From a virus, in UHGV virus genome UHGV-0303171: a stretch of 60,072 bases of DNA. The stretch is one strand, 5' to 3'. The number at the start of each line of letters is the position of its first letter. Within the stretch, counting starts at the first letter, position 1. Below, piece after piece: positions 1 to 60,072 of the stretch. The position numbers were made by a program, and so were the translations under genes. The notes below the pieces were generated by a model that was given only the letters and a program-made list of their open reading frames with translations, made no database searches and was not told where the DNA came from.

Positions 1-357
1 AGAAATGGCGCACAGTTTGATGAAAACGGAAAAACGATTCGAGGTACAGGACATATGGTATTTAACTGGTTCAAGTGGGAAAAGGATGGAAAAGATATTC
101 CGAAAATTCATCCGGCTCAAAAGCCAGTGAGATTGTTAGAACAATTGATTCAGACATTTACTGATCCTGGAGATGTAGTTATTGATCCATGTTGCGGTTC
201 TGGAAGCACGTTGAGAGCAGCTAGAAACCTGGGTAGAAGCGCATTCGGTTTTGAAATTGACCGAAATTTCTATGAAAGAGCTAAGAATGAAATGCTGAAA
301 GTTGAAAAAGAGTCGCAGATGAGCCTTGAAGACTTCCCGGAGGTAATGCCGAAATGA
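1..357 (+). CDS. DNA methyltransferase (N6-adenine/N4-cytosine family), C-terminal part; ORF continues in frame from the 3' end of the window
   Basis: Frame 1 is open from nt 1 with no stop. Motifs HPAQKP...VIDPCCGSGST match the PF01555-type HPTQKP / DPFxGSGTT signature. The upstream half lies at 59566..60072. Confidence 0.75.
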   Translation, partial: RNGAQFDENGKTIRGTGHMVFNWFKWEKDGKDIPKIHPAQKPVRLLEQLIQTFTDPGDVVIDPCCGSGSTLRAARNLGRSAFGFEIDRNFYERAKNEMLKVEKESQMSLEDFPEVMPK

Positions 358-380
358 AAGATTTGCGTAGGTGGTAAGAA

Positions 381-773
381 ATGAATATTGAATTAAAAGA
401 GATAGACAAAGACACATTGAAAGTTGGAGATTGGGTCGGGATTGCAAGAGAAGTAAGCTACGGATGGGGTTTATCATTCCGGCATAGACTGATTTTTCCG
501 GCACAAATTACAAGAATCACTCCAAAGCGAACCAAATTCTTTACGGATAAGTTTGGAGAACATGACAAAAGAGAAGTATTTTATGAGTGTGATAGTGAAG
601 CTGAGAAAGAAACTTTTCTTGCTAAGGCATTTTGTGCTATTAAAAACGGAATATTTGAGTTAACCGAATTGAAAAGAAATAATTACATCGCAAGAATCAG
701 CGATGAAGATTTGCCGGAAGTAGCTGAACACATGAAAGCAATTACAGAGATTTTGAAGAAATACAAAGAATAA
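381..773 (+). CDS. hypothetical protein
   Basis: 130-aa ORF with clean coding-like composition and an upstream GGTGG RBS-like element. Confidence 0.5.
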   Translation: MNIELKEIDKDTLKVGDWVGIAREVSYGWGLSFRHRLIFPAQITRITPKRTKFFTDKFGEHDKREVFYECDSEAEKETFLAKAFCAIKNGIFELTELKRNNYIARISDEDLPEVAEHMKAITEILKKYKE

Positions 774-808
774 TAAGCAAAACATCAGTAATTGAAAGGA
801 GAAAAGCA

Positions 809-1498
809 ATGTTTACACGAGAAGATAGAGAAAATTTTTGGATATTGAACTGGTTAGATGAATTTATGATAGGACATAACGGATTCATTTGTGGTGGCTG
901 TTTCAAAAACATTTTCAATAAAGAGAATGTAAAAGATCTTGATATATTCTTCGAAAGTGAATCTGATTATGAAGATGCGGTTCAGTATTTCGATTCAATG
1001 ACTCCCGGATACGAGGGCGATGATAAACGGAGTGAAGAGTATACGTTCTATTACAAGAACGATAATGTAAAAGCGTATAAGCACATAAGAACCGGCGTAA
1101 GAATTGAATTATGTTCAAAGATTTTCGGAAAACCAGAGGAAATATTAAGCCAGTTTGATTTTAGCATTACGAAATTTGCGTACTACAAAGCAATCATAGA
1201 GGATGAAACAGGCGCAGAGTGTGAAGAAGAGCCGGATCCATTTGACGAGGATATCAAAACGCATATCGAATACCGTGTAATGTATACAGATAATTTCTTT
1301 CAGCACTTGCATATGAAGAGGTTAGTGACAGATGGAAATATTCCGTATCCAATGAGTACGTTTGAGAGAATGCTGAGATATGCAAAATACGGATATTTCC
1401 CTTGCAGAGAAACAAAGTTAAAGATTATTAAAGCATTACGTGATTTGGATGATAGGCAAGTTGAACTGTCAGAAAATCTTTATGACGGCATGGATTAA
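809..1498 (+). CDS. nucleotidyltransferase-fold protein (polymerase-beta superfamily; CCA/polyA-polymerase-head-like motif)
   Basis: ICGGCFKNIFNKENVKDLDIFF fits hG[GS]-x13-DhDh. RBS GGAGAAAAG precedes the ATG. Confidence 0.5.
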   Translation: MFTREDRENFWILNWLDEFMIGHNGFICGGCFKNIFNKENVKDLDIFFESESDYEDAVQYFDSMTPGYEGDDKRSEEYTFYYKNDNVKAYKHIRTGVRIELCSKIFGKPEEILSQFDFSITKFAYYKAIIEDETGAECEEEPDPFDEDIKTHIEYRVMYTDNFFQHLHMKRLVTDGNIPYPMSTFERMLRYAKYGYFPCRETKLKIIKALRDLDDRQVELSENLYDGMD

Positions 1499-1591
1499 GT
1501 AGTAGCTAGAAATAGCAGTACCTTGACAATTGAATATTGATGGTTGGAATGGTATAATTTTCGTATCAAATATGCGAAGGAGGATATCGAT

Positions 1592-1792
1592 ATGAGAACT
1601 TGCTTTTGGTGTGAAGGAACCGGGAAATTCAAAAAACCTAGAGATGAAGAAAAATATTCAGAAATATTTGACAGGTATGATGCTCCTGGAACGTTATCAA
1701 TGGGAGAGTGTAGAAAAAGAGCTCTCGAGGAAGTTGGATACGACTTGGTAAAATGCAAGCATTGCAACGGAACTGGAATTCAAAAAGATTAA
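1592..1792 (+). CDS. small zinc-finger protein (two CxxCxGxG motifs, DnaJ-type Zn finger-like)
   Basis: CFWCEGTGKF and CKHCNGTG. The AAGGAGG RBS sits at 1577-1583, so the start is placed at ATG 1592 rather than the track start at 1544. Confidence 0.5.
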   Translation: MRTCFWCEGTGKFKKPRDEEKYSEIFDRYDAPGTLSMGECRKRALEEVGYDLVKCKHCNGTGIQKD

Positions 1793-1866
1793 AATTGTTC
1801 TTGCCAACCATCAATATTCGGTGGTTGGTATTTTTTTACGCTTTTTTAAGGAGAAGAGGTAAGGAA

Positions 1867-2220
1867 ATGAAGAAAATATTATGCTTAATTCTAATTTGCA
1901 TTTTCTTGGTCGGTTGCTCCAATGATGCTTCAGACAAGAATTGTGAGCCACAAGAAGAAATTGCATATACTTACGAAGATGTGGACGCAACCATCACTTA
2001 CATAGATATACGGAAATGGTTCGCTATTTGTCCTCGATGGGAGTGGGAAATACAAGTCGAATACGATGGCATGACCTATGAAGAAAACGATTATGCGAGC
2101 GGTGGAATGAATGGACCGAGTTTTGCAGATAGCCGAGAGGGGGATTCGATAAGAGTCGAAATAACCAATAAATACGTAAATGGTGAATTGGTAGACAGGT
2201 TTATATCGGAGATTGAATAA
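1867..2220 (+). CDS. lipoprotein (signal peptide with lipobox LVGC)
   Basis: MKKILCLILICIFLVGCSNDAS. A GGAGAAGAGG RBS precedes ATG 1867. Confidence 0.6.
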   Translation: MKKILCLILICIFLVGCSNDASDKNCEPQEEIAYTYEDVDATITYIDIRKWFAICPRWEWEIQVEYDGMTYEENDYASGGMNGPSFADSREGDSIRVEITNKYVNGELVDRFISEIE

Positions 2221-2237
2221 GGAGAAAGGAACGAATT

Positions 2238-2924
2238 ATGAAATTAACAGGAATAGCAAGAGAAGATTTAGAAGCAAAAGGGTTGATTCTTAAAAACAAA
2301 ATTGAACTTAAATGCAGAGGAACAGCAATTCCGGACATTTATGCGAGTATAATCGGCAGAAAGAATGTTGATACCGGAGAATTCGAATCATTCTTTAAGA
2401 CAGACAATAAAAATGGTAATACAGCGGAATTTGACAGATTCCGGGAGAACGTAACATTGTTAGAAAAAGAGCATACCGTCTTTAGCCGAGAAACACGAGA
2501 AGGGAAGAATGTGATTGACTATTATGTTCCGTATGATATCCAGGAGAGTAGTAAGAATAGACCGACAGTAACCGATGAATTTCCGGAGAGTGGTTATCTA
2601 ACCGAAGGTTATTATGAGTGTGAATACGAATTGCTTCTGACTTGCGGAGAGGCAACCAGAAGACTTGTAATTCCACAGAGAACAGTCAATGTTCCGATGA
2701 TTTCATTGCTGTCGAACATCGAAGATGAAATCAGAGATATTTTGGACGGTTTCCCAGATGAGGATAACAATTTTGCTGATGTGCTGGAATTAATGGACGA
2801 TTGTTATGTAATTAAGATGTTTGATGCCTGTGGAATGCCAGCAAATATCGAGATTAACCATGCAGCTGATTTCGTGAATATGATTGTTTCAGCTAGACAG
2901 ATTAAGTGCGAATTCAAATATTGA
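2238..2924 (+). CDS. hypothetical protein
   Basis: 228-aa ORF with a GGAGAAAGGAACG RBS. Confidence 0.55.
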   Translation: MKLTGIAREDLEAKGLILKNKIELKCRGTAIPDIYASIIGRKNVDTGEFESFFKTDNKNGNTAEFDRFRENVTLLEKEHTVFSRETREGKNVIDYYVPYDIQESSKNRPTVTDEFPESGYLTEGYYECEYELLLTCGEATRRLVIPQRTVNVPMISLLSNIEDEIRDILDGFPDEDNNFADVLELMDDCYVIKMFDACGMPANIEINHAADFVNMIVSARQIKCEFKY

Positions 2925-3075
2925 GAGGAACAGTAAATGGGATGCAAGAATTATTGCTTGTATGGACAGAATGCGTGTTGTCTGGAATGTCAGATAAAAG
3001 ACCAATGCAATATTCAGTGCGATGATATAGACAGCTACGAATATGCGGTAGAATGCCCGGATTATGTAAAGGAGG

Positions 3076-3342
3076 ATGAAGATGACGTCTGAAGACTTTA
3101 TGAGAGAGCTTGAAGAAGCCAGGCTAAAAATAGAGCTGTCAAATAAACGTATTTTGTTTATGCATCCGGAAGATATCGCAATACTTGATTTGGACAAGGT
3201 GAGCAACGTTATATATCTTGTTGAAGAAAGAAGATTGGAACATGGGAAAGTAATAGCGATTACAGATGAAAAATTGAAAAGAACTGTATTGGATGCAATC
3301 AAAAACAATAAAGTGAAGTATCGCAGAGGAAGAAGGAGATAA
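3076..3342 (+). CDS. hypothetical protein
   Basis: 88-aa ORF with an AAGGAGG RBS. Confidence 0.45.
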   Translation: MKMTSEDFMRELEEARLKIELSNKRILFMHPEDIAILDLDKVSNVIYLVEERRLEHGKVIAITDEKLKRTVLDAIKNNKVKYRRGRRR

Positions 3343-3512
3343 AGTGAGAAGAGAATCACTGATTCATAAAATCTTGAGGAAACTCGGTTTTATCAAGGAC
3401 ATTGAGGATGATAGGGGAATGAAAATGGAGATGTGCAAAGAGCCAATAAAGGCAAATGTATGTCCTGAGGATTGCGACATGTGCGCATGGAATACGAAAG
3501 GTGGAGTTAGTT

Positions 3513-3797
3513 ATGAGAATCATTAGTCAGGATAGTAAAATAGACTTGCCGTATAATAGAATAATGCTTTGCGTGGAAGAAGTGCTTGTTACTGCAAGAA
3601 ATGACGGAAAACAATATCTGATCGGGAAATATTCCACTGAAGAGAAAGCAATCAAAGCTATGGAGATGTGCAGAGAAAAGTATCTTTCAAGAATGGAGCT
3701 GGATGGTGGCTATGACACTGTAAATGGTTGCTATGTTCAGCCTAATTACTGGGTATTGCCTAAGGTATTCCAGTTTCCAGCAGATGATGAGATTTAG
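3513..3797 (+). CDS. hypothetical protein
   Basis: Start moved to ATG 3513 after a GGTGGAG RBS, in frame with track ORF 3456..3797. Confidence 0.45.
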   Translation: MRIISQDSKIDLPYNRIMLCVEEVLVTARNDGKQYLIGKYSTEEKAIKAMEMCREKYLSRMELDGGYDTVNGCYVQPNYWVLPKVFQFPADDEI

Positions 3798-3811
3798 AGA
3801 GCGAGGAAGAA

Positions 3812-4138
3812 ATGAAAGAGCCAAGTGAAAAGAAAGCAATCATCAAAAAGATGATGAAAGAGGGAAAGACATATAAGCAGATTTCGGAAGAAACTGGAAT
3901 CCATCCTGGAACTGTCGGAATATACGGTGGAAAGCTTAAGAAAGCTGAGAGGGAAAAGAAATGCTTCAACGGAGACCGGCATTTGTGCAGAACTTGTAAA
4001 TACCGTGCTTCCGGTGCAAGAAGTGGTTGCGACTATATCATACATACCGGAAACGAGCGTGGTTGTAATCCGGAAGTGTGTAACAAGTATGAGAGAGGAA
4101 AAAGAAATGAGACTAAAACCAGTAGTAAAGTCAAGTGA
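3812..4138 (+). CDS. HTH-containing Cys-rich protein
   Basis: KTYKQISEETGIHPGTV is HTH-like. The C-terminal half is Cys-rich. Confidence 0.5.
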   Translation: MKEPSEKKAIIKKMMKEGKTYKQISEETGIHPGTVGIYGGKLKKAEREKKCFNGDRHLCRTCKYRASGARSGCDYIIHTGNERGCNPEVCNKYERGKRNETKTSSKVK

Positions 4139-4385
4139 GTTTGCAAGATTCGGATTCAAGCCTTGCCGAGGACTTCCGAAAAGCGCAGAAAGTTACTATC
4201 TCTGCGTGAAGAACGGACACAGAGTGATGTTTGTGGACAGTAAGCATTTTACGGAATCTGAATGGCCGATCAAAGATGCAAGGATCCACAAGAATCCAAA
4301 CTGTAAATTCAGCGACAAGCGAACGGCAACCGAGATTGAGTGTGAATTGGTTGTGAATGGCTTGCTGGAAGAGGTGAGGGAATGA
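4107..4385 (+). CDS. hypothetical protein
   Basis: Internal ATG 4107 follows a GAGAGGAAAAAG RBS, in frame with track ORF 3927..4385. Confidence 0.4.
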   Translation: MRLKPVVKSSEFARFGFKPCRGLPKSAESYYLCVKNGHRVMFVDSKHFTESEWPIKDARIHKNPNCKFSDKRTATEIECELVVNGLLEEVRE

Positions 4386-4798
4386 AAGAGAGATTAACAA
4401 CATACCACTGTGGAAAAGCAGTGATTAAGGACAAGAATAAGCTGTCAGAAGCTATTGAGAAGTTAGCTGAGTTTGAGGAAAAAGAAAAATGTGGAGAATG
4501 GATTGACGCTATCGAACTTGCGAAAATTGCTATTGCGCTGCAAAGTCAGAAGTGGATTCCAGTGAGTGAGAGGTTGCCGAAAGACGAAAAAAACTGTCTG
4601 GTAACCCTGAAAAAAACTGAAGGAATACCGGAAACACTGATGAGCATTGCAAACTATCTAGTATTTCCAAATGGAGGTCATTGGAACGATATCAAACATG
4701 GTTTTCTTGGGTGGGATAGATACAAGAATGGGAGCGCAGGAACGATGATGTATAAGGTGGTTGCCTGGTTGCCGTTACCTGAACCATATAAGGAGTGA
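4382..4798 (+). CDS. hypothetical phage protein (DUF551-like WIPVSERLP motif)
   Basis: KWIPVSERLP and C-terminal WLPLPEPYK resemble small phage DUF551 proteins. This is recalled from memory and not verified. Confidence 0.45.
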   Translation: MKERLTTYHCGKAVIKDKNKLSEAIEKLAEFEEKEKCGEWIDAIELAKIAIALQSQKWIPVSERLPKDEKNCLVTLKKTEGIPETLMSIANYLVFPNGGHWNDIKHGFLGWDRYKNGSAGTMMYKVVAWLPLPEPYKE

Positions 4799-4803
4799 GA
4801 TTG

Positions 4804-5115
4804 ATGAGCAGACTAATTGATGCGGATTTACTGATGAGAAAATGCGAGAAATGGTTAAAACCGAAAGCGCCAGACGAAGATGAAATGGTTTCGGTGGCAG
4901 ATATTGCGGTATCCACGCTTATGGAAATAGAAGAACAGCCGACAGCGTTTGATGTGGAAAAAGTTGTAAGAGAGCTTAGAGATTTAAAGATGCGATACTA
5001 TTTCACAATAGCAAATACAGGTGATGCAGATAAGGATTGTGCTTATCTTAATACTGCAAATGCTATTGACAAGGCAATTGAAATTGTTAAGCGAGGTGGA
5101 AGAGATGGAAAATAA
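4804..5115 (+). CDS. hypothetical protein
   Basis: ATG 4804 lies 10 nt after an AAGGAG RBS. The track start at 4795 is a GTG. Confidence 0.5.
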   Translation: MSRLIDADLLMRKCEKWLKPKAPDEDEMVSVADIAVSTLMEIEEQPTAFDVEKVVRELRDLKMRYYFTIANTGDADKDCAYLNTANAIDKAIEIVKRGGRDGK

Positions 5116-5198
5116 AGAGCAGACAAATGCTTGTTACGGTTGCTTCGGAGCTGCGAATGGTGATTGTGATGAGTGCGATAAGGATAGGAGTAATAAGG

Positions 5199-5624
5199 AT
5201 GAAGAATAAAGAGAGGTATGCAAAAGAGATTGTGGAGATTGCTTGCAAAGGACACGATTTTAGGGTTGATAAAAATACGAATGAAGTTGCGGATTGCTGT
5301 AACGCTCCATGTACAGCTTGTTTGTTTTTGGAGATGGAAGACTGTGACAAGGCAAGAAGAGAGTGGGCAGAGACAGAGTACATCGAAAAGCCAGTGATTT
5401 CCAAAAAAGATAAAGCTTTTTTGGAGTATCTTAAAGAAGAATTCAAATACATCGTAAGACATAAAGATGGTACTTTATTTACATATAAAGACGGTCTTAC
5501 TAATTGGTTTAGTCTAAATCGCCGTTTTGATGTAGACTTTCCAATGGTCAAATGGGAAGGCAATGAAGAGATATGGCTTATCGAGGATCTGAAAAAGTTG
5601 GAGGTGGTTGACAGTTATGAATAG
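5199..5624 (+). CDS. hypothetical Cys-rich protein
   Basis: ATG 5199 follows an AGGAG RBS, in frame with track ORF 5127..5624. Confidence 0.5.
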   Translation: MKNKERYAKEIVEIACKGHDFRVDKNTNEVADCCNAPCTACLFLEMEDCDKARREWAETEYIEKPVISKKDKAFLEYLKEEFKYIVRHKDGTLFTYKDGLTNWFSLNRRFDVDFPMVKWEGNEEIWLIEDLKKLEVVDSYE

Positions 5625-6024
5625 AGAAATGCTTTTCAGAGCGAAACATATTCATACAATTCCAGGTAATGAGCATCTCAATGGAACATGGGTGCATGGC
5701 TATCTTAGTGACGAGAATTATATCTATGATAAAAGCCTTGAGGGTGAATTTCTTGTTGATGAAAATACGATTTGCCGGTATACAGGATTAGCAAATGAAC
5801 TTGGCGAGGAATTTTGGGAAAACGATATTGTGCAATGCGGATACTATTATGGAGTGATTAAGTATGAAGATGCTGCATTTATAATTAAATGGAATACGAA
5901 AGGTTCAGAATTTCTCAGACACGATTTAGCATACTGGTCATATTTGTGCAATGCTCGTGTTGTAGGAAACGTATTTGACAACCCGGAATTGCTAGAAGAG
6001 GAGAATGTGCATGGAACAGATTAA
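5617..6024 (+). CDS. YopX family protein
   Basis: The N-terminus MNREMLFRAK and C-terminus VVGNVFDNPELLEE match the YopX pattern (KFRAW ... VIGNIYENPELL). A GGAGGTGG RBS lies 8 nt upstream. Confidence 0.7.
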   Translation: MNREMLFRAKHIHTIPGNEHLNGTWVHGYLSDENYIYDKSLEGEFLVDENTICRYTGLANELGEEFWENDIVQCGYYYGVIKYEDAAFIIKWNTKGSEFLRHDLAYWSYLCNARVVGNVFDNPELLEEENVHGTD

Positions 6025-6193
6025 GCTAGGGTTAAGAATCGCAAGCATTGTGGTTGGAATAATCGGTTATAGTGCGATATGGATATATCTGATTAATAAT
6101 CACCAGAACGAAAACAGTGCAATTGCGTGGGTATTATGGAAATGCTTTCATGCAATTGTGATTGCGCTTGCGTTTCTTTGGGCTTGGTTTTAG
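6005..6193 (+). CDS. small membrane protein (2 TM)
   Basis: 62-aa ORF with two hydrophobic helices. It overlaps the end of the YopX gene. Confidence 0.35.
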   Translation: MCMEQIKLGLRIASIVVGIIGYSAIWIYLINNHQNENSAIAWVLWKCFHAIVIALAFLWAWF

Positions 6194-6370
6194 GAGGAGA
6201 TTATATTAGAAGATAAGGAGAATAGCAATGGCAAAGATATTTAAAGTAAGTGAATATTTTATAGATGTATACAATAATTATACATTGGAATACATGAATT
6301 CGTTAATCTTTAACGGATGGGTAGGGCTTAAACCTCGGCATAAACATGCAGAAGTGGAAGAAATCAAAGA

Positions 6371-6682
6371 TTGGAGAAAAACCATCCTCTTCTAAATGAT
6401 AAATGTGACCTTGCAGATTGCGAGAAATACTTCAAGAGAAAAGTTCCAGTAGATAACGATAGAAATGTTGTTGCAGGACAAGTCTACAGACATTTTAAGG
6501 GACATATAGTTAAGGTTTTGCATATCAGTCAGGATACGGAAGCACCAGGGCAATTTTATGTGGTTTATGAATGTGAGGACGGAGCTATTTGGAGCAGACC
6601 TTATGGAATGTTCGTGAGCGAGGTTGACCACATGAAATACCCAGATGTGAAGCAGAAATACAGATTTGAATTAGTGGAGTGA
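6371..6682 (+). CDS. DUF1653-like protein
   Basis: QVYRHFKGHIV...VVYECEDGAIWSRPYGMF matches the DUF1653 YRHYKG core. Only a TTG start is in frame, so the start is uncertain. Confidence 0.5.
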   Translation: MEKNHPLLNDKCDLADCEKYFKRKVPVDNDRNVVAGQVYRHFKGHIVKVLHISQDTEAPGQFYVVYECEDGAIWSRPYGMFVSEVDHMKYPDVKQKYRFELVE

Positions 6683-6939
6683 TGAACAGTGAAAAGAAGT
6701 ACAGACAGAAGAAGATGTCCGGCAGAGATAAAAGCGAATCTGCAAAAGCATTAATTGTGAGAGGAGCGATTATTATGACAAACGGAGATAAAATCCGATC
6801 AATGTCCGACATGGAGCTGTCAAGAGAGCTCTGCAAGATTGCCGGAGTCTGCTCTGAATGTCTTGTACAAGATATGTGCGACAAGGAACATACTGGATTT
6901 GAACAATGGTTGAAAGAAGAGGTAAACGAAGATGAATAA
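6682..6939 (+). CDS. hypothetical Cys-rich protein
   Basis: 85-aa ORF. The start could be ATG 6682 or ATG 6715. Confidence 0.4.
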   Translation: MNSEKKYRQKKMSGRDKSESAKALIVRGAIIMTNGDKIRSMSDMELSRELCKIAGVCSECLVQDMCDKEHTGFEQWLKEEVNEDE

Positions 6940-7173
6940 AGGATCAAAATCAATGAAGTTTCGTGGAGATATAAAACACGGAAAGCTTACGAGTAGTGCA
7001 CCTAGCGTAAAAGCTGTTAGACGTTTCAGAACCAAACCATATGAAGCAGCTAACCTTGTGAAGAAACAAGGAGAATATTTAAGTGAGTTGCCACATGAAT
7101 GAATAGAACGTATGGGAGCGGATTTGAGCCGGGACGTAGTGGTTTAGCCGCTCCCTTGAAAGAGGGATCGCGT

Positions 7174-7578
7174 ATGAAGTTATGTAAATGTGTAAAAAGC
7201 GAGATAAATTATTACATAAAAGAATGTAACTTTACCGATGAAGAATTGAGAATTTTTATTATGTTATCAAAAGGAAAAAGCATAATTGAAATTTCGGAAA
7301 AACTTTCTGTTTCAGAATCAACCGTAAACAGACGAGTAAAAAGTATAATGTCCAAAGTGATGGAGGTAGTAAAATTGAAAGATAATAGTATTCCTGTATG
7401 GGAAAAGGTAATGCTCACAGTGGAAGAAGCTTCGCAGTATAGCAACATTGGTGTTAACAAGATAAGTTCCATGCTGAACGAACCAGGATGCCCGTTCCTT
7501 TTTTGCGTTGGAAAAGGTAAAAGATTAGTTAAAAGAAAAGAATTTGAGAAGTATATTGAAAAAACGATTGAAGTCTAA
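7174..7578 (+). CDS. excisionase-like DNA-binding protein (sigma-70 region-4-like HTH fused to a Xis/Tn916-type HTH)
   Basis: The N-terminus ELRIFIMLSKGKSIIEISEKLSVSESTVNRR is a LuxR/sigma-r4-type HTH. The C-terminus MLTVEEASQYSNIGVNKISSML...KRLVKRKEFEKYIE matches the excisionase-family HTH. An AGAGGGA RBS is present and the gene sits immediately upstream of int. Confidence 0.6.
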   Translation: MKLCKCVKSEINYYIKECNFTDEELRIFIMLSKGKSIIEISEKLSVSESTVNRRVKSIMSKVMEVVKLKDNSIPVWEKVMLTVEEASQYSNIGVNKISSMLNEPGCPFLFCVGKGKRLVKRKEFEKYIEKTIEV

Positions 7579-7654
7579 CATTGAAATATGAGCCTTTATA
7601 TAGTAATATGTAGCTGTATAGTGGCTCTTTTGTAAATGGAAGGAGCAAAAAATA

Positions 7655-8845
7655 ATGGGAAAGGATTTAAAAGGAAAAGAACTAGGAGTTGGTATAACTC
7701 AAAGAAAAAACGGAACCTATCAAGGAAGATATAAAGATAGGTTTGGCAATTCAAAGACAATATATTCAAAAAAGTTATCTGAATTAAGAAAAGATCTTGC
7801 TGTTAAAATTGCAGAAAATGAAACATTTGTAAGTGTAAGAGAAACCGTAAAATTGGATAATTGGTTTAATCAATGGATAAAGATATATAAAGAAAAGAGT
7901 GTACGCCCTAATACTCTTAGAGAATACACTCACATATACAATAAAAATATATCACCTTTCATAGGAAATCGCAACATAAATTCTTTGGTTAAATCAGATA
8001 TTCAAAGAATAATAACATTGGCTCATACAAATGGATATGGGTATGAAAGGCAAAATAAAATCAAAGTCATATTATCAGATCTAATGGCTAGAGCGCTTGA
8101 AGATAATTTAATTTCAAAAAACCCGGTTTTAGGATCCAAAGTTATAGACAAGAAAGAATCTAAAGCTAAATCTCTTACTCTTGAAGAACAGAACATTTTC
8201 TTTGAATATTGCAAAAATACATTTTATGATAATATGTTTAATGTTGCAGTAAATACCGGAATGAGGCCAGGAGAACTTTTTGCGTTGACAGAATCAGATA
8301 TCGATTTTAAAAATGGGTTCATCGATGTAAACAAAACGTTAGTGTACCAAAAGTATCTTACAGATACTAGAAAGACTTTTCACCTAGAAGAACCAAAAAC
8401 AAAGCAGAGTTACAGGAAAGTCCCGATAAACAGCGTTTGTAAAATATATCTCGAAAGACAGATTCAACAAAAAGCGATAGTATCAAGCAAGAGACCAAAA
8501 GAACAGAATGATTTCTTATTCACTACAAAGTACAATACTCCGATAAATTCAGTGATATATGCAGATGCTATACATGCAGTTATAAGAGAAATAAATTTGT
8601 TGCGACCTAACAATGATTTGTTCAAAAATTTTAGTGGGCATACATTTAGGCATACGTTTGCCACTCGATGCTTTGAACATGAAATCGATCCTAAAGTTGT
8701 TCAATCATATTTAGGTCATGCAAGTGTTAAAATGACTCTTGATTTATACACTCATGTTACGAAAGAAAAATCTTTTAATGATATTGAAAAACTGGTAGAT
8801 AATACGCCAAATAATATCGTGGATTTTAAACAAAAAATTTCATAA
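7655..8845 (+). CDS. int: tyrosine site-specific integrase
   Basis: The C-terminus HTFRHTFATRCFEHEIDPKVVQSYLGHASVKMTLDLYTHV is the R...HxxR...Y catalytic signature. An N-terminal arm-binding-like domain and a GGAAGGAG RBS are present. Confidence 0.95.
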   Translation: MGKDLKGKELGVGITQRKNGTYQGRYKDRFGNSKTIYSKKLSELRKDLAVKIAENETFVSVRETVKLDNWFNQWIKIYKEKSVRPNTLREYTHIYNKNISPFIGNRNINSLVKSDIQRIITLAHTNGYGYERQNKIKVILSDLMARALEDNLISKNPVLGSKVIDKKESKAKSLTLEEQNIFFEYCKNTFYDNMFNVAVNTGMRPGELFALTESDIDFKNGFIDVNKTLVYQKYLTDTRKTFHLEEPKTKQSYRKVPINSVCKIYLERQIQQKAIVSSKRPKEQNDFLFTTKYNTPINSVIYADAIHAVIREINLLRPNNDLFKNFSGHTFRHTFATRCFEHEIDPKVVQSYLGHASVKMTLDLYTHVTKEKSFNDIEKLVDNTPNNIVDFKQKIS

Positions 8846-9120
8846 GTGTGTAAATGGTGTGTAAGTTACACACTTGTCAACATGAAAAAGCCTTAAAATA
8901 AAGGATTTTTGGAGCATTTTGTACTAAACTTTGTAAACTTATTATGTATATCAGGTGACACCTTACGATCTGTATGGAACACCGTTCTAACACTGAGTTT
9001 ATAAGGGTTTCAAGCAATTTGGCATACACACTGAATTTCATAAAATTACACGTATTTACACGAATTTACACAGCAAAAGTGTGTAAAAAGTGTGTACGGT
9101 ACACAGCAAAAGTGTGTACG
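8844..9120. repeat. attP-like region with repeated GTGTAAA / TTTACAC arm-type motifs in both orientations
   Basis: AAGTGTGTAAA occurs at 8844, 9077 and 9100. A GTGTGTAAGTTACACAC palindrome lies at 8859-8875. Three TTTACAC copies lie at 9046-9072. The position is immediately 3' of int. Confidence 0.45.
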
Positions 9121-9160
9121 CAAAATAGTAAATAAAATAGAGCCACTATATGACATAAAT

Positions 9161-9196
9161 ATGAGAAGAAAGTGAAAACTTGCTTCTCATTTTTTA
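9161..9196 (+). terminator. intrinsic terminator-like hairpin
   Basis: ATGAGAAG-aaagtgaaaacttg-CTTCTCAT followed by TTTTTTAT. Confidence 0.5.
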
Positions 9197-9227
9197 TGCG
9201 AAAATTTAACCATAAGGAGGCGGTCAA

Positions 9228-9404
9228 ATGTTTTCAGATGCGATACTTGTTAAGATATTCAGTGATGATCGTCTCAATGGCATCCCACTTGAATATCAGT
9301 CAACGGTTGTTCATGTTGTAGAAGATGTGATTGACAGAAGATTCTACACTGATAAACCGTTCGCTTCAAGAGAAGAGATACTTGAGGATGTGTGTGAAAG
9401 ATAG
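9228..9404 (+). CDS. hypothetical small protein
   Basis: 58-aa ORF with a strong AAGGAGG RBS 8 nt upstream. It is absent from the track because it is under 60 aa. Confidence 0.4.
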   Translation: MFSDAILVKIFSDDRLNGIPLEYQSTVVHVVEDVIDRRFYTDKPFASREEILEDVCER

Positions 9405-9415
9405 GAGGTCTATCA

Positions 9416-9921
9416 TGTACGAGAATCCATATTTTGGAAATCCGTACTTGCAACAGAATCAGCAGAGGTACGGAACTCCATATCAGCAACCAGTTCAACA
9501 GATGCAGGCTCAACAGCAACCTGTTTACAACCAGATGCAACAGGTCCCTCAACAGATTCAGCAACCGCAACTGATTGGTCACATTGTTGACGGTCAAGAG
9601 ACGATACAGGCAAGTGACGTTCCAATGAACGCTCCTTATGCGCTGTTTCCAAAAAATGATTTGTCAGAAATCTATTTGAAGTCATGGACTGCCAACGGAA
9701 CAATTCAGACAATAGTCTTTAAGCCTGTTCAAAATCAGCAGACAGACAATTTACCGTCTACTCAATCAGAAATGAAAATGGGGCTATCTGACGATGCGAC
9801 AGAAGCGTTTATGAAGAGATTTGACGAGCTTGGACGGAAACTTGATGAACTGGAAAACTCTATGAGCAACAGCAAACCGAAAACACGGTCTACAGTCAAA
9901 AAGGATGGTGACGGAGAATGA
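9416..9921 (+). CDS. Gln/Pro-rich hypothetical protein
   Basis: An AGGAGG RBS precedes it. The N-terminus MYENPYFGNPYLQQNQQRYGTPYQQPVQQMQAQQQ is low-complexity. Confidence 0.55.
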
Positions 9922-10136
9922 ACCCAATTAACCTTTTCGGAAATCCTCAGCAGTTTTTAAAACAGATGATGGGGAATAATCAAGTAATGAACAACCCTAT
10001 GGCCAAGAATGCTCTTGATATGGCTCAAAAAGGAGACATGAAAGGAATAGAGCAGTTGGCAAGGAACCTTGGGAAAGAACAAGGAACAAATGTTGATGAA
10101 CTTATGAATCAAATAAGAAGTAAGTTTGGATTATAG
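9918..10136 (+). CDS. hypothetical protein
   Basis: 72-aa ORF with start overlapping the previous stop (ATGA). Confidence 0.45.
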   Translation: MNPINLFGNPQQFLKQMMGNNQVMNNPMAKNALDMAQKGDMKGIEQLARNLGKEQGTNVDELMNQIRSKFGL

Positions 10137-10203
10137 CATATTAGAGGTTTGTGCACAGAAACTCGAGAAACCTCTTTATGAATAAAATTAAGGAGGAACT
10201 AAT

Positions 10204-10983
10204 ATGTTTAACTCAACTAACACACCTTTTACAATGCCAGTCATGCCAGCAACAGGCGGTTACGCTGATGGAGCTGGTTGGGGAGACGGGGGATGGTTAT
10301 GGATCATCGTCGTATTCGCACTGCTTTTTGGCTGGGGAAACAATGGATTTGGTAACGGATTCGGAAATGGTGGCGGTTATGCAGCAACAGTAGCTACACA
10401 AGCTGACATTCAGAGGGGATTCGATACTCAGAACATTGTTGGAAAACTGGACGGAATCAACAATGGATTGTGTGATGGCTTTTACGCTCAGAACACAGCT
10501 CTGATGAATGGATTCCACGGAATTGACAACGCAATCTGCAATCTGGGATACCAGACACAGCAGGGATTCAACACAACAAATGTTGCTTTGATGCAGGGAC
10601 AGAATGCATTACAGGCACAGCTTTCCGATTGTTGCTGCCAGAACAGAGAAGCTATTTCTCAGGTAAGATTTGACATGGCACAGGATACATGCGCTTTGCA
10701 GAACACAATGAATACAAACACTCGTGACATCATTGAGAGCCAGAACGCTGGAACAAGAGCAATCCTTGATTACCTCTGCCAGGATAAGATCGCTAGATTA
10801 CAGGCTGAGAACAACGATCTGAGACTTGCTGCTTCACAGGATAGACAGAATGCTCTTCTGACTACTGCAATGACAGCTCAGACAAATCAGATTATCAATG
10901 CTGTAAACCCGACACCAATTCCGGCATATCAGGTACCTAACCCGAATGTGTATTACGGATGCGGTAATGGATGTGGTTGTTAA
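10204..10983 (+). CDS. membrane protein with YjcZ-like Gly/Trp-rich N-terminal TM segment and Q/N-rich periodic body ending CGNGCGC
   Basis: GGWLWIIVVFALLFGWGNNGFGNGFGNGGG resembles YjcZ-type small sporulation proteins. An AAGGAGG RBS is present. Confidence 0.5.
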   Translation: MFNSTNTPFTMPVMPATGGYADGAGWGDGGWLWIIVVFALLFGWGNNGFGNGFGNGGGYAATVATQADIQRGFDTQNIVGKLDGINNGLCDGFYAQNTALMNGFHGIDNAICNLGYQTQQGFNTTNVALMQGQNALQAQLSDCCCQNREAISQVRFDMAQDTCALQNTMNTNTRDIIESQNAGTRAILDYLCQDKIARLQAENNDLRLAASQDRQNALLTTAMTAQTNQIINAVNPTPIPAYQVPNPNVYYGCGNGCGC

Positions 10984-11195
10984 TGACCAACAATCAAAAC
11001 GGAAACTACTCTTTTCTTGATATGTTGAACGTCTTTTCCGTTATCTTGCAGATGATTGGATACGACAAAGATCAGAAGCAAACGTCTAATGATGACTTGC
11101 TAAGAGCCTTGCAGAGACAGGACAGGGAGTATCTCGAAAAGATAATTTCCAATCAAAATCAAATCTTGGATATTCTTTCCAAGACGAATGAGTAA
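10971..11195 (+). CDS. hypothetical protein
   Basis: 74-aa ORF. Confidence 0.4.
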   Translation: MWLLMTNNQNGNYSFLDMLNVFSVILQMIGYDKDQKQTSNDDLLRALQRQDREYLEKIISNQNQILDILSKTNE

Positions 11196-11290
11196 CTTAA
11201 CTTAAATGTTATGTCTGCTATAAGCAGTATTACGAATACAAGGGGCAGACTGTAAACGGTTTGTCCCTTAAATTATGGAGGTAAAATACT

Positions 11291-11713
11291 ATGGCTGAGT
11301 TTACAAATGTTTCTGCTCAAGAAGTAGCAGCGAACGGAAATGTTATCTTTACAAACACGGCAGTTCAAGGAAATAACTGCATCAAACATCGTGAGGGTTC
11401 TGGAATTGTGACTCTGAGAGGAATCACAAATCAGTGCAGAGCGCGCTATTTTGTTGACGTCTCAGCGAATATCGCAGTACCGACCGGAGGTACAGCCGGA
11501 GCAATTTCACTGGCTATCGCAATCAGCGGAGAGCCTGTTCTTTCTTCTCAGATGATTAGCACTCCGGCAGCAGTTGACCAGTATAACAATGTATCTGCTG
11601 GAATTTATATCGATGTCCCAGCCGGATGCTGTGTAAACATTGCTGTTGAGAATACAAGTACACAGGCAATCAACGTGGCAAACGCTAACCTTGTTGTGAC
11701 TCGTGAAGCTTAG
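11291..11713 (+). CDS. BclA C-terminal-domain-like (TNF/C1q-like) protein, putative surface or structural protein
   Basis: YFVDVSANIAVPTGGTAGAISLAIAISGEPV ... NVANANLVVTREA has the alternating small and hydrophobic beta-strand style of BclA-CTD. No collagen repeats are present. Confidence 0.4.
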   Translation: MAEFTNVSAQEVAANGNVIFTNTAVQGNNCIKHREGSGIVTLRGITNQCRARYFVDVSANIAVPTGGTAGAISLAIAISGEPVLSSQMISTPAAVDQYNNVSAGIYIDVPAGCCVNIAVENTSTQAINVANANLVVTREA

Positions 11714-11727
11714 GAGGTGAGAATGTT

Positions 11728-12360
11728 ATGCATATCAAACATATACGTGAATTGATTGAAAAACTTTCTGAGTGCGCTTATTCTGAACTTTCTAGCGGTA
11801 TTGAAAACGTTAATACTTGCGAGATGGGACAGGTCATCGATATGATTAAAGACCTTGCCGATGCCGAATACCATGCAAGAATCTCAAAAGCTATGGAAGA
11901 AGCTGAGGAAGATGAAAAAGAGGAAGAGAAGTATCTTCTGAAAATGTTTAAAGACCAGTACGGTGAAGAGGATGCACGGAGATATTATGACGAATACCGT
12001 TATAAATCCGGCAGATTCGCTCCGAAAGGTCACGGAATGAGAAGAGGATACAATGAGCCGCCTTATTGGCACATGACTCCTGAGATGTATCGTGACTGGG
12101 ACACTGATCGTGACATGGACAGAGACAAGCACGGAAGAATGTATTACACGGAGCCTAAATCATCCAGTCGTTATGATATGGCTCGCCGTGGCTATACAGA
12201 CGCAAGAGATACACACAAGGACAAGGACACGAAGATGCATGAACTTGAATCTTACATGACAGAACTTGGAAAAGACGTGACTGATCTGATTTCTGACATG
12301 ACGCCGGAAGAGAGAACTCTTGCAAAATCAAAGCTTGCGACTCTCATCAATAAGATGTAA
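11728..12360 (+). CDS. hypothetical charged repeat protein (R/D/Y-rich)
   Basis: 210-aa ORF with a GGAGGTGAG RBS. A terminator hairpin follows. Confidence 0.55.
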   Translation: MHIKHIRELIEKLSECAYSELSSGIENVNTCEMGQVIDMIKDLADAEYHARISKAMEEAEEDEKEEEKYLLKMFKDQYGEEDARRYYDEYRYKSGRFAPKGHGMRRGYNEPPYWHMTPEMYRDWDTDRDMDRDKHGRMYYTEPKSSSRYDMARRGYTDARDTHKDKDTKMHELESYMTELGKDVTDLISDMTPEERTLAKSKLATLINKM

Positions 12361-12363
12361 TTC

Positions 12364-12392
12364 ACGGGAGGGCGAAAGCCTTCCCTTTTTAA
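12364..12392 (+). terminator. intrinsic terminator
   Basis: GGGAGGGC-gaaa-GCCTTCCC followed by TTTTTAAG. Confidence 0.55.
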
Positions 12393-12401
12393 GTAGGTGA
12401 T

Positions 12402-12731
12402 TTGATGAATTTCTATATCAATGATGAATTATGGCATGTCCAATATGAAAATCCATCCAGTGAGCTACTGAGACGTTCAGACGGTGTTTACACGCTCGGA
12501 GTTACTGACAGAATGACCAATACAATCTATCTGTCTAATCGTCTCCCGGATACCATGTTTGACCGCGTTCTTTCCCATGAGCTGACTCACGCTGTTTGTA
12601 TGACCTACGGAATTTCTCTTCCTATAGAAACAGAGGAACGCCTTTGCAATTTCATTTCTGACCATGCGAGAGAAATTATTTCATTGACTGATTTGATTGA
12701 AAATATTTTGCTTGCTCGTGTTGCTTATTAA
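12402..12731 (+). CDS. HExxH zinc-metallopeptidase-like mini-protein (ImmA/IrrE- or SprT-like)
   Basis: VLSHELTHAV is an HExxH motif in a 109-aa protein. Confidence 0.5.
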   Translation: MMNFYINDELWHVQYENPSSELLRRSDGVYTLGVTDRMTNTIYLSNRLPDTMFDRVLSHELTHAVCMTYGISLPIETEERLCNFISDHAREIISLTDLIENILLARVAY

Positions 12732-12736
12732 TTTCA

Positions 12737-12888
12737 TTTGTGTTATAATAATATCAGCAACGAGAAATATGTGAAGAACGAATGGGATTCAGATCAACAA
12801 TGGTCAGGAATCGTCAGCCTGAGTATACTGAGAAAAAGGATAGTACAAAATACTGTCTTTACTCTCAGCGTACTCAGGCTTTTTTATT
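12737..12888 (+). promoter_or_regulatory. conserved leader RNA element copy A: extended -10 promoter, conserved about 70-nt core, intrinsic terminator (putative riboswitch or attenuator)
   Basis: TGtTATAAT lies at 12741-12749. The core ATCAGCAACGAGAAAT..GAATGGGA..AGGAATCGTCAGCCT is shared with 19705-19775. A long hairpin at 12817-12880 is followed by T6. Confidence 0.5.
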
Positions 12889-13199
12889 TCACAAAAATAG
12901 TTTTTCGGATTTAAAATCGAAAAACTAGTTGCGAATCATACTCCAGTGATCTTGGATACGAGTCTATAAAGCAAGAAACTCTTGATAGCGGTCGTGTTAT
13001 TTATCACAGAAGAATCACACAGCTTGGAAGAAAGTTTATCTTAGGTTTGTTTGATATGGCTGCATAATCCACACTATAAGAATAATATTTTGGTAACGGA
13101 AATTGCACGGTTGATCCGTGCTTTTTTCATGCAATCTATTGAGTTTTTCAAAAGAATGTAATACAATTACAGTATATCGAAAGAAAGGAAAAAAGGATT

Positions 13200-13769
13200 A
13201 TGGGAAAATCAAAAAACACAGGAACAAAAATTTGCAAACATTGTCAGTCAGAAATACCAAAGAAAGCAAAGGTTTGTCCGAATTGTAGAAAGAAACAGGG
13301 TGGCAAGCTGAAATGGATTATTATTGCAATTGTAGTGATTGGAATTATCGGAGCTGCTATGGGCGGTGGTGGATCAGACGATTCCACAGCAAAGAGTGAT
13401 TCAAACAGTAAAGGTGCCACAGATGCTAAACAGGAAGAAACAATTAAGTATACACAGGTTTCTATCGGTGACATGATGGATGCTCTTGACAAGAATGCAG
13501 CAGCAGCTTCTGATGAGTACAAAGACAAGTATCTTGAAATTACAGGAAAACTTTCAAATATAGATAGCGACTCATCATACATTAGTATTCTTCCTGAAGA
13601 TGATGACTTTGCACTTACTGGAGTTCAGTGCTACACAAATGGAGATGAAGATATCATTAACGCTGTGAAGACTCTTTCAACTGGTGATACTATTACAGTA
13701 AGAGGAAAGTGTACAGATGTAGGAGAGGTTATGGGATACAGCCTTGACCTTGAAGAAATCGTACAGTAA
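13200..13769 (+). CDS. zinc-ribbon membrane protein with extracellular C-terminal domain
   Basis: CKHCQSEIPKKAKVCPNC zinc ribbon, followed by TM helix WIIIAIVVIGIIGAAMG. An AAAGGAAAAAAGG RBS is present. Confidence 0.6.
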   Translation: MGKSKNTGTKICKHCQSEIPKKAKVCPNCRKKQGGKLKWIIIAIVVIGIIGAAMGGGGSDDSTAKSDSNSKGATDAKQEETIKYTQVSIGDMMDALDKNAAAASDEYKDKYLEITGKLSNIDSDSSYISILPEDDDFALTGVQCYTNGDEDIINAVKTLSTGDTITVRGKCTDVGEVMGYSLDLEEIVQ

Positions 13770-13790
13770 CAATTGAATATGGATTATTTT

Positions 13791-13822
13791 GGAGAGGGAT
13801 TTTTATTCCTCTCTATTTTTTT
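13791..13822 (+). terminator. intrinsic terminator
   Basis: GGAGAGGGA-ttttta-TTCCTCTCT followed by T8. Confidence 0.65.
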
Positions 13823-13841
13823 GAATTTAGGTATTGACTTA

Positions 13842-13872
13842 TCGGGCTACATATATTATTATAATTACAGGG
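13842..13872 (+). promoter_or_regulatory. sigma-70-like promoter
   Basis: TTGACT, a 17-nt spacer, then TATTAT/TATAAT, upstream of the RHH gene. Confidence 0.45.
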
Positions 13873-13894
13873 CTACAGAAAGTGGGGTGAAAAT

Positions 13895-14071
13895 ATGAGT
13901 CCAAGAACAGGAAGACCAAAAAGTGAAAATCCAAAGTCAAACCCTATTCACGTAAGGCTAGACAATGAAACAAAGGAAATTCTTGATGAATATTGTCAGC
14001 AAGAAAAAATTCCGAAGACAGAGGGAATAAGAAGAGGGATTCACAAATTAAAGTCTGAAATTAAAAAATAG
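13895..14071 (+). CDS. ribbon-helix-helix (CopG-like) DNA-binding protein
   Basis: MSPRTGRPKSENPKSNPIHVRLDNETKEILDEY is the typical RHH N-terminal beta-strand plus helix. The ORF is 58 aa. Confidence 0.55.
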   Translation: MSPRTGRPKSENPKSNPIHVRLDNETKEILDEYCQQEKIPKTEGIRRGIHKLKSEIKK

Positions 14072-14198
14072 AGATTCACGCGTACTTTTGCCGGTTACGT
14101 GAATCTCCAAGATGTTAGAAGTTTCCTTCTGCAAATATTATAATGCAGACGGGGACTTCTTTCAAGAACATTTTTTTAAATTGAAAGGAGTTTTTATT

Positions 14199-14372
14199 AT
14201 GCAGGAAATTAACTTAGAAGTAAATATTATGAAACCAGAGAACAACAGAGCAATTCTCCATTACATTGCGGACAATCTTGTCTGCTATACCAGTCTTGCC
14301 GAACTTGCAGGATTTTGTAAAATGTACGCAGCAAAGTATGATTTTATAATGATGTCTAAGGGGGAAAAATAA
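14199..14372 (+). CDS. hypothetical small protein
   Basis: 57-aa ORF following a GAAAGGAG RBS. Confidence 0.35.
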   Translation: MQEINLEVNIMKPENNRAILHYIADNLVCYTSLAELAGFCKMYAAKYDFIMMSKGEK

Positions 14373-14542
14373 ATGAAAGACGTTGATAGATGCGAAGAAA
14401 ATAGATGGTACAGAAGAAGAATTGAACAGATGGTGAATAAAATGGATAACGCAAAATTCTTGAGAGCCATTTATATTTTTACGAAAGGATTAATGGAATA
14501 GGAAGAGCAAAGGCAACAGCGTAATTTGATATGGAGGATAAG

Positions 14543-15283
14543 ATGATGGCAAAAGAGACAATTAAAGTAGAAACTATTTCATCTATGGAAGTAGCAAAGA
14601 TGATTGAGAAAGACCACAAGAACTTGATGAGAGATATTGCAAAGTACACTAAATATCTCAAAGAATCTAACAGTGATTTAGGACAGCTGAATTTTCAGCC
14701 GTCCTCATTGGAGGGGAAATCTAACGAGCTCAAAATTGAGCCGGTTGAAAATTGCATTATTAATTTGAATGAATTCTGGATGAATTCTACATATTTAGAC
14801 GGAAAAGGCGAACGCCGACCTTGCTTTAGCATCACAAAGAAAGGCTGTGAGTTTATTGCTCATAAGTGCACCGGGCAGAAAGGCGTAGTCTTCACGGCAA
14901 GATACATCAACAGATTCCATGAACTTGAGGAAAATGCAAATAAGAACAGATTAATCCATGTGTCAGACAAGCCAGCTCCACGAGCGATTACATTTTACAA
15001 GAGAAATTTAGCTAGAATTGAATTGTTTGCTAAGATTGGTGAATTTACAAAGAGAGAAGTTATTGATGACCTGATTTCTTATGTATCGTCTCGCTTTGAT
15101 ATGGAAGAAGCTACTATCCAATATATTGTTGATGTTGGTGAAAAGCCTCGATACAGACTGGATATATTTGATTACTTCCCGGAAATCGGGAAATTTGGCG
15201 AGGAATACCTCAAATTCATGATTGAGTTTAATATTGGTTTATATGCGGAAAGGAGAAAAAAGAATGGTAGTACGGAAGCTTAA
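14543..15283 (+). CDS. phage regulatory protein Rha (antirepressor-like)
   Basis: ISSMEVAKMIEKDHKNLMRDIAKY matches the Rha N-terminal signature (SxEIAE..gK.HkhVLRDI). A TGGAGGAT RBS is present. Confidence 0.7.
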   Translation: MMAKETIKVETISSMEVAKMIEKDHKNLMRDIAKYTKYLKESNSDLGQLNFQPSSLEGKSNELKIEPVENCIINLNEFWMNSTYLDGKGERRPCFSITKKGCEFIAHKCTGQKGVVFTARYINRFHELEENANKNRLIHVSDKPAPRAITFYKRNLARIELFAKIGEFTKREVIDDLISYVSSRFDMEEATIQYIVDVGEKPRYRLDIFDYFPEIGKFGEEYLKFMIEFNIGLYAERRKKNGSTEA

Positions 15284-15515
15284 AGTAAAAGTTAGCGATA
15301 TGAGAAGCACGCTGAATAATATCGAAGAGAAAATTCGCCCGATCAGCGACAGCGTGGTTACAGATTACTTTGCGGAAGATCTGCTGCCATTGGTTGCGAT
15401 TGCTGACAAAGTGGAGATGGGGAAGACAAAAGCACTGATTTACGCTTTCAAGCTCGGTTTTAGAGCCGGGAAGATGGATTTGAAAGAGGAATTGCTTGAT
15501 AATTTCTGCAAATAA
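15264..15515 (+). CDS. hypothetical protein
   Basis: ATG 15264 follows a GGAAAGGAG RBS, in frame with the track ORF. Confidence 0.45.
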   Translation: MVVRKLKVKVSDMRSTLNNIEEKIRPISDSVVTDYFAEDLLPLVAIADKVEMGKTKALIYAFKLGFRAGKMDLKEELLDNFCK

Positions 15516-15531
15516 TCAAAGAGGGGAGATT

Positions 15532-15709
15532 ATTTCTCCCCTTGCTTTTCCCTTATAAACCGCTTGATTTCAAGAATCATCTGCTCTCTGCCCTCATATC
15601 TGTGGATATCATCAACATCCCTGGAAGTGATCGCAGAGCCGATATCGCGAGTATTTTCCTTGAGACGTTTGTCCAGGTACTCTAAAATGTCCTCGTACAT
15701 GCCAATACT
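15532..15709 (-). CDS. hypothetical small protein
   Basis: Reverse-strand ORF MYEDILEYLDKRLKENTRDIG... of 58 aa. A GGAG RBS lies 8 nt upstream on the minus strand. Its end overlaps a bidirectional hairpin at 15523-15542. Confidence 0.35.
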
Positions 15710-15831
15710 CCTTTTCTTTTTATCATAACATTTTTTCAGAACGGAGTAAAGTTCGCGGTTTTAGGGAAGAAATTTGAGATTTTTGAGAAAAAATTGGTGG
15801 CAAAATTCTAAATACAATTATCTAAATACAT

Positions 15832-16045
15832 TTATATAAATACAATGATATAATTGCAATTATATAAATACCATTATATAACATACATTATATAAATACA
15901 ATTATAAGTAAATGCATTGAAAGCCTTTAAAATAAAGGGGTTTCGTGATATAATGCACATTATAAAGCAATCTAAATACCATTATATAATTGATGTTATA
16001 TAAATACTATTATATAATTACCGTTATATAATTGCCATTATAACA
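15832..16045. repeat. iteron array: at least 8 perfect and 4 degenerate copies of palindromic TTATATAA on a 14-bp phase, in two clusters
   Basis: Perfect copies start at 15832, 15860, 15874, 15888, 15982, 15996, 16010 and 16024. Variants start at 15846, 15902, 15960 and 16038. The array lies in a divergent intergenic region. Confidence 0.65.
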
Positions 16046-16060
16046 AAGGAGTGATTCAAA

Positions 16061-16804
16061 ATGAAAACGTCTAACTCACAGAAGAAAGCAGTCAGAGCCT
16101 ACGAAGAAAGCAAAGATATTATCAGAGGAATTTTTCCCAAAGGAACGAAAGACCGTATAATCAGTGCTGGATACACGTATAACGGTTTTTTGAATGAAGC
16201 TGTAGAAAGGTTCTTTCACGACCTTGAAACGCCAACAGCCCCGATTTTAGAGCCTACAGATAGCGTTTCGCAGATCGAAAAAGAGACGAAAGAGGTCGAC
16301 CAGATGGCAGCAGTTGAATTGATGCCATGGGAAGAGGGTTTTATTGATCCTCTGTCTGAGTCAGAAGAGGAAAAGAAGAAAGAGAAATCGGCGAAATTCT
16401 TAGCTCGCAAATACGGTGAACAAATCACTGACATTGTTATACAGAAAGATTTGATAAACACTTACAGCGTGGATATTTTTGCAAAAGCGAAAGAATACGT
16501 TAAGCACCCGGAACTACTGGAAGGACCTGTTCAGGAAAACATGCCAGAAGAAAAGGGAATTCAATCAATCGAGGAATTAAACGAAGAACTTGCAAAGAAG
16601 AGATCAGAAGACGCTGCTAAGATTTCCGCGGAGGAAGAATGCCGTCAAAATTACTGGAAGAATATACAAGAATCAAACAAAGCAGACATCGTGAACCACG
16701 TCAAAAGAATTCGAAATGGTTCAGAAATGACCGAGGAAGAGAAGAAGAAAGAAGCAGAACGGGAAGAATGGAAGAAACGGAACAACAAAGAATTCGGAGT
16801 TTGA
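16061..16804 (+). CDS. K/E-rich hypothetical protein (possible RHH-like N-terminus)
   Basis: 247-aa ORF with an AAAGGAG RBS, lying immediately after the iteron array. Confidence 0.55.
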   Translation: MKTSNSQKKAVRAYEESKDIIRGIFPKGTKDRIISAGYTYNGFLNEAVERFFHDLETPTAPILEPTDSVSQIEKETKEVDQMAAVELMPWEEGFIDPLSESEEEKKKEKSAKFLARKYGEQITDIVIQKDLINTYSVDIFAKAKEYVKHPELLEGPVQENMPEEKGIQSIEELNEELAKKRSEDAAKISAEEECRQNYWKNIQESNKADIVNHVKRIRNGSEMTEEEKKKEAEREEWKKRNNKEFGV

Positions 16805-16956
16805 TTCTGTGACAGCGCAGAATGTGCCTAGAATCGATTTGAATTGGTTTATGCTATACTTCTTTGTCTGACGATGAAAACAGCCTTAAAAAGCAAAATA
16901 GAGCGTTGTACAAAAATAAGCAAACAAAAAGAGCCGGGAATTTCTCCCGGTTCTCA

Positions 16957-17718
16957 TTATATTCCAAACAATCTTTCAAAGAAACCTTTCTTTTTCGGTG
17001 GGCGCTGCTGCATCCAGTGATTAATCAAATGCCATGTTTCGCTCTTGTCGTACATCGGAACAACTATTTTTTTGACTCCGCTATCAGGATTCATATAATA
17101 TGCCTGCCCATAGCGCGGTAAATCCTCGCAACCGTTAAAGCCTAGTATATTTCTGCTGTCCTGCGCTGACCTCGTGCGCAGTCCAACACGGGCATCAAAG
17201 TTGACCTTGATTTCTGTTGGTATGACCTTGGCAAGTGGACACTGAGTCGCGCAGATCAGATGGACTCCGGCGGCACGTCCTACCTGTGCAATACGCTGGA
17301 TCAGTGGCATAACCTGTTTTTTGTTCGTGGTCATCAAGTCCGCTAATTCGTCAATAATAACATATATCTGCGCTCCATGGTATTTCTTCTCGTGCACTCT
17401 CTGCATCTGTGTATATCTCATTTCAATGATATTCATAGCCATCTGCAAGCCTCTGACCATCTCAGCCGGTTCGGATGCATAGAACGCCGTATGCTGAAGA
17501 TATCTATAGTCTACGAGTTCCACTCTCTTCGGGTCGATAAGAATGAACTGTACTTGTGACGGTGCCTCAAATAGTGCTGTTGTGATAATTCCATTAATTA
17601 CCACAGATTTTCCCGATCCAGTAGCTCCAGCCACTAACAAGTGCGGCTGCGCCATCATGTTTTCATAATCGATAAAACTCTTTCCCTCTGGTGTGATCCA
17701 ATTTCTCTGTGCTTTCAT
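16957..17718 (-). CDS. FtsK/SpoIIIE-family DNA translocase ATPase domain protein
   Basis: Walker A is VAGATGSGKS and Walker B is YVIIDELADLM. The arginine-finger region AAGVHLICATQ is present. Confidence 0.85.
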   Translation of the reverse strand: MKAQRNWITPEGKSFIDYENMMAQPHLLVAGATGSGKSVVINGIITTALFEAPSQVQFILIDPKRVELVDYRYLQHTAFYASEPAEMVRGLQMAMNIIEMRYTQMQRVHEKKYHGAQIYVIIDELADLMTTNKKQVMPLIQRIAQVGRAAGVHLICATQCPLAKVIPTEIKVNFDARVGLRTRSAQDSRNILGFNGCEDLPRYGQAYYMNPDSGVKKIVVPMYDKSETWHLINHWMQQRPPKKKGFFERLFGI

Positions 17719-17739
17719 TTTCTCAAGTCCTCCGTTTTT

Positions 17740-17943
17740 CTAGTTTAATGCCTTGTCGATCGCTTCTGCTAAATGTGGGAACGCTTCTTGCACTTCCTGC
17801 ATTGTGTCCGCTGTAAAGTCTCCGATTGTTTTCCCGTCCTTGTAAACATTGCCATGATAAACGCAATCTAAATCGCTAAAGCTCCAATCTATTCCGGTTA
17901 TTTCTTTTGGGTTGTTCTTGTACCACATATCAATACTAATCAT
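17740..17943 (-). CDS. hypothetical protein
   Basis: 67-aa ORF, co-oriented with and adjacent to the FtsK-like gene. Confidence 0.5.
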   Translation of the reverse strand: MISIDMWYKNNPKEITGIDWSFSDLDCVYHGNVYKDGKTIGDFTADTMQEVQEAFPHLAEAIDKALN

Positions 17944-18000
17944 GCTATTTTCCTCCTGATCTGCTCAAGACTTCCGGGGATTGCTCCCCGGTTGTTCTAT

Positions 18001-18408
18001 CTATTTTCGTGCGCCTTTCTCAAGTTCTCTGTAAAGAAGGCTGCAAGCTAATTTCTCGGCTTTGTCCTCTGTGTATCTTGCCTTTTCTTCCTCTGTCTCT
18101 TCGAGGATGTTTCCAAGAAAGTCAATCGCTGATCTAAGAAAAATATCATCAGCAACCGGGAACGCTGTTGGAAGTCCCTGCATCCAGTCCATGAACATTT
18201 CGCTTTTGCTTGCTCTGCCTGCGATGTAATAATAGTCGTGTTCTAACTTTTCAACTCTGAACGCCTCCAAGATGTCTGCGCAGATCTCGTTAAAATCTGT
18301 CTTTGCTTCTCTGCCTTCGAATGTGTAATATTCGTTTGCAGACTCGCAGCTGTCCACGATCTCTTTTCTGATGTTCTCCATTGCTTTTCTGCTGTTTGTT
18401 CTTAACAT
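18001..18408 (-). CDS. hypothetical protein
   Basis: 135-aa ORF, first gene of the minus-strand trio. Confidence 0.5.
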   Translation of the reverse strand: MLRTNSRKAMENIRKEIVDSCESANEYYTFEGREAKTDFNEICADILEAFRVEKLEHDYYYIAGRASKSEMFMDWMQGLPTAFPVADDIFLRSAIDFLGNILEETEEEKARYTEDKAEKLACSLLYRELEKGARK

Positions 18409-18641
18409 TGCTTTTTTCCTTTGCTCCTGTTATAATAGAGCTACCTTTCTTTTGATTGGTGCCGATCGGGTTTAGTTGGTAGCTGCTCCGGTCGGCTTTT
18501 TTGTTTTGTTCTTTGCTATGGTTATAATATATCACTTTTTAAAGTTACTGTCAACGCTTTTATCACTTTTTTTGATAATATTTTTATTGACTTATAAAAG
18601 GCGTTGTATTATCCTTATTAATATAAAAGGAGGGAATGTAA

Positions 18642-18881
18642 ATGCTTAAATACAAATTCAATGTAGGGGATGCACTGGAAAGAGCTGGATTCACGACATA
18701 CAAAGCAAAAAAGACAGGATTATTAAGTCAAGACACGTTAAAAAAGATTAAGAATGAAGAAACAAATATCACACTTGGGGCGTTAAATTCTATTTGTATG
18801 ATTCTTGATTTGCAGCCAAAAGACATCCTTATATATGAAGAAACAGAAGACGAAGAAAAGAAAAAACAAGAATTATTTTAA
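18642..18881 (+). CDS. XRE-family HTH protein (short)
   Basis: TGLLSQDTLKKIKNEETNITLGALNSICMILDLQPKDIL matches the helix 2-5 region of a Cro/C1-type HTH. Confidence 0.5.
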   Translation: MLKYKFNVGDALERAGFTTYKAKKTGLLSQDTLKKIKNEETNITLGALNSICMILDLQPKDILIYEETEDEEKKKQELF

Positions 18882-19130
18882 AAGCATTGAAATAACTTTA
18901 TAAAGTGATGTAATAATACTTGTAAGGAACACAGCTTACAAGTCACCAGTGAGAGCTGGAGAAAGGAGAAAACAATGGAAAGACTGAAGAACGTATATAA
19001 AATATCGGCAGATCTCGAAGACGGAACGACAATAACTAAGCATATATTTTCACACACTCACGACAATGCATTAAACTCTGTAGAACTGATTCTGAAAGAT
19101 GTGATTTATTAAATATTATTTTAGCAAATA

Positions 19131-19170
19131 GAGCAAGAAATGGTCATTCATGCTCTATTTTTTTTAAATA
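19131..19170 (+). terminator. intrinsic terminator
   Basis: AGAGCA-loop-TGCTCT followed by ATTTTTTTT. Confidence 0.5.
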
Positions 19171-19687
19171 GTTGTTAGTTCAAACTAACAGGGCAAGTAG
19201 GGTTACAAAACTGTTAATAAATTGTTACGACAAATATTTAACAAATGCCAACAAAGCCAGTAAACACAAGGGCAAACAGTGATTTATTAAATGTTACGCT
19301 GTGCAAATTATTATGCTATTTGTATACAGAATGGATACAGAATGGATACAGCCCTAATAATCGACTTACTAAATAATTTATAATATTATATATTACTTTT
19401 CAATACTATATCCTTCACTACGTTCAGTCTATAGTATTAAAAAGGTCGGGTTTTGAGAAAACACCGACTGTGCACCTCCCCAAAATCGATGTAAAAAATA
19501 AATCGACCAGACAAGAAATGAACAACACCAGGAAGAGACAACCACAGCCAACAGAACAGGGCATTGTCTGTCCTGATTATCAAAACACGGACACGAAGCG
19601 CACAGCCGAGCACGCACATACACGGACGCACACGCCTTGATAAAAAATTAAAATTAATTTACTCAACACTATTGCAAACAGATTTTC

Positions 19688-19836
19688 GTTGTGTTATAAT
19701 GGCATCAGCGACAAGAAATCCGTGAAAGCCGAATGGGAGCTGGATCGAAAAGAGCTAGGAATCGTCAGCCTAGGCATATCGAGAAAATAACAGACAATGA
19801 GCTGTTCAATATCTCGGTGTGTCTAGGCTTTTTTGT
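19688..19836 (+). promoter_or_regulatory. conserved leader RNA element copy B (same architecture as 12737..12888)
   Basis: TGtTATAAT lies at 19692-19700. The conserved core spans 19705-19775. The terminator hairpin GCCTAGG...CCTAGGC at 19768-19828 is followed by T6. Confidence 0.5.
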
Positions 19837-19871
19837 CTATAGATTATTTTGAAAATGCGGAGGTGAAAACA

Positions 19872-20561
19872 ATGGCTAAGAGAGGATCAGAACAGAAAAC
19901 AGAGAGAGTAGAAGCTGAGACAGTGAACAGTGTTGAAAATGTTGAAGTTGATCCGGTCAACCTCAGAGCCTTAGTTGATGACGTGATCACTGATTACTGC
20001 ATGAGAGATGATCTGGATGAATCAGACATTCCACCACAAATCTGGAACGACATCATTGAAGAGATTAGAGTGACATTGTTTGAAAAGAACGGTAATTTGC
20101 TCTGGATCAATGGCAGCATTGGCGGAACCTATGACGATGAGAAAGTCATGAATGCCTATGAAATTTACAAGAGAATCTGTAATAGACACTGCCAAGTTGT
20201 AAATATTAAAGGGTTCTCTGATATGTCTGGGATAGATAAACAAACGCTATATAACTGGGATAGAGACAGTAAATATAACAGCAAATATAATCCTAGTAAT
20301 AGTGGTGGTAATAGTAATAGACTAAGTAAAAAATATTTCGATTTGCGCAAGAAAATCATGGATGACAACGAGCAATCTCTTGAGTCAATGCTGCAAGATA
20401 AACGTATCAACCCAATGAAGGTGCTGCCATCACTGAACAGGCACCATATGTGGAACCTTCCAGGCGTTAGCCGTGAGAAAGTGGAGGTGAGGCCACTGAC
20501 CGCTGACCAATTGCCACAGCTGGGACAGGATTTACCGCCACAGATCGGGGAAAACGATTGA
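19872..20561 (+). CDS. hypothetical protein (HTH-like GIDKQTLYNW segment)
   Basis: ATG 19872 follows a GGAGGTG RBS. The gene lies downstream of leader element B. Confidence 0.55.
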   Translation: MAKRGSEQKTERVEAETVNSVENVEVDPVNLRALVDDVITDYCMRDDLDESDIPPQIWNDIIEEIRVTLFEKNGNLLWINGSIGGTYDDEKVMNAYEIYKRICNRHCQVVNIKGFSDMSGIDKQTLYNWDRDSKYNSKYNPSNSGGNSNRLSKKYFDLRKKIMDDNEQSLESMLQDKRINPMKVLPSLNRHHMWNLPGVSREKVEVRPLTADQLPQLGQDLPPQIGEND

Positions 20562-20860
20562 TATTTTTTAAGATTTGAGAACGGAAAATCATATGGTTAA
20601 AATAAATCATTGACTTTGCAGTGATTTTAAACAGGGTTTCATGGAAAATGGTCAGTTCTATTGGATAAATAAGTATTTTTCGTATAGATTCATATGTTCG
20701 GAACAAATGTTCGACACACTGACCGATGGGGGAGGGGGTTAAATCAATTTCGAAAAATCGGCTTACTAAGTCACCAATTTTAACTCAAAAACAAAAAGCC
20801 CATATGGAGAAAACTTCACGGTTCGCCAATGAGACGGAAAACAAACAGGAGAAACTGATT

Positions 20861-21019
20861 ATGCACAGATACGAGATAGTTCAAGAGAGAGTAGCGCTGA
20901 CGATTACAGCTGATTCGATGAAGATCAGAGAAGATAACTTGATTGTCTTTGAACGGGATGAAGAGACAGTAGCAATTATCAATGGAAAAGATATCAAGTA
21001 CATTTTAAGAATTGAATAG
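20861..21019 (+). CDS. hypothetical small protein
   Basis: Internal ATG follows an AGGAG RBS. The start is uncertain. Confidence 0.3.
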   Translation: MHRYEIVQERVALTITADSMKIREDNLIVFERDEETVAIINGKDIKYILRIE

Positions 21020-21175
21020 GGGGCTTACAACATGCTGAAAATGATTCAACGCCTGTTCTGCCGACACGATCACATGGTGCATGACCATACAGACCTTGTT
21101 CGACAGGAAGACGGAAGTTTTAAGACAAAAACATTATTGGCGGTGTAAGAGCTGCGGAAAGGTGATATCGGGAAA

Positions 21176-21547
21176 ATGATTACAAAGAAAGATTTAAAAG
21201 GATTGAGTAAACGGGAACTGAAAGAGATGCTGTGTTTGGCAAGTCAGTGGTGCGAGGAGTGCGGACTTGTTCTTGAGTTCAGAGATTGTTCGATGGAATT
21301 TGCCGGACAGGAAATCGATGCAGATGCATTTGGAGAAGATATCGAATCTCTTGAGGATGGATCACTTACATTCTCGTTTGACCCATATGAGGATTGCGAC
21401 AGATCAGACCTCATTCGTGAAATCGAGATTGCAGAAGAGAAGAACGGATATCTCGAATCAGACAATGAGAACTTGAAGACAGCAATTAGAGTTCTGTTTG
21501 ATCTGCACGCTGGAAAAAGAAGCTTCCGGGGCAATTCGTATGAATGA
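21176..21547 (+). CDS. hypothetical acidic protein
   Basis: 123-aa ORF. Confidence 0.5.
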   Translation: MITKKDLKGLSKRELKEMLCLASQWCEECGLVLEFRDCSMEFAGQEIDADAFGEDIESLEDGSLTFSFDPYEDCDRSDLIREIEIAEEKNGYLESDNENLKTAIRVLFDLHAGKRSFRGNSYE

Positions 21548-21737
21548 TATCGGGTTCAAGGAACAGATTCTTCAGACATCATGTAAAGTTATCAAAAGTG
21601 AGCTGATGAAGCATGGAGAATTCTATGATGCGTTTGTGGCATCTGTTGAATCAGTGATACGTGAGATACCTGAGGTTGGCGAAAAGACACTTGCTATCGC
21701 TGAGAGAATCACGAAACGTATTTCCGGGGAGGAATGA
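21540..21737 (+). CDS. hypothetical protein
   Basis: ATG 21540 overlaps the upstream stop. Confidence 0.4.
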   Translation: MNDIGFKEQILQTSCKVIKSELMKHGEFYDAFVASVESVIREIPEVGEKTLAIAERITKRISGEE

Positions 21738-21738
21738 C

Positions 21739-21900
21739 ATGAGAATTGCTGGGAAAGAAATCAACGATGAATGTGTTCACTGCGGAGAGATTCTTGAATG
21801 TGAGCTTTTCAAACAGGGACACGGAATCAAGCAGGAAAGAACAAATGTGGTGCAGATGATTTCTTGTCAGATGAAGCACAAGGAAAAGAGAAGTGAGTAG
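21739..21900 (+). CDS. hypothetical small Cys-containing protein
   Basis: ATG follows a GGGGAGG RBS. ECVHCGEILEC is present. Confidence 0.35.
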   Translation: MRIAGKEINDECVHCGEILECELFKQGHGIKQERTNVVQMISCQMKHKEKRSE

Positions 21901-21928
21901 ATTGCTGTTGATTTAGGAGAGTGATGAA

Positions 21929-22204
21929 ATGAAAGTATATGACACAGACGAAATTCAATGTGAGACCAATGAGGATGTTGGTTTATGCTATGATGCAGCG
22001 TTTGATTACAGAACGTTGGAGAACATATATTGGATCGACCCATTTAATTCATTTGGTGGAAATGAAATTGAAAATAGCATTACGTATGATGGGTGCATGA
22101 TCCTAATATCTGCCACATTTCCAAAAGACATGCCTCAGGAAAAAGTTCGAAAAATCATGTGCGACAGAGTGGCTAAGTGGAAAGCAGAGCAATTGAGTTT
22201 ATAA
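21929..22204 (+). CDS. hypothetical protein
   Basis: 91-aa ORF with a GGAGAG RBS. Confidence 0.5.
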   Translation: MKVYDTDEIQCETNEDVGLCYDAAFDYRTLENIYWIDPFNSFGGNEIENSITYDGCMILISATFPKDMPQEKVRKIMCDRVAKWKAEQLSL

Positions 22205-22220
22205 AAAGGAGAAATGAACG

Positions 22221-22733
22221 ATGACATTTAGAGAAGCATTTGAAGCAATGAAACATGGAGCAAAGGTAAAACTTCCATCATGGGCTGGATATTGGTTCTG
22301 GTGTATTCCAGCACAGTCAATTCTGATGCATACGAAAGATGGTAATGACATTGATGTTCGTAGAACTGAGTGTGTAGATTATACATTTTCAAATATTTGT
22401 TCCGATGAATGGATTTTTGCGGATGACACGAACTGTCTGGCACTTGGTGGCATGAATACATTTTCATTTCACGAAGCTATGAAGCAGGTGAAGAACAAGA
22501 AACGTGTAAGACGATTGACGTTTGAACCAGGCATGTTCTTACAACTTGCACAAGCCACTTTCAGAGCTTGTCTTGATGGTGAAAGGGAAGACAAATTTAA
22601 TAGCGAGGAATACTCAATCATAAAAGCAGGTGAATCTAAAAATTATCCTTATTACACAAAATGTGAGCAGTATGTGCCGACACAAGCAGATATGCTTGCA
22701 GAAGATTGGGTATTTGCAGAGCAGGAGGATTAA
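22221..22733 (+). CDS. DUF2829-like phage protein
   Basis: MTFREAFEAMKHGAKVKLPSWAGYWFW matches the DUF2829 N-terminal signature (M.F.EAlealK.GkkvaR.gW.gkg). Confidence 0.55.
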   Translation: MTFREAFEAMKHGAKVKLPSWAGYWFWCIPAQSILMHTKDGNDIDVRRTECVDYTFSNICSDEWIFADDTNCLALGGMNTFSFHEAMKQVKNKKRVRRLTFEPGMFLQLAQATFRACLDGEREDKFNSEEYSIIKAGESKNYPYYTKCEQYVPTQADMLAEDWVFAEQED

Positions 22734-22735
22734 TC

Positions 22736-22984
22736 ATGAAGAAATTAAGATGGATTTTGGCAATTGCATTTCTTATTGCCGGAGTTGCCGGAGGACTTTA
22801 TTTTGGAGGTTATGAGCTCCTGTTTAAACCGATTTTTACAGCTTGCATAGCTTGGGATGCAGGACAACTTACAGCAGCGATTATTTGGACAACAATCGTA
22901 AAAGCATTTCTCTCAGTGATTGTTATGGCGGTAATCATTTTTGTTGGATTTCTGGGATTTGCAATTTCCACGCCAAAACAATAA
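22736..22984 (+). CDS. small membrane protein (multi-TM)
   Basis: ATG 22736 follows a GCAGGAGGA RBS. There are 3 predicted hydrophobic segments. Confidence 0.5.
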   Translation: MKKLRWILAIAFLIAGVAGGLYFGGYELLFKPIFTACIAWDAGQLTAAIIWTTIVKAFLSVIVMAVIIFVGFLGFAISTPKQ

Positions 22985-23294
22985 TTAAGACATTTACTAA
23001 TACTTGGTTTCATATATTCGTCCATGTGACGATTCTCCACCTACTAGCGGAAAGCTGAACAAAGGGACGTCACAAGTCTCGGTAGGTTTAGCCGATTCTG
23101 AAATCGGTTCCGTCAGAATATCGTTGTTGATTGTTAATCTGACGTATAATGTGAAACTCAACCCAGTATCTTTGCGGAGAACTGGCAGTGAAAGGCTGTA
23201 GCCGAACGTGAGCACAGTAGTGGGTATACACATGAAAAATCACGGAACCTGTTTTATGAGTGGTGACAGTTCAGTAAAAACGCACCGCTGACAA

Positions 23295-23377
23295 GCCGCA
23301 TTCCCATAAAGGCATTGGAGATGCTTGCTAGGCATTCGGTCGGAAACGACTTGGAGGTTCGAATCCTCCATGCGGCG
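23295..23377 (+). tRNA. tRNA-Ser (anticodon GCU), type II with long variable arm
   Basis: Acceptor GCCGCAT/ATGCGGC is 7 bp with discriminator G. The anticodon arm is GATGC-ttGCTag-GCATT. The variable-arm hairpin is GTCG-gaaa-CGAC. The T arm is GGAGG-TTCGAAT-CCTCC. The D arm is less clean. Confidence 0.6.
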
Positions 23378-23510
23378 TTCTGAATTTCACGGTTCTCAGA
23401 AACACCCCTCATGTACGCGCCCTATGTGCAGTAAATATGCCATTTTCCTTTAGATTAGTTTTGATTCCCATAAGTTTAAAGTGATAAAAAGATTTCAAAA
23501 ACCGTGAAAT

Positions 23511-23584
23511 GCTATCATAGCTCAAATGGATAGAGCAGTTGATTACGAATCAACAGGTTCCCGGTTCGATTCCGGGCGGTAGCT
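23511..23584 (+). tRNA. tRNA-Arg (anticodon ACG)
   Basis: The D arm is GCTC/GAGC. The anticodon arm is GTTGA-ttACGaa-TCAAC. The T arm is CCCGG-TTCGATT-CCGGG. The acceptor is 6 of 7 paired, with an A7-C66 mismatch. Confidence 0.75.
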
Positions 23585-23642
23585 TCTCCAAGCGTGGTGA
23601 ACTTGGAGAGTCATCCTTTCATAAGATTTTTTCCTTTCGGTT

Positions 23643-23703
23643 TGCCGTGTAGTTCAATTGGTAGAACGTGTGAAATGTGTCGGTTCGAATCCGACCACGG
23701 CAA
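23643..23703 (+). ncRNA. tRNA-like element lacking an anticodon arm (61 nt; perfect acceptor, D and T arms)
   Basis: The acceptor TGCCGTG/CACGGCA is perfect. The D arm is GTTC-aattggta-GAAC. The T arm is GTCGG-TTCGAAT-CCGAC. Only 11 nt (GTGTGAAATGT) lie where the 17-nt anticodon arm plus variable loop should be. Confidence 0.4.
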
Positions 23704-24433
23704 TTCAAACATGATTAACTCGGTGAAGAGTGATTTTTCAGTCATGCCGAGATGCAATGGTAACAAGATAGGCTTGTTCGAGATATTGGATAAGCTAATT
23801 CTTTCCACTAGGAGTGATTCTGGTGGTGGAGATGGAAACCATCAACAATGCCTTGCAGTGTATCATCATAGAGAAGTCAAATGCAGACTCCTTGTGGTCG
23901 GCGATCAATAGACGCTTGCAGTGCAAGAACAATCCATTTAGTTCGTGGTGTGAGAGACCACCAACAGAGATGGAAATTCTCAAGAAGCCGATTTGCCTTG
24001 AAGCTGAGAAATCAGTGTATAACACAAGAAAGTCGTTAAAGTAGCGGTATGGCAAGTTCTTGATCTTATCAAAATGGTTTGAGTGGATTATAAAAACATT
24101 ACAAACAATTCTGAAAGAACCGTGAAATTTGTAGGTATCAATCCTGTGTGTGCTTAGACAGTGGTAGGAAGCCAAGAGTCGCTCTCAGAAGCTCAGACCT
24201 ATCATCATAGTGGCAGAATATGACTTTTACCATGATTGAATAAGGGGAAACCCTAATCATGTTTGAATTAAAAATCAATCAGTGTTTTAGCTGCGGAGTT
24301 CGCTGAAGCTCGGAAACTAACGTTTTGTTAATAAAAGACGTGGTTTACCGATCATATAATAAACTCCAATATTATAAAGAACCGTAGCAGTGCAGGATTC
24401 CTTACGGCTTTCGAGGTAAATTTCTTGCAGCTA

Positions 24434-24504
24434 AGGGCGTATAGCTTAAAGGTAGAGCACAGGACTTTGACTCCTGATGTACTGGTTCGATTCCAGTTAC
24501 GCTT
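24434..24504 (+). tRNA. tRNA-Gln (anticodon UUG)
   Basis: The D arm is GCTT/GAGC. The anticodon arm is CAGGA-ctTTGac-TCCTG. The T arm is ACTGG-TTCGATT-CCAGT. The acceptor GGGCGTA/TACGCTT has two terminal G.U pairs. Confidence 0.6.
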
Positions 24505-24549
24505 GTTTGAAAAAAAATTGAAATGTGAAAAGAAGAAAGGAGGGTTCCG

Positions 24550-24741
24550 ATGGGGAGAAAAATTAAGGTGCTTGACAGAGAAAAGTTTGTTGAAGCAATT
24601 AATGATTATTGCAGCCATAAAATTACAATGGATGAAGCGGCAAAGAAAATGGGTGTCTGTACTCCGACATTCCGCAAATATCTCAGAATGGTTTGGATGG
24701 GAGAACCACTGCCGGAAGAACTGTTCGAAAGGAAGAAATAG
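24550..24741 (+). CDS. small HTH protein (possible terminase small subunit or packaging DNA-binding protein)
   Basis: ITMDEAAKKMGVCTPTFRKYL is HTH-like. The gene lies immediately upstream of the TerL region and has an AAGGAGGG RBS. Confidence 0.4.
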   Translation: MGRKIKVLDREKFVEAINDYCSHKITMDEAAKKMGVCTPTFRKYLRMVWMGEPLPEELFERKK

Positions 24742-24743
24742 TT

Positions 24744-24908
24744 ATGAAAATTGACGATGAAATGAGAAAAAATGAAGTAAAACGCGTGATTACTTGCAAA
24801 ATGGAAGATATTGCCAGTTTGGTGGCGAATTCCGGTTATACAGTGACAATCCGACCGACAAAAGACGGGGCGAAGATTACAAGCCACAAAGAAAAGATCG
24901 TAAAGTAA
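24744..24908 (+). CDS. hypothetical small protein
   Basis: ATG 24744, 54 aa. Confidence 0.35.
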   Translation: MKIDDEMRKNEVKRVITCKMEDIASLVANSGYTVTIRPTKDGAKITSHKEKIVK

Positions 24909-24998
24909 ATACAGAAGCTCATGCCCGGATGCGGACAGGGAACAGGGGAGTGCTCCTTAACTTTTTTATTTTAAGAGTTAGGGGGCACTTTTTGCGTT

Positions 24999-26735
24999 AT
25001 GGCGAGCGATTATTTGATTAAAACCGTAAAAGGGTATGAAAACTACATAGAGCGTAAGGGGATTGACGAACAGGTGCTTGATGCGTACAGAGAAGCCAGC
25101 AAAGTTGCCATGTTTAACAACAAAGATAACGATGGATTGAAAATTTCAGGCAGAGCGAGACAGTTGTACGAGCAATTCATAATGAACAGCACTGGAGGAA
25201 CATCGTGGGATTTGGAAAAATATGCATTTGAGAACGGTACATATTACCAAATACTTGATGATTTCTACGATCTTATTTTAGCAGAAGCAAAAAACAAGTG
25301 CGTTGATAGCTACTTCCGGTACATCGAGAAGAAAAGAGAACCAAAAGAGCGATTTTACATGCCTAGAAGAAAGCAATTCCTGAAAATCGGTCTTGTAGAT
25401 GGCTTACAAGGAATGCTTGATGACAAGTACGATATGCTTTTGATTTCCCTCATACCCGGCGCCGGGAAAACTTCAATAGAGAAATTCTTCCTTAGCGGAG
25501 TCATTGGATGGTACCCAAAAGACTTCAATTTGTTCTATTCTCACAGCAGCGACATCACGAGAATGTTCTATGATGGAGAATTAGATATTGTGAAGAATCT
25601 CGGGGAGTATTGCTGGCATGATATATTCCCGAATTTAGCTGTTTCTGGAGAAAATGCAAAGATGGAACAGTTCAATGTTGGAAAATACAAACCGTTCCCA
25701 TCTGTTCAGTGTACATCTGTTGGTAGTAAGAACGCCGGAAAAGTACGCGCTTCTAAATTCCTACTCGTTGACGATATGATCGGAGGAATTGAAGAAGCGT
25801 TAAACAGAAATATCCTTGATAAATTGTGGGACAAATACGCCGTAGATGCCCGTCAGAGAAAGATTCAGGACACAGACGGGAATAACTGCAAGGAAATTCA
25901 TATAGCGACTAGATGGAGCGTGCACGATGTAATAGGACGTATTCAAAAGATGTATGAGGGGAATGACCGTGTAAAAACAATTGCAGTGCCAGACATTGAT
26001 CCGAAAACAGGAAAAAGCAACTTTGATTATGAGTATAGCGGATTTACTGTGGAATTCTTTGAGGACCAGCAGCTACTTATGGACGATGTTTCATACAGAT
26101 GCCTTTACAAACAGGAGCCAATTGAAAGAGAAGGACTTCTGTTCCCAGAAGAAAAGACAAGACGGTATCTGAATTTGCCACATGGAGCACCGGAAATCAT
26201 AACTGCTCAATGTGATACAAAAGGAAAAGGAACGGACTATTTTGTGCTCCCAGTCTTGCAGAAGTACGGAGAAGACTATTATTGTGTTGATTGTGTCTGC
26301 GATAATACGGCAGATTACGAATTACAGTATGAAAATGCATCAAACATCATTGTTGACAATCAGGTTCAAGAGTGTGAATTTGAGCGAAATGCCGGAGGAG
26401 ACAGAGTAGCGCTGGAAGTGAATAAGCGAGTAGAGCAAAAAAAATGGATATGCAATATTACGGATACTCCGACAGAGACTAACAAAGAAGCAAGAATCTA
26501 TCAGTGCTCAAGCTGGATTTTACAGCACGTAATATTTAAGGATTCTTCACTTTATACGCCAAAAGAGCCGTATGGAGTAATGATGAGTCTTTTGACAAGA
26601 TATTCGGTTTCCGATAAGAAGCAGCTTGACGACGTACCGGACGTTTTTTCAAACTTTGCTATAAGAATGACGGCAGGGACAAGAGAAGCAAAAGTTGAAG
26701 CAGTACACAATCCGTTTAGAGGGAGATACATATAA
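24999..26735 (+). CDS. terL: terminase large subunit
   Basis: Walker A is LIPGAGKTS, Walker B is FLLVDDM and the coupling motif is IATRWSVHD. The C-terminal nuclease acidic residues are CDTKGKGTDYFV, EFERNAGGD and LDDVPD. The protein is 578 aa. Confidence 0.85.
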   Translation: MASDYLIKTVKGYENYIERKGIDEQVLDAYREASKVAMFNNKDNDGLKISGRARQLYEQFIMNSTGGTSWDLEKYAFENGTYYQILDDFYDLILAEAKNKCVDSYFRYIEKKREPKERFYMPRRKQFLKIGLVDGLQGMLDDKYDMLLISLIPGAGKTSIEKFFLSGVIGWYPKDFNLFYSHSSDITRMFYDGELDIVKNLGEYCWHDIFPNLAVSGENAKMEQFNVGKYKPFPSVQCTSVGSKNAGKVRASKFLLVDDMIGGIEEALNRNILDKLWDKYAVDARQRKIQDTDGNNCKEIHIATRWSVHDVIGRIQKMYEGNDRVKTIAVPDIDPKTGKSNFDYEYSGFTVEFFEDQQLLMDDVSYRCLYKQEPIEREGLLFPEEKTRRYLNLPHGAPEIITAQCDTKGKGTDYFVLPVLQKYGEDYYCVDCVCDNTADYELQYENASNIIVDNQVQECEFERNAGGDRVALEVNKRVEQKKWICNITDTPTETNKEARIYQCSSWILQHVIFKDSSLYTPKEPYGVMMSLLTRYSVSDKKQLDDVPDVFSNFAIRMTAGTREAKVEAVHNPFRGRYI

Positions 26736-27157
26736 TGGATACGAAAACATATTTAGGACAGATTTCAAAGTTAGATTTCGTAATAAAAAACAAAGTTGAA
26801 GAAATTAATCAATTAAGAGATATGGCATGTTCCATTTCTGTGTCTCCGAAAGAGGTTAATGTTCAGAGCAGTGGAGAACCAGACAAAATGGGAAGCCTTG
26901 TTTCTAAAATTGCAGATGCAGAAGTAGAGCTTGCAGAATCTATTGAGAAATCTTTCCAAAAAAAGAGAGAAATCACCCAACAAATTGAGATGATTACAAA
27001 CACAAATCAGTACAGAATCTTGTACAACAGATATGTTTTGTGTAAAAACTGGAAAACGATCACTTCGGAAATGGAATGTTCATTTAGGGGAGCAATGTCA
27101 ATCCATGGAAGAGCGTTACAAGAGTTTGAGAAGCTTTTCGGCTCTTACTATCTATAA
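26735..27157 (+). CDS. hypothetical protein with sigma-70 region-4-like C-terminal HTH
   Basis: YRILYNRYVLCKNWKTITSEMECSFRGAMSIHGRALQEF. Confidence 0.4.
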   Translation: MDTKTYLGQISKLDFVIKNKVEEINQLRDMACSISVSPKEVNVQSSGEPDKMGSLVSKIADAEVELAESIEKSFQKKREITQQIEMITNTNQYRILYNRYVLCKNWKTITSEMECSFRGAMSIHGRALQEFEKLFGSYYL

Positions 27158-27332
27158 TCACTTCACAAAAGTGCACATAATTGCACATTCTTTCACTACT
27201 TTTCCGAATACTTGACGTGTTATAATAATAATCGAAGAAATATAACTTGAGGATACATAACAATTCTCATAATCCTTTCTCAAAAATGCACTTGGAATGA
27301 CGAACCAGGTGCATTTTTTATTGGTGAAAAAC

Positions 27333-27530
27333 ATGGTAAAAAAACAAACAATCTATTGTCCGAAGTGCAACAGGAAAGTTGGCACTTATGACGGAAAAGG
27401 AAAAATCGACAAAGTATGTCGATGCAAGAAGTGTAACAAAAAGATTATTTTCAAAGTAGCAACGGGAGAAACAGTCAGGAAGTCGCTGCCAATTAGAAAT
27501 TGCAGTAGCGGAATGACTTTTTTGATTTAA
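27333..27530 (+). CDS. Com-like zinc-ribbon protein (Mu Com-type translational regulator fold)
   Basis: IYCPKCNRKVGTYDGKGKIDKVCRCKKCNKKIIF has two CxxC pairs. The gene lies just upstream of the portal gene. Confidence 0.45.
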   Translation: MVKKQTIYCPKCNRKVGTYDGKGKIDKVCRCKKCNKKIIFKVATGETVRKSLPIRNCSSGMTFLI

Positions 27531-27539
27531 GGTGAAGAA

Positions 27540-29009
27540 ATGAACAAGAATACTCTACAAGACCTTGTAAAAGGCAAATACGGAAGAAAAATTGCATATG
27601 CGAATGTCGAAGAGGTTGATCAAAGCAATATTTTGGAAGTTGTAGGGGAAACAATTGGAATCTTTTACTTTAACAAACAAGTTACTAAATATTTGTGGGA
27701 CTACTACAAAGGAGATCAACCGATTCTGTACCGTACAAAGACGATCAGAGATGATGTGGTAAACAAAGTAGTAGAAAATCACGCTTATGAAGCGGTTCAG
27801 TTCAAAGTTGGCCAGTCCTATGGAGAACCGTTGCAGTGCGTGAGCATTGTAAAGGAAAATATCAGTGAATATGTTGACGTGTTCAATAATTATTTGAGAC
27901 GCGCTCATAAACATGCTAGAAATATTAGAGCTGGTGAGTGGCAGTCGGCAACTGGAACAGCTTTTTTAGCTGCTCAGTTTGAAAAACCGGGAGAAAAAAT
28001 GCCGTTCAGAATTACAGTTCCAACTCCGATGAATACCTACATCATTTATTCATCTATTACGGAAGAACCGCTTGTTTCCGTTCAAGAATTTAAGGACTTG
28101 AACGGTGAATGGTATAAGTCATGTCACACGAAAACGCACCAATGCATTATCAAAGACGGGAAAGTTGAACAATGGGGTGTACATGCGTTTGGTGGAATCC
28201 CTATTGTTGAATACCCAAATAATTTTGAAAGAATTTCTGATATTGAGCTTGTAGCATCCATGTTTGATACAATTAACAATATGCAGTCAAACAGAATGGA
28301 CAGCATTGAACAGTTTGTTAGTGCTTGGGTAAAATTTGTAAACTGTACAGTTGACCATGAGACATTCCAACAGATGAAAATGGAGGGCGCTCTTGTTGTC
28401 AAATCAAACAATGGTACTGACAATAAGGCTGATGTTGATATTATGACACAGGAGCTAAATCAAACTCAGTCACAGGTTGCAAAACAAGACTTGCTGGATA
28501 ATATCTTACAGATTCTTGCCATTCCTAAACTTGAGGGAAACACAGGAGGTGACACTCAAGGGGCGGTACAACTCCGTAACGGATGGGATATGGCTAAGAC
28601 GAGAGGAAAACTGAAAGACCCGATTATTCAAGAGTCAGAACAAAGACTGAATGAAGTTATCTTGAATATTATTCGTGTAAGAAAAGGAAAAAATGAATGT
28701 CCTATTGATACGAGCCAGTTTGAAGTGATTATTAATCACAGCCCTATGGATAATATGCTAGTAAAGGCACAGTTTCTGGACTACCTGTTGAAAGACGGCA
28801 CTCATCCGAAACTTGCATATGAGCTTAGCACATTATTCCCGGATAGTGAAAAAGCTTACATTCTGTCCAAGCCTTATTTGGATGTGCTTTACAAGACATC
28901 TGATGATGAAAATAAGCAAAATCAAATTGATGATAATGCTAATCAGAATCAAGAACCGGGGAACAATCAGAATTCAAATGGAAACAAAACGCCGGAGGTA
29001 GAAGAATGA
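27540..29009 (+). CDS. portal protein
   Basis: 489-aa ORF immediately after the TerL region. The size and position are as for lambda gpB/SPP1 gp6. An acidic C-terminal tail is present. Confidence 0.65.
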   Translation: MNKNTLQDLVKGKYGRKIAYANVEEVDQSNILEVVGETIGIFYFNKQVTKYLWDYYKGDQPILYRTKTIRDDVVNKVVENHAYEAVQFKVGQSYGEPLQCVSIVKENISEYVDVFNNYLRRAHKHARNIRAGEWQSATGTAFLAAQFEKPGEKMPFRITVPTPMNTYIIYSSITEEPLVSVQEFKDLNGEWYKSCHTKTHQCIIKDGKVEQWGVHAFGGIPIVEYPNNFERISDIELVASMFDTINNMQSNRMDSIEQFVSAWVKFVNCTVDHETFQQMKMEGALVVKSNNGTDNKADVDIMTQELNQTQSQVAKQDLLDNILQILAIPKLEGNTGGDTQGAVQLRNGWDMAKTRGKLKDPIIQESEQRLNEVILNIIRVRKGKNECPIDTSQFEVIINHSPMDNMLVKAQFLDYLLKDGTHPKLAYELSTLFPDSEKAYILSKPYLDVLYKTSDDENKQNQIDDNANQNQEPGNNQNSNGNKTPEVEE

Positions 29010-29248
29010 CATATGATTACACAGTAAAACAAGACGGACAGACGTATCCTCCGGGAACAGATGTGCCGGATATGGGGAGCATTGTTTGTACCGAAGCATC
29101 GGGAAATGTTAGAAGCTATGAAGCTCAGTCAAAAGATGTTGATAAGCTCCCGACTTATGTAGATGCAGGAAGTTCCTGTTTGATGTTAGACACATCGGAA
29201 TTATACAAATTCAACTCGGAGACAAAGAGTTGGCAGAAATTAGGATAG
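29006..29248 (+). CDS. hypothetical protein
   Basis: 80-aa ORF with start overlapping the portal stop. Confidence 0.45.
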   Translation: MTYDYTVKQDGQTYPPGTDVPDMGSIVCTEASGNVRSYEAQSKDVDKLPTYVDAGSSCLMLDTSELYKFNSETKSWQKLG

Positions 29249-29384
29249 TAGAAACGAGCCAGTCATTGAGAAATCAGTGGTTGGCTTTTTCTATATAAAT
29301 TTGCATCCATGCGTCAAATGGAAAAAGAAAAAATCCATGCTGATAGAACAGCGAAATCAAATGTAGATCACGGAGGTAATAACG

Positions 29385-29975
29385 ATGACAAGAGAAGAAG
29401 CAAAACAGAATTTGGTTGCATTAGGGATTGAAGAGCCGACAGATGCACAGGTCACTAATTATTTGAATCAGTTTCATAATAACAGACCAGCTCCGGCACC
29501 GAACCCAAATCCAGCACCAAAGCCGGAACCTCAGCCACAGCCTACACCGGCACCAGTTCCAAATCAACAGCCAAACCAAAATCCGGCACCACAGAACGAT
29601 GACGAGATTGAGAAGCTTAGAAAACAGATTGATGCATTGCAGAAAGAGAACATCAAGAAAGATATTCGTGCTTATGCTGCTGAAAAAGGACTGACGGGTG
29701 AACAGGCAGAGAATGTTCTTGCTGGTTTTCAAGACAATTACGATCTTGCAAAAACAGCCATTGATTCCATGTCACAGATTATCGCCGATAAAGAAACAGC
29801 CGCCGCGCAGAAAAAAGAACAGGAAATCGCTAACGGTTCAATTAATCCGGGCGGTGGAAATCCGGGCGGTGGAAAACAAGATGATAAGCCGGAAGATGTG
29901 AAAAATGCAGAATCTATTGTTTTCGGCAACAAACAGAGTGAGCAGTCTGTAAAAGACTACTACGTTTTGAAATAA
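29385..29975 (+). CDS. scaffolding protein (putative)
   Basis: A Pro/Gln-rich linker (APAPNPNPAPKPEPQPQPTPAP) is followed by predicted coiled coil. The gene lies between portal and decoration/capsid genes. Confidence 0.5.
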   Translation: MTREEAKQNLVALGIEEPTDAQVTNYLNQFHNNRPAPAPNPNPAPKPEPQPQPTPAPVPNQQPNQNPAPQNDDEIEKLRKQIDALQKENIKKDIRAYAAEKGLTGEQAENVLAGFQDNYDLAKTAIDSMSQIIADKETAAAQKKEQEIANGSINPGGGNPGGGKQDDKPEDVKNAESIVFGNKQSEQSVKDYYVLK

Positions 29976-29989
29976 GGAGGAATTAAGCA

Positions 29990-30334
29990 ATGGGCAAACC
30001 AATTGTAAGAGATTTTACACAAGGTAAAGGAATTCTGAAGTTCTTCCCGTATGAGGGAGCTGCTTGCGTAGTACAGCAGTCAATGGTATCTGCGGCAGAT
30101 AACAACGGAATGAAAATTGTAAAAGCTGGAACACCGTATCCGTCCAATGATGCTGAATGCCTTGGATATCTTCTTGAGGACGTTGATGTTACACAGGGAG
30201 ATGCACCGGGAACATATGTATATCAGGGAACGATTGATTGGGAAAAAGTAACAGGTCTTTCAATTGCAGATGCAGCAAGAAAAGCGACTCCGAGAGTTAC
30301 TTTTTACGGAGCACCAAAGATTGCAGAAGGTTAA
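29990..30334 (+). CDS. head decoration protein (lambda gpD-like)
   Basis: 114 aa. GYLLEDVDVTQGDAPGTYVYQGTIDWEKV...RVTF parallels gpD [31 protein letters not shown]. The gene lies directly upstream of the capsid gene. Confidence 0.55.
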   Translation: MGKPIVRDFTQGKGILKFFPYEGAACVVQQSMVSAADNNGMKIVKAGTPYPSNDAECLGYLLEDVDVTQGDAPGTYVYQGTIDWEKVTGLSIADAARKATPRVTFYGAPKIAEG

Positions 30335-30353
30335 TTAAGGAGGAATAACAGAC

Positions 30354-31442
30354 ATGGCATTACCATTAAGTCAAGCATTTACAGCGAGAAGTCTTGGGGT
30401 TATGTGGGATAACTACAAAGCGTCTCTTGCGCTTCCACCGTATCTTGGAAGACAGAAATTTGGAACAACAAAACAGGATTCACTGGAAATGAGATATATC
30501 CTTGGTGAAAATTCTCAGCCAATCTCTTTGAAAGCATCCAACTTTGATGCACAGGCAGAATTAAGAGATGTCGGTGGATTCCAGGATATCCAGAACGAAA
30601 TGCCGTTCTACAGAGAGTCCTACATGGTAACAGAAAAAGAGGAGCAGCAGTATGCGAACTATCAGTCTGCTGAAAACTCAAATCTTGCAAATCAAGTACT
30701 CAGACAGATCAGCAAGAAACCTATGAATCTGATTCAAGGAGCTATGGTGGTCCCAGAAAGACAGATTTGGCAGTTACTTGCTCCGTCAGATGGTGTTCCT
30801 AAAGTTACTGTTAAAATCAAAGACAAGACATACACAATTGATTACACAACAGACAATGGAGCAAAGCACAAGGCAGATCACTTCGTTGAAATTAAAGGAA
30901 CATCTGATAAGTGGAATGTTCCTGCAACAGCAACACCACTTCAAGACTTGATCGACACAAGACGTGATTTTGCAAAGAAGACAGGATATTCCCTGACAAG
31001 ATTCTCTATGAATACAGAGACATTTGAGATGATTCTGAAAGCAGAAGACACAAAGAAGCAGGTACTTGGAATTACTGCTTACAATGGCGGTATCAGAGTA
31101 AGACAGGCAGATGTTCTTTCTTATCTGAGAGAGTACGGAATCGAAATCGAGGTATACGACAAGATGTATGTTGATGAAGCTGGAACAACACAGTATTTCA
31201 TCCCAACAAACATTATCTCTTGTCAGTCAGCAGGAGTATATCTTGGAGACTACGTATTCGGAAGAACACCGGAAGAGAGAAGCGGAGACCTTGCCGGAGG
31301 AAATCTGCAACTTGTTGAAACTGGTATTTCTGTCTATACATATGCAACAGAGCATCCAATCAATACTCATTGCGTAGTATCCATGATTGGTCTTCCATCA
31401 TTTGAGGGAATGAACAGCGTTGTTGTTATGAAAGTAGCGTAA
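30354..31442 (+). CDS. major capsid protein (lambda gpE-like)
   Basis: 362 aa. The C-terminal region YFIPTNIISCQSAGVYLGDYVFGRTPEE...SVVVMKV parallels gpE NFLPDNTMVLGNTQARGLRTYGCIQD...VSVQLA. It is preceded by the gpD-like gene. Confidence 0.7.
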   Translation: MALPLSQAFTARSLGVMWDNYKASLALPPYLGRQKFGTTKQDSLEMRYILGENSQPISLKASNFDAQAELRDVGGFQDIQNEMPFYRESYMVTEKEEQQYANYQSAENSNLANQVLRQISKKPMNLIQGAMVVPERQIWQLLAPSDGVPKVTVKIKDKTYTIDYTTDNGAKHKADHFVEIKGTSDKWNVPATATPLQDLIDTRRDFAKKTGYSLTRFSMNTETFEMILKAEDTKKQVLGITAYNGGIRVRQADVLSYLREYGIEIEVYDKMYVDEAGTTQYFIPTNIISCQSAGVYLGDYVFGRTPEERSGDLAGGNLQLVETGISVYTYATEHPINTHCVVSMIGLPSFEGMNSVVVMKVA

Positions 31443-31453
31443 GAGGTGATCGG

Positions 31454-31705
31454 ATGCTTGCGAAGAACATTATCAAAATGAACGGCAAGTGGTACAAAGC
31501 AGGAGAAGAAGTCCCGGAAGGAACTCCGGGGCTGTATTCTGAGAAAATGCAAATACCGGTAGAGTTTAAGTATAAGAAAACAGACATCAACAGAATGAGC
31601 ACTGCTGACTTGAAAGAATTGGCAAGAGAACATGAAGTATTAAATGTTGACGATATGACTGGGCAAGATTTGAAAGAATACTTTATTACAAAGTTCAATC
31701 TGTAG
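31454..31705 (+). CDS. hypothetical protein
   Basis: 83-aa ORF. Confidence 0.45.
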   Translation: MLAKNIIKMNGKWYKAGEEVPEGTPGLYSEKMQIPVEFKYKKTDINRMSTADLKELAREHEVLNVDDMTGQDLKEYFITKFNL

Positions 31706-31721
31706 ATTGTGAGGTGCAGCT

Positions 31722-32060
31722 ATGGCAATTGAAGACAGAATCTATGAGAAATCAGTAGAATACTTGTCTGATATTCCAGAGCTTGCCGATGAAAAACCAT
31801 CAAAACTGTTAATCGGATTCGTAACTGAGAAATTTAAGCAGTGCAGAAACTATCCTCCGTCTTTTACGGATGCGAAGATAGAATCTGACATGGAAAAGCA
31901 TTTGAATACAATCGCCATGGCTGTGGTTGACCTAAAAGCAAAAGAGGGAGCTGAAGGAGAGACAAGCCATAGTGAAAATTCAATCAGCCGTTCTTATGAA
32001 AATGCTTATGTTTCAAGTTCGATATTTAATGACGTGCTTCCGTATGTTCATTTTTTATAG
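31722..32060 (+). CDS. head-tail connector (gp6-like) protein, putative
   Basis: The size and position after the capsid gene fit. Similarity is weak. Confidence 0.3.
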   Translation: MAIEDRIYEKSVEYLSDIPELADEKPSKLLIGFVTEKFKQCRNYPPSFTDAKIESDMEKHLNTIAMAVVDLKAKEGAEGETSHSENSISRSYENAYVSSSIFNDVLPYVHFL

Positions 32061-32165
32061 AAGATTGTGCGTGACCATTTTGCTGATGTCGGCAATATGG
32101 TCGCAGGGTATTAGCTAATTTGGTGGTGGGCAGCTAATGGAAATAAGAAAAAGGCAGGTAAATGA

Positions 32166-32480
32166 TTGATGACTATTGAAATATCGACAGCAATCATTAT
32201 AAGTGTGGTTTCAGTTGCTTTTTCCATTTTCTTCGGTTTGAAGAACAATAAACGTTCGGACACAAAGGATATCGAAGAAAGAGTTAGGCAGAACACACAA
32301 ATCAATATGAAACTTGATAACATCTCTTCCTTGAGTGAGGATATCAAAAGTGAGATTTCTCAGATGAAAGATAAACTTGATTCTCACAATGGAAGAATAA
32401 TCAAACTGGAAGACAGTGTAAAGAGTGCACATCACAGAATTGATACACTGGAAAACAGAATGAATGGTGGTGAAGAATAA
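32166..32480 (+). CDS. membrane-anchored coiled-coil protein
   Basis: N-terminal TM helix AIIISVVSVAFSIFFGL, then heptad-like charged sequence. Confidence 0.45.
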   Translation: MMTIEISTAIIISVVSVAFSIFFGLKNNKRSDTKDIEERVRQNTQINMKLDNISSLSEDIKSEISQMKDKLDSHNGRIIKLEDSVKSAHHRIDTLENRMNGGEE

Positions 32481-32773
32481 TGGATATTTTTTCAATGGAA
32501 ACCGTACTGGCAATTGTAGTTATTACTTATCTTGTTGGACTCGGAGCAAAGCTGTGTCCAAAAGTAAAAGATAATTATATCCCTGTGATTGTAGGTGTAG
32601 CTGGAGGAATCCTCGGAGTTGTTGGAATGTATGTAATTCCTAACTTTCCGGCAACAGACGTTCTTGATGCAATTGCAGTAGGAATTGTATCCGGACTTGC
32701 AAGTACTGGTGTAAATCAGATTCAGAAGCAAGTAAAGAAGGTGACCGTAAGTGAGGACGCTGAACAGAAATAA
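32480..32773 (+). CDS. holin-like multi-TM small membrane protein
   Basis: 97 aa with 3 hydrophobic helices and a charged C-terminus (QKQVKKVTVSEDAEQK). The location inside the structural module is unusual. Confidence 0.4.
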   Translation: MDIFSMETVLAIVVITYLVGLGAKLCPKVKDNYIPVIVGVAGGILGVVGMYVIPNFPATDVLDAIAVGIVSGLASTGVNQIQKQVKKVTVSEDAEQK

Positions 32774-33197
32774 GCAGAAAATGTACTACTCATTGCAAGA
32801 TGGTACGTCTCCGGTATATATGACTGATGATGAGGGGAATGTGAAGTACATCGAAGTAGACGGAGAACAGATTCCTGTTGAATCAGGAGAGACTGAACCA
32901 CACTACACAGAACCTAAATTATTCAGAGCGAATATTAATTCTACATTGACCGATACATTTATCCGGGCGTTTGGCATTGATGATTCCTCTGACAAGGCAA
33001 CGATTGTCTGTGCAAAAGGAACTCTTCCATTGACTAAGGGGGCGCGTATTTGGCGCAATTCAGAAATTAAATACAAAGACCTGATAAATATGTTAAACGT
33101 GGATGAAAATTCCGCAGATTACGTTGTTAAGGACGTCAACGATGAAGCTATGCACGAAGATACATTCTTGCTTCAACGATTGATTAAAGAGGGATAA
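32751..33197 (+). CDS. hypothetical structural protein
   Basis: 148-aa ORF in the head-to-tail region. Confidence 0.5.
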   Translation: MRTLNRNKQKMYYSLQDGTSPVYMTDDEGNVKYIEVDGEQIPVESGETEPHYTEPKLFRANINSTLTDTFIRAFGIDDSSDKATIVCAKGTLPLTKGARIWRNSEIKYKDLINMLNVDENSADYVVKDVNDEAMHEDTFLLQRLIKEG

Positions 33198-33199
33198 GA

Positions 33200-33739
33200 A
33201 TGAGCACAAAAATCAGTTTCGGATTATCGCAAAAGAGCATTGATGAAGCAATCAAACAGATTGAAGCTTACCAGAAATCGCTTGATTCTAAGTTAAGCTT
33301 GTTCTGTGAAAAATTGATTGAGAGAGGACAGACTGTCGCAGTTGAAAAGCTGACAGAATCTCCGCTCGGAAAAACAGTGACTCTGAAAAGTGATAAGACA
33401 GAAGAAGAGATGGGATGCAAAGCGGTACTGATTGCCACTGGTAAAGTAAAGTATCCAGAAGGAAGAGAACCGTTCAATCTTCTGTTCGCTATAGAATTCG
33501 GATCCGGTGTTCGTTACAACAGCATCCCAAACCCAAAAGCCGGAGAGCTTGGATTCGGTGTTGGAAGTTATCCGGGACAGACTCATGCGGCTGATCCGAA
33601 CGGCTGGTACTACTTTGGTGATGATGGAAAATGGCATCATTCTTACGGTATCAAAGCAACTATGCCGATGTACAATGCAAGCCTTGAGATGATTAAATCC
33701 GTTTCAGAAGTAGCGAGGGAGGTGTTTGGAAGTGGATAA
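33200..33739 (+). CDS. hypothetical structural protein
   Basis: 179-aa ORF. Confidence 0.5.
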   Translation: MSTKISFGLSQKSIDEAIKQIEAYQKSLDSKLSLFCEKLIERGQTVAVEKLTESPLGKTVTLKSDKTEEEMGCKAVLIATGKVKYPEGREPFNLLFAIEFGSGVRYNSIPNPKAGELGFGVGSYPGQTHAADPNGWYYFGDDGKWHHSYGIKATMPMYNASLEMIKSVSEVAREVFGSG

Positions 33740-34145
33740 TTCATGGGTTTTCGACTTAGAGACACACATCTTCTCTATTGTTCAGAAGAAAGTAGGAGAT
33801 AAGCTGAAAAGTAAGTATCCGAACATTCGTTTCACGACTACTTCAAAACCTAAAGGCGTGACCGTAAAATATCCAACAGTTTACATTCGTGAATTGCCTG
33901 GTGCAGAAAAAGCACGCACTTTGGACGGTGAAGATATCAGCGGAATCTTGTATTCCATGCAAGTAGAAGTAAGTACAGATAAAAGTATTAAAGAAGCCAA
34001 GGCGGTTTTGAAAGAGGTTGCCTTGGTATACAAAAATATGGGATTTGAAATCAATTCATTTCCCGAAGAGAGTGACGGAGACGAATATTACCGATGTGTA
34101 ATGCGAGTCAGACGAACTCTCGGAAATATAGATGCGTTGCACTGA
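33726..34145 (+). CDS. hypothetical structural protein (tail completion-like position)
   Basis: 139-aa ORF. A terminator hairpin GAGCC-gaaa-GGCTC plus T6 follows at 34144-34164. Confidence 0.5.
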   Translation: MEVDNSWVFDLETHIFSIVQKKVGDKLKSKYPNIRFTTTSKPKGVTVKYPTVYIRELPGAEKARTLDGEDISGILYSMQVEVSTDKSIKEAKAVLKEVALVYKNMGFEINSFPEESDGDEYYRCVMRVRRTLGNIDALH

Positions 34146-34194
34146 GCCGAAAGGCTCTTTTTTATTGCCTAGATGGCAGAAATGGAGGTAAAAA

Positions 34195-34689
34195 ATGGCT
34201 TCAACCAGTTATAAAGTAAGAGCTATTTACAAAGAACTTGAAGATAGTGCGGGTTTGTCAACAGTTGATTTTGCAGGAAGTTACAAACTGCTTCTGAAAG
34301 CAAAATCAATGCCAGCTCCGGTGTCTGCACCAAACACAGTTGAATCAACAACTATGGAAGATGATGCACAGACATTTGAGATGGGTATTAAACAGTCTGA
34401 TGCAAAAGAGGTAACAGGAAACCTTGAAAAAGAGTATCTGGACAATATTGGAAAACTTGAGAAGAAAAGAGTTGCTATCTTCCAGTTATATGGAACAGAC
34501 GGTATCGGTGGCGTTGCGAAATATGCATACGTTGCACAGGTATCCGCTACTCCGTCAGACGTTGGTGGTGTCGATGAAATCTGTGAGATGACAGCAACCG
34601 TCATTCAGAACACTGTCGCAAAGAAAGTGACAGACGAGTATACAATCGTTGACGCTGGAAACGGCACATTTACAGTAACAAAGGGGTAA
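34195..34689 (+). CDS. major tail protein (putative)
   Basis: 164 aa. The position just before the chaperone/TMP genes fits. A strong AAATGGAGG RBS is present. The gene is flanked by hairpins at 34687-34730 and 34768-34790, suggesting high expression. Confidence 0.55.
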   Translation: MASTSYKVRAIYKELEDSAGLSTVDFAGSYKLLLKAKSMPAPVSAPNTVESTTMEDDAQTFEMGIKQSDAKEVTGNLEKEYLDNIGKLEKKRVAIFQLYGTDGIGGVAKYAYVAQVSATPSDVGGVDEICEMTATVIQNTVAKKVTDEYTIVDAGNGTFTVTKG

Positions 34690-34826
34690 CACGTTCCGAG
34701 CAAGACATGTCAGCAAATACTCGGAACGTAAAATTTGATTACGCTGACATTACAGAATAACAACAGGAACGGGCGCTCTTAGGGGCGCCCTTCCCATATA
34801 AAAATTACGGGAAGGAATACAAAGAC

Positions 34827-35180
34827 ATGAAAACATTTGAAATTAATGGAAAAGAATATTCAGGGAAACCTTTTGACTTTAACCTTGTTTGCGACCTTGA
34901 GGACATGGGCGTATCAGTTGACTCCATGGAAGAGAAACCGATGAGCATGGTTAGAGGATATATTGCGCTGTGCATGGGAAAAAGACGTGCAGATGCCGGA
35001 CTTGAGATTCAAGAGCATATTCTGAATGGTGGAACAATGGATGATGCAACAAAAGTAATGCAAGAAGAAATGGAACAGTCTGATTTTTTTCGCAACCTCA
35101 ACAAGAGAGCGGAAGCGGAAGCTACAAAGAATCAGGCGAAGAAGAACACTGGCGGCAGAAAAACAGCAGCAGAGAAGTAA
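34827..35180 (+). CDS. tail assembly chaperone (gpG-like)
   Basis: MKTFEINGKEYSGKPFDFNLVCDLEDMGV is the typical N-terminus of Firmicutes-phage tail chaperones. The gene lies directly upstream of the TMP gene. Confidence 0.65.
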   Translation: MKTFEINGKEYSGKPFDFNLVCDLEDMGVSVDSMEEKPMSMVRGYIALCMGKRRADAGLEIQEHILNGGTMDDATKVMQEEMEQSDFFRNLNKRAEAEATKNQAKKNTGGRKTAAEK

Positions 35181-35557
35181 GATCGTACCGTTCTCAGCGT
35201 GAGTTTTTCACCTGTGAATGGTATCCGCAAGCAAAAAAAATGGGAGTTGGCTGGACAGAATTTTGGAGCATGAATCCTAGAATTCTGAAAGCGGTATCTG
35301 CCGGATACGAAGAACAACTCCTTGATATTGATTATATGAATTGGATGTCAGGGCAATATCTTATCAGTGCAATCAATACGTGCTTTATCAAAGAAGAAAA
35401 GTATCTGAAGAAACCGATTTTGAAAACATTAATTGAAGAATCACGAATGACTGATGAAGAACGTGAACTTCGTGAGATGGAAGAGGAAATCAGAAAAATG
35501 GATGCTTGGATTGCAGCAGACAGGGCAAGAGGATTGCCGGAGACATCGATAAATTAG
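34827..35557 (+). CDS. tail assembly chaperone G-T fusion produced by -1 programmed frameshift at T_TTT_TTT (35084-35090)
   Basis: The -1 frame opens at 35084, immediately after its own TGA at 35081-83. It stays open to 35557 and overlaps the G frame for 94 nt. Confidence 0.5.
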
Positions 35558-35602
35558 GATGGGTTCACCATCCTTTATTTTTTGTAAAAAGGTGGTGAAA
35601 AC

Positions 35603-38600
35603 ATGGGAACAGAGGTTGACTCTCTTGAGGTAAAAGTTGAAGCGTCGGCTAAGTCAGCAAATGCGGAACTCGACAAATTAATTGCAAAAATAAAAGAAGT
35701 AAAGCAAGGACTATCCACTGTTATGGGGAAAGATTTCAGCTTTGATTCTACAAAAAGCTTGGAAAAAGACCTTGATGATATCGCTGATAAAGCAGATTCA
35801 ATCGGGAAGAAAAAAGTCAAGATTGATGTTGACGATAAAAAGGTGAAAAAAGCCGCAAAGTCATATGATGAGCTTCTGGAAAAGTATAAAAATTCCAAAC
35901 TTATGGTTGATTTTAAAGTAAATGACCTTGGAGTAAAAGAACTTGCGAAAATGCAAGAAAATATTTCCAAAAAGCTTAAAAACACGATGCAAGGCATTAA
36001 CGACACAATGGAAAGAAAAGGGACTTCTTTTATCTCCGGTGATGCTTGGGAAAAACAGATTCAAAAGGCTCAGCAGTATAAGAATCTTTTGAATGAGATT
36101 AGAGGAGATCGCGGTTTATCTCCTGTTAGTCCAAGCGAACCTAAAACGAGACAAGTATCTTCTAGAATTGTTCAAGACAAAGACAAAGGAATTGCTGAAG
36201 AAGCAAAAGAAGCGTCTAATCTTTCAAAGATTCTTTCCGGCACTCAGAAAGTTTCAAAATCTCTTTCCAATACGTTTGGAAAGATGGGAAAAACAGTTAG
36301 TGGCGTAGTCTCTAAGGCAAAAGATCTCAAGAATTTGATTACCAGAACAAACAAATCTGGTGGTCAAATGTCAATGGGAAGAATGCTTGGAATGTCACTT
36401 GTATTTTCCACTGTATTTTCAGCATTAAGCGCAATAAACAATGCAATCAAGGAAGGTTCAAACAACCTTGTTCAATACAGTTCTGATTACAATAAGAGTA
36501 TTTCGGGTATTGTCACATCTCTTCTGTATTTGAAGAATGCATGGGCGGCGGCTTTTGCTCCGATTATCAATGTAGTCGGACCGTATATTTCCGCATTTAT
36601 TGATATGCTCGCCAATGCAATGAATAAGGTCGCGCAGTTCATGGCTGTCTTAACTGGAAAAACAGCAGTGGTGCAAGCAAAAAAAGCATGGAAAGACTAC
36701 GGAAAAACACTCACATCCACTGGAAGTAGTGCTAAAAAAGCTGGAAGTGATGCGGCAAAAGCAGCAAAAGACCTTGAGAACTATACTCTTGGAATTGATG
36801 AACTAAATGTAATTCAGCCGACAAGCTCAAGTTCAAGTGGTGGCTCTGACGGAAGTTCCGGTGCTTATACGGGACCAGATGTTTCTGAAATGTTTGAGAC
36901 AACTGAACCGACTAAAGCTATTTCTGATTATGCTAAACGGCTCAGAGAAGCGTTCAAAGCTCAAGATTGGACTTCTCTAGGCTCAATCATGGCAGATGGC
37001 GTAAATGCCGGAATGCAGAAATTATATGACATATTTGACTGGAATAAGCATGGGGAAAAGATAACTTATTTCTGCAATGCTTTTACCACAACAATGAATA
37101 GCCTTGTTGACAATATTGAATGGCCGTTAATGGGAGCTACTGTTGCTGCCGGAGTGAATACGGTGTTCAATACTGCACAGCTTTTGATTACAGGATTTAA
37201 CTGGACGAATCTTGGAACTGGAATCGGAACAGCTATTTCAACAGGAATTCAAAACATTGACTGGGGAACGATAGGATACACTCTTGGAGCGTATTTTATG
37301 ATTTCTTGGAACACTCTTGTCGGTGTACTGAGAGAGCTTAAAGGTGAAGACATTGGAATGGCGTTGGCTAATGCCTTTAACGGCGCACTGGACTCAATCA
37401 ATATTGGAACAATCGGAGAATCCATCGGAAGAATGGTTGCTCTTGTAATAGAGTCAATTAGAACATTTATTCAGAATGCCAATTGGAAAGAACTTGGATC
37501 ACAGATTATTGATGGAATAAAGAATGCTTTCAAGTTTGCTTCTGACGGTGGTGAAAATACAGGAATACTTGCATCCGTTATTGGAATCGGAGCAACAGGT
37601 GAAATCACAAAGAAAATAGCTGAAATTCTTCCAAAATTAGATGGAATGGCAGAAAAATTCAATAAAATAAAGGAAGTAGCAGGAAAGTTAAACTTTAAAT
37701 CTCTTATTACATTATCTCCAACAACTTTATTGATTGTTGCCGGAATTACAATTTTAGCTGCTGAACTCATGGACTTGTGGAAAACTTCTGAGGGATTCAG
37801 AGATGCTGTAAAAAATGCTGTTAGTGAAATTGGAAGTGCTTTTTCTTATGCGAAAAAAGAAATTTGGGATAACGGATTTAAACCGCTTTGGGAGAATCTA
37901 AAAGAACTGTTTAATTCTATTTACGATTTATATGAATCAAGTGGAGCGAAAGAGCTGTTCGAATCAACAATGATTGCCGCAGTAAAAGCAATCGGAGCAG
38001 TGCTTTCCATAATAATAAAAAGAATAGCACAAGTTGTTTCTACTATTACCGGAATGGTGAGTGGAGCGATAGAGATAATCCAAGGTTTAATTACATTTGT
38101 GACAGGTGTATTTACTGGAGATTGGGGAAAGGCTTGGAAAGGAGTAGAAGATATTGCGCTTGGATTTAAGCAATATATTTCATCTTTATTCCAATTGCTT
38201 TTCGGAACAATTACAGCGATTTTCTCACCAATTGCTCAGTGGTTTTCGAAAAAATTTCAAGCTGCTAGAGACGGTGTAACAAATGCATTTTCAGATGTTG
38301 GAAAATGGTTCTCAGCTAAGAGTACAGACATCCAAAATGGAATGAAGAGCATAAGTTCTTGGTTTGGAACGAAGTTTAGAAGCGCACGTTCATTGACAAA
38401 TGCAGCATTTTCAAACATCGGTTCTTGGTTCGGTCAAAAACGTGAGGATATCAAGTCAAATATTGAGCCGATTGGTCAGTGGTTCAAGGATATTTTTAAG
38501 TCTGCCTATAACGGAATTACTTCAATTTTTGACAAGATTGGTGGGTACTTCGACAATGTAGCAGGTTGGATAAAATCACCTGTTTTAGGCGCAGTTAAAG

Positions 38601-39826
38601 CAATCGCTAATGCTGTGAACTGGGTTTACGAGAAATTAGGTGGAGACGGCGATCTGATTAACGTCTCTGTACTTGATAAATATGCAAGCGGTACAAACGG
38701 AGTAGCGAGAGATTCATTTGGCGTTGTCAATGATCAGCCGGGAAATACATACAGAGAGCTTGTCCAGTATCCGAACGGACAGACTGTAATTCCAACAGGA
38801 AGAAACGTGGTTCTGCCTATGCCAAAAGGTACAAAGGTAATGCCAGCAGGTCAAACAGCAGCATTGATGGGAATTACTGGCGTGAAGAAGTATAAATCTG
38901 GAATTGGTAACTTCTTTGGAAATACAGTAGACAAAATTACTGATATTGCAAGTAACATTTTCAGCTATATCAAAGACCCGAAGAAGCTTCTTCAAGCGGC
39001 GATTGATAAATTCACAGATTTGACAGGAGCGCTTGAGCCTGGAATTACACTTGCGAAGACGGCAGTTAATTCACTGTTTGAAACAGCAGTTTCCAAAATC
39101 AAAGGATTCTTTGACAGTTTCGGTGCTGTTGATTACAAACCATCTGCCGGAGTGGAGCAGTGGAGAGGACTCGCGAAACAAGCTCTTTTACTGACAAATC
39201 AGTTCAGCGAATCCAATCTGAATGCCTTGTTAACTCAGATGATGCATGAGTCGGGTGGAAATCCGAACGCTATCAACAACTGGGATATCAACGCAATCAG
39301 AGGTATTCCGTCAAAAGGACTGATGCAGGTAATTGACCCGACATTCCGTGCAAATGCGATGGCTGGATTCAATACAAACATTTACGATCCACTGTCAAAC
39401 ATGATCGCTGCTATCAATTACACAGTCAAAAGATACGGAAGTCTGTACGCTGGATGGACTGCCCGTGGATACAAAGGATACGCAAACGGTATCGGTACAT
39501 TTAAGCTGTCTGATGTGGTCGGGAAATATTCTGTAGGTGGATTCCCTCAGAATGGTGAGCTGTTTGTAGCGAATGAAAAAGCACCTGAATACGTTGGAAG
39601 AATGGGAAATAGAAATGTGGTTGCCAATAACAATCAGATTGTGACCGGAGTATCCAACGGAGTTGCAGAAGCAAATAAAAATACAGAAAGACTTTTACAG
39701 AAGCTAATCGAGCAGAATGAGAGACTTCTTAGAAAGAATACATCACTGATGATGAACAGCAAGAAAGTAAATAAGGAACTGTCAAGGGGAAGTAGAAACT
39801 CAGGATACAGTTTCAGTACAACATAG
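35603..39826 (+). CDS. tail tape measure protein with C-terminal lytic transglycosylase (SLT) domain
   Basis: 1407 aa with long helical repeats. The SLT motifs are MMHESGGNPNAINNW and GLMQVIDPTF near residues 1200-1300. Confidence 0.9.
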   Translation: MGTEVDSLEVKVEASAKSANAELDKLIAKIKEVKQGLSTVMGKDFSFDSTKSLEKDLDDIADKADSIGKKKVKIDVDDKKVKKAAKSYDELLEKYKNSKLMVDFKVNDLGVKELAKMQENISKKLKNTMQGINDTMERKGTSFISGDAWEKQIQKAQQYKNLLNEIRGDRGLSPVSPSEPKTRQVSSRIVQDKDKGIAEEAKEASNLSKILSGTQKVSKSLSNTFGKMGKTVSGVVSKAKDLKNLITRTNKSGGQMSMGRMLGMSLVFSTVFSALSAINNAIKEGSNNLVQYSSDYNKSISGIVTSLLYLKNAWAAAFAPIINVVGPYISAFIDMLANAMNKVAQFMAVLTGKTAVVQAKKAWKDYGKTLTSTGSSAKKAGSDAAKAAKDLENYTLGIDELNVIQPTSSSSSGGSDGSSGAYTGPDVSEMFETTEPTKAISDYAKRLREAFKAQDWTSLGSIMADGVNAGMQKLYDIFDWNKHGEKITYFCNAFTTTMNSLVDNIEWPLMGATVAAGVNTVFNTAQLLITGFNWTNLGTGIGTAISTGIQNIDWGTIGYTLGAYFMISWNTLVGVLRELKGEDIGMALANAFNGALDSINIGTIGESIGRMVALVIESIRTFIQNANWKELGSQIIDGIKNAFKFASDGGENTGILASVIGIGATGEITKKIAEILPKLDGMAEKFNKIKEVAGKLNFKSLITLSPTTLLIVAGITILAAELMDLWKTSEGFRDAVKNAVSEIGSAFSYAKKEIWDNGFKPLWENLKELFNSIYDLYESSGAKELFESTMIAAVKAIGAVLSIIIKRIAQVVSTITGMVSGAIEIIQGLITFVTGVFTGDWGKAWKGVEDIALGFKQYISSLFQLLFGTITAIFSPIAQWFSKKFQAARDGVTNAFSDVGKWFSAKSTDIQNGMKSISSWFGTKFRSARSLTNAAFSNIGSWFGQKREDIKSNIEPIGQWFKDIFKSAYNGITSIFDKIGGYFDNVAGWIKSPVLGAVKAIANAVNWVYEKLGGDGDLINVSVLDKYASGTNGVARDSFGVVNDQPGNTYRELVQYPNGQTVIPTGRNVVLPMPKGTKVMPAGQTAALMGITGVKKYKSGIGNFFGNTVDKITDIASNIFSYIKDPKKLLQAAIDKFTDLTGALEPGITLAKTAVNSLFETAVSKIKGFFDSFGAVDYKPSAGVEQWRGLAKQALLLTNQFSESNLNALLTQMMHESGGNPNAINNWDINAIRGIPSKGLMQVIDPTFRANAMAGFNTNIYDPLSNMIAAINYTVKRYGSLYAGWTARGYKGYANGIGTFKLSDVVGKYSVGGFPQNGELFVANEKAPEYVGRMGNRNVVANNNQIVTGVSNGVAEANKNTERLLQKLIEQNERLLRKNTSLMMNSKKVNKELSRGSRNSGYSFSTT

Positions 39827-39839
39827 GAGGTGCTAGGAT

Positions 39840-40229
39840 ATGTCAATTAAATTGAGTGATTTCATCATTGTAAATGGTCATCAATATCCGGCACCGAAAT
39901 ATTATCCGAATTTTCAAGTTACGACTGCTACAAATGCTGCGAGAAATGCGGCAAATAAAGTAGTCGGACAGAAAATCGGTCGTGATAACTATAAGATAGA
40001 TTCATTGGAGTGGCCGTACTTAGATGCGGAAACTTGGTCAACAATACTACAAGAGTTTGATAAGAATTTCTTTAGTAGTGTCCGATTTTGGGATATGGTA
40101 AATAATAAGTGGCGTACATTAACAATGTATTGCGGAGACAGGACGGCAGATGTGTTCAAGATAGACTCATCCGGCCGTCCTCTTGCGTATATCAACTGTA
40201 AAATGAATCTGATTGATGCGGGGTGGTAG
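39840..40229 (+). CDS. tail component protein (hypothetical)
   Basis: 129-aa ORF immediately after the TMP gene. Confidence 0.5.
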   Translation: MSIKLSDFIIVNGHQYPAPKYYPNFQVTTATNAARNAANKVVGQKIGRDNYKIDSLEWPYLDAETWSTILQEFDKNFFSSVRFWDMVNNKWRTLTMYCGDRTADVFKIDSSGRPLAYINCKMNLIDAGW

Positions 40230-42474
40230 GATGTATGAAGTATCAGATGCATATAGAGAATCAATGAAAAATCCGCTGAGAAATGCTTCTCACATGAAAG
40301 TAACACTCGGCGTTATAAATGATACAGCACAGAGTCAGGCATTGCTGAGTGATCAAAGCCAGTATGCCGGATTTTCTGATTTTGATGGAGTGTTTGAACA
40401 GAAAGAAGTTCAAAATCAATATGCAACATATGAGAATAATTTTTGGCTGCTAGATGGATCCATGAGATTTCTCCCGGATGCAGCATCTCAGTATGAACCT
40501 GTTGGAATCGTATCGAAGGATCTGTTTTTGAGCAGTTTCTCGGTGAAAATGACATTTCAAGAGAATGTTGACATTGCCGGATTAACTATAAAGTTTGCCG
40601 GGAATTATCCTAGCAAATTTAGCATAATTACATCTGACGGAACATCAAAGAACTATTCAAACAGCAGCTTGAACTTTACGACAGATGATAGATTCGATAA
40701 CACAACTTCTCTTGAGATAAAAGTCGCTGAAATGTCTGCTACAAACAATCGTGTGCGTATTGAGAGCATTTTATTTGGCAATGCGGTAGTTTTTACAGAT
40801 AATGACATAATCAACGCAGAATCGGCTTCTACGATGTCGCAGATCAATGAGGACTTGCCTGAGATTAACTTCACGCTTACTCTTGATAATAACGATAAGA
40901 AATTCGATTACGACAATAAGGAATCAATTATCAATTATCTAAGGACAGGACAGGATGTAGTTGTTCAGATGGGATATGACCTTGATGATGAAACAACAGA
41001 GTGGATTTTGTTGCATACATTAAAGCTGAGTGAGTGGTCAGCCAGTGACGAAGAAGCGAGCATTAAAGCCGTAGACGTTCTTCAACAGTTCGGTGATGGT
41101 GACTATTACCGTGGAGACTGGCACGCAAAAGGAATTACACTGTATGCTTTGGCAAATTATGTAATTGCTGATGCAATCGGTACTTATTCGATTCCTCAAG
41201 ACAAGTTTTTTATTGACAAATACTTAAAGTCAGTAGAGGTCAGAAACCCTATTCCATTAGTGTCGCACAAAGAAGCATTGCAAATTATTGCTAATGCAGG
41301 AAGATGCGTTTTGACTGTGGATAGTTATGGAAAAATCTATATCAAGTCGGCATTTGACCCGGATGCAGAAACAACTTCTACTAAGACAACTTATTTTTCA
41401 GATGTATCAAATGTAAACGTTGATAGTGCAAAGATAAGGTACGCAACTTATGAAAATTTTAGATGGACATTAAAAGACAGACCTCCTTTCTTGCCGAGAA
41501 GTGGGGTAAGGGATGATGTTGGTTTTGTAAGTAATGATTTATACAAAAGCCCTGGAGGCTTCGACACAAATCCTCAGATAATTAAGAGATTCGAAGTTCC
41601 AAGAAAGAGTAATGGATTAAAAATTAAGGTTTATCACAATTTCCCTAAAAACATGAGCGTAAAAACTTTTCTAAATGATAAACTTGTGGAGACAATTGGT
41701 TTTTCAGACGGAGAGGTTACATACGATGGTAAAATAAATATTTGGACTACTAAGCATCAATTCAGTACATTTGACAGAATGGTGTTTGAGGTTGAAAAAA
41801 TCAATACAAGCAATGTGCGACTTGTTGTTGATTATATGGAACTTGGAGAAAACATTGATTACACGATTGAAAGAGATGACATGTATTCCAGTCCGACTAT
41901 GAGTAAGCCGGAGAATATCAAGCGGTTAAAGAATGTCAGAACTGTCTATTCAAAATCCGATACATTTGAAGAAATAGTTAGCGAAGATGTTGAGTGGACG
42001 AATGAAGTTCTTCTGTATACATTTGACGAACCACATCATTCTTATACGGCTTCCATTGAGAACCAAGCAGACGGTCAAAGTGTTGAGATTTCGGACAGTG
42101 GAGCATACTTTGTTGAACTTAAACTTAGCGGAAATGACAGAGGAAAGAAGGTCCAAGTCATCGTTAACGGTAAAAAATTCAATCAGTCAAACGCTTATTC
42201 CGTTGCGGAAATCAGCAATTACGGTGTTGAAAAAGATTGGAGCAATCCGCTGATTTCGGATAAGGAACTCTGTGATAAAGTCTGCAAATGGATAGCTGAT
42301 TATTACAATCCAGGCATTGATTACTCTATCGATTACCGTGGAGAACCGGCACTTGATGCAGGAGACACAATCTATCAAGAAAATCGTGACGGAGAAATGG
42401 TTAAGACGGTAGCGGAAAGCGTGTCGATGACATATGACGGAACTGTAAGTGGAACACTTGAAACTAGGAGGTGA
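40213..42474 (+). CDS. large tail or baseplate protein (Dit/Tal-like position)
   Basis: 753 aa, second gene after the TMP gene. Confidence 0.45.
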   Translation: MMRGGRMYEVSDAYRESMKNPLRNASHMKVTLGVINDTAQSQALLSDQSQYAGFSDFDGVFEQKEVQNQYATYENNFWLLDGSMRFLPDAASQYEPVGIVSKDLFLSSFSVKMTFQENVDIAGLTIKFAGNYPSKFSIITSDGTSKNYSNSSLNFTTDDRFDNTTSLEIKVAEMSATNNRVRIESILFGNAVVFTDNDIINAESASTMSQINEDLPEINFTLTLDNNDKKFDYDNKESIINYLRTGQDVVVQMGYDLDDETTEWILLHTLKLSEWSASDEEASIKAVDVLQQFGDGDYYRGDWHAKGITLYALANYVIADAIGTYSIPQDKFFIDKYLKSVEVRNPIPLVSHKEALQIIANAGRCVLTVDSYGKIYIKSAFDPDAETTSTKTTYFSDVSNVNVDSAKIRYATYENFRWTLKDRPPFLPRSGVRDDVGFVSNDLYKSPGGFDTNPQIIKRFEVPRKSNGLKIKVYHNFPKNMSVKTFLNDKLVETIGFSDGEVTYDGKINIWTTKHQFSTFDRMVFEVEKINTSNVRLVVDYMELGENIDYTIERDDMYSSPTMSKPENIKRLKNVRTVYSKSDTFEEIVSEDVEWTNEVLLYTFDEPHHSYTASIENQADGQSVEISDSGAYFVELKLSGNDRGKKVQVIVNGKKFNQSNAYSVAEISNYGVEKDWSNPLISDKELCDKVCKWIADYYNPGIDYSIDYRGEPALDAGDTIYQENRDGEMVKTVAESVSMTYDGTVSGTLETRR

Positions 42475-42478
42475 TAGT

Positions 42479-42889
42479 ATGGCATCATTTTCAAAGCCAT
42501 ACACGAAGTGGACAGGAAACTCATTTTTTACTCATACTGACTACAACAGAATCAAGAACAACATACAATATCTGATCGACTTGTCTTTTGAATTGTTTCC
42601 TGAATACGAATATGAGGATATGGGTAACGATAAGACATATTCCGATTTCCCGTATGCAGATGAATTCAATCTGATTGAATTGAACTTGAAGCTTTTACAT
42701 GACAAGTCGTTCGGTTTTGTAAAATACACATTCTCAGACATGAAGAACTGGTATCCAAATCAGCAGACACCGTCTTATGAGGATATGAACAGATATGAAC
42801 AGATGACTGTTGATTACTACAATGGTTTGAACAGCATCAAGAAAAACAAGAACAAGCTCGGTGATATCAAGCTTGGAATGAAGTTATAG
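42479..42889 (+). CDS. hypothetical tail-module protein
   Basis: ATG 42479 follows an AGGAGGTGA RBS. Confidence 0.5.
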   Translation: MASFSKPYTKWTGNSFFTHTDYNRIKNNIQYLIDLSFELFPEYEYEDMGNDKTYSDFPYADEFNLIELNLKLLHDKSFGFVKYTFSDMKNWYPNQQTPSYEDMNRYEQMTVDYYNGLNSIKKNKNKLGDIKLGMKL

Positions 42890-42900
42890 GAGGTTTCATC

Positions 42901-43395
42901 ATGGCATTAAGAACTGATTTTAAGGACAGCGTATTGAAAGACACAACTGGAAATAAGAAATACAAAATGACGAACAACAGCGACAATACAGTTTCTTTCA
43001 CTGATGTTACTGAGTACTCTCAAGAAGGTAGCTCCTATGGAGCAAAAGAAATTATTGAAGAAAGGGAAGCTATTAACTCTGTTATAGTGCCTAAAACAAG
43101 AACTGTCGAGGGTAGCTATCTGACTTGTGACGTTGCGGAAGCAGGAGCTGTAACATGGTTTAGAATTTCTAGTAATACGACATCAAAACTTACAAACGGA
43201 ACCGAATATAAACCGTTTACTGTGACGCCAGCGCCTCTGTTCGGAGTATTCCGCAGGATCTACATCACTGATTCTCTCGGTTTTATTTTCAAAATCACAA
43301 CCAGCGGACAAGTTAGTATCACTCCATTCAACGGAGATATTCCAGTTGGAACAGGAATTAATGTGTCTGAATTCTTTATGACATCGATGGAGTGA
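42901..43395 (+). CDS. hypothetical tail-module protein
   Basis: 164-aa ORF with a GGAGG RBS. Confidence 0.5.
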   Translation: MALRTDFKDSVLKDTTGNKKYKMTNNSDNTVSFTDVTEYSQEGSSYGAKEIIEEREAINSVIVPKTRTVEGSYLTCDVAEAGAVTWFRISSNTTSKLTNGTEYKPFTVTPAPLFGVFRRIYITDSLGFIFKITTSGQVSITPFNGDIPVGTGINVSEFFMTSME

Positions 43396-43399
43396 TGTT

Positions 43400-43711
43400 A
43401 TGAGAACATTAAAATTCAACGTAAAAGAGCAGAGGATAGAGAAAGCAAAGAACTGTGATTTTAGTGATATCGCAAGAGGGACAACGGGATATTTGAAAGC
43501 ACAGTTTTCTTTTTCCTCTGATTGGAACGGATACGCAAAGGTAGCTGTTTTCAATGATGCATGGGACAAAGTAGAAGAGTGCAGACCGATTATCGGCAAC
43601 GAGTGCGAAATCCCGTCAAAAGTTCTTGACAGCATCTCATTCAAAGTAAGGGTTATAGGCGTATCTGAGGGAAGAAGACTCACCACGAACAGAACGGAGG
43701 TGGATCAGTGA
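43400..43711 (+). CDS. hypothetical tail-module protein
   Basis: 103-aa ORF. Confidence 0.5.
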   Translation: MRTLKFNVKEQRIEKAKNCDFSDIARGTTGYLKAQFSFSSDWNGYAKVAVFNDAWDKVEECRPIIGNECEIPSKVLDSISFKVRVIGVSEGRRLTTNRTEVDQ

Positions 43712-44283
43712 CAGAGCAAGAAGCATTAGCTGTAGCACTGGCAGAACAGGAGCTTGTAAAGCCAGTCAATGACATTTTTATGATTGACCCTGAGACAAGG
43801 ACGATTAATGTACCGGACTCAGAAAGACTTTTCGGTGTGCAGTCAGATGAAAAGGCTGAAAGAAAGTATTTCAAGTGTCCGAAAATCGTTGGAAACAACA
43901 TCAATCTTGCGACCATGAATCTGTACATCAACTACAAAAGTCCGAATCAAGCAGATGAAGAGGGAGACTCCTACATTGTACAAGATGTTGTGACAAGCGG
44001 AGACTACATCACATTCTCTTGGATTCTTGGTCGAAATGTAACAAAATATACAGACGGAATTCACTTCTCTTTCTGCGCCAAAAAGTCAAACTCAGACGGC
44101 ACTCTTACGACAGAGTGGAACACAACATGGGCTGAGGGAGAAGTCCTTGAGGGATTGGAAACTACTCAGCAGATCGCGGAAAAGAACAAGGATTTAATTG
44201 AGCAGCTATTGAACACCTACGATTCCAAAGTTGCTGTGAAGTTGGAATTCGACCCGGCAACCCGTGGCATATCTATTATTTAA
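43708..44283 (+). CDS. hypothetical tail-module protein (C-terminus ATRGISII)
   Basis: GTG start after a GGAGGTG RBS, 191 aa. Confidence 0.5.
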   Translation: MTEQEALAVALAEQELVKPVNDIFMIDPETRTINVPDSERLFGVQSDEKAERKYFKCPKIVGNNINLATMNLYINYKSPNQADEEGDSYIVQDVVTSGDYITFSWILGRNVTKYTDGIHFSFCAKKSNSDGTLTTEWNTTWAEGEVLEGLETTQQIAEKNKDLIEQLLNTYDSKVAVKLEFDPATRGISII

Positions 44284-44295
44284 GGATGGAGAATT

Positions 44296-44463
44296 ATGGC
44301 ATTGAAAGCAGAAGATGTATTGGCGATTGTCAATGGAAAAATAAAGAATCCTGTCACTCAAGAACAAGTGACAACAGCTGTTAATGAGTATCTAAAAGAA
44401 AATCCAGTTACCGCAGGAACAGCAACATACAACACAGAGACAAGAGGAATCACGATTGAGTAA
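44296..44463 (+). CDS. hypothetical small protein (C-terminus ETRGITIE)
   Basis: 55-aa ORF after a GGAGAA RBS. It shares the C-terminal TRGI[ST]I motif with the previous ORF. Confidence 0.35.
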   Translation: MALKAEDVLAIVNGKIKNPVTQEQVTTAVNEYLKENPVTAGTATYNTETRGITIE

Positions 44464-44474
44464 GGAGGTACGAC

Positions 44475-44735
44475 ATGGCAACGAGTGATATTGGAAAAGC
44501 TGCATTTTTAAATGTAAAGAACAAAGACACGGGTGAAATCGAAAAGAAAACGCTAATCCCTCCAGCTCCGTCTGATGGGGATTTAGGAGGAATTTCAGAA
44601 GAAGAGCTGGTGCAGATCACAAAAAACAAAGAAAAAATCAGTTCACTAAATGAAGAAAAGGCGAATGGCAAAGGAATCTCATTCTCAATCAACGAATCAG
44701 GTGGACTTAGAGTAACTTATGATGATGGCAAATAG
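44475..44735 (+). CDS. hypothetical protein
   Basis: 86-aa ORF with an AAGGAGG RBS. Confidence 0.45.
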   Translation: MATSDIGKAAFLNVKNKDTGEIEKKTLIPPAPSDGDLGGISEEELVQITKNKEKISSLNEEKANGKGISFSINESGGLRVTYDDGK

Positions 44736-44747
44736 GAGGGCATAAGC

Positions 44748-46262
44748 ATGGCACAGGCATCTGTAGATATTGCTATGGAAAGTACATCTCAGGAGATTCT
44801 TGAGATGTGCAAAATTATCCGCACGATGGTGACGGATGTAGAAAAATTCGACTGGAAAAACTTCTGGGCGAATATGGCAACAGGAGAGCTGTTCTCCACA
44901 AAATTCTATAATTACGAAAGCTCAACGAATCCAGCCGGAGAAAAACTGAACGCTTCAAAAGGACTGGTTGCAGTTCCTTCCACAGACAAGGTTAAGAATC
45001 AGGATGATTTCGCTGGAAGAAATGCTTTCAATTACATTGACTGTAATTTCACCGTGACTGATTCGGGCGACAAGATTCCAGTTGCAATCAAAGGCGGTAA
45101 TGGATTTTTCAATACAGGAAAGGTCGATGTAGGAATCATGACTCCACCTACTTATTGGGGCAAGGAAGAATTTGACGGATATTACATCATTCATTTTTCT
45201 GATACGCCGCATCCGGAAGTTGGCTGCACCATTCCAACTCCGTGGACAGATGAGAATCTTGGATATGGCATGGTCACAAAGTATTATGCCGGATTGATTG
45301 ACGGAATCGCATACAGTTCTTCCGGGAACGCGATTTACAATTTTGTTTCTGCGCAGTTAGCAATCGATGAGCTGAAAAAGAAAGGCGCTGGATATGTCGG
45401 TTCAGGTTCGGAGCGTACTGCATATCTGCTCTGTATGCTGTGGATTAAGTATGCAACAAAGAATAGTCAGAAATATTTCAAAGGTTGTACCGAGACTGGT
45501 GGACATCAGTACAAAGTTGCTGAAGCTGGCGAGAACGTAAATTACGTGGCGATTACAACAGCTCAGGCGAAGAACTTCTATGTAGGAGAAACTGTATCAA
45601 TCGGTACTCCGGGAGCTAATAACAATGTTGACCGTGGACAGGCAAGCATGAATGCAATTGCAAAGAATGTGAGAATTACAGCGATCGAATCTATTGCGGG
45701 TACAGCAAACAGCAAGGTCTACGTTGAAAAGACTGGCATGACAATCACTGCGGATACTTACATTTCATCAATGCCACTTCACTCAGGTACAACAGATGAA
45801 GTGCTTGGAGCTGACGGATACATTTCCAATGACGGCAAGCACGCATTCAAGCTTGGTGGTATCGAGGAGGGTGTTGGAGCTAACTTCATCTCCATGAATG
45901 AGTTATGGAATAAAACCACAGCCAGTATGGTTGACTATTATGTGCGTCCAAAAGGCGTGGATTGGTCTGCGACAGCTTCAGGATGGAAGAAAGTTGTTAC
46001 AGTGGATTTGATTGACTCCAATGACTGTTGGATTGGAGATATCGACATTGACCTTGAGACTGGCGTTGATTATCTAAAAACGATTGGAACTGGTGATTCT
46101 GTTGGTGTCGGAGACAGACTCTATAAAGGCGGTACCGGCACTGGTTACAGAATGGCTTTGAAGCGTGGGAGTCTCAGGCTTGGCGGGCATGGCGGTTTCT
46201 GCTACTCGTATCTCTGGAACGTGGTCTCTGGGGCGTATTGGTACTGCGCCTTCTGCGTTTAG
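44748..46262 (+). CDS. DGR target protein: tail-fibre or receptor-binding-like protein with the variable repeat in its last 33 codons
   Basis: 504 aa, last gene of the tail module. The 3' 98 bp (VR) are 84 of 98 identical to the downstream TR, and all 14 differences fall at TR adenines. Confidence 0.7.
   Translation: MAQASVDIAMESTSQEILEMCKIIRTMVTDVEKFDWKNFWANMATGELFSTKFYNYESSTNPAGEKLNASKGLVAVPSTDKVKNQDDFAGRNAFNYIDCNFTVTDSGDKIPVAIKGGNGFFNTGKVDVGIMTPPTYWGKEEFDGYYIIHFSDTPHPEVGCTIPTPWTDENLGYGMVTKYYAGLIDGIAYSSSGNAIYNFVSAQLAIDELKKKGAGYVGSGSERTAYLLCMLWIKYATKNSQKYFKGCTETGGHQYKVAEAGENVNYVAITTAQAKNFYVGETVSIGTPGANNNVDRGQASMNAIAKNVRITAIESIAGTANSKVYVEKTGMTITADTYISSMPLHSGTTDEVLGADGYISNDGKHAFKLGGIEEGVGANFISMNELWNKTTASMVDYYVRPKGVDWSATASGWKKVVTVDLIDSNDCWIGDIDIDLETGVDYLKTIGTGDSVGVGDRLYKGGTGTGYRMALKRGSLRLGGHGGFCYSYLWNVVSGAYWYCAFCV
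46163..46260 (+). repeat. DGR variable repeat (VR)
   Basis: Ungapped match to TR at an offset of 196 bp. The mismatches are only A-to-N. Confidence 0.8.
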
Positions 46263-46358
46263 TTCCTACCACCTTTCAGGGGTGAATTTTTTCGCAGAAA
46301 AAAGAGGGGCTCTTCCCCTTAATTAAGTTGAAGAGAAAATACAGGACTTGTCGTGCTG

Positions 46359-46456
46359 GCGTGGGAATCTCAGGAATGGCGGGAATGGCGGTTTCTGCTA
46401 CTCGAATCTCAGGAACGAGGTCTCTAGGACGAATTGGAACTACGCCTTCTGAATTT
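46359..46456 (+). repeat. DGR template repeat (TR)
   Basis: Non-coding copy between the target gene and the RT. It carries adenines at every position that differs in VR. Confidence 0.8.
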
Positions 46457-46639
46457 TATTATGCAAACATTACGCACCGCTGGGTGCTTGCACGGCATTT
46501 CGCAACAATAAGTTGTACCGAAAGGTCTTAAATAAGTAACAAGAAAGGGAGCTGGTGCCACGGCAGTGGTACTGGCAGTTTATACGAATTGGTATAGGCT
46601 GGGGCTAGTAGAAAAAACCGAAAGTCCCTCGGAACTAAA

Positions 46640-47845
46640 ATGAAACGATATTGCAAGAACATTGATATAACAAGCAGAGAATTAATCTCAGAAGCAACAT
46701 GGAGCTGTATAAGTAATAAAATTACACATAGCGACACAATTCACATGTTCATGGAATACACAGGACTTCCGTATCAGTTCTTGATGGATGTAGCTCAAGA
46801 GAGCAGATATATGCTTGACAGCATTGTAGAAACTGTCATAGATGGAATCCGACAAGAAATACTGGAACAGAAGTATATCGTGAAGAAAATCCGTTACAGA
46901 ATCAAGAAAGATTCTTGTACCGGAAAACTACGAAATATCGGAATCCAAGATATTAAACAGCAAATTTACGATTATATCGCAGTATACGGCTTGAAAGAAT
47001 TGTTTGAGAAGAAACTTGAGTTTTATCAATGCGGAGCAGTTAAGCGTAAAGGTAATGAATTTGGAGCTGGAGCTATCAAGAAATGGCTGGCAGATAAAAA
47101 TATCCGTTGGGCATGGCAATCTGATGTTCGACATTATTATGAAAACATAAACAAAAATGTTCTGAAAAAGATGTTGAAACGTGATGTGAAGAATGACAAG
47201 CTTCTTCATTTAGTGTTCTTCTTGATTGATACGTTCGAGTATGGACTTTCTATAGGTTCATATTTGAGCCAGTTCTTAGCAAATTACTATCTGAGCAAGG
47301 CTTATATCTATGCAAGTCAACAGTTTAAGGTTCGCAAGAGGAAAGATGAAACAGCCAAGAAAGTAAGGCTTGTGAGTCATGTATTATTCCAGATGGATGA
47401 TATCATTTTCTTCGGTCGCAGCAAGAAAGACATGCAAATGCTAGTAAAGAGATTTAACGGATATATCGATAAAGAGCTAGGACTTGAATTGAAAGAAACA
47501 GCTCATTTCATTGATTTGCAGACAGGATATGTAGATATTCTTGGACGGAAGATATCAAGAAAGAATCTGACGATACGTTCATCAACATTCTTGAAAGCAA
47601 GGAGAACTTATAAGAGGGCATATTCGTATGTCTGCCACGGGAAAGAGATTCCGCTGAAACTTGCAAGAAGTTGTGTCGCAAGATACGGAGCAATCAAACA
47701 CACGGATAGCAAGAGATTTCAAAGACGATACCACATTGAAACTATAAATAAGGCAACTAAGAAAGTAATCGGACGAGCCGCGAAAGGAGAACAACGTGAA
47801 TACAATGAGATTTTCGGAGAAACAGGAGAAAGTAAACATCTATGA
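46640..47845 (+). CDS. DGR-type reverse transcriptase
   Basis: RT motifs 1-7 are recognisable. Motif 4 is GLSIGSYLSQFLANYYL, which carries the DGR hallmark IGxxxSQ. The catalytic box is FQMDDIIFFG. There are no maturase or endonuclease domains. Confidence 0.9.
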   Translation: MKRYCKNIDITSRELISEATWSCISNKITHSDTIHMFMEYTGLPYQFLMDVAQESRYMLDSIVETVIDGIRQEILEQKYIVKKIRYRIKKDSCTGKLRNIGIQDIKQQIYDYIAVYGLKELFEKKLEFYQCGAVKRKGNEFGAGAIKKWLADKNIRWAWQSDVRHYYENINKNVLKKMLKRDVKNDKLLHLVFFLIDTFEYGLSIGSYLSQFLANYYLSKAYIYASQQFKVRKRKDETAKKVRLVSHVLFQMDDIIFFGRSKKDMQMLVKRFNGYIDKELGLELKETAHFIDLQTGYVDILGRKISRKNLTIRSSTFLKARRTYKRAYSYVCHGKEIPLKLARSCVARYGAIKHTDSKRFQRRYHIETINKATKKVIGRAAKGEQREYNEIFGETGESKHL

Positions 47846-48125
47846 GCTTGAAAACGGAGCGAGAGATGCTGTTATTCTAACAAATGAAAGAGTAGTTACA
47901 GAGACAGAACCGCTGGAAGATGACAAAGAAAAAGAGACTACAGCATATGAGTATGATGGAAACATCTTCCGTACTCACTCGCTGACAGCTGAACAGATCA
48001 AAGCTGATCCTGAGAGTTATCTAGACTACGAAGGAGATGATGCTCCTACAGACGCAATGGTTGAGTATGCAAACCTTAAAATTGACGAGTACACAGCGCA
48101 GCTGATGGAAGAAGGACTTATTTAA
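47796..48125 (+). CDS. acidic hypothetical protein
   Basis: GTG 47796 or ATG 47805 after an AAGGAGA RBS. It overlaps the RT 3' end by about 50 nt. Confidence 0.45.
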   Translation: MNTMRFSEKQEKVNIYELENGARDAVILTNERVVTETEPLEDDKEKETTAYEYDGNIFRTHSLTAEQIKADPESYLDYEGDDAPTDAMVEYANLKIDEYTAQLMEEGLI

Positions 48126-48143
48126 GAAAGGTGGTAGTAAACA

Positions 48144-48317
48144 ATGAGAATTTTAGTAGAGAGTCTGAAAAGACTGTACGAGAATGACAGAGTTACAAAG
48201 ACACAGCTTCAGAAGAGAGTAGAAAAAGGCGTCATCTCAATTGATGAATATAACTACATTGTCGGAGAGGATGCAGAAAAAACAGAAAATGAAAAAGCGG
48301 AACCGTCCGAAGAATAG
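48144..48317 (+). CDS. XkdX-family small protein
   Basis: LKRLYENDRVTKTQLQKRVEKGVISIDEYNYIVGED matches the XkdX pattern (rwyd.g.wtk.qv...V.kGkIT.eeYkeItGe). A GGTGG RBS is present. Confidence 0.6.
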   Translation: MRILVESLKRLYENDRVTKTQLQKRVEKGVISIDEYNYIVGEDAEKTENEKAEPSEE

Positions 48318-48331
48318 AGAGGGCAAAACCA

Positions 48332-48448
48332 TTGAAATACTTTTTTTATCAGACTTATGTCACGGCATTGCCAATCGTCTTGACAGCATTCATGGGTTAT
48401 GTTGTGTGGCTTTTAAAAAAATCAGAAGAAAGACAGGGATGCAAATAG
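48332..48448 (+). CDS. putative small single-TM protein (holin/antiholin-like), TTG start
   Basis: LKYFFYQTYVTALPIVLTAFMGYVVWLLKKSEERQGCK. A GAGAGGG RBS lies 10 nt upstream. The call is highly tentative. Confidence 0.25.
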   Translation: MKYFFYQTYVTALPIVLTAFMGYVVWLLKKSEERQGCK

Positions 48449-48649
48449 CAAAGGCACGATGCTTTTACTTAGAGTCCAGTTGATTGAATACCATGCCAAG
48501 TACATGAGGCTTGGATACATTCCATTCTATGCTTATCAGAATTTTTGTGAGATGTATGAAGCATATCATGAACTAGGCGGAAATGGAATGGTAACAAAAA
48601 TGAAACAGGAAATTGATGAGCTACATCTGAAACAGAAGGGAGAATAATC

Positions 48650-48826
48650 ATGACAGAACAGACAATTAAAGAAGTCATTAAGAGTTTCGCTTACGGATTA
48701 TCCGCAAAGGAAATCTCAGACAATGAAGGAACATCACTGGAAACTATGGAAAAATTTGCAGAGGAACACGCTGCGGAGATCGAGCAGAAGAAAGCAGAAC
48801 TGAAAGAAGGTGGATGGTATGAGTAA
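48650..48826 (+). CDS. hypothetical small protein
   Basis: 58-aa ORF after a GGGAGAATAA RBS. Its end overlaps the endolysin start. Confidence 0.4.
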   Translation: MTEQTIKEVIKSFAYGLSAKEISDNEGTSLETMEKFAEEHAAEIEQKKAELKEGGWYE

Positions 48827-49889
48827 ACTTATTATTGATGTATCTTACCACAACGGAGTCATTAACTGGGAAAAGGTAAAGGCATCTGGTTGTGCCGGAG
48901 CTATCCTTAGATGTGGTTACGGAGACAATATCGCATCACAGGATGATAAGCAGTGGGTGAGAAACCTTGCTGAATGTGAAAGACTTGGTATTCCGGTAGG
49001 AGTCTATCTGTACAGCTATGCTACTTGTGACAGACAGGCACAGAGTGAACTTGACCATATCTTACGATTGATTAAAGGTCATACATTCCAGTTACCGATT
49101 TTCATTGATGTAGAAGAACCAGGAACACAGCACTATGCTCCTAGATGTTGCGAGATCGTTTGCGAAGGACTTAAATCGAATGGGTATACTCCGGGAATCT
49201 ACGCTTCACTGAGTTGGTTTAGCAACCATCTTGGAAGTGTACGTGGCAAGTATATTGAATGGATGGCAAGATACAAAAATCTTCCGGAAGATACATACAA
49301 TGGTCAGTATGCTATTTGGCAGTATGCTTCTGACGGACAGGTAGATGGAGTCAGTGGAAGAGTAGATGTCAACCATTGTTATATGGAATTTGGTGGAAGT
49401 GTTCAGCCTGTTACACCGGCAACACCGTCTAAACCAGCAGAGAAGAAAGACTTAGGACAGGTCGATATCACATATCAGGCTTATACAACTAAGTGGTGGC
49501 CGGCAGTAACGAACAAAGCGGACTGGGCTGGCAAAGGAGATGATGTTCCAATCAAGTGGCTTGCCATAAAGGTAAGCAAGGGAAGCATCCGCTGTCGAGT
49601 ATACACAAGAAAGAATGGTTGGCTTCCGTACCTTACATTCGGCAACAGCTACAATCTGAATGACAAGGTCAATGGGATCCTCGGAGATGGTTCAGAGATT
49701 CTTGCTATCGAGCTGTACTATATCACACCGGATGGATATAAGTACAAGATGGTCCACTACAGAGTTTCTGTACAGAACAACAAGAACTTCTACGCAGATC
49801 AGGTCGATACACTGAAAGCAAGTGGCATGGACGGATTCGCCGGAGACAAATACAGATTCATTGACAAGTTTCAGGCTTGGATTGAGTAA
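48819..49889 (+). CDS. endolysin, GH25 muramidase domain plus C-terminal domain of about 170 aa
   Basis: The N-terminus IDVSYHNGVINWEKVKASGCAGAILRCGYG is the GH25 N-terminal signature. The catalytic residues lie in DVEEPG. An AAGGTGG RBS is present. Confidence 0.85.
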   Translation: MSKLIIDVSYHNGVINWEKVKASGCAGAILRCGYGDNIASQDDKQWVRNLAECERLGIPVGVYLYSYATCDRQAQSELDHILRLIKGHTFQLPIFIDVEEPGTQHYAPRCCEIVCEGLKSNGYTPGIYASLSWFSNHLGSVRGKYIEWMARYKNLPEDTYNGQYAIWQYASDGQVDGVSGRVDVNHCYMEFGGSVQPVTPATPSKPAEKKDLGQVDITYQAYTTKWWPAVTNKADWAGKGDDVPIKWLAIKVSKGSIRCRVYTRKNGWLPYLTFGNSYNLNDKVNGILGDGSEILAIELYYITPDGYKYKMVHYRVSVQNNKNFYADQVDTLKASGMDGFAGDKYRFIDKFQAWIE

Positions 49890-49907
49890 GACTGCAACTG
49901 TTCCAAA

Positions 49908-49944
49908 AAACAAAAATCCCGGGTGAAATTCCCGGGTTCTTTTT
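49908..49944. terminator. bidirectional intrinsic terminator
   Basis: The palindromic stem CCCGGG-tgaaatt-CCCGGG is flanked by an A-run on the 5' side and a T-run on the 3' side. It lies between the convergent endolysin and XRE genes. Confidence 0.65.
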
Positions 49945-50560
49945 ATTTCTTTTTATCGTTATTCTTTCTTGTTTGACCAGTCATTGTGTAACCGTTTTTG
50001 TTTTCACATGCAGCTTCACGACCTCTTTGCAAAGCGATATTTAAAGAAGCAAGGTCAGGCATTATATTATCTTCATTGACAAGTTCTCCTCTTGCTTTTT
50101 CCATAAGGAAGTTGTCGTAAACAGCTTGACAGATATTAACTCTCGACCGCATAGAGCAGTGATTGTTGGCTGTCAGCATATTTAATTGCTCGTGCCATGA
50201 GGAACCAGTGTCCCCGAACATACAGTAAGCCATTTGGCGAATATCACGCTCGGTGTAGCTTGTGTTTATGTAAGCATGAATACAGTCAACCATCTTTTCA
50301 ATTTCTGTATTGTCAACAGTCAAGAATTTATCAGGGTATCGGTAGCTGAGAATGTACTTTTCCATGTTTAATCCTAGCACCGAGAACCACTTTTCTAATG
50401 TTCTGTAACCAGGCTCACCTATTCCGGATTCCCAGTTCTGAATTGTAGTGACTGACTTTCCGAGAGCTTGAGCCATTTGTTTTCTTGTTTTTCCGGCATC
50501 TGTTCTTGATTTAGCAAGCATGTTACCGAAATTCTGTGCTCTTTCAATCTCAGATGACAT
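49943..50560 (-). CDS. XRE-family HTH transcriptional regulator with C-terminal domain (repressor-like)
   Basis: RKQMAQALGKSVTTIQNWESG is the HTH. The start is placed at the minus-strand ATG whose upstream GGGAGGT RBS lies at plus-strand 50569-50575. The track ORF extends further. Confidence 0.6.
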   Translation of the reverse strand: MSSEIERAQNFGNMLAKSRTDAGKTRKQMAQALGKSVTTIQNWESGIGEPGYRTLEKWFSVLGLNMEKYILSYRYPDKFLTVDNTEIEKMVDCIHAYINTSYTERDIRQMAYCMFGDTGSSWHEQLNMLTANNHCSMRSRVNICQAVYDNFLMEKARGELVNEDNIMPDLASLNIALQRGREAACENKNGYTMTGQTRKNNDKKK

Positions 50561-50761
50561 AAAAAATTTTACCTCCCTTTTGCCATTTCGCAACCAAAAA
50601 ATTGTGTTTCAAATTTTAAAAAATAAAGACATAATATTTTACGTCTATTTTTCACGGATGCAAACAAAAAAATTAATGCATAATTATAAAAAATTTAATA
50701 AGTAATTTTTCCTCCGTTTCCGCTATAATAAAAACAAATTTTAAAAAAGGAGGACAAACAC

Positions 50762-50965
50762 ATGAAAGAATTTTTAAACACTATTGCATACTTATTATCG
50801 GTGAGACCGATTATTGGTGAAACTGAGTACATGAGACAGTTGTCTTCCTACATTGGAACGATTGTCCCAGAGTCAAAGTCAGACCAATTTGATCGATTTC
50901 CTCTTGCATCTTACACCAGTGCTGACAATCTTGCAAGTGATATTTTCAAATTTATTAATGATTAA
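50762..50965 (+). CDS. hypothetical protein
   Basis: 67-aa ORF after an AAAGGAGGA RBS. Confidence 0.45.
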   Translation: MKEFLNTIAYLLSVRPIIGETEYMRQLSSYIGTIVPESKSDQFDRFPLASYTSADNLASDIFKFIND

Positions 50966-51171
50966 TTCTTAACAAGTACTATTAAATTCTCTTATAGCAG
51001 TTTTAGGAGGGGGGGTTCTATGAAGTATAAAGACGTAAAAGAATATTATAGAATAACAATTATCGAATACACGAATGAAATAGAAAATGAAAGTAATTTG
51101 AAAACGTTGTTCCATTTTGCCAAAGTATGTTTTGAAGAGGAAAAAAGAAAGGAGACGTAAGTCTCCCTTCC

Positions 51172-51558
51172 TCAATTTTTTGAAATAAACGTTTTATAGA
51201 AGTTACAAAAAAGTTTTTTCTTGTCATCATCCATATAATAGTAGTCCATTACCATATTCACAAAATCTTTATCAGTCTGAACAATTTTCTGAACAATTTT
51301 CAGGAATTCGTCTAACGATTCATCTTCTATATATGGATGATCGTCTGTTAGCTGAGTTTTCAAAACTCTAAAATAATCAGCAATCTCTTGAATTTTACCA
51401 GCTTTAGGAAGAATCTTCCCTTTACACCATGTATTAAATGTTGTATAAGAAAATCCCAACTCTTCGGCTACTTCTTTTTGTTGTTTTCCGCTCTTGGCAA
51501 TGTAGTAATTCAAGTTCTTAGCAAATATCTTCTTTTGCTCTTCATCGGTATATGACAT
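51172..51558 (-). CDS. CI-like XRE-family repressor
   Basis: QKEVAEELGFSYTTFNTWCKG is the HTH. The RBS is GGAGGTGTGAG. The gene is divergent from the Cro-like gene. Confidence 0.65.
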   Translation of the reverse strand: MSYTDEEQKKIFAKNLNYYIAKSGKQQKEVAEELGFSYTTFNTWCKGKILPKAGKIQEIADYFRVLKTQLTDDHPYIEDESLDEFLKIVQKIVQTDKDFVNMVMDYYYMDDDKKKLFCNFYKTFISKN

Positions 51559-51597
51559 TCTCACACCTCCTCTCTTGCATTGAATATAGTAACACAC

Positions 51598-51680
51598 AAT
51601 CCTAAAAAATTCAATACAAATCCTAAAAATATCAATTTACGTATTGACAATCCAAAAAAATAGGATTATAGTATAATCAC
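51598..51680. promoter_or_regulatory. divergent promoter/operator region with ATCCTAAAA repeats
   Basis: AATCCTAAAAA occurs at 51598 and 51619. The palindrome ATCCAAAAAAATAGGAT at 51651-51667 overlaps TTGACA at 51644-51649. A fourth palindrome ATCCTAAAATTTAGGAT lies at 51920-51936. Confidence 0.5.
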
Positions 51681-51707
51681 AGAAACAAACGAAAGGAGGG
51701 AAACGAA

Positions 51708-51926
51708 ATGTTTGATACTTACAAAGTACCTAGAATTTCTATCGCAGCTTGTAGAGTTAACGCAAGAATGAAACAGAGAGAATTCGCTGAAAAACTTGGG
51801 GTTTCAATATCTACAGTAACTAACTGGGAACTTGGAAAAACAGAACCAGATTTAAGCCAGCTTAGAACTATCAGTGAAATTTCTGGAATTCCTATGGATT
51901 TTATTTTTGTGCAAAGAGTATCCTAA
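51708..51926 (+). CDS. Cro-like XRE-family HTH protein
   Basis: QREFAEKLGVSISTVTNWELGKTEP is the HTH. An AAAGGAGGGAAACG RBS is present. Confidence 0.65.
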   Translation: MFDTYKVPRISIAACRVNARMKQREFAEKLGVSISTVTNWELGKTEPDLSQLRTISEISGIPMDFIFVQRVS

Positions 51927-51960
51927 AATTTAGGATTTAAAAACAGAGAAAGGAGAAAAA

Positions 51961-52140
51961 ATGGTTAAGACAAAGGGTTATTCAAATGAAGAAGATGTGA
52001 AGACGCTGAGAGATTGCGTAGAATTTTATGCACTTTCCATTTGCGAAGACATGGAAAAAGGAGAGGGAATTGAAAGAACATTACAGAGATGCAAAATTCT
52101 CAATTCCCTTGTTGGAGCATTAGCGACTATCGGTAGTTAG
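51961..52140 (+). CDS. hypothetical small protein
   Basis: 59-aa ORF after an AAAGGAGAAAAA RBS. Confidence 0.4.
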   Translation: MVKTKGYSNEEDVKTLRDCVEFYALSICEDMEKGEGIERTLQRCKILNSLVGALATIGS

Positions 52141-52309
52141 AAAGATTGAATGGGTTCTTAGCTACATCGACAGAGTTTTCTCCGGTAGGAAGTTCTTTGA
52201 TGATTTCAGAGTAGTATTGGTCGTACATTTCCTTGAACTCATCGAAAGAACCAGTAAAGCCGCAACACTTAGCAGTTGCATAGGAAGAAGCAAGTTGATT
52301 ATTATCCAT
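52127..52309 (-). CDS. hypothetical small protein
   Basis: 60 aa. A strong minus-strand AAGGAGGTG RBS is present. Confidence 0.45.
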   Translation of the reverse strand: MDNNQLASSYATAKCCGFTGSFDEFKEMYDQYYSEIIKELPTGENSVDVAKNPFNLSNYR

Positions 52310-52382
52310 TTCAAATTCACCTCCTTATATCAATTTAAGGAGATTATAACACAGAAAAATATATTTAGAAAGGCGATACAAG

Positions 52383-53090
52383 ATGAACGAAATTAAATTA
52401 TTTACAAATAAAGAATTTGGTGAAATCAGAACAATGAATATTGATGAAGAACCGTGGTTCGTTGGAAAAGATGTGGCAGAAGCACTTGGATATTCCAACG
52501 CAAGTAAAGCTGTTTCTACTCATGTTGGAGAAGAAGATAGGATTTTAAAAGTACTTGAAGCAGATTCCCAAAATGGGAATGTGGTAAAAACGCAGACAGC
52601 ACTTATCAATGAATCCGGCTTATACGCATTAATCTTTGGGAGTAAGTTGGAATCCGCTAAGAGATTCAAGCACTGGGTTACATCAGAAGTGCTTCCGGCA
52701 ATCAGAAAGACTGGTTCTTATCAGAAACCAATGAGTCCAGTAGAAATGATGCGTATTCAGTTAGGTATGATTGACGACCATGAGGGACGTATTACAGAAC
52801 TCGAACAGAATATGACGATTGATTACGGACAGCAGATGTCACTTGGAGATATCGTCAACAGGGTTGTGGTTGATTCTCTTGGCGGTAAAGATAGTAACGC
52901 ATATCACGAAATTGGCAGAAAAGTATTTTCCGAGTGTAACAGGGATTTGAAGCATTACTTTAATGTGAATGCTCGCAACAACGTTCCGAAGAAGAAATTC
53001 GATGAAGCTGTTGATTACGTGAAGAACTGGCAACCATGCACTAACACAAGGATTATGATTCAGGAATGCAATGCACAGTTGAGTATGTAG
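52383..53090 (+). CDS. antirepressor (Bro-N domain protein)
   Basis: FGEIRTMNIDEEPWFVGKDVAEALGY...INESGLYALIFGSKLESAKRFKHWVTSEVLPAIRKTGSY matches the Bro-N consensus. Confidence 0.8.
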   Translation: MNEIKLFTNKEFGEIRTMNIDEEPWFVGKDVAEALGYSNASKAVSTHVGEEDRILKVLEADSQNGNVVKTQTALINESGLYALIFGSKLESAKRFKHWVTSEVLPAIRKTGSYQKPMSPVEMMRIQLGMIDDHEGRITELEQNMTIDYGQQMSLGDIVNRVVVDSLGGKDSNAYHEIGRKVFSECNRDLKHYFNVNARNNVPKKKFDEAVDYVKNWQPCTNTRIMIQECNAQLSM

Positions 53091-53103
53091 GAGGTGCAAC
53101 ACA

Positions 53104-53346
53104 ATGATAAACAAACTTAATCATGAGAAAGTAAACGGAGATTCCGAAGAACTGCACGCACTGAAAGGGTTCAAGGTCTTATCTGTTGGTAACGGAACAA
53201 TCGGAGAAGAGTGTGCGTTGAGAATCATGCTGATGAACGAGAACAACGTTGCTGTTGATTTAAGCATCACGGAAGGCGGAGCGTACCTCAGCGATTTCTG
53301 CGCACTGACAGAGGACATGATTCCTCGTAACTATGAGGATAAATAA
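53104..53346 (+). CDS. hypothetical protein
   Basis: 80-aa ORF after a GGAGGTG RBS. Confidence 0.45.
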   Translation: MINKLNHEKVNGDSEELHALKGFKVLSVGNGTIGEECALRIMLMNENNVAVDLSITEGGAYLSDFCALTEDMIPRNYEDK

Positions 53347-53523
53347 ATGTTAGATGTAATTGATATCAAAAGGAAGAGGCTTGAAGTAATTGATATCCGA
53401 AGAGAACTCCAGGTGATGGAAGAAGATGAATCTTACGATGACCTGACACCATTTCTTGTAGGAGTGATATCGGTAGCTTTACCACTTCTTATGACAGCGG
53501 TATGGGTGATATGCGGATATTAA
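53347..53523 (+). CDS. hypothetical small membrane protein
   Basis: 58 aa with a C-terminal TM helix. Confidence 0.35.
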   Translation: MLDVIDIKRKRLEVIDIRRELQVMEEDESYDDLTPFLVGVISVALPLLMTAVWVICGY

Positions 53524-53600
53524 AAAGAGTGCCATAACAAAGGCGGCAACCTTCTGGCACTCGGCTATAAAACCAACTTAATAATAGCATAGGAGGAGAA

Positions 53601-53762
53601 ATGAAACAACCAAAGAAACTTTCATTGTGGCAAAAGAAGTGTTTAGCAGCACATTATCTGAACGCAAAAGACTGGATGCTTCTTGAGGAAACAGAATTCT
53701 ACTTGAAGATTATCAATAAGTACACGAACAAGACGAAGAGCATTGATAAATTTAGGAGGTGA
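53601..53762 (+). CDS. hypothetical small protein
   Basis: 53-aa ORF after an AGGAGGAGAA RBS. Confidence 0.35.
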   Translation: MKQPKKLSLWQKKCLAAHYLNAKDWMLLEETEFYLKIINKYTNKTKSIDKFRR

Positions 53763-53765
53763 ACC

Positions 53766-53942
53766 ATGAAAACAAGAGGACTTACCGAAGAAGAATCAGA
53801 GATTGTGTCTGCTGCTGGATTAAAACCGGGAGAATGGGAGTGTGCATTAGAAGATTTTGCATACTTACATATAATAAGGAAGAATTGCAAAAACAGAGCA
53901 ATTATCGACAAAGAGAAAGGAGCGCTTATCCGATTTGTATAA
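53766..53942 (+). CDS. hypothetical small protein
   Basis: 58-aa ORF after a GGAGGTGAACC RBS. Confidence 0.4.
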   Translation: MKTRGLTEEESEIVSAAGLKPGEWECALEDFAYLHIIRKNCKNRAIIDKEKGALIRFV

Positions 53943-54086
53943 ATGTGATGATAACTTTGAACCAGAAGAACCTGATGTAGAATGCACTTGTTGTGGATGC
54001 AAAATCGATGACGGAGATTACATGTACTGCATATCAGGAGAAATACTATGTGAGGATTGTTTAAACGATCAGTATAGGAGGATTGT

Positions 54087-54284
54087 ATGAACGAGATTAT
54101 AAAAGTAACTATTCCAATGGAAACGCTCATGGGATTGCTGAGAAAGGAAGCGGAACTCAGGGTATTGAAAGGACATATCAGTGCTGAAATCGAATCAGAA
54201 TCAAGTGATTATATTGATAAAAAGAAAATCGCAAGTATTTGTTCTATTTCATTCAATAAGGAAAACGAGGGAGGGGGATTCTGA
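54087..54284 (+). CDS. hypothetical protein
   Basis: 65-aa ORF after an AGGAGGATTG RBS. Confidence 0.4.
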   Translation: MNEIIKVTIPMETLMGLLRKEAELRVLKGHISAEIESESSDYIDKKKIASICSISFNKENEGGGF

Positions 54285-55096
54285 TGGCTGGATTATCAAT
54301 TCCACAAAGCGAATATAGAGCGCATCCAGCAATCAGTAAATCGGACTTGTTCAAGATTACAAAGTCTCCACTTCATTTTAAATGGTCAATGGAGAACAAG
54401 GAAGACAAAACAGCAGCACTCATTTTCGGAAGTGCGTGCCACAAGTATATTCTTGAGCGTGATGATTTTGATAGTGAATTTGCTGTTGCTCTGAACGTAG
54501 ACAGACGAACAAAAGATGGTAAAGAAGAATATGCTAAGTGGCTAGAAGAAAATGAGGGAAAAGATGTAGTTTCTTCTGATGATATGGAGAAAATCAAAGC
54601 CATGGCACAAGTGATCGATTCCAACAGGTTTGCAAAGAGACTTCTTTCCGGTGAACATGAAAAGTCATTCTTTTGGACTGATGAACAAACGGAAGAAGAA
54701 TGCAAGTGTAGACCGGATGATATTACCATTATTGGAAATCAGCACATCCTTGTTGATTATAAGACTACGGACAACGCAGAGACAGAAGCTTTCAGAGCGT
54801 CTGCAATCAAATATGGATATGATCTGCAAGCCGGTATGTACTGTGAGGGTTACAAGGCGAACACCGGGGAAGATGCGATATTCATTTTCGTGGCACAGGA
54901 AAAGAAACCGCCGTATGCAATCAACATTCTTCAAGCCGATGAATACATGATGATTGAGGGAAAGAACTTGTTTCACGATTTGATGGAAATATACCATAAC
55001 TGCAAGGTTACTGACAACTGGTATGGATACATGGGCGAAACCGGGGACGTACAGAGTCTTGGATTGCCAAAATGGTTACAGAAAGAATTTGAATAG
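54284..55096 (+). CDS. PD-(D/E)XK-family exonuclease (YqaJ/lambda-Exo-like partner of RecT)
   Basis: 270 aa immediately upstream of recT. An acidic and Lys catalytic-core pattern (ILVDYKTT) is present. Confidence 0.55.
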   Translation: MAGLSIPQSEYRAHPAISKSDLFKITKSPLHFKWSMENKEDKTAALIFGSACHKYILERDDFDSEFAVALNVDRRTKDGKEEYAKWLEENEGKDVVSSDDMEKIKAMAQVIDSNRFAKRLLSGEHEKSFFWTDEQTEEECKCRPDDITIIGNQHILVDYKTTDNAETEAFRASAIKYGYDLQAGMYCEGYKANTGEDAIFIFVAQEKKPPYAINILQADEYMMIEGKNLFHDLMEIYHNCKVTDNWYGYMGETGDVQSLGLPKWLQKEFE

Positions 55097-55110
55097 GAGG
55101 ACAAACAACT

Positions 55111-55965
55111 ATGTCAAACAATGAAGTAAAAGAGTATCAGGTAGGAGCACCTACAATGCAAATTCCTGATACATCAAAAATAAATCAGGGAACCGTTGCT
55201 ATTGAGTCAAGCAGAGCCATGGTAGAAGCACAGGGAAAGCTTCTGTTGGCGAAACAGTTTCCTAGAAACTACACACAATCATATACGAAAGCGATTGAAG
55301 CGTGTCAACGGAAAGGATTTGCAGAAAGTGCATTCTATTCTTATCCAAGAGGAAAAGAGACTGTGACAGGAGTTACGATCAGATTTGCTGAGGAGCTTGC
55401 TCGCTGCTACGGAAACATGGATTATGGTATTAAAGAGCTTTCACACGAAGATGGACGTTCGGAAATGCAGGCTTACGCTTGGGATTTGGAAACGAACACT
55501 ATTTCCAGTCAGAACTTTACTGTTGAGCATATCAGAGAGACACGGTACGGGAATAACAAGCTAACATCTCAGCGTGACATCTATGAGAAGACTGCAAACG
55601 ATGGAGCAAGAAGACTCAGAAGCCGTATCCTTGCGATTTTGCCACCGGACCTTATCGAAAACTGTATCAATGAGTGCAAGAAGACTCTCAGGGGAGAAGA
55701 GAGCTTACCACTGTCTGACAGAGTAAGAACACTGGTTGCGTACTTCTCTAAGAAAGGCGTGACACAGGAAATGATTGAGAAACGTCTGAACCACAAAGTT
55801 GAGACCATGACTTCTGACGAACTTGTTGAATATACCGGAATCTATAACGGTCTGATTCACAAAGAAACAACCATCTCAGATTGGTTCGAGCAACCGAAGA
55901 CAGCGAGTCAGATTTCAGAGCTGATGAAAGAGGAAGAAGAAAACGAGAAAAAGGGTGATAAGTAA
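55111..55965 (+). CDS. recT: RecT-family single-strand annealing protein
   Basis: The RecT-like core is FAEELARCYGNMDYG...AYAWDLETNT...RSRILAILPPDLIE. Confidence 0.8.
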   Translation: MSNNEVKEYQVGAPTMQIPDTSKINQGTVAIESSRAMVEAQGKLLLAKQFPRNYTQSYTKAIEACQRKGFAESAFYSYPRGKETVTGVTIRFAEELARCYGNMDYGIKELSHEDGRSEMQAYAWDLETNTISSQNFTVEHIRETRYGNNKLTSQRDIYEKTANDGARRLRSRILAILPPDLIENCINECKKTLRGEESLPLSDRVRTLVAYFSKKGVTQEMIEKRLNHKVETMTSDELVEYTGIYNGLIHKETTISDWFEQPKTASQISELMKEEEENEKKGDK

Positions 55966-55966
55966 A

Positions 55967-56359
55967 ATGGAATATCATGTGACTGTTAAAGGGTTTAAAA
56001 GCGGATTGAATGAGCTTTTAGGTGGAAGAATGTATGACCACCGGACCAAGAAGTATCGTAATCCGGAAAAGAGTAGAAATGATGCAATCTGCGCTAAGTA
56101 CATCAAACTGAGCAAGGATTTACGTGGCGTAAAGATTGAAAGACCTGTAATTATTCATTATTCGTTTTATTGTGAAAACAAGATGCACGACAGGATGAAT
56201 GTTGCTTCTGCTTTTATTAAGTCTTTTGAAGATGCGATGCAAAAATGTAGAATTATCAGAAATGATGGTTGGGACGATGTACTCACTCCGACATTATCAT
56301 TTGATATTGACAAGCAGAAACCGAGAGTAGAAGTGACAATTGAAGAGGTAGAAGAATGA
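55967..56359 (+). CDS. RusA-like Holliday junction resolvase (putative)
   Basis: HDRMNVASAFIKSFEDAMQKCRIIRNDGWDDV fits the RusA D.DN..K...DAL....DD..V pattern. Confidence 0.5.
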   Translation: MEYHVTVKGFKSGLNELLGGRMYDHRTKKYRNPEKSRNDAICAKYIKLSKDLRGVKIERPVIIHYSFYCENKMHDRMNVASAFIKSFEDAMQKCRIIRNDGWDDVLTPTLSFDIDKQKPRVEVTIEEVEE

Positions 56360-56793
56360 ATAATGTAAGTTTAGTTGGCAGACTTGTTCGTGATCCAGAA
56401 GTGAGATATGGACAAAATGAAAGTGTTTCAGTAGCAAAGTTTTCACTGGCAGTTGAAAGAAAATGGAAGAGAGACGGTGAGCCTACAGTTGATTTTATAA
56501 ATTGTACAGTGTTTGGGAAATCAGCAGAATTCACAGAGAAATATTTCCGAAAAGGAATGAGAGTTGCGATTACTGGAAGAATTCAGACTGGCAGTTACAA
56601 GAACAAAGATGGACAGACTGTTTTTACGACAGAGATTATCGTAGAGTCACAGGAAATCGCTCAGAGTAAATCAGAGAGTAATGAAAGTTCCACCGCTAGC
56701 AATGCAGAAGCTGGAAAATCACCATACGGTTCTAGCGGAGACGATTTTATGTCTATTCCTGAAGGTACTGAAGATGAACTCCCGTTCTCATAA
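56356..56793 (+). CDS. ssb: single-stranded DNA-binding protein
   Basis: The OB-fold N-terminus is MNNVSLVGRLVRDPEVRYGQNESVSVAKFSLAV. The acidic C-terminal tail is DDFMSIPEGTEDELPF. Confidence 0.95.
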   Translation: MNNVSLVGRLVRDPEVRYGQNESVSVAKFSLAVERKWKRDGEPTVDFINCTVFGKSAEFTEKYFRKGMRVAITGRIQTGSYKNKDGQTVFTTEIIVESQEIAQSKSESNESSTASNAEAGKSPYGSSGDDFMSIPEGTEDELPFS

Positions 56794-56872
56794 GCCGAAA
56801 AAGTGTTGTCATCCAGATTGCTTTAATTGTCCGTATTCCGATTGTATATGGGACGAACTTACGTCAAGCGAT

Positions 56873-57202
56873 ATGTCAGAGACTAATAATCGAGACTATC
56901 AATTTTACGAAGAGTCAACAGGTGAAAAGTATCATAAAGGTACGGACAATGAATACAGAGCAGAAAGAGAAAAGCTGTACAGGAAAGAGCATCCGGTCAA
57001 AAGAGATCGTTCTGAATACAATAAACAATATTATCTGAAGAATAAGGAAAGGATTAAAAAGAATCGTTCCAGTTCTTATGACACTGATTGCAATACGAAA
57101 AAATGTAAAAAGTGGAGAAAATCTCACATGGAACACAAGAAAGAATATGACAGAAAGAGATATTTACAAAGAAAGGCAGAATTAAAGCCAGGGGGAACTT
57201 GA
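56873..57202 (+). CDS. basic K/R-rich hypothetical protein
   Basis: The start is placed at the first ATG after the ssb stop. The track ORF overlaps ssb. Confidence 0.4.
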   Translation: MSETNNRDYQFYEESTGEKYHKGTDNEYRAEREKLYRKEHPVKRDRSEYNKQYYLKNKERIKKNRSSSYDTDCNTKKCKKWRKSHMEHKKEYDRKRYLQRKAELKPGGT

Positions 57203-57218
57203 TTTGGGAGAGAGAAGA

Positions 57219-57935
57219 ATGTTTACGAAAAGAATCACAGAATCAGATGAATTTTTGGGAATGCCTAGTAGCTCTCAGATGCTGTACTTCCATCTTTCGA
57301 TGAATGCTGACGATGATGGATTTGTCAGCAATCCACGGAAGATTCAGAGAATGTGTGGTGCTTCAAATGATGATTATGACTTGTTAATTATGAAGAGATT
57401 CATTCTGACGTTTGAAAGTGGTGTTATCGTAATCAAGCATTGGAGAATGCATAACTACATTCAATCTGACCGATATAAGCCAACCGACTGCATCGATGAA
57501 AAGAAGATGCTTGGGTTGAAAAAGAACAAGGCTTACACTCTGGATGCATCTCAGATGGATAAGAGATGCATCCAGGCAACTGACAAGATTACATCTGATA
57601 GAGAAATCGCACAAATTGAGGAACCAAGCAGTCAGATTGAGTCAATCAAAGAAATCATATCGTACTTGAATATGAGAACCGGAGCAAGATACAGATATCA
57701 AACTCAAAGCACTCAAAAGCATATTAGAGCAAGGCTGAATGAACATTTTACTGTTGATGATTTCAAGGCAGTGATTGACAAGAAATACGCTGAGTGGAAC
57801 GGGACAAACATGAGCAAGTTTTTGAGACCAGAGACATTGTTCGGGACTAAATTTGAGAGTTACTTAAATCAGAGTGCATCTACTGCAAATTCTGCCAATG
57901 GAAAGATTTCTGAATGGAGTGAGTTACGGACATGA
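57219..57935 (+). CDS. phage replisome organizer / DnaD-like replication protein
   Basis: The C-terminus ARLNEHFTVDDFKAVIDKKYAEWNGTNMSKFLRPETLFGTKFESYLNQ matches the conserved phage replication-protein C-terminal domain (Phg_2220_C-type). Confidence 0.7.
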   Translation: MFTKRITESDEFLGMPSSSQMLYFHLSMNADDDGFVSNPRKIQRMCGASNDDYDLLIMKRFILTFESGVIVIKHWRMHNYIQSDRYKPTDCIDEKKMLGLKKNKAYTLDASQMDKRCIQATDKITSDREIAQIEEPSSQIESIKEIISYLNMRTGARYRYQTQSTQKHIRARLNEHFTVDDFKAVIDKKYAEWNGTNMSKFLRPETLFGTKFESYLNQSASTANSANGKISEWSELRT

Positions 57936-58462
57936 CAAAAAATGAAACAATTCAAATCATAATGATGATTCAAGCCACGTATCCTCAATGGGATGTGCAA
58001 GACAAGCAATACACCGTCAATATGTGGCAGAAGATATTCGAAGAAGAAGAATATAGCGTTGTTGAACAAGCTTTAATGGCTTACATCAGATCAGACACAA
58101 AAGGTTTTGCACCAGTCCCAGGACAATTAATAGAGAAGATTCAGTTCATTACTCAACCAAAACAGATGAACGAAGTAGAAGCGTGGTCGCTTGTCAGCAA
58201 AGCACTCAAAAGATGCGGGTATTATGCTGATGAAGAATTTGAGAAACTTCCGAAGCTTGTTCAGAAAGCAGTTGGCAGCCCTAGTCAATTAAGAACATGG
58301 GCAATTGACAAAAATTACAATGAACAGGTGACCAGCTCAAACTTCATGCGATCTTACCGAGAAGAAGTGAGAAACGAAACACTGTTCGGTAAGATGAGTT
58401 TAGTTATCAGAAATGCAATTACAGATAACAGAAATGTTGGAATGATTGAAGAGAAAGGATAG
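57932..58462 (+). CDS. G39P-like helicase loader (putative)
   Basis: IQIIMMIQATYPQWDVQDKQYTVNMWQKIF...APVPGQLIEKI resembles the loader/inhibitor of G40P N-terminal domain. Confidence 0.5.
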   Translation: MTKNETIQIIMMIQATYPQWDVQDKQYTVNMWQKIFEEEEYSVVEQALMAYIRSDTKGFAPVPGQLIEKIQFITQPKQMNEVEAWSLVSKALKRCGYYADEEFEKLPKLVQKAVGSPSQLRTWAIDKNYNEQVTSSNFMRSYREEVRNETLFGKMSLVIRNAITDNRNVGMIEEKG

Positions 58463-58467
58463 AGAAT

Positions 58468-59121
58468 ATGAGTGAAGCTATTAAATCATACAAAGGATTC
58501 AGAAAAGACATGACTTGCAGAGGTTATCAGTATGAAGAAGGTAAAGAATATGAAGAAAGCAATGCATTAATTTGTGAAAATAGATTCCATGCTTGTGAAT
58601 ATCCGTTGGATTGTCTTAGTTATTATAGTCCATCGGAAAGTGTATATCATGAAGTTGAACAGAGTGGAAAGATTTCGAAAAAATCAGGAGATACCAAAGT
58701 TGCATCAACAAAAATTAAAATTGGTGCAAAACTTAGTATTGCAGGATTAGTAGAAGCAGCTATTGAATATACGGAAGAAAGAGTCAAACAAGAAGAGGAT
58801 TCCGATGGAGACTACGGAGCATCCTCAGCGACAGGAAACTGTGGAGCATCCTCAGCGACAGGATACAAAGGAGCATCCTCAGCAGAAAGCCCTAACGCTG
58901 TCGCTGTGGCTTGGGGATATAAAGGAAAAGCGAAAGGCGTGAAAGGCTCGTTTCTTGTCCTTGCAGACTGGGAGTGTAAAGGAAAAGAATCAGATAACTA
59001 TTATAAAGAAGATATGTGGGATCTAAAAGATGCTGTGATAGTTCGTGTTGACGGAGAAACAATCAAAGAAGATACGTGGTACACGATGGTTGACGGAAAA
59101 GTTGTTGAGGTAAAGGAGTAG
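58468..59121 (+). CDS. hypothetical protein with GASSATG repeats
   Basis: 217-aa ORF after a GAGAAAGGATAG RBS. Confidence 0.5.
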   Translation: MSEAIKSYKGFRKDMTCRGYQYEEGKEYEESNALICENRFHACEYPLDCLSYYSPSESVYHEVEQSGKISKKSGDTKVASTKIKIGAKLSIAGLVEAAIEYTEERVKQEEDSDGDYGASSATGNCGASSATGYKGASSAESPNAVAVAWGYKGKAKGVKGSFLVLADWECKGKESDNYYKEDMWDLKDAVIVRVDGETIKEDTWYTMVDGKVVEVKE

Positions 59122-59123
59122 CC

Positions 59124-59342
59124 ATGAACACAGGAGAAAAGATAGATTACATGATTCAGTGTTTGAAAGTCGCAAAAGCTGAGTGGGATTACATGGCTGA
59201 TTACATTGCAAATGAACCGACTGAAAGATCAGAGCTGTGGGAGTTCCTTGATACACACAGAAGTCCGAACAAGGCGTTGATTAAGGACAACTTGAAAAAC
59301 GTGGCGAGAATGGGATTCCAGCTTGCGAATGAGGTGAAGTGA
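59124..59342 (+). CDS. hypothetical protein
   Basis: 72-aa ORF. Confidence 0.45.
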   Translation: MNTGEKIDYMIQCLKVAKAEWDYMADYIANEPTERSELWEFLDTHRSPNKALIKDNLKNVARMGFQLANEVK

Positions 59343-59500
59343 TGATGACGGTAAGAGAAGAACAGGTACTTTGCAAACTGCATGAATTTATCGATGCAAA
59401 CGATATTAATTGTGCAGAAGATGTGACGCAGCGAGATAGCATAAGTGAACAGTGCGTAGATCTTGTGGCAGAGTTGGTTGATACGCTTTGCTATAAATAA
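59342..59500 (+). CDS. hypothetical small protein
   Basis: 52 aa with overlapping ATGA start. Confidence 0.3.
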   Translation: MMTVREEQVLCKLHEFIDANDINCAEDVTQRDSISEQCVDLVAELVDTLCYK

Positions 59501-59565
59501 CATTAAATTACAGAAAGGAGACGGAGCTCCGGCCGGGCAAAGATATATCGGCTCCTTTCGAGAAG

Positions 59566-60072
59566 ATGAAACAGAGAATAAAGAAAATAAAATGTGAAAT
59601 CTTTCGAGATTCCATGCAGAACTATAAGAAATATGCAATCCCACCAGCACAGCTAATTATAGCGGATGTGCCATACAATGTCGGAAGTAATTTCTACGGA
59701 AGCAATCCAATGTGGTACGTAGGTGGGGATAATAAAAATGGTGAAAGCAAACTTGCAAAGAAAGCAGCATTCAATTCCGATTTCAATTTCAATTTGTATG
59801 AGTATTTCCATTTTTGCTCAAAAATGTTGAAGAAAGAACCTAAGAAAGCTGGTAAGCGTGGACGAAGTTCTGACGCACCATGCATGATTGTGTTTTGCAG
59901 TTTCGAACAGTTAAGCACACTGATCAACGCAGCTAAGAAACATGGCTTTGTGAATTACATACCGCTTGTATTTGTGAAAAATTACAGCCCACAGGTATTG
60001 AAAGCAAATATGCGTGTTGTAGGCGCTACGGAATACGCTTTGGTATTATACCGAGACAAACTTCCAAAATTT
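59566..60072 (+). CDS. DNA methyltransferase, N-terminal part (ORF runs off the window end and resumes in frame at nt 1)
   Basis: IIADVPYNVG is a DPPY-like motif IV. There is no stop before nt 60072 and exactly 169 codons. Continuation at 1..357 gives the HPAQKP and DPCCGSGST motifs in the correct order for PF01555. Confidence 0.75.
   Translation, partial: MKQRIKKIKCEIFRDSMQNYKKYAIPPAQLIIADVPYNVGSNFYGSNPMWYVGGDNKNGESKLAKKAAFNSDFNFNLYEYFHFCSKMLKKEPKKAGKRGRSSDAPCMIVFCSFEQLSTLINAAKKHGFVNYIPLVFVKNYSPQVLKANMRVVGATEYALVLYRDKLPKF

Follow-up and report, generated by a model that had tools for sequence, protein, structure and literature searches.

The methyltransferase gene at the ends of the window

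The stretch of DNA analysed here, hereafter the window, is 60,072 bp long, contains no Ns, and has its ends within one gene for a DNA methyltransferase (Table 1). From the ATG at position 59566, the reading frame is free of stops up to the end of the window, over 507 nt or exactly 169 sense codons, and frame 1 from nucleotide 1 is open for another 118 codons. A preliminary description of this DNA had read the two parts as a single methyltransferase ORF that wraps from the end to the start of the window without a frameshift, and this reading was borne out, both by the single stretch of family homology and by the invariant, ungapped residues at the join described below. The translation over the 60072/1 junction reads ...YRDKLPKF/RNGAQFDENGK, and in a six-frame check over the join the only open frame was that of the methyltransferase (310 aa), the other five giving 20 to 65 aa. 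The three motifs named earlier, DVPY, HPAQKP and VIDPCCGSGST, were all found in their places, and in the joined protein they fall within ADVPYN (residues 33–38), IHPAQKP (205–211) and VIDPCCGSGST (229–239). The open joined ORF is thus confirmed, but not the length of 288 residues given for its product, which has 287, codon 288 being the stop.

Table 1. Positions of the features discussed in the text, in coordinates of the window
Feature	Position	Strand	Remarks
DNA methyltransferase gene, 5' part	59566–60072	+	codons 1–169; catalytic motif IV is DVPY (residues 34–37)
DNA methyltransferase gene, 3' part	1–357	+	codons 170–287 and TGA (355–357); HPAQKP and AdoMet-binding motif I, DPCCGSGST
Left half of the junction 40-mer	60053–60072	+	the right half is nt 1–20
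Excisionase, Tn916-type, with an extra N-terminal HTH domain	7099–7578	+	PF09035, E 6.2e-22
Tyrosine integrase whose N-terminal arm-binding domain is of the Tn916-Int type	7655–8845	+	PF00589 (2.9e-29), PF14659, PF02920
attP region with arm-type repeats	8846–9120	+	GTGTGTAMR at 8846, 8857, 9079, 9090 and 9112, on both sides of the core
attP core, 52 bp common to attP, attL and attR	8939–8990	+	last 17 codons (TYYVYQVTPYDLYGTPF) and stop of the host homoserine O-acyltransferase gene
Closure point of contig k119_301910, from an independent assembly	47613–47731		exact 119-nt terminal overlap, inside the reverse-transcriptase gene
Candidate anti-defence gene	809–1498		229-aa product
Accessory region	9000–20000		between attP and the packaging genes
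FtsK/SpoIIIE-type ATPase gene	16957–17718	-	within the accessory region
Three tRNA genes	23295–24505		Ser-GCT, Arg-ACG, Gln-TTG; just upstream of the terminase gene
DGR	44748–47845
DGR, variable repeat	46163–46260		3' end of a 504-aa gene (44748–46262)
DGR, template repeat	46359–46456
DGR, reverse transcriptase gene	46640–47845
27-nt tandem array	58816–58883		2.5 copies of GGAGCATCCTCAGCGACAGGAAACAAA, inside the DUF7666 gene
DUF7666 gene	58468–59121		217 aa

Two ATG codons are candidate starts, one at 59566 (287 aa) and the other at 59614 (M17; 271 aa, the RefSeq call), and the gene wraps around with either. The residues upstream of M17 (KCEIYRDS) are conserved in 10 of the 12 aligned relatives, which favours the 287-aa form. 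In the protein collection searched, the exact 287-aa form was absent and only the 271-aa form is on record: residues 17–287 equal WP_226871607.1 / MCB5755748.1 (Mediterraneibacter faecis) over all 271 residues, the join included. This protein, which is found on 93 contigs, is annotated from M17, whereas the upstream ATG of the window adds 16 residues.

A search with the joined product, proposed in the preliminary description, gave contiguous methyltransferase homology across the junction. Pfam PF01555 (N6_N4_Mtase) matched in one stretch, residues 29–264 against positions 2–220 of the 221 of the profile (E 3.6e-26; 92.9 bits against a Pfam gathering threshold of 26.7), and the PHROG match was phrog_67, DNA methyltransferase (4.1e-51). 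Relatives in the protein database run into thousands, the best of which are 277–294 aa long and show 85–96% identity at 92–100% query coverage. In an alignment of 12 sequences, L166, P167, K168, F169, R170, N171 and G172 are invariant and the join is ungapped. Judged by the profile match and the alignment, the continuity of homology over the join is far beyond chance.

The enzyme is a beta-class PF01555 methyltransferase whose variable target-recognition region lies mid-protein, where the window is cut. Motif IV (D34-V35-P36-Y37) is invariant in 12 homologues and departs from the canonical (D/N/S)PP(Y/F/W) in that Val replaces the first Pro. Motif I (D231-P-C-C-G-S-G-S-T239), also invariant in the 12-sequence alignment, sits 197 residues C-terminal to DVPY; this order, motif IV before motif I, is the beta permutation. 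With Asp, not Ser, as its first residue, motif IV favours N6-adenine over N4-cytosine. Since motif IV is of the Asp type and the nearest structural relatives are adenine enzymes (see below), the protein is most likely an N6-adenine methyltransferase acting on a specific DNA motif. The best NCBIfam matches were adenine-methyltransferase models, far below their cut-offs; this search gave no equivalog-level assignment, so that no target specificity is transferable. From what is known of the family, an orphan methyltransferase of this kind, having no adjacent restriction partner, would pre-modify the phage DNA against host restriction.

In some relatives a second methyltransferase gene directly follows this one (L001, 10858–13368; L003, 6626–9136; L002, 10858–12411; L093, 4623–5327). 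It codes for a C5 enzyme (PF00145, 517 aa), for the same enzyme with a Hint-domain intein (836 aa) or for a 234-aa PF01555 enzyme, and as it varies among the relatives and has no counterpart in the window, it may represent a swappable methyltransferase cassette. Contigs L023, L029, L031, L045, L047 and L054 carry a methyltransferase 82–86% identical to that of the window, under MAG labels that include Paludibacteraceae, Bacteroidaceae, Bacteroidales, Alphaproteobacteria and Cyanobacteria. Given that this is a Lachnospiraceae phage gene, such labels most likely reflect mis-binned phage contigs and not true hosts.

The join in other assemblies and circular closure

The exact 40-mer formed by the last 20 and the first 20 nt of the window lies inside 14 public contigs (8 from IMG/VR and 6 metagenome contigs). 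Seven ENA/Logan contigs are colinear across the join, with the genes upstream (59107–59359) and downstream (381–1559) in the same order, and L010 (52.8 kb), which shares 96% identity with positions 53134–59106, crosses the join and is colinear to position 7102. In the isolate genome of [Ruminococcus] faecis JCM 15917 the gene is intact, deep in a 334-kb contig, at 98% amino acid identity, and the DNA is 95.9% identical to that of the window over 1355 nt spanning the join. The end-to-start join is thus real DNA. Base composition is continuous across it, with GC content and GC skew of 0.397 and 0.226 at the end of the window and of 0.366 and 0.279 at its start. The start point of the window cuts one ordinary, already catalogued methyltransferase gene, which is intact in the real molecule.

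The preliminary description had proposed a search of the raw reads for terminal redundancy. We looked for it in the ends of the window, which share no overlap of at least 8 nt; this fits trimming of an overlap and is not itself evidence of closure. Closure is deduced from other assemblies, and not from the record of the window itself.

The main comparison is with contig k119_301910 of ENA ERZ27298361 (MEGAHIT, 60,299 bp), found through the exact integrase of the window. Its first 119 nt recur exactly at its end, and 119 is the MEGAHIT k in the contig name; an end overlap of the length of k is the usual signature of a closed assembly path. The comparison took in contig positions 1–31413 and 47316–60299 (44.4 kb), and over these parts the contig covers the window from 47613 through 60072/1 to 18845, and from 34748 to 47731, at 99.97–99.99% identity (99.98% from 58807 through the join to 18845). 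The only gap in the compared parts is one insertion of 108 nt, or four extra 27-nt repeat units, and the lengths agree, as 60,299 - 119 = 60,180 = 60,072 + 108. As the breakpoint of each assembly is internal to the other, the two are circular permutations of one genome of ~60.1 kb. Moreover, the assemblies break at different points, each within a gene (at 60072/1 in that of the methyltransferase, at 47613 in that of the reverse transcriptase), so the breakpoints are assembler artefacts and not physical ends.

No host sequence is present beyond either end of the window. Together with the junction 40-mer, the JCM 15917 genome and the closure of k119_301910, this bears out the earlier proposal that the window is a whole circular or circularly permuted molecule. 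We regard it as almost certain that this assembly is complete and circularly closed, and that it belongs to a temperate siphovirus-type phage of ~60 kb whose host is Mediterraneibacter ([Ruminococcus]) faecis. The window is one full unit of the circular map, any terminal overlap having been trimmed, and the arbitrary breakpoint of the assembler falls between codons 169 and 170 of the PF01555 methyltransferase gene, in the early region.

A related unit-length contig, L104 (ENA ERZ19650812 k119_53970, 61,279 bp), has flag_3 in its MEGAHIT header. We take this flag to denote a stand-alone looped path, which would make L104 another circularly closed relative.

Integration site and host

The excisionase and integrase genes are followed by the attP region (Table 1). 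GTGTGTAMR is found five times in the whole window, each time within positions 8846–9120; 1.21 sites are expected, and none of 100 shuffles reached five. Such a distribution would be expected of arm-type sites for an integrase whose N-terminal domain is of the Tn916 type.

In the attR contigs L093–L097, the identical integrase is followed by bacterial genes for dUTPase, GerA, DegV, infC-rpmI-rplT and dnaG; these integrated copies diverge from the window exactly after nucleotide 8990, 145 nt beyond the int stop codon. NCBI assigns the exact DegV, GerA and IF-3 proteins of the attR flanks to Mediterraneibacter faecis or to Mediterraneibacter. The attL contig L113 codes, in its positions 1–516, for the last 171 residues of a homoserine O-succinyl/acetyl-transferase of the PF04204 family (E 8.7e-72) and then passes into the phage sequence right of 8990. 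L113 and the attR contig L097 come from one sample, ERZ27287804. In attL and attR the flanks switch exactly at the core, which in L093 lies at about 11285–11336. The attP form is uninterrupted in the window, L091, L092, L098 and L114; an empty attB was not recovered.

These comparisons show integration, the att sites and the host, and the window is the non-integrated (attP) form of an integrating temperate phage. The Tn916-type Int/Xis pair recombines the attP core with the homoserine O-acyltransferase gene (metA-type) of the host, at its 3' end, and the phage copy of the core restores the last 17 codons of that gene. The earlier view that Int and attP (7655–9200) are internal to the contig is correct, as the comparison with L093–L097 and L113 shows.

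Three positions of the core vary (8945, 8966 and 8972); the changes are all synonymous and are present in integrated and free forms. We considered whether these substitutions are host-derived attB sequence and rejected this, since the free contig L098 and the attL and attR of one sample share the variants, which points to strain variation. Likewise, a nested Tn916-like element made up of Xis, Int and the FtsK-like gene was considered and rejected, as attL and attR bracket the whole 60-kb phage.

Gene content and variable regions

From 49.9 kb onwards, the gene order is two minus-strand HTH repressors (49943–51597), an anti-repressor (52383), a RecE-like exonuclease (54284), a DnaD-type helicase loader (57204), the DUF7666 protein and the methyltransferase, then small accessory genes, Xis and Int. 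Later come TerL (24999), the portal (27540), the major head protein (30354), the tape measure (35603), the diversity-generating retroelement (DGR) and the endolysin (48819). The modules for repressor, anti-repressor, exonuclease, loader, Xis/Int, TerL, portal, head, tape measure, reverse transcriptase and endolysin are each found once. A look-up of the anti-repressor gave only other relatives, as the protein is shared too widely.

In the DGR, which looks active, the two repeats differ at 14 positions, all of them template adenines, and 14 of the 23 adenines are changed. The tandem array in the DUF7666 gene is the site of the length difference from k119_301910, in which this gene has four more repeat units (+108 nt) and codes for 253 aa. 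Among relatives the gene product varies from 92 to 338 aa, one of them with a faint collagen-like match.

Candidate anti-defence genes lie downstream of the methyltransferase gene. Near-identical genes in L002 and L092 carry the precomputed label PF26128 Gad2, and a Pfam scan of the 229-aa protein of the window gave nothing at E<=0.01; relatives (e.g. L093, 7609–7953) carry Tad4 (PF25186) and the anti-Pycsar protein Apyc1. The accessory region has a lower GC skew and genes on mixed strands. It contains a Q/N-rich protein, a Gly/Cys-rich protein of 259 aa, an M78-like peptidase fragment, Rha and several family-less ORFs, and is 98% conserved in L091, L092 and L098.

Alternative readings

The circle may exist at the level of the assembly only, the DNA being either virion DNA from headful packaging, circularly permuted and terminally redundant, or replicative concatemers, and not a monomeric episome. 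We give this reading a little less than an even chance. A monomer circle, concatemers and permuted virion DNA all give the same closed assembly, the two assemblies break at different intragenic places, so that neither breakpoint is a physical end, and the packaging and structural module of the phage is complete. Its terminase has a T7-type RNaseH-like nuclease domain, which is compatible with either cos or headful packaging and does not tell the mode. Nothing counts against this reading, which is compatible with the complete, closed phage genome that we prefer and was allowed for in the preliminary description; as a temperate phage, once excised, also goes through a monomer-circle stage, the DNA forms probably coexist. 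It is, by contrast, very improbable that the molecule is a non-integrating phage-plasmid kept extrachromosomally. The several contigs in the uninterrupted attP form and the FtsK/SpoIIIE-type ATPase would suit such an element, but the identical integrase lies at prophage–host junctions in at least five contigs, attL and attR match in sample ERZ27287804, and Xis, Int, arm repeats and the 52-bp core are all present. Partition or plasmid-replication (Par, Rep) families were not found among the ~40 proteins scanned, a subset of the ORFs. The plasmid-prophage alternative raised earlier is therefore unsupported, the element integrating into the chromosome of M. faecis.

The view of the window as a linear slice of a longer prophage record with host flanks, in which the half-genes would be separate truncated fragments or paralogues, has no support other than that ORFs run off the ends of the window. 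This view is refuted: the element ends at 8990/8991 in the integrated copies, not at 60072/1, and the two gene halves are complementary, non-overlapping parts of one profile, contiguous in the 93 contigs with the identical protein. The idea that the in-frame continuity is fortuitous, or due to an assembly chimera, is likewise refuted; chance alone would put one frame in three in phase, but the residues at the join are invariant and without an indel, the junction 40-mer recurs in 14 independent contigs, and the flanking genes are syntenic on both sides. A more far-reaching idea is that the phage persists for long in the gut as a replicating extrachromosomal circle (carrier or pseudolysogenic state) beside the integrated form, with the DVPY orphan methyltransferase shielding it from restriction or other DNA-targeting defences in more than one host genus. 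Contigs of the attP form and of the integrated form are both common, and the DVPY variant is invariant in the family; however, both would also be seen with any inducible prophage that carries an orphan methyltransferase, and we consider the idea unlikely.

The preferred reading, a closed genome of a temperate M. faecis phage, is of practical and not conceptual value. The finding is ordinary and already known, the protein being in RefSeq and its relatives abundant in gut metagenomes, and a gene that wraps around the arbitrary origin of a circular contig is routine. With nothing missing at its ends and no flanking host DNA, the window can serve as a complete, closed genome; its two terminal partial ORFs should be merged into a single gene in the annotation, and the record would be better rotated, e.g. 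so that it begins with the attP core or with the terminase gene. A host, M. faecis, has now been assigned, and so has an integration site, at the 3' end of the homoserine O-acyltransferase gene.

Comparison with known systems

The closest solved structure is that of the Helicobacter pylori adenine methyltransferase deposited as 'DpnA' (PDB 5HEK, 5HFJ), a PF01555 enzyme with the same beta-class motif order. 5HEK aligns to residues 105–267 in one piece (E 1.2e-16), motif I pairing with its DPFMGSGTT, whereas DVPY aligns with its DPPY only in a sub-threshold segment. CcrM (6PBD), M.MboIIA (1G60) and M.RsrI (1EG2) belong to the same family and likewise have a (D/S)PPY-type motif first and the AdoMet motif last. 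Unlike these solved PF01555 enzymes, the protein of the window, a distant relative, has DVPY in place of DPPY and an insert of ~45 residues after motif IV, and its N-terminal third is barely alignable.

Among GenBank phages, the closest match is gp48, a DNA methylase, of Ruminococcus phage phiRM10 (MT980841.1; host [Ruminococcus] gnavus), with 73.6% nucleotide identity over 896 nt spanning the join. phiRM10 is a different phage, as no GenBank phage record matched the remainder of the window by megablast; the 24-kb structural region, searched in the same way, likewise gave no match, so that the window does not come from a deposited phage record. In a preprint on prevalent temperate phages of gut Firmicutes ('GuFi' family-level clusters), a vOTU of >60 kb with a DGR is linked to M. 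faecis by Hi-C, and junction-of-circularization PCR shows that prophages excise and circularize (bioRxiv 10.64898/2026.01.26.701711). Such >60-kb, DGR-bearing phages linked to M. faecis are similar to the window, a likeness that is a lead only and does not amount to cluster membership.

In mechanism, the integration system is not unusual. As in site-specific integration of the lambda type at the 3' end of host genes, genes for a tyrosine integrase and an excisionase lie by an attP in which arm repeats flank a core shared with attB; here, however, the target is a homoserine O-acyltransferase gene and not a tRNA gene, and Int/Xis end a rightward early operon.
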